A DNA stretch of 55,946 bases, filler included, from Platydemus manokwari (Eukaryota), in the NCBI GenBank assembly GCA_037951405.1. It is 5 parts of 5 records of this genome, joined end to end, with 100 filler letters (N's around TTAATTAATTAA, not from the genome) between each part and the next. Parts side by side here need not be neighbours in the genome. Positions count along the whole stretch, not along the records: positions 34,492 to 46,949 come from JBBMOY010130010.1; 4 more parts are not named here. The stretch is one strand, 5' to 3'. This document shows positions 1 to 55,946 of this stretch, one piece after another. The position numbers and the translations under genes are program-made. The notes below the pieces were generated by a model. It did no database searches. It saw nothing but the letters and a program-made list of their open reading frames with translations, and was not told the origin of the DNA. The number at the start of each line of letters is the position of its first letter. Position 1 is the stretch's first letter.

Positions 1-13480: not shown

Positions 13481-14329
13481 GATTAAATTATTGATCATAT
13501 GAGGAATGGTATTAAACGAATAAATTTCAGCACTTTCAATTGAGAATTGAAAAACGTCTATAGTTCATAAATTTGATAATATTTCAATAAATAATATATA
13601 AATAAATGATTAATGCAAAAGAATGAATTTATTACAGAAAATATATTAATGAGGAAGGAAATAACATTGATAAACTTGATTCTTTATGTACATCAATAAT
13701 TTCCATGATAAATAATAATAAAAAAATAAAAATATATTAAAATATATCTTTGAAAAGTTTAAAAATTTGAAGTTTATAGAAGGAAAAATGTATGTAGAAT
13801 TTGTAGAAATGATGAAGAAAAGATTGGGTGTTCAGGGATAAATTTATAAGACATAAGATACAAAGTTATATCAGCTTGTTAACTTTCTTAATTTAAATAA
13901 TTCAATATATATTTCAAATTTAAATTTCCTTGATAAGCAGGCGGGGATATAAATTTGAAAAATTTAGTTTTGTGTTTTTTGTTCAATATGTTGGAGGAAA
14001 AGCAAATAATATAGTAACAAAAGATGGAACTGTTTTCTTGGATAATAATCATGGAACAGAATTTATATTAGTTGATAAATTTTATTTTCTCTATTTGAAA
14101 AAGGAACGAGATTCCATGACTACAAAACCTAGATTATTAATTTATTAATTTAATAAACCATAAGTTAATGTGTTTTCTATTTACTTAAATAATGGATTTC
14201 TTAAAGAATTAAAGATTTCATAAAATTAATTTATTTATGGGAAATATATTTCCAAATAGACCACGAAAGATTAATTTATTAAGTTAAATAAAATAAATAA
14301 AAATATATCAAGATTGTTCATATTGTTTG

Positions 14330-15815
14330 TTTTAATATCAAGTCCGTCAGTTAAATATAATGGTTTTTATGCGATTCTCACAAAAAATCTCTTAGACAAA
14401 ATTATCTAACACTAATTTATTAGTTTTTGATAATTAAATATCATGTTTATTAGAATCAATTCTCATAACGTCTGTTAGGGTGATGCATAAATGTTATTAG
14501 TGATTGCGAAACTATCAGTTGCTACCAACCATTTAACCTCCCATGATCTGATTACATCATCAGAAATGTAATGATATATAAAGTTTTAATTGCTGTAAAT
14601 AAATGTTCCCTTATTTAAAGGTCTTGTGATTAATATGTTGACCAACGTCCAGAATTTTAATAAACATCCTGAACAATTGAAGTCAAAAGATGATTTGGAC
14701 AAGTTCATCATCGAAATGAAGAGATTCTTCGAATTGACACCACTATCAACAGAATTTGAAGAAATACTGGTAAAGGCTTTTCTCTCAATAGGACTGCTAC
14801 CAATATTCGAGGCCACTAAAGGAAAAGGTCTTGAAGAGAGGCTTAGAAAAGCATTCGAGATCTTGATGCAGCATTAAGATACCGGAAAGGAAAGGAAGAA
14901 AACTGTAATCAATTCTTCGAAAGAATCGAGAAGTTAACAGACTATATTCTGCGACATAAATTAACCAAGCCGTCATTATGATGTTTCTGACTCAACACGC
15001 AATTGAGAATATGGAAATAAAGAAAGAGATGAAAATGCGGGACATAAAAACAGTGCATCAAGCGAAAGATATCATTCAGAATATGGAAGACATCCAAAAA
15101 GAAACCGAGAGAGAAGAATTTCCTCAACTCAAAAAGTGTCACATTCAGATATAAAAAGGAATGCTAAGCAATTGAATGAAACGAAAAGGCAGTCACTAAT
15201 TGGATAATATCGGAACACGTGGAAAGAAACTCGACCATGCTGACATTGCGGTTAACTCGAACACATCAGAGCTTAATGCAATAATGTACATTGTCTTGAC
15301 TTTGGTAGAAAAGGCCATTTTCAATACAAATGCAATACCAAACACTCCAGAGGAAATGATAACAGTGCACCCCCACAACGACACTTCGAGAACTTTCAGA
15401 ATCGAGAAAGACGAGATCCACAGTCGAAAGAATCATTTAATTCAAAATCTAGAGAGCAGAAACAATTTAATGCCATAAATGACTATGGTTGAAAGATTTT
15501 GAAAGAGAAGGGATGTGAGGGAGATGCATAAATGTGATTAGTGATTGCGAAACTATCGGTTGATACCAACCATTTAAGTTCCCATGATCTGATTACACAA
15601 TCAGAAATGTAATGATATATAAAGTTTTAATTGCTGTAAATAAATGTTCCCTTATTTAAAAGTCTTGTGATTAACAATGTTTATATAATATTTTTTATTA
15701 TTAAATAAACCTTTTTTAAATAAATTCACATTAATTTCTTTATCTATTGCTGCTTTCATAATCCCTTTATTTATAATTTTTGAATTGCTATTATATTTTG
15801 CAATAATATTTTGAC
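14330..15815 (-). pseudogene. Polinton protein-primed polB C-terminus, split by an LTR insertion
   Basis: Removing 14473-15676 plus one TSD copy gives the in-frame sequence KIINKGIMKAAIDKEINVNLFKKGLFNNKKYYINIMRIDSNKHDI*LSKTNKLVLDNF, the typical pPolB KG..K / I.S.KH.I....NK..L C-terminus. Confidence 0.7.
14473..15676 (+). mobile_element. Internally deleted non-autonomous LTR retrotransposon with two 163-bp LTRs (14473-14635, 15514-15676)
   Basis: TG...TA/CA termini. About 11 mismatches over 163 bp by manual count. PPT GAAAGAGAAGGGA precedes the 3' LTR. Decayed gag-like interior. Flanks ACGTC/ATGTT form a degenerate 5-bp TSD. Confidence 0.92.
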
Positions 15816-15824
15816 CTTGTTTTT

Positions 15825-16965
15825 ACCACCATGTCTCGTACTGTCCTAATCACCCTTTTAACCAAGCAATTTGCCTGATGTTGGTATGTTGAGGTAAATT
15901 CTTGCTTTATTCAAAAAGGTATCACTAATTCTTTCATTTCACTTCTCTCGAAGATCCAATTATCAATGATGGACTTGAAATTACTGATCTCGACTTGTCA
16001 AATAAGTTGCACTAAGCTTAATAAATTGCTGAATCTATCTACAATAACCAACAGATATTTAGTTTTAGTCATTAAATGCCAAAGTGCAAAAAATCAACAG
16101 CGATCTGTTTCTGAGAACTAAACTCTTCTCTTAGAATCATAATTTCTTTTGTTTGTCCAGTATATACCTTCGTCTAGCAAAAATATCACGATTCCGTACT
16201 TAGGTTTCAAAGTTTCGCCACATATTTGGCCAGATGTAAATCTTCAATCAATTTCTTATTGCTGATATGGCACAATTCCACATAAAGGTATCTAGTTAGT
16301 TTCTGTGAATGAACCTCTGGCACGACAATTCACTTCTTTCTATTCTCATTATACACCACCATATCTTCAAACAATTCACATTTCTCTTAACTGTAAAAAT
16401 ATTTGCTTTTTTGACTGCTACATTGACTTCTCTTTCGGTTTTCTGTAACCATTTTCAAATGGAACCAAAGACAGTATCTTCTTGTTGAATCTTGCCCAGG
16501 TCGTCTTTGTTTGCAATTAAATTCTCAATAACATTAATAAAATCTTTGGCTTGCTTTCTTTAAAACCTTGGCGCTGAGTTAAGCACGGTGAACAAAATGC
16601 TTCTTCTATCATTGAGAGTCCATCTGCTTTTCCATGAAGTTCGGAAATTAAATATGGATAAGTTTTCAAACTATATTTAAAACTGAAGGCTAATCGGTTT
16701 GTTAGTTTTCTTCATGTTAGTCAAGCCTTCGTGTGAGTCATAAAATTACTTTTAAATCTTCAACCTTGTCGCACACTGTTTTGAGACGTGGGAAAGTTTT
16801 CAAATACCATTTTTCAAGCTCCTCATTTCAAACAAGGTTTTAAAACTTCTGAATTTTTGCTCCAGTTGTTTGATATAATCTCGCAACAGCATCACAAATG
16901 CGAATGATAGTTCCATATGATTCAACGTGGCTAGATATTTGGTTGTTTGAAACTATTTTCAGCAT
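15825..16965 (-). mobile_element. Ty3/gypsy pol remnant (RNase H-integrase)
   Basis: Decayed motifs HGKADGLS, YIWPNM, IAVDF and LVIVDRFS appear in the minus-strand frames. Confidence 0.75.
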
Positions 16966-17030
16966 CTTGGATTGATTATTCGAAGAATATATAATATTAG
17001 TTTATTTAATACCCCTTCCCACGTTAAAAA

Positions 17031-18151
17031 TGTAGTGTTGGGGATCCGAGAAAAACAGACTTAAAGACAATGCATGTTATGATATCGATGTATATTTGTA
17101 TTACTTTTTATTAATATGTAAATAATGGGATGTGCAAAATATTACTTTACCTTTTTTATTTTTATTTATTCCTGTTAAAAGAATAACGGATAATATTAAT
17201 TGGAAAAGTTTTAGTCGTTAATAATAATAATACTTAACCAAGATAGTTTAAAGAAAATTCTGGTTATAAATTGAAATATTAAGTTGAAAATATTAAATAT
17301 TTCGATTAAAGGTAATAGTAGTAAAAATCCTTTTATCATATTTTAATATGATAATAATTTAGAATTAAAATTCGGTTAATATTTGGATAAAAATTTAGAA
17401 TAAATTTGGAATAAATTGATAAAATAGGATTAATTAAAGTGAAAATATTTAAATTATTTTCATTTTTTAACTTAACGACTGAAAAATCCAATTATCCAAA
17501 CCCTTATTTTTCCTGAATTTCCCGAAATTACTCTTACAATAAAATGAAATGTAACAATTAAACCCGCATGGCAACCAATACAGAGAAGGGAATTCTTGTG
17601 AATTGTGAAAATTCGTCACAATAAAGAATAAAAGCAACCCGCATATTTTTATTCGTCCCGAATAAAACCTCATTATCATCAAAACCATATATAAGGCAGC
17701 TAAAAAATCATATGCCTTTGCCCCCGCCTGTTACAAAACAAGCCCCTGAAACCACTAGAATAGTGCATAGTGAAGATTCGCGAAGATAGAAGACTCGAAG
17801 TTAATTATCGCCGTCAAAGCCGCCAATTTTTCTGCAGCCGTTGTTCCAGCATATGCCCTATATATCTTATAGGAAGAGTATTGAATAATACTAGCGATTT
17901 CCGAAGTGAAGATCACGCAAGAGTAATCATCATATTTTGCACATCAAATTATCCCAACGTTAATTGTATATTCGTAGTAATTCATAACCATAATTGTATA
18001 ATAGTATTGTATAAGTAGTAATTTATAATCATAATTGTATAATTGTAGTCACAATATAAATTTAAAACCCTAATTTGAGTTGACTTAGTGAATTGTTATA
18101 AGGTATCACAATTTCATAGTAGTGATCGTCATTGTCATACATCACCTTTTA
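17031..18151 (+). repeat. Long (~1.1 kb) LTR-like repeat followed by a structured leader
   Basis: Starts TGTAGTGTTGGGGATCC. Its 3' half is similar to 22270-22800 (ATATGCCC.., GAGTTG.CTT.., CATTGTCA..CATCACCTTTT, AAGAGACTGA). Confidence 0.55.
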
Positions 18152-20450
18152 CGTTTATTGGGAATAATTTTGATTGATTAAAAGAGACTGACTTAAAATA
18201 CGAGTAAGGACCGAGTTAAAGTGAATAGTGTAAAAATTAATAGGATAAAGTTAAAGTTAAAATACCAAAAATCGATTACTACGCCGATCCACTTATCGTC
18301 ATATAAGAAGTGATCGTCGAGGCGAAAGAACATCAATAATCATAAGGTTTCACTGCTACCTGAGGGTCAATAACGGACTCAGATCACTGATTAAGTCGTA
18401 GAATCGAGTCAATCAATTAAAACAAACAAATAATAATAACAAGAAAAGAGAGTGACCCCAAAACGCAAAACACAAGATAACGATAAATCTGTGTTGTTTA
18501 TTGTTAATTGATTAAGTTAATTGATTGTCACTCCGTGTACCTTATCATCATATAAGAGTTACGATCGAGGCGAATTGTAACTTTAATATTTTTTTAGGTT
18601 TTTGTAGTTAACTGACATGTGATGAATTAAATTGGGAATGATTTTAGAAATTGTAATATTAAATTATCAACTCATTCAAAAGGAAGGCTTATTTGCTTGG
18701 ATTTCGGAACAGTGGGGGCCAGAATATGAATAATAAATTATATCCGGGTACAGACACAAATTAAGAAATTGGATTTATATCAACTAACACTCAATAAATT
18801 AATAAAACCACAGACATCAGGTGTGGAAGATATAGGAGAGGTATTAACAACAGGACAAAAATGATATAAAGAAAATTATAACATGCACGAAAGCAATGTT
18901 TAATCTCTAAACAAAATATTGCTAACGTATTACTTTTTGTCGAAAGAGTAGCACTGTGAAAACTGAAATATATTTATGATAAGTTTGTCCAGACTAAAAT
19001 CAAAAGCTATAAAGGCCTCAATGCAATCTGTAATTGATTGACAGATCATATTCAGTTAAATTGTACATTGAGCTAGGTAAATTAATCATTTCCAATAAAT
19101 AACTGTCATACTTTAAAACGTCTGCACACATTTACGCACTTCAGATTTGCTCCATTTTTTACCGTTGATTATCGATTATGAAAATAAAACTATAATTAAA
19201 TATATTGTGTCATTCCCAACAAATTCCGAACTTCAAAATTTTTCTGGCATTATTAGAATTTTAATAATTGATATTGAATATTTAAATTAATTTAATCATT
19301 AAATACCTCGATAACTGTGATATAATTAATTTTTCGTGATCCTTTCGAATCCCTTTTCTTCAGTCCTGTTTGATTTACATATACTATTGTACACGATCTT
19401 CAGAAAGTGTATTCAATGTGATATTTTTCACTTGTGTTACCATTTTTATTATGAATTATAATTCAAATTTTCTTAGATATAAAAATACAATTTATGTTTA
19501 TGATAATTCTAGGTCATATGCCGACAATGCGTCATCATTTACTGATCTTATTTCGGCACTAATATATTTCACTGAATTTGATAATTTTCACATTATCAGT
19601 TATTACAATAACAATAAAGTAATTCATATATTTATTAATGAAACAGTGTGTAAAACATACTTCAATACAAATAAAAAATGTGACAGCAATTCCTGGTTAA
19701 ATAAAATACAATATAAGAGTAATAATAATGAGTTAATTGTTTAAATTGAATACTACAAGAACATAATACAACAAACATTCTCAATTAACATTACATATAT
19801 TGACGAATTAAAATTAAATAACATTAAAATAACAAAAAAAATAACAAAACACCTGAATATTGAATTCTCTTCAGAAATAAATTATACAATGGATCCACCA
19901 ATTTAAGAGTGGTGTATAGAATCTACATTGATAATAATTATTTCTCATTGATTATATTGATCCTCCAAATGTGTACCATTTGAAATTTGAATACAAACAA
20001 TCAATGGCTTATGGTAACTAACAAATCCACAGCCAATATCCTATTGATGTTGTTTATAGGATTTCTCGAGAATTCAGATACTCAGGTGAATGCAAGATTA
20101 ACAAAATCAAACTGTTTCAGATGCTTTGTCAAAATTTGAGTATGTAAGCAGTCTGACATGTAATGGAACTTGATCATCGATTACTGAAAATAAAGCTATT
20201 TATAAGTAATGTAATGAACTAATAAATAAATGAAACTGGATTATTATTATTCAAAAATAATAACTGAAAGTATTTCGTCACACGTATCATTGGATCCCAA
20301 ATTGTAATTGTTAGCCGCTACTATTTTAAAAACCACACATTAAAAACGAACCGAAAAGTCAAGATACCACAAGTCTATTTTAATAGAAATATTTAAACAA
20401 ATTAATCTAATTTTATATAAATATGATTTTATATTAATGTCTTTAAAATC

Positions 20451-20550
20451 NNNNNNNNNNNNNNNNNNNNNNNNNNNNNNNNNNNNNNNNNNNNTTAATT
20501 AATTAANNNNNNNNNNNNNNNNNNNNNNNNNNNNNNNNNNNNNNNNNNNN
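20451..20550. other. Assembly spacer
   Basis: N run with TTAATTAATTAA linker. Confidence 0.98.
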
Positions 20551-21929
20551 TTCTACATCATTATTTAAAACATATGATTAAATAATTGAATAATTATTAT
20601 TAATAAAAATATATGCAATTAAATGTATTATTTTTCACATTTTTAATTATTTGATGAAAAATAATTTAAATCTCATTGAATTTAGATTTAAACACTAATT
20701 TTTAAGTAAGAATTCTTAATTTTAGTTTTTATGGACCAATTATTAACTTTATGTTCACAAAATCGACACCAAAGTTAAGAACAGTAAACATGACAGGTAA
20801 ATACAATAACAATTTTTTAATACAATGATTTTATTTTTCTACAATAGGAAAATATGTTTTCTGTATTCTTTTCCTACAGTTTTTACCTCTATTTTGTCTA
20901 ATCAATTATCTTTATAGTAAACCATAGTTGCACTAAGAAATGACCAGCTTAGATTTTTGTTCTTTGTGGATTATTGATTCAGAGATAGCAATAATGTAGG
21001 ACGTAATTCAAAGCGCGATTTCTTATGAATAAATAATTATGGTAATTTGCTCAATTTTAGATATTATTTATACTGATTATCTATTTCTGTTTACTTCTTA
21101 TTACTTAAGTTTTCTATTTTTATCATTTTGAATGCAATTTTTAGGTTTTGAATTTGTTTTTAGCTATATCAGATATAATTATTTATTATTTTTATTTTAA
21201 TTTTTTATTCTTCAATCTATAATGTTTTTCACTTTTAAATTATATTTTTTTAACTACTAATATATGGAATGAATCATTTGTAAAATTATTTATAATATTA
21301 CTAGTATTATTATTGGGATTAGATTTGACATCTAACAATATTAACTAGATCCAGAAAACCGTCGATTTCTAAATATCAGTGTAAATGGAAGCAAAACGTT
21401 GACACTCGTGATTCCATTTCAAACGACTGGTAAAAACTGGTAAATGGGATAGTTGTTTAGATTGAGATATTGATTTTGATTGTAAGAAAATTATTTTTGA
21501 CTTAGAGATTGGAGAGTGAGTGAGATTGATTGTTGTATTGATCGCCAATTAGAGTATAGATATTAGAGAGGTTGAGATTGGATGCTATCAAAATTGGATT
21601 GGTACTTTCGAAATTTGGTTTTTTATATTTGAAAGATGAGAGATTTAAAAGATAAGTGTTATTTTAAAAGATGGGTGCTATCCTTGACATGATAACGAAC
21701 CTATTAGTTATATTTAGTGACCATGTCTTTAGTTCAATATTGTATTTCGGTAGCTTATAAGTGAATAAAAAACTGAAATACTGTTGGGTTTTTGGAACAT
21801 TTAATTTTTATGTGCATGGAATTTTTATTAAGTGTATAAAATTAGCGAATTTTATTACTAATTATATTTTTTCATATTTTATTTTTCTTCATTCTGGACA
21901 AAAGATTAACAAAAATATAAATCGAATTC

Positions 21930-22860
21930 TTAAAAATTGAAATAGAATTCTTAATATGAATGATTATGTAAATAAAATCAAAAATCATTAATTAGAACCA
22001 TTTACAATAAACCATAAATATAATAATAACCCAAACAAATTTCACCAAACAACTAAAAATTGCCATCATTAAAAATACGCTGTTATTAAAATCCACCGCA
22101 TAAAAATAAATTACCCTTATTTTTAATAAATGAAATTCGGCTGGCAACAAGAAATAAACCCTGAATAAAATAAATTCCATTTATTAAATAATAAAGAACA
22201 TCAATATCCACCCATATAATGCGATACCAACCAGCATATAAAAGAAATTCATTTGGATTAAAATAAAAAGTGCCCGCATTTAATTGAAATTCGCCATCAA
22301 TAAAATCCCGTATAAATAGGCCCTTAAAATCAATAGGTCTTGCTCCAATATTAGAAACCACTTGCGTAGAGTGCTAGTGATCAAAGATTCAAATTATTCG
22401 TTGCCGAAGTCAATTTCCCTGTTGGCAGTATATGCCCAGATTTATCTAGAGATTCAATAGTAATAATTGATAATCAATTTATTCGAGAAGAAGTCCTTGT
22501 ATAAATGGTTCTACTCCTCTTGGGAGCATTCTTAACCGGAACCTTTGTCCAGAATTGTGCTAAAAATCTTGTCGTTTCAGTGTATAAAAATATTGTAATA
22601 TTTAAGCATACTTGTAGTAATTTATAATAATAGTATAAAAGTAGCCATTAATTGTATAAAAGTAGACCTTTGTAGTTGTAATTTAGTAGCAATAAAAGTT
22701 TTAGTAAACGTAACCGAGTTGGCTTTTAGATTTGACAAGTGTCATAAAGTTCATTTCATTAGTTTAATAGAATCATTTCATTGTCAACTCATCACCTTTT
22801 TAGAAGGGTGTAAAGAGGCGTATAATAATAATTTCAAATAAGAGACTGATAAAATCAAAA
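21930..22860 (+). repeat. Diverged second copy of the 17.0-18.2 kb LTR-like family
   Basis: Shares motifs in the same order with 17690-18200; boundaries approximate. Confidence 0.5.
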
Positions 22861-25297
22861 GCAATATCATTGAGCCGTTCATCCCAACCTCATACGAGGA
22901 TTGACACGATCTACAATCTAAATCATCAAATATCTATATTCTGTAATTAATTTTCCTGTTTATACAGCAGGCGCAAACCAAATTGAAAATTTATTTTGCC
23001 ACAATACCATGAAGGAATTTATAAATAATCACTTTCCAAATATATCTGTCGTTCATACCACATTTTTTGTCAAAGTTTATTGTTTTTAAAAAAATACAAT
23101 TTTCTAAAATAAAAACATTTGCTCTCTTATAATTGATTATTTATCGATTATCAATTGACACTGAATACTGAAAACTAGAATCAAAATGAATTACAAATTC
23201 AACTAGTCATCAGATACAATTAGTAATCACAACAAATCAACAATAGACATCATTCAAGGTGGGATCTGCAACTGAAAGTTGAATACCAAACAGAAGACAA
23301 CCACGAAGATTGGTTATCAGAAAATTCACGTAAAAGTCACACAGAAAGGCCGTTACAAAAGTTTAACAAGTACTAGTTGCAAATTATTAGAACTGGTAAG
23401 TCCGAAAGATTGCTCAAAGATACAGATAATAATAATAAACCATAAACGCTATACATATTATTGGCATTATTATATCTTGATAAAGATAAAACCCAAATTC
23501 ACAACAACAAACTTATCGGTCTTGAATTTGAAGATAAAACGGAATTCAGGAGTTTTATAACAGTGTAGGGGTTGACAATAATGAGGGTACAATGTCAAAA
23601 TGGTTTCACATAATTAAATGTGATTGTAATCATCCTGATTAACTATATTTTAGAGAAAAAGAAAAAATTGTGCCCGTACTTTATCATGCTTCCTAATTAT
23701 GTCAACTGATACAACCACGATGCATCAAACACATATCCACAATGACATAATCAACCGATTACGAATACGAATTTTTCAAAAATTTATGAAAATAAAAGTA
23801 AGTTTTCGTATTTATTTTTTCCAGTTTTTCATTAATTTCGTGACTATTTTATTAATAATTTATTCAACTTTAGTAACATTATTCGTAATGGATAAAATGC
23901 TAATATAAATTAATTTTTTTGTGAATTTCGTTTACAATAGCTCAATTAACTCAGCTAAAAATCAACAAAATAATAAAATCTGAACAAAACAACTCCATTT
24001 ATAACCAGATTAAATTCATAGAAAGTTTGATTTATAGCACTAATTCTTTCAATCATAATTTATTCATTCATCAACTCCAATTATGATCCAATCCTAATTA
24101 CAAGCCTATAGCGCCTTTCAACTCAAGGCCAATAGTTGCATCAATCATTCAAATTTCATTTACTGAACAGTTATGAGTGATTTTTATAAGCTTGTGCTCG
24201 GTGTTTTGTTTGAATTGCATGAAAATTTAACTGGAAATTTAGTCAAGATTTTACACTATTAACCGCATTTTTATTGTTCCTCTTATTTCCTTTCAAAACA
24301 ATAATCGTAACAAATTTAATTGCTTTGAACCTTAAAGCTGTATTTTATTTTGATATCAATACAAATGGTTTTCTTATTAATAACCATTTACAACATCCTG
24401 CTTTTATAATCACATTATAGTCATAATTGTTATCTGGCAGTGTGCGTTTGATTTGATGTTCACTTATAGCTCAATATATTCTTGAAATAGCTGATGTTCA
24501 TATCAAGCGCAGAAGTTCTTTTGGGAACTCACCGATAGAAATCAATATCAACCCAGTATACTTATAAACTGTGAAAAAACCTGGGTTACTCAGAGTTGTA
24601 CATTTAACAATTAGGTTTAAGCATACGCTATTATCAGACATATTAAAATAGCCCAGCAACATTTACCGTTAGAAGAACATACCACTGATTTTGGTATCTG
24701 TAATAACTTTAGCACCTTAATCAATCGGAGATATGTTAAATAATGACCAGATATGATGCAGATCATCATACATTCAACTCATCATATATTATTAACGATA
24801 ATATTATTTTAAACTTTATAGTTCTTGAAACACTTTTTATTAAAGTCTTTCCTTCGATAATATTTAAAAAATATATCTTGTTAATTAACTAATTACTATT
24901 CAATATACACGAATGACCTCGACACACATGATTACGAACAATTTTGTAAAACGAAATCAGTTAAGCAAACTTGAAAGTGTGTAGCTTCTATTAAAATTCA
25001 ATTAACAAATAATAGCTTATTAAACAATTTCATTCTCTTTTAACTGTCATAAATTATAATATCAAAATAATTTTAAATATCTTAAACCAAAATTTTAATA
25101 AATTATTTTAATTAAAATTCTTAAATAAAAATAACAATCCCAAAACTTTAATTCTTTACGAAATTAATTATACATGTAACAATACTGAACTAAAAAATCT
25201 TAAATTACCAGTACCTGGATTTTTAAAGTTATTAGTGGAATTATCTAAGTATTTACACAAAACAAGAAATATCTTTTAAAAATACACACCAAAAGTA

Positions 25298-25554
25298 TTA
25301 TTGATCTTTTTTATTTTCCACTAAAGAAGGTTCCTAAACACAAAATTAACGCAAATAAGGTAATAACAAAATCATACTGTATCGCCGTCTTTTAGCAATG
25401 GTTCATCATTTTTAGTTTTAAGTTCATCATTCTTGACTTCATCATCTTGTTGTTTAATTCTATACTTTTCAAAAAACATCCCCAAAATTGGTCGAAAGAA
25501 ACGATGAAATATCCATAACAAAATTGGAATAACGATACATGGAAGGCAAACCAT
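25298..25554 (-). CDS. C18orf32: UPF0729 / C18orf32 homolog, 2 exons (25554-25378, 25333-25298), 70 aa
   Basis: N-terminus MVCLPCIVIPILLWIFHRFFRPIL is the family signature (MVCIPCIVIPVLLWIY.KFL.P). A 44-bp GT-AG intron leads to the final exon EPSLVENKKDQ*. Confidence 0.9.
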
Positions 25555-25969
25555 TGTAGATATTAGTTCATGTAATATGAAATAATTAAAGTAATTAACT
25601 AAAACAAACAATTTTAAAGATCTGGAAAAAATTAAATTCAATATTCATAGAATAGATGAACATTTTGAAAATATCGATTAATTTCAAACTATGTTAATAA
25701 TAATTCTAATAAAACTTTATTTATTATAATATTTTTAGTATTGTTTGAGAAAACCTTAAATTAAAATTAACCAATTGAATAAACTTTTAACTTACGAAAT
25801 GTTAACATGAATCAATTATGAATATGTTTATATATGAAATAAATGGTTAACGATTTCGAAAAACATGTGCACTAGAGAGTCTAATCTTTTTAAATGAAAA
25901 GATCTCTATTTTTAAATGGCTAAATTGGTTGTATTATATTTAATAGAAATTCGCCCTAATAAATCTAAT

Positions 25970-26260
25970 AATGTATTATAATCAAACTTTCATCGAAAAT
26001 CTACAATAAAAAAATACCAAACTTTATTAATAATTAGGTAAAGGTTTCTCAAAATAAATATAAGAAATACTATATATGTTAGAGAAATCAAATAATAAAA
26101 AAAAATGTATAATAAGTACCTGAATTAGTAAAAAATTAAATAGAAATCCTAAAAATAATAAAAATAAAATTTGAAATACATAAATAATCATAATATTTAC
26201 TATGTGTAAAATGAGAATCACTCTAATAGAATATGAGCAAAGATTAATAAAAATATATTT
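25970..26260 (+). pseudogene. Highly decayed Polinton polB N-terminal fragment
   Basis: GKGFS...NPKNNKNKILKY...NENHSNRI parallels GSGW...NVRNNDNRCFIY...NEHSERV at 49425-49826. Confidence 0.35.
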
Positions 26261-29200
26261 CGAATTTCAAATTACCTACCCCTTAAACAATTGAACTTCG
26301 AAACTCAATTGTAATCACATAAAAATATTCTCGTGATTTATTGCAGTCTGATCAAATTATAAAAGTCACAAGCTATATATCACGGGACAGTTTTTTGTAA
26401 AAGTTCAGCTTAAATTTACAAAAAGCTAAGTCAAATTACAAAAAATTTTCAAATAATAATTCCAAGCCAAATTAAGCCGAATCGAAGATATTATTAAGAA
26501 AATTCCAAATATAAAAATAATGGTAAATTTCTTATTACAAAAATAATTTTTCTTTGATTTAAAATGTCCTGTACTCTTACCAGATCTATTTATTTCTTTA
26601 ACTCAACTTAAACCAATAGTTTCCAAAGGTACAAAGCAAATCTTTATTTTCAAATTAAAACTATTACTTGGCAATGTCCTTATATTGCTCACTATTTTGT
26701 CTTATTCTCTGGTTAGTTTTGTGACAGGAATATATTTTATTAATTTATAGCTAATTCAACAAAATGCACGAATTTTAATACTTGCACAGTGATTATTATT
26801 CTCAGTCGTACACTGCTACTATTGTCAACGATAACATTTATAAAATAACAATTTGAATTGAAAAAGTTATTGCCTAATGTTTCGAACTGGATTTATTTAT
26901 TAATTAAGTTGGGTGGTTATTGATTTTAATGTTTATACTACTCCTAGAAAGCTGCAGTAGCTCCTATCATGACGAAGCTGGCGGAAAATATGCTGAAAAT
27001 GTCTTAAGCTTAAGCTTGTTAATGTTGTTGATTGTTACAACAAGGATTTTGTTGGTCCCGTTATATTAATGACGATTTGTACTGAACGTATACGATAATT
27101 GATTAATAATTAATGTTACATAGAGATATGTTAAATTAATGACTCAACGATTGAATTTTTATTTAAGAAGAATAAAGAAAAGCTATCAGCAAAAGAACAA
27201 GGTAAAATTTTTTGCAAATTATGCAACGCACCACTCAAACAGTTTGTTGTGGAATATCCTCATGGAAGATATCGGAAGATACCAAATGGAAACAACTAAA
27301 AATTATGGTTAAATTAATTAAATTTAAATCGAACGATAGTGATTATGGTTACAAATCTTATTCACTCTTGAAAATAAACCTTCGGCAATTATCACTTCTG
27401 AGTTAATAGTTTAATGTGTGGTAGTCATTTCAAAATGGCATGCCTTTATGTGGTGCTTCTTTACTGGTGCTTATCTCGTGTACTGGCGTCATTTTATTTT
27501 AAGTTCATTATTTTTTCTATTGTATTTCTATGCATTTTCCGGAACAATGGTTGTTACTATTTTTATTCTTTCATAAAATATGTAACAGTTTTTTCTGATT
27601 AATTCTTCCCATTCATTTTTCGAATCTGATAGGCTTCATTTTGCTACTATTTTATTTTATTTTATTATTTAATTTTTCTGTCGAGGCCCTTTTTAATGAT
27701 TGATTTTTCTTTAATATTTGTACAATTATTATTATGATTATTATTATTTAGTGATTATATTCTTATGTTCACTAGCGTTACTTGTTTAATTTTAAGTAGT
27801 GATTTATTATTTCAAGTATTTATTTAAATTTGTTGCTTCTCATTAATATCTTTACCGATTTACAATCTAAAAGAATTCCAAACACAAAGATAATTATTCG
27901 AATCACAAAATACAAATATTTAACGCAAGATCAAAATATAGAGACACAAATTCAATGACAAAAATAAAGATGAAAGAAACATTAATTCAAGAATTGATTA
28001 AGAATAAAATACACAAATTCAAAATAGTTCAATAGTTGCTTAAAAGTTTTTAGGGTGACTTGCTTGAATTGGATTGAAGTTTTGCGGAGATATGTAGAAT
28101 TTGGGTGAGATTTGAAGACAGATGTAAGAATTTAGTTGGATGGGTTTGGTTTTCAGATTTAGTTAGGTGCTATCATCAACATATTTAAATTACATTTTTT
28201 TCGAAATAAGTATCATTTTCTGATTTTTAGTATTGCCTGTATCGACTTGACTGAAGTTATGATATGAATTGAATTACTGCAAAGATTGAAATTATATATT
28301 ATTTTTCCTAGTTACATCAACTGTCATTTAGATTTCCAAGTAAATGTTTATTTTAGAAAATATAAATACTTGAAGTTGGCTATTCATTTTACTCGTTATT
28401 GAAGTTTTTAAATAATGCATATTTGATCTTACTTCTAATAAAACTCAAGAATTTTGGAAAATAATAATTTAAATTAATTTAGCATATTACATTATTATGA
28501 CTCGATGGATTGCCTTTCATTTTAATTATCATTTCACATTTGATCTTCCTATTTAATGCTTTGACGTTATTATTAAGGTTGGGCAGGTCACACAATCAGC
28601 CAAAATAATTACAGAAACCAGAAAAATAATCCTAAAAAGAGTTGATACGCACAGATCCGATAAACACACGTGGCATCAGTCAATCAGATTCTTTCTACTA
28701 TTAATCCATATTTAGAAGTTAAAAACCGACAGGCATATACTTACAATTGGCATTAAAATAAAATATCTGCCAATAGCATAAAAGATACGAGGAAAACTTC
28801 AAGCAAACCGATATACGAATGAATTCAGTAAATGAAAAGCGAAGATCCGTGACATCAAGCAGACACTCAATAGATCTTCAAAAGAGGCTGAGTTCCATGA
28901 GTAACTGCCGGTCTTGTTTGGTCGGTAACCTGTGTTTTATTCTTTACTTTTACATTATTTTCAACACCAGTCTTTTTGGTTATTTTTTATTCTGTCTTTG
29001 ACTTTCGGGTACTTGTCCAATCTTGTGTGATGGTCTATGGTTTAGTTGAATAAAAGTTTAACTGTATTTGTTCATAATGGAGCTTGCGATATTGTAGTTT
29101 AATATAATTTTCAGTTTTATTTGTTAATTATTACCCAACAATAGTATTGAGTAGTCTTCATAATACTATTCACCTTTTCATATATTTATCCACACTCTAC

Positions 29201-29640
29201 TAATTGACTGTTAATAATCATATATCTTTTAGGTAACTCTATTTACCTTAAACATTTATCGATAATAAATGATGTTTACTGCTTAATTTGTTGTTCGAAA
29301 ATGTCTTGTCCTTATGCCATACGTGTGATATCTAATTTAGTAACTCACCAATATAATTTGTTTATTAATATTGAAATGGTAGTTAATATTGAACACGTGA
29401 TTTAAAATGGTATCACTTAAGGGATTTATGTCTATTGATTTTAATTTTCTTGTTTGGAGAACTGGGTGATTGAATATGATTACACGATTTTAGAAATAAT
29501 TAAACTAAACCTAATCGACTTTATTTCCAAACATACAAGCTACTGACAACATTAAGTAATATCAAATCGCAGCACAACACAATAATAAAAACAAAAATTG
29601 AAATTATACAATCTTTTTAACATAACAATAAAATACCAAT

Positions 29641-30486
29641 CTACAAAACATTATTTAAAGCATTTCTTTCCCGGGAAGCTTTCAATCTCTCTAAAGCTCG
29701 CTTTCTATTCTCTTCAATTCGTGATAATTGTTCTTCGGAAATTTCTGACGAATAAACATGGTTCGTCGTTTGTGTATTTTGTAATTCAACCGATATATCT
29801 GTAGAGTCATCTAACTGATATTCCATGAAAGATTCAGATTGTTCAACATCATCAAAATCATTCATATCCATTTCCATATTTCCAAATGATTCATTATCGA
29901 ATCTATCATTCGGAATATTTTCATTATCACTAGCTTGATCAGTAACGTATTCACTGGTTAAACCATCAAGCCCTAACCCATTACGATAACGTTTAATTGT
30001 ATCTTTCACAATTTTCTTGTGTCCCAGATCTTCAATTTTCTCAATACAATCATCGAAATTCATTATACTAATCATTTGTTGTGACCATACTTTGTAAATA
30101 TCGATCAACTTTGTAATATCTGTAGCCTAACATTATTACTTAAAAATTGCTCATATATGTTTTACATGTATGTACCTCATGACCTTTACCTTTGAATACA
30201 AAATTTTTTAGTTGTTTATCCAATTCGACTAATCCCATTTTCCCAAGCAATCTAATGACATTTAATAAGTGAATTTTTTTCTTAGTTTTACCTGTCGGTA
30301 TCCAATTTCATTCTAGGCTTTTGTTTCCTTCGTGCTGCCGATACAGATTCAAGAACTTTTATTGCATCTTTATCAACTTCATGGCACATAAATTAGACAA
30401 AATAGCTTATTAAAATTACTTTCATCACCTTTGGGCTCAATGTCCTGTTTTAAGATGTCCAATACACTAACATCAAAAACATCCAT
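29641..30486 (-). CDS. TIPIN: TIPIN / Swi3 / Csm3 replication fork protection protein, 4 exons
   Basis: Spliced core KPRMKLDTDRLLGKMGL...FKGKGHEATDITKLIDIYKVWSQQM...FDDCIEKIEDLGHKK is a Swi3 domain. C-terminal ISEEQLSRIEENRKRALER is the RPA-binding motif. Three short GT-AG introns. Confidence 0.93.
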
Positions 30487-30527
30487 GCTTGTGATAAAAT
30501 TAAATTAAAAAAATAATTTAAACAATA

Positions 30528-30645
30528 TTTAAATTTCTTAACAATTTTTATTAATATTTTAAAACAAAAATTACTGAAAATTTATTAATTTTAAATTTCT
30601 TAACAATTTTTAATAATATTTTAAAACAAAATTTACTGAAAATTT
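30528..30645. repeat. Two-copy ~61-bp tandem duplication upstream of TIPIN
   Basis: TTTAAATTTCTTAACAATTTTTA.TAATATTTTAAAACAAAA.TTACTGAAAATTT occurs twice. Confidence 0.85.
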
Positions 30646-31499
30646 GTTCATTTTTTTTTATTTGTTTTCAATAATCAAGCCTATTGTTTATAATATTTTA
30701 TTTATCATATACTAATTTTGTTAGTAATAACGAATGTGTTATGAAATTCCAACAAATATTAACATTCACTCATAATTCTAAAGTGAAAAAGTTAAATCGT
30801 CTTAAAATCAGAAAGTATCTCTATCTGCTATAGCCTTTACTGTTGCAATTTTAGGAACCAGTAATATTTAGTAACTGAATAACATTCAAGGAAAAATATT
30901 CATTCACTTTCCAAGCTTCGAATTCAATGCTTAAACATTTATACTTTCGGATACTTTAAATATCATAGTGACTTATTTAATTTTATTTGTTCTTTTTGAA
31001 ATTTTAATAATTAAAAAATTAATAAGTAATAGTAAATTATAAAAACATAAAATATAATATCATAAATCTCAATGGCATTTTACAATATTTTATGGGAATA
31101 CAAGCGAGCATTCGCTAACCAAGGATGTATTGCATATTTGATAAATAGGTTTTTCTTGTTTTCTTTTTTAATTTTCATAACTAATAAACAAAATAAGCCC
31201 GAGAATGTAATAATACAAAATTAATCAACGAAAAAAAGAGAGAAAACAAATTAGAATAAATACTACAAGATATAATTGAGTGAAAACTAACCATTAAAAG
31301 TAAAAAATAAATGAAAAGGTGACTTATAATATAATGAATCTAATCCTAAAATATTATAAATAAAATTTTATGACATAATTAATTGGAATTTCAAATATCA
31401 ATAATTAAAAAAGGATAATTATATATATATATATATGATTTATTTTCTTCAATTTTAGATTTAATTCACCTTTGAATATAAACAATAATTTCATAAGAA

Positions 31500-33384
31500 A
31501 AAGGTGATGATGGCAAGAATGATTCTACAACTTCATTGAAAAAGCTAAAGGTTCATCGGTTGTATAGTGATGATTACTTGAAATTTGGGTTTTCACTGGA
31601 CTGGAGATACACAGATTTCTTCTCCATTGTATGTTGTGTGTGGCCAAACGCTGTCTAATGAAGCAGTGGTTCCAAGTAAGATAAAAATGCATCTCACTAC
31701 AAATCTTCAAAATAAAAATGCCATTTATTTCCAACGGTTGTAAGAATCGAATGCAGGGCAAAGTCTACTATTTAAAAAACAGTAATCATGCCCGAAAAAG
31801 TTCAATGGGCTTCATATGAGGTGGAGGAAATGATTACTCTTAAATCGAAGTCTCATGTTCTTGCAGAATCAGTGATCCTTCCAACCATGCAGAAGAGTGG
31901 TGAAAATTTTGCTTGGTGACAAAGCCAAACAAGAAATTAGCAAGATCCCTCTTTCAAACAATAAATTCAAAGATGGATTCTTGCATTATCTGATAATATT
32001 GAGAAAAGTGTACTATCTAAATATCAAAATAGTCTCTTTGGTCTCTAAATCGATGAATCCACTGACATCAGTAACTATGCACAGTTAATTGCATTTATAC
32101 ATGTCATCGATGAAGATGCCATAATTAATCAATTTCTATGCTGCAAACAGTTATCCACAATTACAAAAGGTCAAGATACTTTTGATATAATCACAATATG
32201 CCTAGAAAAATATGGCTTATCCTAGAATGTATGTGTGGGAATATATACCTATTGACCACCATCAATGGTTGGTTCTGTTAAAGGTTTAGCATATTTAGTG
32301 GAAAAACAGAATGCTAACATCGTGTAAACTCATTGCTTTTTACACAAAAAAGTTTTAGTTTCAAAGATAACACAAAATGAACCAAAGGAAACGTTGAGTC
32401 AAGTGACTGAAATGACAAATTTCATAAAAAGTCGGCCGTTAAAGACGAGAATTTTTGAGTCCGCTTAAAAGGACATGGATTTTCATTGTGTCACACAGAC
32501 ATAAGATGGTTATCGAAAGGAAAGATGCTACCTCGTGTAATTGAGCTTCAGAAAGAACTTTTTATTTTTTGAAAATGAAAAGCTTGATATATTTTGTAAA
32601 TTCTTTAAAAATGCATTGTGAAGTATTTGGACATCTCAATAGTCTGAATAGCAATATGCAAGGTCGAAATGAAAATATTCTTACGCTAACAAATAAATTA
32701 GTTACTTTTAAGAAAAAAATTACAATATGGAAGAAAAGAATAATGGTAAACGATTTGTATACGTTTCCATCTGTTAGCAAAGGCAGGGATACAAAGATCA
32801 TTCTCATTATTAATGAGCATTTGACAATTTTAGAAAATAAAATTGAAGAATATTTCCCCTCAATCAGCATTAAGAAATTTATATGAAGAGGAAGAACTAG
32901 CGAGTCTTTCCAGTGATTGGAGACTCAAATTAAAGTGCTTGCAACTGCCATTAGACGCCTTTTGGATTTCTGTTATGGAAGAGTAACCAACTCTTAGTAA
33001 AAAAACCATCAAAGTCTTACTACAATTCTCCATTTCGTACCCATGTGAACTGGGATTTTCTTACATAAACAAACTTAAAAACATTGAAGAAGAGTTAAGA
33101 GTATGTCTCTCTCACATTCACCCACAAATTGCAAACAGTAGTAAAGAAGCACCAGGCACAACTATCCCACTAAAATTTACCATTATTCTATTCCTGATAT
33201 TGAATGCAGGACATGTTGATTTATGTGAATAGAAATTCTCCTTATATGATGTTCTTTGTTTTATATTATTTCATTGCGAAAAGTTTTTATGAGTAGAAAA
33301 TATTTATTTTTTGTGATACGTGTGCTGTTAAAATTTAAAGAGCTCAATAGTGTGTTGCTATGCAAAAAAGATTGGGAACCACTG
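31500..33384 (+). mobile_element. hAT Buster/Charlie-type (ZBED5/ZBED8-like) transposon, degenerate transposase with right TIR
   Basis: YLKFGF, CMLCGQTLSNEAVVPSK, IPLSN, DESTDIS..AQL, THCFLH, RWLSKGK.L.RV, F.HLN.LN..MQG and Y.CELGFS motifs. Right TIR TTGGGAACCACTG ends at 33384 and is followed by CTATAATC (nnnTAnnn, Buster-type target). Left TIR not found. Confidence 0.92.
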
Positions 33385-33629
33385 CTATAATCATTTTTCA
33401 TACCCCGAGAGTAGTGATATAATGGATAAACAAATGCAATACCCAAACCCAAGAAATTATCACTTTTTAAAAATCTCAATTTTTGAATCCCTGTGTACCC
33501 ACACAGACCCTCAACATGCACATTTTGCAATTTATCATTTTTATCAATTTATCAATCTATAAATTAAGCATTTGTTTATCCATTATATCACTACTAAGAA
33601 TTAAATCTAATTAAAAACAAAGTTTAAAA

Positions 33630-34140
33630 ATGAATGAAAGCAAAACTGTATTTTACTGTGAAAGAGGTAATAGATATTTTAAAACAAGAACAGCAATGAT
33701 AGCTCATGGAAAATCTAAGGATCATAAAGCATTATATAGTGCTTCTATTAATAACAAAGAAATAATTTTACACGATAATACAAGTGATATTATTAAATTT
33801 GTTAAATTCATTTAACATTCTCCAGAAAATATAAATATAATTTCATATATTTCAGAATCAAGTGATAATATTTTAAAATACATGAATGAGGAGGAACGTA
33901 TTAACTTTCGAATAGTAATTTAAATTATATTGAAAAATCTTAATGATGTTCGAAAAGATTATATAATTACAAAAGAAATATATTCAAATAAAATATCAAA
34001 AGTTGAAGGGAATAAAATGACTGAAAACCATTTATTAAATGCTATAAATGATTTTCCACAAAAGTTAGAAGATTTACTAAAGCTTAATGACAAATAGAAT
34101 TTACTAGAATTTAAAAATTTATATGTAGATGTCCTTATTT
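33630..34140 (+). pseudogene. Polinton polB 5' fragment with N-terminal C2H2-type zinc finger
   Basis: MNESKTVFYCERGN...IAHGKSKDHK is clearly similar at the nucleotide level (AAAACTGTATTTTACTGTGAAA) to the start of the polB ORF at ~50278 on the minus strand. Confidence 0.6.
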
Positions 34141-34391
34141 AATTTCCCCATCAAATGCCCTTTAATTTGATATACAACTTATTAAAATCGGTTCAGTTGA
34201 TCAAAAGTTATAAATTTAATTTAATTCAGGCTCGAAACCCCTTCAAAACCCTTCTAAATATGTGCTAAATTCATACCCACCTAAAAAATAGCATAACACA
34301 CAATCATGTGAACGATTTTCAAAACATACAAATTGTTATCGATAGAACTTGAAATTAGCGAGACACTGAGTATGTATGTGGAAAATTTCCC

Positions 34392-34491
34392 NNNNNNNNN
34401 NNNNNNNNNNNNNNNNNNNNNNNNNNNNNNNNNNNTTAATTAATTAANNNNNNNNNNNNNNNNNNNNNNNNNNNNNNNNNNNNNNNNNNNN
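34392..34491. other. Assembly spacer
   Basis: N run with TTAATTAATTAA linker. Confidence 0.98.
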
Positions 34492-35442
34492 TATTATAAT
34501 AATAATAATTATTATTATTATTATTACTATTACTGTTACTATTATTCCGTGCTGGTTTTTGCCAATAATATATTTTTTACAAAATATGTTTGACTATTTA
34601 TTAGAGATTCTTTTTAGAAGTCTTTCCTTTTTTTCGTTAAGTCTTTTTTGTGTGAGCGAATTTTCTGATTTTCCCACTCCCCATGTAGTGTTTTTTATGA
34701 CATATTATAAATAATTATTTTTGTTCATTATTTTATTTTTCTTTATTTAATTTTAAAATTATTTTACAAATCCGCTTACAATAACAATTTTAAATAACAA
34801 TTTTACCCTAAAATACGCCTACATGTTAATTAATTATTTTTCGTCCACATTTATAATTTATATTTATTAGTTTCACTATTATTTGGTCTTTTTTAATAAT
34901 TTTTATTATAAATTTCTCCATTATTTTCAAGAATACAATAATTTTATTCATCAATATAAAAATATAATTTTACCGCATTAATAAATTTTCTAATTTTAAA
35001 TAATAATTTTATACATTAATTTTATGCATTTTCAAAAATAAAATTATCAGAATTATACACAAATAAATCATAGTCATATTATCAACAGTCAAAATGAGAT
35101 CAAAAAAAGTGATATCAAAATAGGATCACAAAATTACATCTTCTATGTCGACTTTCAACTTGGATTGAATTTTTTGCAGACTTTAATAGGCAGATTGAGA
35201 TTTAGACTGAGGTCTTATCTATAGGTAGTCTGAAGAGTGGGATTGAGAAGATGATCCCACTGAAGATATTTGGAACTATTGAGATGTTATTGTTGATCCA
35301 GATCGGGTAATGATTTAAATGCGTTCTCACATTTGGGTTTATATTGACTATGCTCGGACTTCGCATTTCTTTTCTCATTTTATCACTTAGTCTATGTTCC
35401 AGTTGTCACAAATACTTTTGGTAAATTCGGTAGTAGTGCCGA

Positions 35443-37000
35443 TTACCAATGTCTTTTATTTGATATTTTTCCACTTTCATATATTTGATTTTTAGTACAA
35501 TGCTTTGGGTTGTATGCGGTGATTCGATAGTGGGTATTTGCGTGCACAATTGTGACATTACAATCTAATACGATTACGTTGAGGCTGTCGTTTGATTCAT
35601 CAAGATTTTCCAGGATTTCATCGATCGACCTAAATTTTATATAGTTTTGGCCGTTCTGTATTATCTTACCATATGGTCTCCAAATATTTGTAGACACCCA
35701 TAACCCTTGTAGTGTTCTTCATCTACGGGTCTTTTGATATTGTACAAAAGCCTTACTTAAAGTGTATTGGCCTGGTTTGAATCTTTACATTTTTCAATTT
35801 AGATTTTATATATATCCCATATTCTGATATTCCTGCCCTTACAGTTAAACTAATCCCTGTACTTTTCCTTGAGACACATACTGCGCATTTTGTACATCAA
35901 TTTTGTACGTCTTCGTTGATAATTGGGTAATCGTATTTTTGTTGTATTCTGGCTAAAGCTTTCTTTCTTAATAGATGCCATCCAATCATTCCATCATGGT
36001 ATTGTAATAATATTTGTTCTATGTATTTTTTAGGCACCATTACCTCTTCATCATTTCTTTTTCGTACCAGCATCAAATCACTTTCTATTTTATGATTCAT
36101 TAGTATCTTTTGTTCTAGATTTAGTGTTCTACCTATGATATGTGTCAGTTGGACTTTGTTTAGATTATTTCAATATAATTTTTTATATGCATTGTAGTTC
36201 AATATTTGTTTTTTGGTACTTTATTAAATTTAATATGTCTTGTATTGCTGTACACATTCAGAATTATTTGTGTTTGTTGATCTATTTGCGACTGTTTGTT
36301 TTGTGAATAAGGTATTCTGGGTAATGCATCGGCATTTTTATTTGCCTTTACTGCTTAGAAAATGATTTTCACGTTATAATCTTGCATTTGTAATTTCCAT
36401 CTTAAAAGTCGACTTGATTTGGTTTGTGTATTTAATGACACGACCTTTGTCTTCTTCATCTTGTTGACCCAACACTGCTCCTAATGGACCTTCACAGGTG
36501 TCAGACATTACTTTTCGTTTGAGCGATTCTTGTTTTTTCTCTATAATATTGATTTGAATGACTATGTGTTTCACAACAATAAGTATGATGATGATGGATT
36601 TCCCATGTTTTTGTTTCCCTGTTGCTACCAATTATTTATTCAACTTTTTATAACCTTTTAACATGAATATACACACATAGTACATTCCTAGAAAAATGTA
36701 TAAACGTTCACATGGCTTTGAATTGTCCCCATATATTTTGTAACATGTTCATTGGCGCCATTTTATAATAATCTGGACTAAAAAGTGCTTCATAGACATA
36801 ATCCTTGCCACAGCCACTTCCTTCTAAATGTTTGTACTATTACTAAGATCACTTTTTCTTTTTGGATACGGTATAACAAATGGTTATTCGATATCTTTAG
36901 TTGAATATATTCCATTGGTTTCCTAATTATTTGAAATTTCCCATACGAAATTCTAACCAATTTACTCCTCTCTTTAATTCTAGCTTTTATGAAATTGCAA
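35443..37000 (-). pseudogene. pol remnants: RT ends, RNase H, integrase H2C2
   Basis: YRIQKEK (RT N-terminus), FLGM.Y (RT C-terminus), SDTCEGPLGAVLGQQD...RVIKY, NKNADAL.R, VPKKY..QILLQYHD..IGWHL...CTKCAVC. Confidence 0.8.
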
Positions 37001-37409
37001 CCATTTTTAAACCTGATATGGTTCATTGATCTTTAGGTATTTCGAACATTGGTTTTAGTGCATTTGAGAATTTATCCAATTATTTTGGTTTACTTTTTCC
37101 ATCCGTTAATATTCATAATACTATCATCATATATGCTTATGTCCTTGGTGTATGACTGCCAATTCATTTGTACATCGGATAATATCCATCCTGTGCTGTT
37201 GCCAAGACCGAACTCATCTGAATCTCATCATCTATCTGTAGTGGTTCAAACATTAATGTTTTGTTTGTGGCTTCCACCGGATTCATCAACACGCTTTTGC
37301 ATCTTGCTGGTAACCGAACTATATCTTGTATTCTTAGTTTATCATCATTATGAGGTTGTATCTGTTTGTATGATATATGTAACATTGTCTGATCCAAAAC
37401 TACTCCTTT

Positions 37410-38135
37410 TCATTGTCCCAACAAGTCCATTCCTATCAGTATGTCGTTTAATCCTTCTGTTAACACCTTAAATTCATGATCTATCTGGATGTATCCGAAC
37501 ATTATATTTATCATCACTTTCGAAGCTGTCTCAACCTTTTTCCTTCCTGCTCCTACGAGGACATCTTTATCTTTGCTTATCTTTGCCTGTTCATATTCAT
37601 TGAGTAATTCCTTTCTAATCATTGAAGTCTCTGATCCTGTATCCATTAATGCTCTTGCTGGCCTATTGTTCATTAATTCCGTTACTATGGGTCTATGTCC
37701 TTTACCTGTTGCTGAATGTATGGCGTACACTTGTTTCACTTTTCTGATTAATGGGTCTCTTATTTCAGTCATCATCTGTTTTTCTATTGCATATGGGTAA
37801 TACTCATTCATGTTTCTATATCCTGGTATCGGTTGTTCAAATAACTTCTCTTTTCTTCCTTTGTATTTTACATCCCAGTCACCATATCCCGACGGATAAT
37901 TAGAAGGCATTTCTTGTTTCATCATATGATTATATAACCCTTGATTCATAATTTGTTGATCATACATCCCTCTTTTTATTGGATTATATATTTCTAATTC
38001 GTTCATCGGCCACATTCCTCCTCCTCTGGCCTGTTTGCTATCTGCCTTTATTTGCTCCAACTCATTCTTATGATGCGTCAACATTATATGCTTAGCTATT
38101 GGTGGGCATATGCAACATAGTATTGTAATTTTCAC
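37410..38135 (-). pseudogene. Envelope tail/linker fused to retropepsin aspartic protease
   Basis: One 241-aa ORF from ITILCCICPP through RPIV...ARALMDTGSETSMI to DILIGMDLL. Confidence 0.85.
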
Positions 38136-39330
38136 TAAAGATGATTCTTATTACTGTTGCAAAAATACTCGCTTATTGCTGTATATGATTGGCATCTCGT
38201 TGGTGTAGTATTCATGTTTTCTGACCAATAGATTGTTTACCATTTTGCACTGGAAGGTATGAATGACATCTCCCACTACTCTAGCAAATGTACCTGTATC
38301 GTCAAATATTAATGGGGTAATCAATTCTGGATTTGTTACTGCCAGCGCCATCTTTGTCTGTAACATCTTACGCCTTAGCTTACAATCGTTGAACATCATT
38401 TCCATGTACATTTTCTATAGGTACCCCTGATTGAGATTGTAAAAGTAATCAAGCTTGTTGTTTAAATACTGGGATAACTTGATATTCAGTTTGTCTACTG
38501 TTGTTTTAGCATCTTTTATTTCATTCTTACTCAGATATATGCCTTTATAGTTTGTAACTATAACTTGCTGTGCACATTTCTTATGTATTTCCTTGTGAAA
38601 GAACCTCATAGCACTATTCGTCTAATTTGCCATATGTACTATTGGTGTTTCTTTCATCCTGATTTCTACTGTTTCTGATGGTGTGTCCAGATTTAATTCC
38701 TTGGAAAATTTAGTTTATTTAATTATTTTCCTTTTAAATTCTGTCTTTTTTTCAATGTGCATTTGTAAGGATTACTCTGGTACATTATCAACGATTCTCC
38801 TGGATCATATGTTGAGTTGTCATATATGCCCATGTAGTAATTTTCTTTGTTTTGCGTCAAATTTAGCTTGATATTCTCGCAATTCTATAATATAGTGTCT
38901 ATATGCCACCACGTGTTTTACTATCTTTCCGTTTATCATGTAATCTCCTCCTTCGCAATATCCCCTATGACTAGACCATCCTGCTTGATTTACCGTGTAT
39001 CGGTTTATTCGTCCTGGTGACACCACTACTTGTATTTCTTTTGGTATTTGATAAATTCCCTTCTCAAAAGCAGCTTTACAACTTTCCACTTACAGAATTT
39101 TTGGTACTGGCAGCAATCCTCCCCTCTTATATGAACAATGGAAAAGTATTTCTTGGTATCCAATTTGACAACTCAGATTCTTGATATAAATACATTTCTT
39201 TTGGCCCGGACAGTGTGATATTTACTGGGTAGGCCTCTGGTCATTGTTCATTGTCTAATAAAGAATATTTCTTTCCCCATCGTGGTTTGATACAATCATT
39301 TCCACTAATTCCAGCGTTTGCTTATTATTT
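38100..39330 (-). pseudogene. Chuvirus-like (class III, gB-related) envelope glycoprotein ectodomain, degenerate and internally deleted
   Basis: Ordered motifs NDC...YSLLD..., C......FHC, C..AF..G, AGWSSHRGYCEGGDY......VV...Y.IEL, KC....TNY..IYL, YLNNKLDY, DC.LRR..L...MALA...P.......GTFARVVGDVIHTFQC, NEMPI match the chuvirus/Anakin glycoprotein pattern as recalled. Confidence 0.75.
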
Positions 39331-42300
39331 ATATTGAGAATAACGTCTGGACTTTTGCTTGATGCTGAAAGGTTGTTCCGCTAGTACTTGGATTGTTGTC
39401 TTCTATTCTGCTTACTGGCACTCAAAGCGCTACCGGATTCTTTGCTCTATTTGTTGATCCCACTTGTCTTTGTAACTCATCCATACCCAATTCTACTCTT
39501 GGTTGCTCTGTTACATTATTTTCCTCATTACTTATTTCCTCTAATATGACGTCCTTCTCTTCTTCTATTATTGTACTACATTCTCCTTCCCTATATGGAT
39601 ATAATATCTTCTTCCTCGACACCATTTCCTGCTCTTTGTTGGTATTATTTTCTAATGCTAATGACTCTTTTCGTTCCTTTTGTATTTGTTTGATTATATC
39701 TTCTTGTGGCTCTACTTTCTCTACTATACCTTCTTTATTTAGGCACTTATGTTTTTGCTTTCCTATACACCCAAACATAAATATTTCTTTTCTATCTCTT
39801 TTTGTAGCTGATTCTTTGGCATTTTTTCCACCATATCCATTTTACTATCTCTTTTCTTCGTTCTCAATCCCAATGCCTTTAGGAAATCCTCATCGGAGTT
39901 TAACTCACTTGATTTAGAGTTTGATGATTTCAAAGATTTCTCTTTATTACTTTTTGTTACTGGGATAACGTCTTCTTCATCCAGGTCTACTCCTATTATT
40001 CGATTAGCATTTATGTATAGCTTTCTTGTTTCTTGTTTGAAGGGCTCTTTATATTTAATTAGAATTCCCAACATATTCAAAACTGTGTGATTTAAGTGAT
40101 ATTGTTCTATCAAATCCCTATTTCTCAACCTTACCTCCTCATTGTAAATTGTAATACTTAGTTTATTAACGTGCTCTTTCATTAAGAAGTTTTGTCTAAG
40201 GTATTTCTTTATTGTTTCTATTACCACATCACCTGGCCAACTCATTATGTGTTCCTTCTCTTCTGTTCACGGACTTTCCCAAATTTGTAGCTTAAATGGA
40301 TAAGTTATAATCCATTCTGCCCCTATGCCTTAAGTATACATGGTTTACCCTTCTTCCTGATAACTCGGAGTTCTTTAGCTGACTTCCTTCAACGAATAAC
40401 TCTTCACCATTTGTTCTCCCTGAATGGTGATATCCATACATGAGATATCCATTCTCATTTCCATCCAGCCACAGCTCATCTACCCAATCTAATATAAATT
40501 GTATTTTTGCCTTCTCTAACATTCTCAACTTTTCCACTTGTAGTTGCCCGTGGTGTCTAACCACCAGTTGCAAATCTATTATTTGTTGATTATTTATTGT
40601 GGCAGGTAACCTTCCCCATTTTACGTTAAGTATGAACGGTAGCTTTGGGAAAGTTATCCTATGAAATGTCAAAGATCTCTATTTAAAGAATTTTCTGTCT
40701 TTTCATGGCTCCCTTTATAACGTTTTGTCTTTTTCGTTTTATTAAGTAAAGCCTCCATGTTTCATCGTCTTCCATAAACATACTGAGGTGTATTAATTCT
40801 ACCAATAATGGTTTAACAGTCGCAAACGGGCACATCGTCGTTGCCATCTGTCGTAGTCTTCGGATGGTTTCTAACTCGCTTACCATTACAACCCTTACTT
40901 GGTGTTGTTGCGTTATACTGGCCATCATCATCAGCACGTCAGCCAATTCATTCTTATTTTGTTCATTTCCATGGTTGTCCGTTGTGGTCTGGCTTGTTGT
41001 TACTTTTTCTGTTGGCTCTCCGTTTTTTGTTCCTTCAATTCCTGTTCTTCACCTGATTGGTTCTCGTCACTATTAGTATCTTCTGATTCTTCGCTATTTA
41101 TCGTACTAATCTGCAAAATCTTCTTGGATTCCTCTGGCACTATATCAATGGCTAAACATGAATCTTCTTTGTTAGTTTTTATGTATTCTATAGATTTCCA
41201 TTCCGTCATTCTTGTGTCCTTGAACCTCATTTTCACCTTTCCTTTTATCTTTTCCAACTACCCCAGCCAATCCAATATTATTAACTTCCTAATAAGTTGA
41301 ACTGACGTAGACATATCTAACTCCATGTCCTGTTGCACTTGTTTCCCTCACTATCTTGTATTATCGATGTGAATTTTCTCTTAATCCTGTCATATTTGTC
41401 GGTGTCCCCTGCGGAAATTTTCTTTCCATTTATTTCAACCCTTCTCTCTCTACTTGCCTCCACAGTTCGAACTGTTTTCCTTGTTCGTGCTGTATTATTA
41501 ATTTATTTAATTCATACATGATTTCCTCGGGCATATTTATTCTTAGTTTCTCCCGCAATCGATATGCTTGTCCTTCCATTCAGTATGGATTAGGGTAATA
41601 TTTTCTTTTATTGAGATGTGGATACTTAAATGTTATTACCTCCTGACTCACTGCAATTGCATACACCCTTATTATTCCTTTTTTTACTAACTTATCTTCT
41701 ATTTTGTTGTGTCTGTCCATCCACATGGAATCCGGACTCATCCAGAACTCGTGACATTGTCGTCTCTTTTTCCATACTTGATTTACTTTTATGTCTTTTT
41801 GACTTAATACTAATTTTATGCTTTTTCGCGTTTTTGCTGTGATTCTTTCTTCCTCAAATATGGATATTATTGTCCGAATCCTCTCCGACTCTTCTGTAGC
41901 ATCTGGTTTCTTAACACATCCCAACATATTTACTTCCTTAATTTCCTTTTTTTTCCTTCACCCATTTGCTTCTTTTTCTGATAAAAATAAGCACTATCAT
42001 GCGCGATTATGATTAACTCATTATGCGTTTTTTGCGTCATCCAATATCTCCTCTTCCGTGACTGGTGCTCCTTTATGCCATTCTTCCACTCTGCACTCGG
42101 GATCTTCCTCGTTTGGCCAAAACCCAACGTCCATTGTAATATCTCGCTTATGCTTGTATCGTCATCTACCGTAAGTGATTTTATTGTTTTCCCCCACTCT
42201 TATTCCTTAGATTTATTTGCACCTTTATTTTCTTTTCATCGTGCATAAGTTCTCCACAATGGCTTCCTGGATATAATTTCACTAACCAGTTTTCTATTAT

Positions 42301-44900
42301 TCCATTTAGATATCTCTGGATTTTTTATTACCACAATTCTATTTATCTGTCCTCGTCTTAATCTCAAATCCCTTGTCATCATCAGTTGTTTTCCTTGCAT
42401 AAACATTATTATATCATCTAATCCTGGTACCCATTCGTCTGTTCATCCCGTTTACTTATACTTCCACTCTTCTCCATTAACAATTCCAATTCTGGTACTG
42501 TCTCCTTTTCCATTCGTAATGACTATCCTATTCTTCGCTTACTATGTGGAATTCTATTATCACTTTTCTTTCTGCCCTTCTAAGATTTTCTCTTCCCCTT
42601 TCTATATCGTCAATGCTAATCCTCTTCTGACTGTGATCTTTATTTGTCCCCTATGTCCGTATACCGGTTTTGTTCTTATCTTTATTTGTTCAGCTTCCCA
42701 TAACACTGGACATCGTTTAGCTATATCTTTGTATATCTTATTTATTGAATCATTCAGATTTATTTCCACATGAATTTGTTTTTTAATTCCACATCTATCT
42801 TCTACCAGGATTGCCAATTCATATTCTCCTTCTTCCGCATTTCTTCCGATTTTTCTCTGTCATCCATTTTATTGTATATTCCTTTACTTTTCAATATTTT
42901 CATCATTAACTGCTCTGCCCACACTTTTTTCTCCAAATAATTTGTTTTTCCTGTATTTGTCCATTCCGGATGCGTGAACACTGTTGCATCTCTTCCTCGT
43001 GGTATTGGAAATCTCTTACATGTTCCTATTATCTCTACTCTTTCTTTCTCCTCATTTATTTTTGATGTTGGTTCTTCCATTATTATTTTACTTTCTGTTG
43101 CTTTTAACTAAATTAATGAATATCATGACTTATTTCCCAATTTTGGACTCCTTCTACAATCCGTTGAAGTTCAAATTCATCATTTTTCCGAAAAACGACA
43201 TTCCTATCCTCAACTTCTGTTCATGTGTTAACAGTCTTTTTAATCTTATTATTACACTTGACGGTTCTAATTCATCTTTCCAGTATGTAATCTTCTGCAC
43301 ACTCCACTATCCTCCATACCTGAGGATCAAAAGTTCCTTCTCTTTTTTCTCTAATTCTCTTTTCACTTGGCGTTTTATCTATTAATTCTCCAAATATATC
43401 TATCAGCGTTTGCACATTAATGTGATCCCTATTATCTTGCGTTAGCTTCATCCACAGCTCGTCTTTATCTCACTGAGGCAGCTGCTTCCATATTTTATCC
43501 ATTTTTTTTATCGATATCTCCATATCCCTTTTCACATCCTTGTAGTTTTTCTACAAACTCTTCCATAGTCTGATAGTCACTTTCCCTATTGACTAGATAT
43601 TGTCCTAGATATCCAACCTCCCTATTAGTTGTAATTTGTACCAATTTTGATGAAACATATACTGGTGACGTTGCTGGCACATGTAATACTTTTGGCAGTA
43701 TTCTGTCAATTACTGGTATTTTTAAGGCTAATTTTACTGGCATATTTTCTAATATTACTGCAACCGCTGCTTTGTATTTCTTTTTTCGTGTTACTGGATC
43801 ATCTTGACCATATTTTTCCTCCATCTTCCTCATTCTTATTCCGTGGCCTTTCAGTTACCAATTCTTGGCTCACTATGCACCATTTTAGTGGTATCCCTGT
43901 CTCCTCTGTGACATCTATTGATTAAAGATTTTGTCTTTCTTCCCAAATTTCATTGGTTTCATCTAATGAACTAACTCTCTCCAAATCCTATCCTGATTCC
44001 TCTTCTGTTTTTGTACTATTTTCATCCGCTGTTGCCTAGTTCGACACTTCTTCACCACACTTTTCTTTTATCATCCACTACTCTTCTGTCTGCACCAGCT
44101 TGAATTCTTCTTTATTTTTGTTACAATTCCAGTTATTTGACTTAATTTGTAGTTCATAAATCTTTGACAAAGTGTTTTCACATTGATTTTATCTCTATCT
44201 CTCTGTGTTAACGTCTTTCATGATGTATTGTATTTTTCTATTTCAACATATTTTTCTCAGAACTGTTTGTATTTCTCTATCTGTCCCACTAATTTTTCAT
44301 TATCCACTATATACCATAAGTAGCAGCCATCCATTCTGACAAAGATTTCCCATGACAGTTTATGGATTTTACTGCCGGCATCATCATCGGGATTACAACC
44401 AATGTCATAATGGGAACAACTCATGCATTGGATTCAACTGCAATTCCTTCACTTTGGGTAGATTTTCTAATATCTCTTTTGTCAATTCCATTTCTTCTCT
44501 AGCACTTTTCTGCCTTATTGCCTCCATTTCTTGCTCACTATTGACCATGCATATGTTGAGAGATCCTCTTCCCCATGTTTCTTGCTCGAGCTTCAAATTG
44601 TCACTGGTTGTTTTGGCATTGGTTTGGTGTAAACTATTGCATACATATTGTCTGAATCATATTGTGAAAAACCTTGATCTTTTATATATGCACTGTCCGG
44701 TAATTCATCAAACTTAAAAAATATTGACATATTTTCCACTGTCTTATTCTTTTCTTTTTCCATTTACTGTGTTACTAATTTCTGTATTTTCCTGATCTTT
44801 GCGCACGCATTTAATGTAACTTTTATTTCATGCTCCTGTGGGTCATCAGTTATCCATATATTTATCCTTAATGATTTTTGCAATGCTGCAGTATGGAGGA

Positions 44901-46447
44901 CTAATCTTCCCATCGAGCAGCTTGCTCCCTCTGCCAATCATCTGCCAATAAGATGTGATCTTGCAATTTAGTTAATAATTCCTTTGACTGAGCTATTTCA
45001 TTCTTCTCTGCCAATTGTATCATTTTGTCTGTTTTTTCCGCTATTGTCAGTGGTTTATTTTCCTTATTCTTCTTCTTAATAAAATCTTCATACTCTTTGT
45101 TCATGTACACCATCTTAGACTTGATTACTTCTGCTAATCGAGTTGATAAATTCGCTAATTTTTTTCTTATCGTCTCCACATCACTATGCGTCACTGCTTC
45201 TATTGCTTTTTTGGATCCTAGTGGATTATTCTGCCTTTGCTTGCATGTGGTTATGGTATGTCCGAATCTGTGGCAATATTCACACTGGATTCTTCCGTTG
45301 CTATTCACCTTGTCCCTCCCGTAGCTATTAAATTTGCCCCTATTAAAAGCTTCCGCTTACTGACTTCTGGGCATATTGACCCTTTGAATTTCATTGTGAT
45401 TATAATAATTATTCTTATAATTTCTACTCTGGCCATCAAAATTTCGATTATTGAATTGTGTATAATTATTATTATCCTCTCCAGTGATGCGTTTATTTGC
45501 TGGGCTTCTGTTCCTATTATCCACCATATCTTTAACCATTATATCTGTTTTCACTATATCTCTGATCGTTTATTTTATAATCATAATAATAATAATTATT
45601 ATATCTTCTATATCCATTATCATTATATCTCCTATCTCCTTGACGATAATTATTATAATTATTATTTCTATTACTATCTTGACTGCGCGTGTATTCATTA
45701 TTAACATTCCATTTGGGGCTATCCTGAAATTGAGTTAAAATTCTATTTAATTTGGACCACTTCACATTCAATTCCGGGACTTTTTCGTCTTCTTTAGTCA
45801 CTCGTTGACTTGATTTTGACGGCGGGCTTAATCGCTTCCGGTTCCGCAAATGTTACAGCATTCACTGGAGGGAAACCCATTCCACAGTGAGCATTTGTGG
45901 GAAAACCCATCCCACAAGTTAATTCCAGGGGACGCGCTTTTAATATTAAATCTTCCAATGTTGAGCGTTCCGCTATTGCCAGCGTGCTCTTGAATGCACT
46001 GTTAATTCCCCGTTTAAATTGGTCCATAATTATTCTTTTTCTTCCATACTTTGCGATCAATGTATCGTCATATGCCTTTTCGGCTAACTCCATTGCATAT
46101 TTTTGTGCTCCTTCTCCTGAACGCTGGTACCGATCCAAAAATTGTCTGACATAATATTCTTGGAAATCCGAGTCCAATACTATTCGATTTCTTAATCCCT
46201 TAACTATATCTTTAAAAATTACTTCATTCCCTTGTAAATTATTATCTGTCTGCATCATTTTTTGATGCTCTTAGAGGGCATAGCCCTTTAAATATAGCGG
46301 CAATCACATTATTTTATTATTACTGTTCCACCAATTAGCCGTCGCAATGTTGTCGAACTCATCAAAAAAATCGTCAAACAATTCTTGCCGACCATCAAAT
46401 GGAGTCATAGGCAAATAAATTAATTTACCGAACACATTGTTCGACAT
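44901..46447 (-). pseudogene. gag (capsid, Asn-rich linker, CCHC knuckle)
   Basis: PFDGRQELFDDFFDEFDNIATANWW...LPLYLKGYAL, QRSGEGAQKYAMEL, QFKRGI, CEYCHRFGHTITTC. Confidence 0.85.
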
Positions 46448-46493
46448 ATTATAATTATAATTATAATTATAATTATAATTATAATTATAATTA
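46448..46493. repeat. (TATAAT)n hexamer microsatellite directly upstream of the gag ATG
   Basis: About 7 copies of the ATAATT unit. Confidence 0.9.
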
Positions 46494-46949
46494 TCCCAAA
46501 ATTTAATAATCCGATCGATATAGCTCCACTGACAAGTCTCCGCATTTAATAATTTGAAATTTCCGTCCGCTGAAAATCTTCTCTGCATTCCAAATATCTT
46601 CTCCGCAGTTGGTAATTTACAATAACAAATATTTTCTCAATTTGAAATAGTTTATCAGCTGCTATCTTTGTTTAATGTGACAGTTATTGTGGTGGCTCTC
46701 CATGATCAGTGCAGATATTTATATGCGTCTGATTCTGTCCATTTTTTCTCAAGAATTATTGACGATAATTTTTATCATTCCGATTTAATTTAATAAATTT
46801 TGGCTTACTTTACTTAACTAATTTCACACGATTCGTTTAATAGATTATTTTCCCATGTCTATTATAATTGATTTAATTTTAAATCAATTGCCCCAATTGA
46901 ATCTTATTTTATATTTTTCATATTTTTGACATGTTTCCATTTATTCTAT

Positions 46950-47049
46950 NNNNNNNNNNNNNNNNNNNNNNNNNNNNNNNNNNNNNNNNNNNNTTAATTA
47001 ATTAANNNNNNNNNNNNNNNNNNNNNNNNNNNNNNNNNNNNNNNNNNNN
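46950..47049. other. Assembly spacer
   Basis: N run with TTAATTAATTAA linker. Confidence 0.98.
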
Positions 47050-47090
47050 TTATTATTATGTTTTCCAATCGCCGAAAAATAGGAGTTTAT

Positions 47091-47263
47091 AGTAGTATGT
47101 TAGGTCAGTGTTTGGCCTGATAGTTTGATAGTTTGATAGACTGATGGATTGCACAATATGCAATTTGGGGGTCAATGGGGTATACTAGGTTAGAAAAATT
47201 GATAGTTTTATAAATTTGGTAGATTTGAAGGTATGGCGCCAAACACTGACCTAGCATACTACT
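47091..47263. mobile_element. 173-bp MITE-like element with 26-bp TIRs beginning AGTAGT
   Basis: AGTAGTATGTTAGGTCAGTGTTTGGC (47091-47116) versus GCCAAACACTGACCTAGCATACTACT (47238-47263), 1 mismatch; flanks TTTAT/TTCAT. Confidence 0.8.
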
Positions 47264-47269
47264 TTCATT

Positions 47270-50200
47270 CAATTTCATTCATCTTCGTTCAAATAATATT
47301 ATGAAATTTTATATTTCATTAAATTTCATATTTAATTTCAGAAAATAACTGAAACTTTGGGGATCAAAAACTTTATCCATCTCTTGAAAGTGATTTCATC
47401 GATAGTAAATCAAGTGCTCCATCGAAGGAACTTGAATGAAGTTTGAGTTACTTCCCACCGAACTTAAAATATGAAAATTATTTATTAAAAGTAAATATTT
47501 ATAAACTTAGAATTGAAAATTTTTTGAATGAAAAAAGAGTTTTAGAAGAATTATTAAGTAATTACAATGAGTTGAGTCATTATAAAAAGATAAAATATAA
47601 AAGGACAAAATTTGATAGTGGGCTAAAGTATTTTCTTTTAACATAATAACTATAATAACAACCATTTTACCTGTTCTTTCAGGTTTTGGAATAATTCAAT
47701 CAGTTCGTGGAATAATTTTATATTTAGCTTTTGGATATTTTCCTATTAACTCTAGACAATAGAAATGAAAATCATATTTTGAGCCATTTTAAAATAACAT
47801 GAAATAAGGAAATTATTTAAGGATTTATCATTTAATTAACATTTATTATGAGAAGCTCCTCTATATTTTCCATTAAAATGATCATGATATTTCACTTTAT
47901 CGAATGTTAATTCATCATTATTTAATTCCTTTTTACAATAAATACAAGATGTGGCATTATTAAAATTTATTAAATTTTCTTCTGTTAAAATTATTTCTAC
48001 ATTTGTATTTTTAATTATTCTTGTTATTTTTTTATTTAGATCGACAATATAAGAGATGAAATGATATTCAGCTTGATCACCATAAAATTCATAATATTCA
48101 GAGTTTATTAATTCTCGATAATTTGATCTTAAAAATGAAGAGCCCACCAATTGAATATAATTAATGAAAAGAAATAACAAAAACTGATTGATTAAAAAGA
48201 AGGGGATAAAAGGAATTTGAATTGCAATGATTTAAATGTGAAAATATATCAATAAAACTATAATAGAATAATAGTTATTAAAATAAAATTATTTCTGTCT
48301 AAAGAATAAATATTAATTATAATAATATTAAAAAAAATAAAGAATAAAGTCAATTATTAAACAATTCAGTTTGTTTCACTGAATCATTTAATTAAAAATA
48401 AAAACCAATTTTCAAGGTCGGAAATTGTCGAGAATTCCGAATTCAGGCCCAAAGTACCAACTAGTGAAGTTAGTGGGAAAATGGGAGAGTTTTCAGTAAT
48501 AATTGGAGTCAGAACAGAAATTAAGAAATAGTTTCAGTCCGAACAGGATTTCAGAACAAGCTTTCAAACAGAAGAGGATTTCAAAAATAATTTCAGTCGG
48601 AACGAGATTTTCAAAAGCAAGATGTTTACCAGATTTAGAATTCAGATACGATCTAGAATTCAAAAGTACCCAGAAGACATTTACGTCAAGTTAAAAAAAG
48701 CAGATACTAAGGAGCAGGTTATAATTTATTAATATTGAGTATTTAAGGTATATTCGTGGACAGTCCTTCCCGAATATCGATATTAGTACAAAGTAATTGT
48801 ATTGAGCGTCCGTTACCTGTTTTTTGTAGTATCGGCCAGGAGTAGCTCCTCGGCCAGTAATCCAATTTGGTGAGCGGACTAGGTCCGTGTTCATAGACAG
48901 AACTTTATTAGTGGCTAGGTCCTTTGTGTAATTAATAAGAGTTGTATATATTGTTATAGAAATATAACTTAGTGTGCAATTTTGTGTTGAATTTGGAGTC
49001 AGGTCAATACAAGGATTGTTGCGTTCTACACACAGGTAGACCCAACAAATATATTCCAATTGAAAGTGATTTTTGTTTATTATTTACTTATTTCTTCATA
49101 TGTATTATATGCTTCGAAATCTGTATAAAATAAAAAAGAAATTTTATTTCTTAAATAATAATTTTTTAATTCACAATAATAATGTTTTGGAAATGTTGCT
49201 TTTGTTTCTTTAAAATCTTGACAATCTTGTATGTTCATTTAATGAATTTATAGATCTCTAAGAATTTAAACATTTTCAACATATCTTATTCGAATGATTA
49301 TTATCTGTATTTGAAAATGTATTCATATTTCTACATAAAACATAATGATCTTCATATATTAATAAATTACATTGTCTATCTTCAATTGTTGGTTTTGCAT
49401 TATAGTGCTCAAAGTGAATAGGAATTAATTCCTTATTTTATTTACTCCAAAAACATTCACACTTAGATTATTTTGTTTATTGAATTTCTTAATGTCTTCA
49501 ATCTTCATTGGAAAGTTAATTACATTTAAATTTAATTCATTCATAAATGGAAGATATTTTCGTACCCTTTCAGAATGTTCATTAGCTGGATGTAAATAAG
49601 CTAAAACAGAATATATGAAACATCTGTTATCATTATTTCTAACATTTACAATATTTGATGATTGAAAAGGTAAACTAACATAAGTACCTAAAACTAATGA
49701 TTGATATTTATAAATATTTATTATGATAAAATATATAATTTCATGAATCCAACCAGATCCAGTTCCCTGAAGTTCTTGAATAAAACCTTTCAATATTCTC
49801 AAGATGAACAATAACACAATCTTCAATATTATTGATATTCATTACTTTTTTCAGGTTGAGAATAAAATATTTTATTGAATTTCTTTGAATAATCGTTTTC
49901 ATAATAAAATTGAGAAGAGATTTCTAGATAAAATCCAAATCTACTTTTGTGATAATTAAAATACTTCTTTAATATGTTTACTATTTCATTCTTAAAACTA
50001 AAAACATCTGTTTCTATTTATTTTAATGTTTTAGTTAAAGATATTTGACTATTTAAAAATGCCTAACATTTATAACATAGTCTTTCATATAGTTTTCTAA
50101 AGTTCTTTTTTAACTTATTCATTTCATTTTCTTTTGCTATTTCATTTACTATTTGTTGATCAGGTAAACCACTCATCTCAATATTCACATCATTTTTATG

Positions 50201-50280
50201 TTCCTTTGATTTTTCATGAGCTATTTGTGCAGTTTTTATTACACTTTTCACAGTAAAATACAGTTTTGGTTTCCATCATT
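47270..50280 (-). pseudogene. Polinton/Maverick protein-primed DNA polymerase B, N-terminal half (Zn finger, GSGW domain, exonuclease start, endonuclease VII-like insert), interrupted
   Basis: GTGSGW...NVRNNDNRCFIYSVLAYLHP..HSERV.KY...FPMKIEDIKKF.KQNNLSVNVFG, YTDFEA, CIYCKKEL...VKYHDHFNGKYRGASHNKC, YDFHF. Confidence 0.9.
48156..49064. mobile_element. ~0.9-kb unclassified insertion in polB, flanked by CCAATTGAA direct repeats
   Basis: CCAATTGAA at 48147-48155 and 49056-49064; polB-like translation is present on both sides; the interior is LTR-like non-coding sequence. Confidence 0.55.
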
Positions 50281-53200
50281 TTTAACTTTCTTTTTTAATT
50301 AGATATTTAGACTTTATTATTTTTATTTTTATTGTAAATTTTATGAACTTTTTATATCCATATAGTAGTTATATAATGAATAAACAAAGCCTAATATATT
50401 GATTAAAAGATTGATAAAATTGATGAATTGCAAAATAAGCAAATTAAGAGGACTGAGTGGGTATACCGGATAGAAAAATAGAGAGTTTTATAAATTGAAA
50501 ATTTCTTGGGTTTGGGTATTGGCTTTGTTTATTCATTATATAACTACTGTCGTTTTCGCTTTCTTCTTCTTCTATTTTCTCGGAGGAGGGATCTTTTCAT
50601 CCTTTTTATTTCCCCCAATAACCGTTTTAGAAAAATCAGCGTTTTCTGAATTTCTTTTATCACCTTTTACAGTGACAAAAGCACCTTCATTGTTATTATA
50701 ATCATTCAACAATCCATCATTTTTTCTTTTCAAATTAGATCTTTTAGTATCATTAAAATTAATGTAATCATAATCAGAAGTATTACAAATCTTTGAATTA
50801 AAAATTTTAGTATGTTTAAAGATAAAGGCTATTTCTTTATTATTCGTTCCAATCACATTATTAATATTATTTTATTTAATTTTATTAATTAAGTAAATGA
50901 AATTAACAAAAAAAATTTGAAAGTTTTTAATAAATTTAATAATATTATCATTAGTATCTACATTACTTAATGACAAATGTTTAACAGAATTAACTATCAT
51001 ATTTAAAAAACCGCAAATAATGTTTACAAAACATGTGATAAGCTAAATCATTGAAGAAATCAGATTTATAATCAGAACTAAAATTAACATAAAAATCGAA
51101 ATTAAATTTTTAAATAAATTTATTAAGAAAATTTAGATTATTTAAATTAGATTTAGAAAATTTTAAATTCTTATCTATAATACTTTCGACTATCATAACT
51201 AACTTATAAAAAACACTTTAAAATGTTAATTAAGTAAAATAAGGTTATCATGAGGATATAAATTAGTTAACAAAGATTTATCAAATTTATTAAAAAGATT
51301 TAATATAGAATTTAACAAATCGATAGAATTAGAATAACACCTGAATACACACTTCAACATTTGGAATTTTCAAATAAAAGAAAATCAATTTCAATTTATG
51401 GATTGCTGTAATAAGCCAGTTTTGTAAATTATAAAAAGTTTTCAAATTGTAAATGTAATTTATTACATGATTTTGAGTTGTTTATGTTGAATCTGTTTGT
51501 AAATAATTTAAATTTTAATAATTTGTGTTGTAATTGTAAATTAAATTTTAAAATCACAAATTATTATTTTAAAAATTGTACAACCTGCTCAAACAATTCT
51601 CAAGATATTTGTTCATCCAATGATCAAATGAACAATATCGAATCAAAAGCTTTCAAAATTGCTACAAACCAAGTTTTGAAAAGGATATTTCAGAAGTTAT
51701 ATTTCAATGTATTAATTCTGCGAAATCATAGAGTGCCAAATATCAGAACTCTTCGGAAACTAATTCAAATTTTGTGCCAGTCAATATGCATAACAAGAAA
51801 TCTACAATTCCACAAATTTCAAAAGACTAAAACAGCGAAATCAAAACAGTTAAATCCCATTTCATTAATCAATTCTGCTAAGAAGTTTCAAAATCAAGTG
51901 TCCGAGATTCCTGTACAGAAACATGACGTTCAAAAAAATCAAAGAATGTCTCTAATGTAACGATATCGAAGTTTAAATACTCTCCAAACCAAAATTTGTC
52001 AAACATTTCGAAGTTTAATCCATTAAACAGGACAAATCAATATTCAGCAGATGCTAATAAAGATGATGCACAATCTTCAAAATCAAAAACTTCTCACGAA
52101 GCCAGAGGTCAATCATTTGCTAAATTCACGAGATTCGTGAACAACACAGAATTTCATTATCTAAAACGTACTTTCCAAAACTGAAAGCGGTTCTCAAAAA
52201 GATAAAGGATGAAACTCAATATTCTCGAAATAACCGAATCAATACTTTTCTTAGAAAAATCAATGCAATCCAAGCAATTCAAAATTCCACAAAATTGCAG
52301 AAAAAACCATTTTCAAAAGATCCCGATTTCATGTGATCGAAATACGGCCTTATCATTTTATCATCTATCCGAAATTACCATTCTCAAACATGGTTTAATT
52401 CAAATCCCATCATTAATCAATGAATTTATTGAAGCTCCACCAAATATCTGCACATTCTTCTTTGCAAAATTTCCAAACATTAAAAAACTACTACTGCACG
52501 AAATTTAATTGTGAAAAATGAAATTTTAAACGAAGAACTAAACAAATTGAAGATATTCTATTGCCAAGCATATAGTCTCATCACAAGGAAATCTTCCGCA
52601 ACTGCCGACTTCATATTCTTTCTTCATTAAATGATGTTAATCAATGCTCTCGACCACTTTCATATGATGAAATCATAAATTTATTGAACAAACATCCGCA
52701 AATCAATGAATTTATGCTCAATAATCCTCAAGCATTTGATGAAGAAGTTCTATTGGCCATCTCAAAATCAAAGAGAAATCTTCCAATAAACATTTTATAC
52801 CAAGATGGATTATTTCAAATATTAATAAATGTTTCAGAATTATGTCAGTCTAACACAGCCGACTTTTATTGGAATCTCGGTGGGTTCTCAATAAATACAA
52901 ACGCAATTGCTGACAAGAATCTTTAACTAATCGCTTCAAATACCGATCTATACAACCGATTGATTGATGTATTGTTTTATCTGAACTACAAAATTATCAA
53001 AGGGGACATCAAATATGAATCAATTTCGAAATCTGAATGGGGCATCAACTATGTAAATAATTTGGCTTTCCTCAAAAATCAGTCCAACATTTCATCTGAT
53101 GATGTTATCTATAACCTAGATATCCTGAAAAATAACGTAGTTTAAAAATCATGGGTTACAGACATGATAACAAACGTCACGAAACATCTAAAAATTTCAC

Positions 53201-54039
53201 AGATATCAAAGCAAGTAAATGAAAAGTTTGATCTTCCAAAATAAAGTGTTCATCAAATAAACATTGGCTTCATCAAAACCGCGTTACAAAATTGTAAATC
53301 AAAACTCTCGAAATTATCAAAAATCATGAACATTGAATCTCAATTGACCAATATTAGAAATGACAAAGAATTTTCAAATCTGGTACTGGCATTTACTACG
53401 TTGTCAGAGCATCTGTTCACTCAGTCGTACATAATGTAGGTTGCTATACCCTATCGATAAAAACGCCAAAATGACCGTGAAATTAAGAAAGGCATAATTC
53501 AATTAATCAATCACTTGACTCGAAATACCAAAACTCCATCGATCTCTAATAAAAAAAGGAAACTAATAAGGCACCTGATTAATCTAGTCTCCGTGGAGAT
53601 AATAATGAACCTCAACAGACAGAAACCATCATCTCTTCAGAAGATGAACAAGCATCAGAAGAATCAACACGCTCTAATCTAATTATCGTCTCTTTACCAG
53701 AAATATCAGAACTCCAAGCGTCTCTCACAAAACCCAGAAATGCGAGTATCCAAAGAGCCAAAGCAAGAATATATCCCGAACAAATGCTCTAGCGTCAATG
53801 AGAAAGAAACTTCGATCAGCTAGATTCAAATCTGAGATTTCATTTCCAAGTGCAAAAGTAAAACAGGCTTTGTCACGGGATTTGTCTGCACTGGTACATC
53901 AATCACCCAAATTCACCTCTCAAACCGGTGCACATAGCATTCCACAAACTTTTAGAAATGAAAACAATCAATATTTTCAAAACCAACATCAAAAGAAAAT
54001 CAAAATCATCAAACAATCCAATACAATTAACTTGATATA

Positions 54040-55321
54040 ACAGCTTGGTTCTCAGAAGACGACATCGTCACAGTGTCTGATGAAATCATATCAAGACCAG
54101 ATTTTGATTTCATCATTCTCGATGACAATAGATATCAAAATATGATAATCAATACCATGAATAAAGCCAAGATCGAAGAAAAAAATACAATTACTGGTTA
54201 GATTCCATCAAAGGTTATTTTGAGATAAAAATCAGCAATTTTTTGCCCGGAATTGCATGATAAACTCAATCATATTTTACCAACGAACCATGTTTTATGT
54301 GGCCTCTATAACGAAAATATCAGATTCCAAAGCAATGGTTTCTACTGTGATCCTCTTGTTTGCTTTTATGCACTTCAACTGATGGATAATAATAATCTGA
54401 GTGATGAATATATTCCAATCATTCACATCAGACAATAGGCATACTCTTGTCAATTTAATGTTGAAAATTCATCCAAATTTCGAAAATTGATTGGTGGAGG
54501 AAAACCATCGATAATCATACAAGAAATACACAAATTATTGGCATACTCCTTGTATCACTATCCAGATATTTTTGTTTTAGATCACCAGGTGACGATCAAC
54601 TTAATTAGCAATGACCGCAATTACATCATGGATAATATTCGATTCAGCTGCTTTCGTCACATTTCATTTGTAGTTGTAATCATTTTTTACTGAAAATGAT
54701 CTGCTACTTTTACTTTACAATTACAACAAAAATACAAGCACGATATTCAATTTATCTGGAAATTGCACTTCTGAGGCTGACTACAATAACTGTGGAACAA
54801 TAAGAAAATATCTGAACGTTTTCTTTATCAATGGTTCTGCATCAATCAATATGGATCTCTCATTGTCAATATTTCCATCAATGAAAAACACAACAATGAT
54901 TTTTGAGACGATTTGTAATATTTGCTCAGACAACTATGGTAAAACGACCAATTTCAGTTCAAATCATATACTCCAACTCTCATATAACCAAGAAAACTGT
55001 ACAATCGAAGATATAAGAGATACAAACACAAAAATGGGATGTGAATCAATCGTCAACTTTTACAATTCACTCAATATCGATAAATCGTGCATCATTTTGG
55101 ACCTTCCATGTTGTCTAGCAATAGGTGAAGGTAACTGGCAATATGTCGATATCATGAATTTGATGAAATCAAAAATCATATTATCTCCAATTTATCCTCC
55201 AGGATTTCATTTGTGCCTACTGATTATTGATATTGAAATCTGGGAATATTACATTTTCAACCCAACTTGCAGAAAAAGTGGAAAAATATCAAAAGATTGT
55301 AGATGCCTGCTCAGAATTTAA
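54040..55321 (+). pseudogene. Ulp1/C48-like cysteine protease domains within a long degenerate ORF (~51580-55321), probably transposon-derived
   Basis: CESIVNFY...KIILSPIYPPGFHLCLLIID....YYIFNP (cf. DEVINFY...IPI...HW.L.VID...YYDS). An upstream copy ends DYNNCG. Confidence 0.5.
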
Positions 55322-55882
55322 TCCAGAACAAATAAATGGTGTGTTAGTAGGAAACATTCCAATTCGAACGAAATCCAGATGGAGTTAATTACGATAACCT
55401 CATCAATTTCGATCAAATATAATTTTTTATCGTGAATTTTCAGTTTATTTTCAATACTTCTTATATATATATTGAAGAGGTTTACAATGTTACTATATGC
55501 ATTGACTTGATTCATTGAAGGAAATTGTTCTATACAACTTGATCATCCTTTAAGTCAGATTCAAGTGCTCCTGATGATTCCTTTCGTCTTTCATCTATTC
55601 CATATCACTTAATCGTGAAAATTTAAAGGTGTAAAACTCGCCAAAAAAACTGTAGAAAGACAATTCAAGTATTGAATGATATGATACTCTAAAATTTATA
55701 ATAAGTTAAATAATTACATATCTGAAAGGTGACACTCGTTTATTTCATTAAAAAATTTTCTGTATATTATTAAACAATATCTAATAAATAAGGAAGTTTG
55801 TTTTTTAATTTGTGAAAATTAATGGAGTGATATAAAATGTCAGAAAATATATATTTAAATAATTCTGTCCAATATTTTACTC

Positions 55883-55885
<3 letters not shown>

Positions 55886-55943
<58 letters not shown>
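55886..55943. repeat. (AT)n(GT)n microsatellite
   Basis: Directly visible. Confidence 0.95.
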
Positions 55944-55944
<1 letters not shown>

Positions 55945-55946
55945 TT

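What the first reader, a model, noticed from the sequence alone, without database searches (positions are those of the whole stretch)
34492..46949. Giant Ty3/gypsy element with a chuvirus-like fusion glycoprotein placed between gag and pol
Seen: gag with CCHC (46447-44901), ~5.5 kb of extra coding remnants, a Cys-patterned glycoprotein (39330-38100), then DTG protease, RT, RNase H and integrase, all collinear on one strand. Known: env genes of errantiviruses and most retroelements lie 3' of pol, and chuvirus-like glycoproteins are best known from BEL/Pao (Anakin) elements. Inference: this is a lineage of enveloped giant metaviruses that captured a class III fusogen inside the polyprotein upstream of the protease, which may be an undescribed retrovirus-like architecture.
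Basis: partly seen in the sequence, partly recalled or inferred. Interest (0 to 1): 0.88.

Follow-up and report, generated by a model that had tools for sequence, protein, structure and literature searches.

The report
Dead gag-env-pol gypsy retrotransposon mosaic
This is a broken, rearranged remnant of a multi-copy jumping gene that carries a virus-type glycoprotein, predicted to fuse membranes, between its capsid and enzyme genes; that layout is already published for flatworm, nematode and bryozoan elements, so it is likely a new family of a known kind.

Summary
The glycoprotein is real and class III. It matches Pfam Monjiviricetes_fusion (E 1.9e-27), and its model matches chuvirus G (E 4.5e-17) and herpes gB. 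Its position between gag and protease is a family trait: its cytoplasmic tail runs in frame into the protease, and relatives carry gag-UBL-env-PR-RT-RH-IN in one ORF (L002, 3,703 aa).

No RT or integrase core is detectable. The C-terminal part of env lies after the protease and likely comes from a second, diverged copy. The stretch is one gap-bounded contig, full of stops, from a multi-copy family. The extra region holds a ubiquitin/SUMO-fold domain, as in planarian Burro.

The architecture is published: env in frame between gag and pol in Burro (PMC6431247), and gB-type GAG-ENV-POL Ty3/gypsy elements in flatworms, nematodes and bryozoans (PMC13524379). The scan earlier noted a gypsy element with chuvirus-like env on other DNA. 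Verdict: new, dead member of a known kind; host unknown.

The parts
34492..46949 (-). Whole gap-bounded contig: decayed mosaic of gag-env-pol Ty3/gypsy element pieces; no LTR visible
   Evidence: N gaps at 34392-34491 and 46950-47049; depth in 30 of 30 bins, 1,690 contigs laid
45908..46447 (-). Gag capsid-like region, with stops
   Evidence: phmmer/tblastn to L002, L003, L004, P0009, P0019, P0023
45243..45284 (-). Single CCHC zinc knuckle after an Asn/Arg/Tyr-rich linker
   Evidence: motif scan; hits to relatives' knuckles
44611..44910 (-). Ubiquitin/SUMO-fold domain, one internal stop
   Evidence: relatives' profile score 8.0, 0 of 40 shuffles; model pLDDT 81; Foldseek to ubiquitin/SUMO1/ISG15, TM about 0.6-0.7
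39420..44600 (-). Unassigned extra coding remnants (about 5 kb); a weak second UBL-like hint at 40260-40132
   Evidence: no Pfam hit at cut-off; two Atlas searches uninformative; UBL hint iE 0.4; covered by other copies
38157..39315 (-). Class III (chuvirus G / herpes gB type) env ectodomain, N-terminal about 70% (profile positions 10-419 of 582), frameshifted and with stops
37413..38147 (-). Stop-free 245-codon stretch: env cytoplasmic tail (38126-38058), linker, aspartic protease (DTG at about 37643)
   Evidence: tail profile score 8.9, 0 of 100 shuffles; protease Pfam E 1.2e-7
37180..37409 (-). Post-protease segment homologous to the stretch that follows the last protease in relatives (dUTPase-like by eye only)
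   Evidence: tblastn P0003 1131-1313 to 37706-37173 and P0153 1419-1570 to 37694-37242
36660..37177 (-). Env C-terminal part (profile about 402-560) with decayed membrane anchor; likely from a second, diverged copy
   Evidence: 0 of 100 shuffles; 10 codons overlap the end of the first env piece at 60% nucleotide identity; tblastn hits at 36836-36720 or 36794-36720 from many relatives
36289..36514 (-). RNase H remnant in two frames, internally shortened
   Evidence: relatives' profile iE 1e-4 and 2e-11; PF17919 E 0.0012
35855..36090 (-). Integrase H2C2 zinc-binding domain; catalytic core not detected downstream
   Evidence: PF17921 E 5e-12; core test negative

Best explanation
The contig is a stop-ridden mosaic, likely of two related copies, from a multi-copy Ty3/gypsy-type family that carries a class III (chuvirus G / herpes gB type) glycoprotein between gag and protease, and it likely belongs with the published Burro-like GAG-ENV-POL elements. 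Shown: gag, a ubiquitin-fold domain, env, env tail fused in frame to the protease, RNase H and the integrase zinc finger; RT and the integrase core are not detectable. Inferred for intact relatives: one long polyprotein is made; an internal hydrophobic signal sends Env into the ER lumen and leaves Gag plus accessory domains in the cytosol; the Env anchor returns the tail-protease-pol part to the cytosol, where the element's protease would release the enzymes; the Env trimer would let budded particles fuse with other cells, for example stem or germ cells. This copy cannot do any of that. Its first piece lost the env C-terminal block, and a piece of another copy, itself lacking protease and RT, follows it.
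For: Class III identity: (the top 9 VIA rows are all class III fusogens). Gene order in relatives: L002 has one 3,703-aa ORF with CCHC-UBL-env-PR-RT-RH-IN, L004 one of 2,693 aa, L001 one of 3,426 aa starting at the UBL; 12 of 19 scanned search hits carry env followed by protease and/or RT. Env tree: the window's env falls with all 17 polyprotein-borne envs in a 23-row set (SH-aLRT 98), apart from 28 mostly stand-alone glycoproteins (53 rows, quick tree). Topology: 12 of 14 env-bearing relatives have a hydrophobic peak after env, and 6 of 13 have one just before it. Multi-copy: 1,690 contigs laid, 1,234 of them under 95% alike. A contig of depth 505 joins 38269 to 37174, skipping the protease piece. 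Two hand-picked env segments match the published Smed_errantivirus_3 row at 42 of 85 residues (hand count), against a best of 41 of 85 among 162 stored proteins. Literature.
Against: No RT, so there is no RT phylogeny. LTRs, primer-binding site and target-site duplication cannot be seen. The host is unidentified (searches found nothing). The closest stored env is only 31% identical and the window's branch is long (1.49). No BCL2-like, MATH, BIR or ankyrin domain was detected and only one knuckle, so it is not Burro itself. Fold scores to gB are modest (Foldseek E about 1e-4, TM 0.3; VIA Z 7.7, within the tool's background range). The depth-505 joint has only 27 letters on its short side. The junctions at about 37180 and 36650 were not among the 8 contig pieces shown of 1,976.
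Confidence: 0.85

Rival explanations
1. The family is real, but the odd block order (env, protease, env, RNase H) is an assembly chimera of repeat copies rather than a real rearranged locus.
For: Repeat-rich contig bounded by gaps; the family is multi-copy; the two downstream junctions are not among the listed contig pieces.
Against: A 1,187-base contig with 0 differences and depth 16.7 spans the first junction (37707-38893), so that junction is in the reads. Run X1 may be the assembly's own source, which shows read support but not independence.
Confidence: 0.15
2. An independent capture of a chuvirus glycoprotein by a separate giant gypsy lineage, unrelated to the published GAG-ENV-POL clades.
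For: Long branch, 31% best identity; gag-to-env spacer of about 1,970 codons against about 600-800 in P0002 and L002; the published GAG-ENV-POL elements are themselves not monophyletic.
Against: Env groups with polyprotein-borne envs, not with stand-alone viral-type proteins; it shares the UBL module and the tail motif with them; it is as close to a published planarian element as to anything stored.
Confidence: 0.1
3. The glycoprotein is a free chuvirus endogenous viral element or a nested insertion that landed in an ordinary gypsy element.
For: Best viral fold matches are chu-like virus glycoproteins; the locus is rearranged.
Against: The env tail is in frame with the protease; relatives have the same fusion in single ORFs; a diverged second copy also spans 38006-37599 (record 1).
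Confidence: 0.03
4. A BEL/Pao element of the Anakin type.
For: Chuvirus-like glycoproteins are known from mosquito BEL/Pao elements (listing).
Against: The window and its relatives hit gypsy-type families (gag-asp_proteas, RT_RNaseH, Integrase_H2C2, Ty3_capsid weakly); no BEL-type family (Peptidase_A17, DUF1759; recalled markers) appears.
Confidence: 0.02

Closest known systems
HSV/gB-type GAG-ENV-POL 'ancient errantiviruses', especially Smed_errantivirus_1-6 of Schmidtea mediterranea (Chary & Hayashi, eLife 2026, PMC13524379)
   Same: Ty3/gypsy pol, gB/chuvirus-type env, env between gag and pol, multi-copy; env segments about 49% identical to Smed_errantivirus_3 over 85 hand-picked residues.
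   Different: This copy is dead and rearranged, without RT; host unknown; long extra region not described there; RT clade untested.
Burro / GYPSM1 giant gypsy elements of planarians (as reviewed in Arkhipova & Yushenova 2019, PMC6431247)
   Same: Env in frame between gag and protease, a SUMO/ubiquitin-like domain and a long accessory region between gag and env; decayed fragments with stops and frameshifts are also reported from one planarian.
   Different: One knuckle rather than 2-3; no BCL2, MATH, BIR or ankyrin detected; that review likened Burro env to gypsy Env and mononegavirus fusion proteins, not explicitly class III; size and LTRs not visible here.
Nematode metaviruses with env before pol (Sacco et al. 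2022; seen only as cited in PMC13524379)
   Same: ENV and POL in flipped order.
   Different: Not compared by sequence; paper not held.
Anakin-type BEL/Pao elements with chuvirus glycoprotein (Dezordi et al. 2020; search listing, and as cited in PMC13524379)
   Same: Same glycoprotein family (PF24664).
   Different: Different retrotransposon superfamily; the env here groups with gypsy polyprotein envs.

Membership tests
Ty3/gypsy (Metaviridae) | Gag with CCHC, then PR-RT-RH-IN order | tested here: inconclusive
   Window: gag, PR, RH, IN zinc finger in this order, RT missing. Full order met in relatives L001, L002, L004.
Ty3/gypsy (Metaviridae) | Gypsy-type protease, RNase H and integrase H2C2 profiles | tested here: met
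   PF13975 E 1.2e-7, PF17921 E 5e-12, PF17919 E 0.0012
Ty3/gypsy (Metaviridae) | RT phylogeny within Metaviridae | not testable with these tools
   No RT in this copy; no genome held
Ty3/gypsy (Metaviridae) | LTRs, primer-binding site, target-site duplication | not testable with these tools
   Contig ends at gaps on both sides; no long direct repeat apart from gap artefacts
HSV/gB-type GAG-ENV-POL errantivirus | Env of class III (gB/chuvirus) type | tested here: met
   PF24664 E 1.9e-27; Foldseek chuvirus G E 4.5e-17; herpes gB top in PDB
HSV/gB-type GAG-ENV-POL errantivirus | Env between gag and pol | tested here: met
   Env tail in frame with protease; gag upstream; same order in relatives
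HSV/gB-type GAG-ENV-POL errantivirus | Ectodomain flanked by signal/TM segments | tested here: inconclusive
   Window: only a weak hydrophobic window at 36715 (1.32), none before env; TM profile at that place 11 of 100 shuffles. Present in most relatives.
HSV/gB-type GAG-ENV-POL errantivirus | Intact ORFs (the paper's inclusion rule) | tested here: not met
   Many stops and frame changes; longest stop-free minus-strand stretch 245 codons. This concerns the copy, not the family.
Burro | SUMO/ubiquitin-like domain between gag and env | tested here: met
   44910-44611: (the fold was helped by 4 relatives in the alignment)
Burro | BCL2-like, MATH, BIR, ankyrin domains | tested here: inconclusive
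   No hit with a two-sequence BCL2 profile or Pfam on fragments; decay limits sensitivity
Burro | Two or three CCHC knuckles | tested here: not met
   One strict motif on the minus strand
Burro | Over 30 kb with long LTRs, planarian host | not testable with these tools
   12.5-kb contig; organism name coded; host-gene searches empty
BEL/Pao Anakin-type | BEL-type gag/pol domains (markers recalled: Peptidase_A17, DUF1759) | tested here: not met
   None among Pfam hits of the window pieces or relatives

The most novel reading that the evidence does not exclude
The family behind this remnant is an undescribed giant gag-env-pol lineage whose roughly 5 kb accessory region encodes domains unlike Burro's. 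It may live in a host outside flatworms, nematodes and bryozoans, and it belongs to a wider group of single-polyprotein enveloped retroelements with ubiquitin-fold modules and several tandem proteases (up to 6 DTG motifs in one relative).
Probability: 0.2. Interest if true: 0.45.

Novelty: new member of a known kind. Interest (0 to 1): 0.2.

Why it matters
It adds a divergent, multi-copy family to the class III-enveloped gag-env-pol retroelements and shows that a ubiquitin-fold accessory module travels with this layout in many unnamed relatives. How a single polyprotein yields capsid, a membrane fusogen and enzymes, and whether such elements move between cells, is open (PMC13524379, Discussion), but this dead copy cannot test it; intact natural relatives are the better material.

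Tried and rejected
No whole genome is held, so there is no copy count or intact copy from the host. Word-indexed protein search with the env-protease frame, longer proteins: 0 of 2,482 candidates. Viral contigs: no match. Host identification through the Swi3/TIPIN exon: 0 of 33 and 0 of 438 candidates. No RNA holder listed. Atlas searches of 40266-39766 and 40678-40295: first hits 0.77 and 0.81, uninformative. BCL2 profile: no hit. A refined UBL profile scored the 44.8-kb domain weaker (iE 0.044) than the first profile (iE 0.002). A 12-base repeat at the two env junctions was considered as a target-site duplication and rejected: 56 of 295 random pairs reach the same score. A single insertion of the protease piece into one env gene was considered and judged less likely than two copies, because 10 env codons occur twice at only 60% identity. 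None of four short motifs from published Smed rows 1-2 occurs in stored proteins. The careful tree did not finish; only the quick tree is reported. Grohme et al. 2018 is not held; Sacco et al. 2022 was not found as a paper. Searches for papers holding all of retrotransposon/ubiquitin-like/Bcl-2/env/polyprotein/gypsy and retrotransposon/'tandem protease'/gypsy returned 0; these are narrow word searches and do not prove absence.
Full report
SETTING. The finding's coordinates are exactly one contig: N gaps with a TTAATTAATTAA spacer lie at 34392-34491 and 46950-47049. The contig is richer in G+C (0.29-0.37 from 35 to 47 kb) than most flanks and strongly strand-skewed, as expected for decayed coding sequence on the minus strand. 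The longest stop-free stretch is 245 codons, and the stop-poor frame changes many times. No genome is held. One sequencing run holds the DNA. Its contigs cover 30 of 30 bins; 1,690 were laid, 150 at 99% or more, 306 at 95-99, 634 at 90-95 and 600 under 90. Exact pieces have depth 13-17 and summed depth is 36-1,149. This points to a multi-copy, diverged family that includes the extra region, though summed depth is no copy number.

THE GLYCOPROTEIN. One frame read with X at stops hits Pfam PF24664 (Monjiviricetes fusion) at E 1.9e-27 against a cut-off of 27 bits (95.9 bits). A profile from 13 natural relatives places positions 10-59 at 39315-39166 and 59-419 at 39191-38157. The model of 39191-38157 (76 sequences, pLDDT 83, pTM 0.47) matches chu-like and xinmo-like virus glycoproteins best (Wenling crustacean virus 14, E 4.5e-17). 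In the PDB every row listed down to rank 40 is herpesvirus gB (best E 1.1e-4, TM about 0.3, rmsd large). In the wide VIA search the top 9 rows are gB, thogotovirus GP and a rhabdovirus G (Z 7.7 to 4.8); Z under 8 is weak alone, but the ranking is consistent. So the protein is a class III fusogen by profile and by fold.

WHAT FOLLOWS IT. The stop-free stretch 38147-37413 begins with the env cytoplasmic tail (38126-38058; 0 of 100 shuffles) and runs into the protease (LMDTGS at 37649). This shows that env and protease are one reading frame in this family. It also shows that this copy has lost the env block between the ectodomain piece and the tail; the junction is spanned by a 1,187-base contig with no differences. 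After the protease and a short conserved segment comes not RT but env again: profile positions about 402-560 at 37177-36699 (0 of 100 shuffles). Ten codons of env occur in both pieces and differ at 12 of 30 bases (5/2/5 by codon position), so the second piece likely comes from another, diverged copy. One deep contig (depth 505) joins 38269 to 37174 without the protease piece, with only 27 letters on the short side. Next come an RNase H remnant (36514-36289) and the integrase zinc finger. RT is not detectable (70 of 100 shuffles as good; 16 of 20 for the whole contig) and neither is the integrase core (22 of 100). The same RT profile does find a neighbouring, unrelated gypsy RT at 10141-9929.

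UPSTREAM. Gag homology lies at 46426-45908, with one knuckle at 45284. Relatives carry a helical-plus-ubiquitin-like module between gag and env; its profile hits the window at 44910-44734 (iE 0.002; 0 of 40 shuffles). The alignment's profile ranks ubiquitin-like chains in 48 of 51 PDB rows (best E 0.02), though Pfam does not call the window piece alone. A model of 44889-44611 with four relatives (pLDDT 81) matches ubiquitin, SUMO1 and ISG15 (TM about 0.6-0.7). The remaining 5 kb or so are unassigned.

RELATIVES. A phmmer search gave 277 proteins at E up to 0.001. The best are long polyproteins of 25-34% identity; 12 of 19 scanned carry env followed by protease and/or RT. They are unnamed; one is filed as a Flavobacteriaceae MAG protein, likely a binning contaminant (inference). 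A metagenome scan gave 5 loci from 577 pattern matches. L002 holds one 3,703-aa ORF with CCHC, two UBL modules, env, two proteases, RT, RNase H and integrase; L004 (2,693 aa) has gag-env-pol with a short spacer. In a quick tree of 53 env rows (those covering profile 110-410) the window's env sits in a 23-row set with all 17 polyprotein-borne envs (SH-aLRT 98), on a long branch.

HOW IT LIKELY WORKS. Shown in relatives: a single ORF, a hydrophobic peak after env in 12 of 14 and before env in 6 of 13. Inferred from general knowledge of viral polyproteins: an internal signal places Env in the ER lumen, the anchor returns tail-protease-pol to the cytosol, signal peptidase and the element's protease separate the parts, and Env trimers would fuse budded particles with target cells. 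None of this was tested, and the cell-entry mechanism of gB-type errantiviruses is stated to be unknown. The copy in the window is inactive.

COMPARISON WITH PRINT. Arkhipova & Yushenova 2019 (PMC6431247; passages and the Burro section read) describe Burro with a SUMO-like domain, BCL2 and env in frame between gag and pol, 'the first case'. Chary & Hayashi 2026 (PMC13524379; abstract, passages, sections 14 and 22, first parts of sections 5, 6 and 9, and rows of supplements 1, 2, 4 and 5 read; figures not seen) report that Nematoda, Bryozoa and Platyhelminthes elements carry only gB-type env in GAG-ENV-POL order. They list 9 flatworm elements, 6 of them from S. mediterranea with 1 to 215 copies, and note the resemblance to Chuviridae envelopes. 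The word Burro does not occur in that paper, so equating those six with Burro is my inference. Two env segments of the window match the Smed_errantivirus_3 row at 22 of 43 and 20 of 42 residues by hand count, against a best total of 41 of 85 among 162 stored proteins; the segments were chosen by eye. Dezordi et al. were seen as search listings only; Grohme et al. 2018 and Sacco et al. 2022 were not seen. Their supplements and the unseen figures may bear on how close Burro is.

HOST. Unknown. The window is A+T-rich and holds eukaryotic gene pieces; a flatworm would fit but was not shown.

VERDICT. The class III env upstream of the protease is real and is a family trait, but the architecture is already described, and this locus is a dead mosaic without detectable RT. 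New member of a known kind; interest 0.2.

Noticed in passing
L002:97-11205: Single uninterrupted 3,703-aa gag-UBL-UBL-env-PR-PR-RT-RH-IN ORF in a metagenome contig, host unknown; a downstream ORF (12085-13470) has a weak RNase T/exonuclease hit, as does L001:10617-12104.
   Followed up: partly
P0155, P0002, P0003, P0153 and others: Many relatives have several aspartic protease motifs: 9 of 15 scanned have two or more, P0155 (4,844 aa) has six plus ankyrin and C2H2 hits.
   Followed up: partly
L003:3058-3060: One in-frame stop separates the gag-UBL ORF from the env ORF; could be a read-through site or a mutation.
   Followed up: no
P0004 1-80 and P0022 about 1200-1335: BCL2-like segment directly before env, as described for Burro (Pfam Bcl-2 E 0.00096 for P0004; P0022 by eye).
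   Followed up: partly
window 9622-12000 (-): A second, unrelated decayed gypsy element: CCHC, protease, start of RT, cut by a gap.
   Followed up: partly
window 15824-15937 (-): Integrase core remnant (iE 1e-4), within a repeat pair 14473-14633 / 15514-15674.
   Followed up: no
window 29641-30126 (-), 3740-4036 (-), 25372-25644 (-): Host gene pieces: Swi3/TIPIN (E 2e-11), Deltameth_res family (E 3e-10) and DUF4512 (E 4e-11).
   Followed up: partly
window 31500-33230 (+): Decayed hAT-like transposase remnant (DUF4371 E 2.4e-4; family label recalled).
   Followed up: no
window 47800-50550 (-) and 33400-33700: Fragments that look like Polinton/Maverick-type DNA polymerase pieces by eye (weak Endonuclease_7 hit); inverted similarity between the two places.
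   Followed up: no
window 9522-9621, 20451-20550, 34392-34491, 46950-47049: Gaps carry a six-frame stop spacer, so neighbouring contigs may not be truly adjacent.
   Followed up: no
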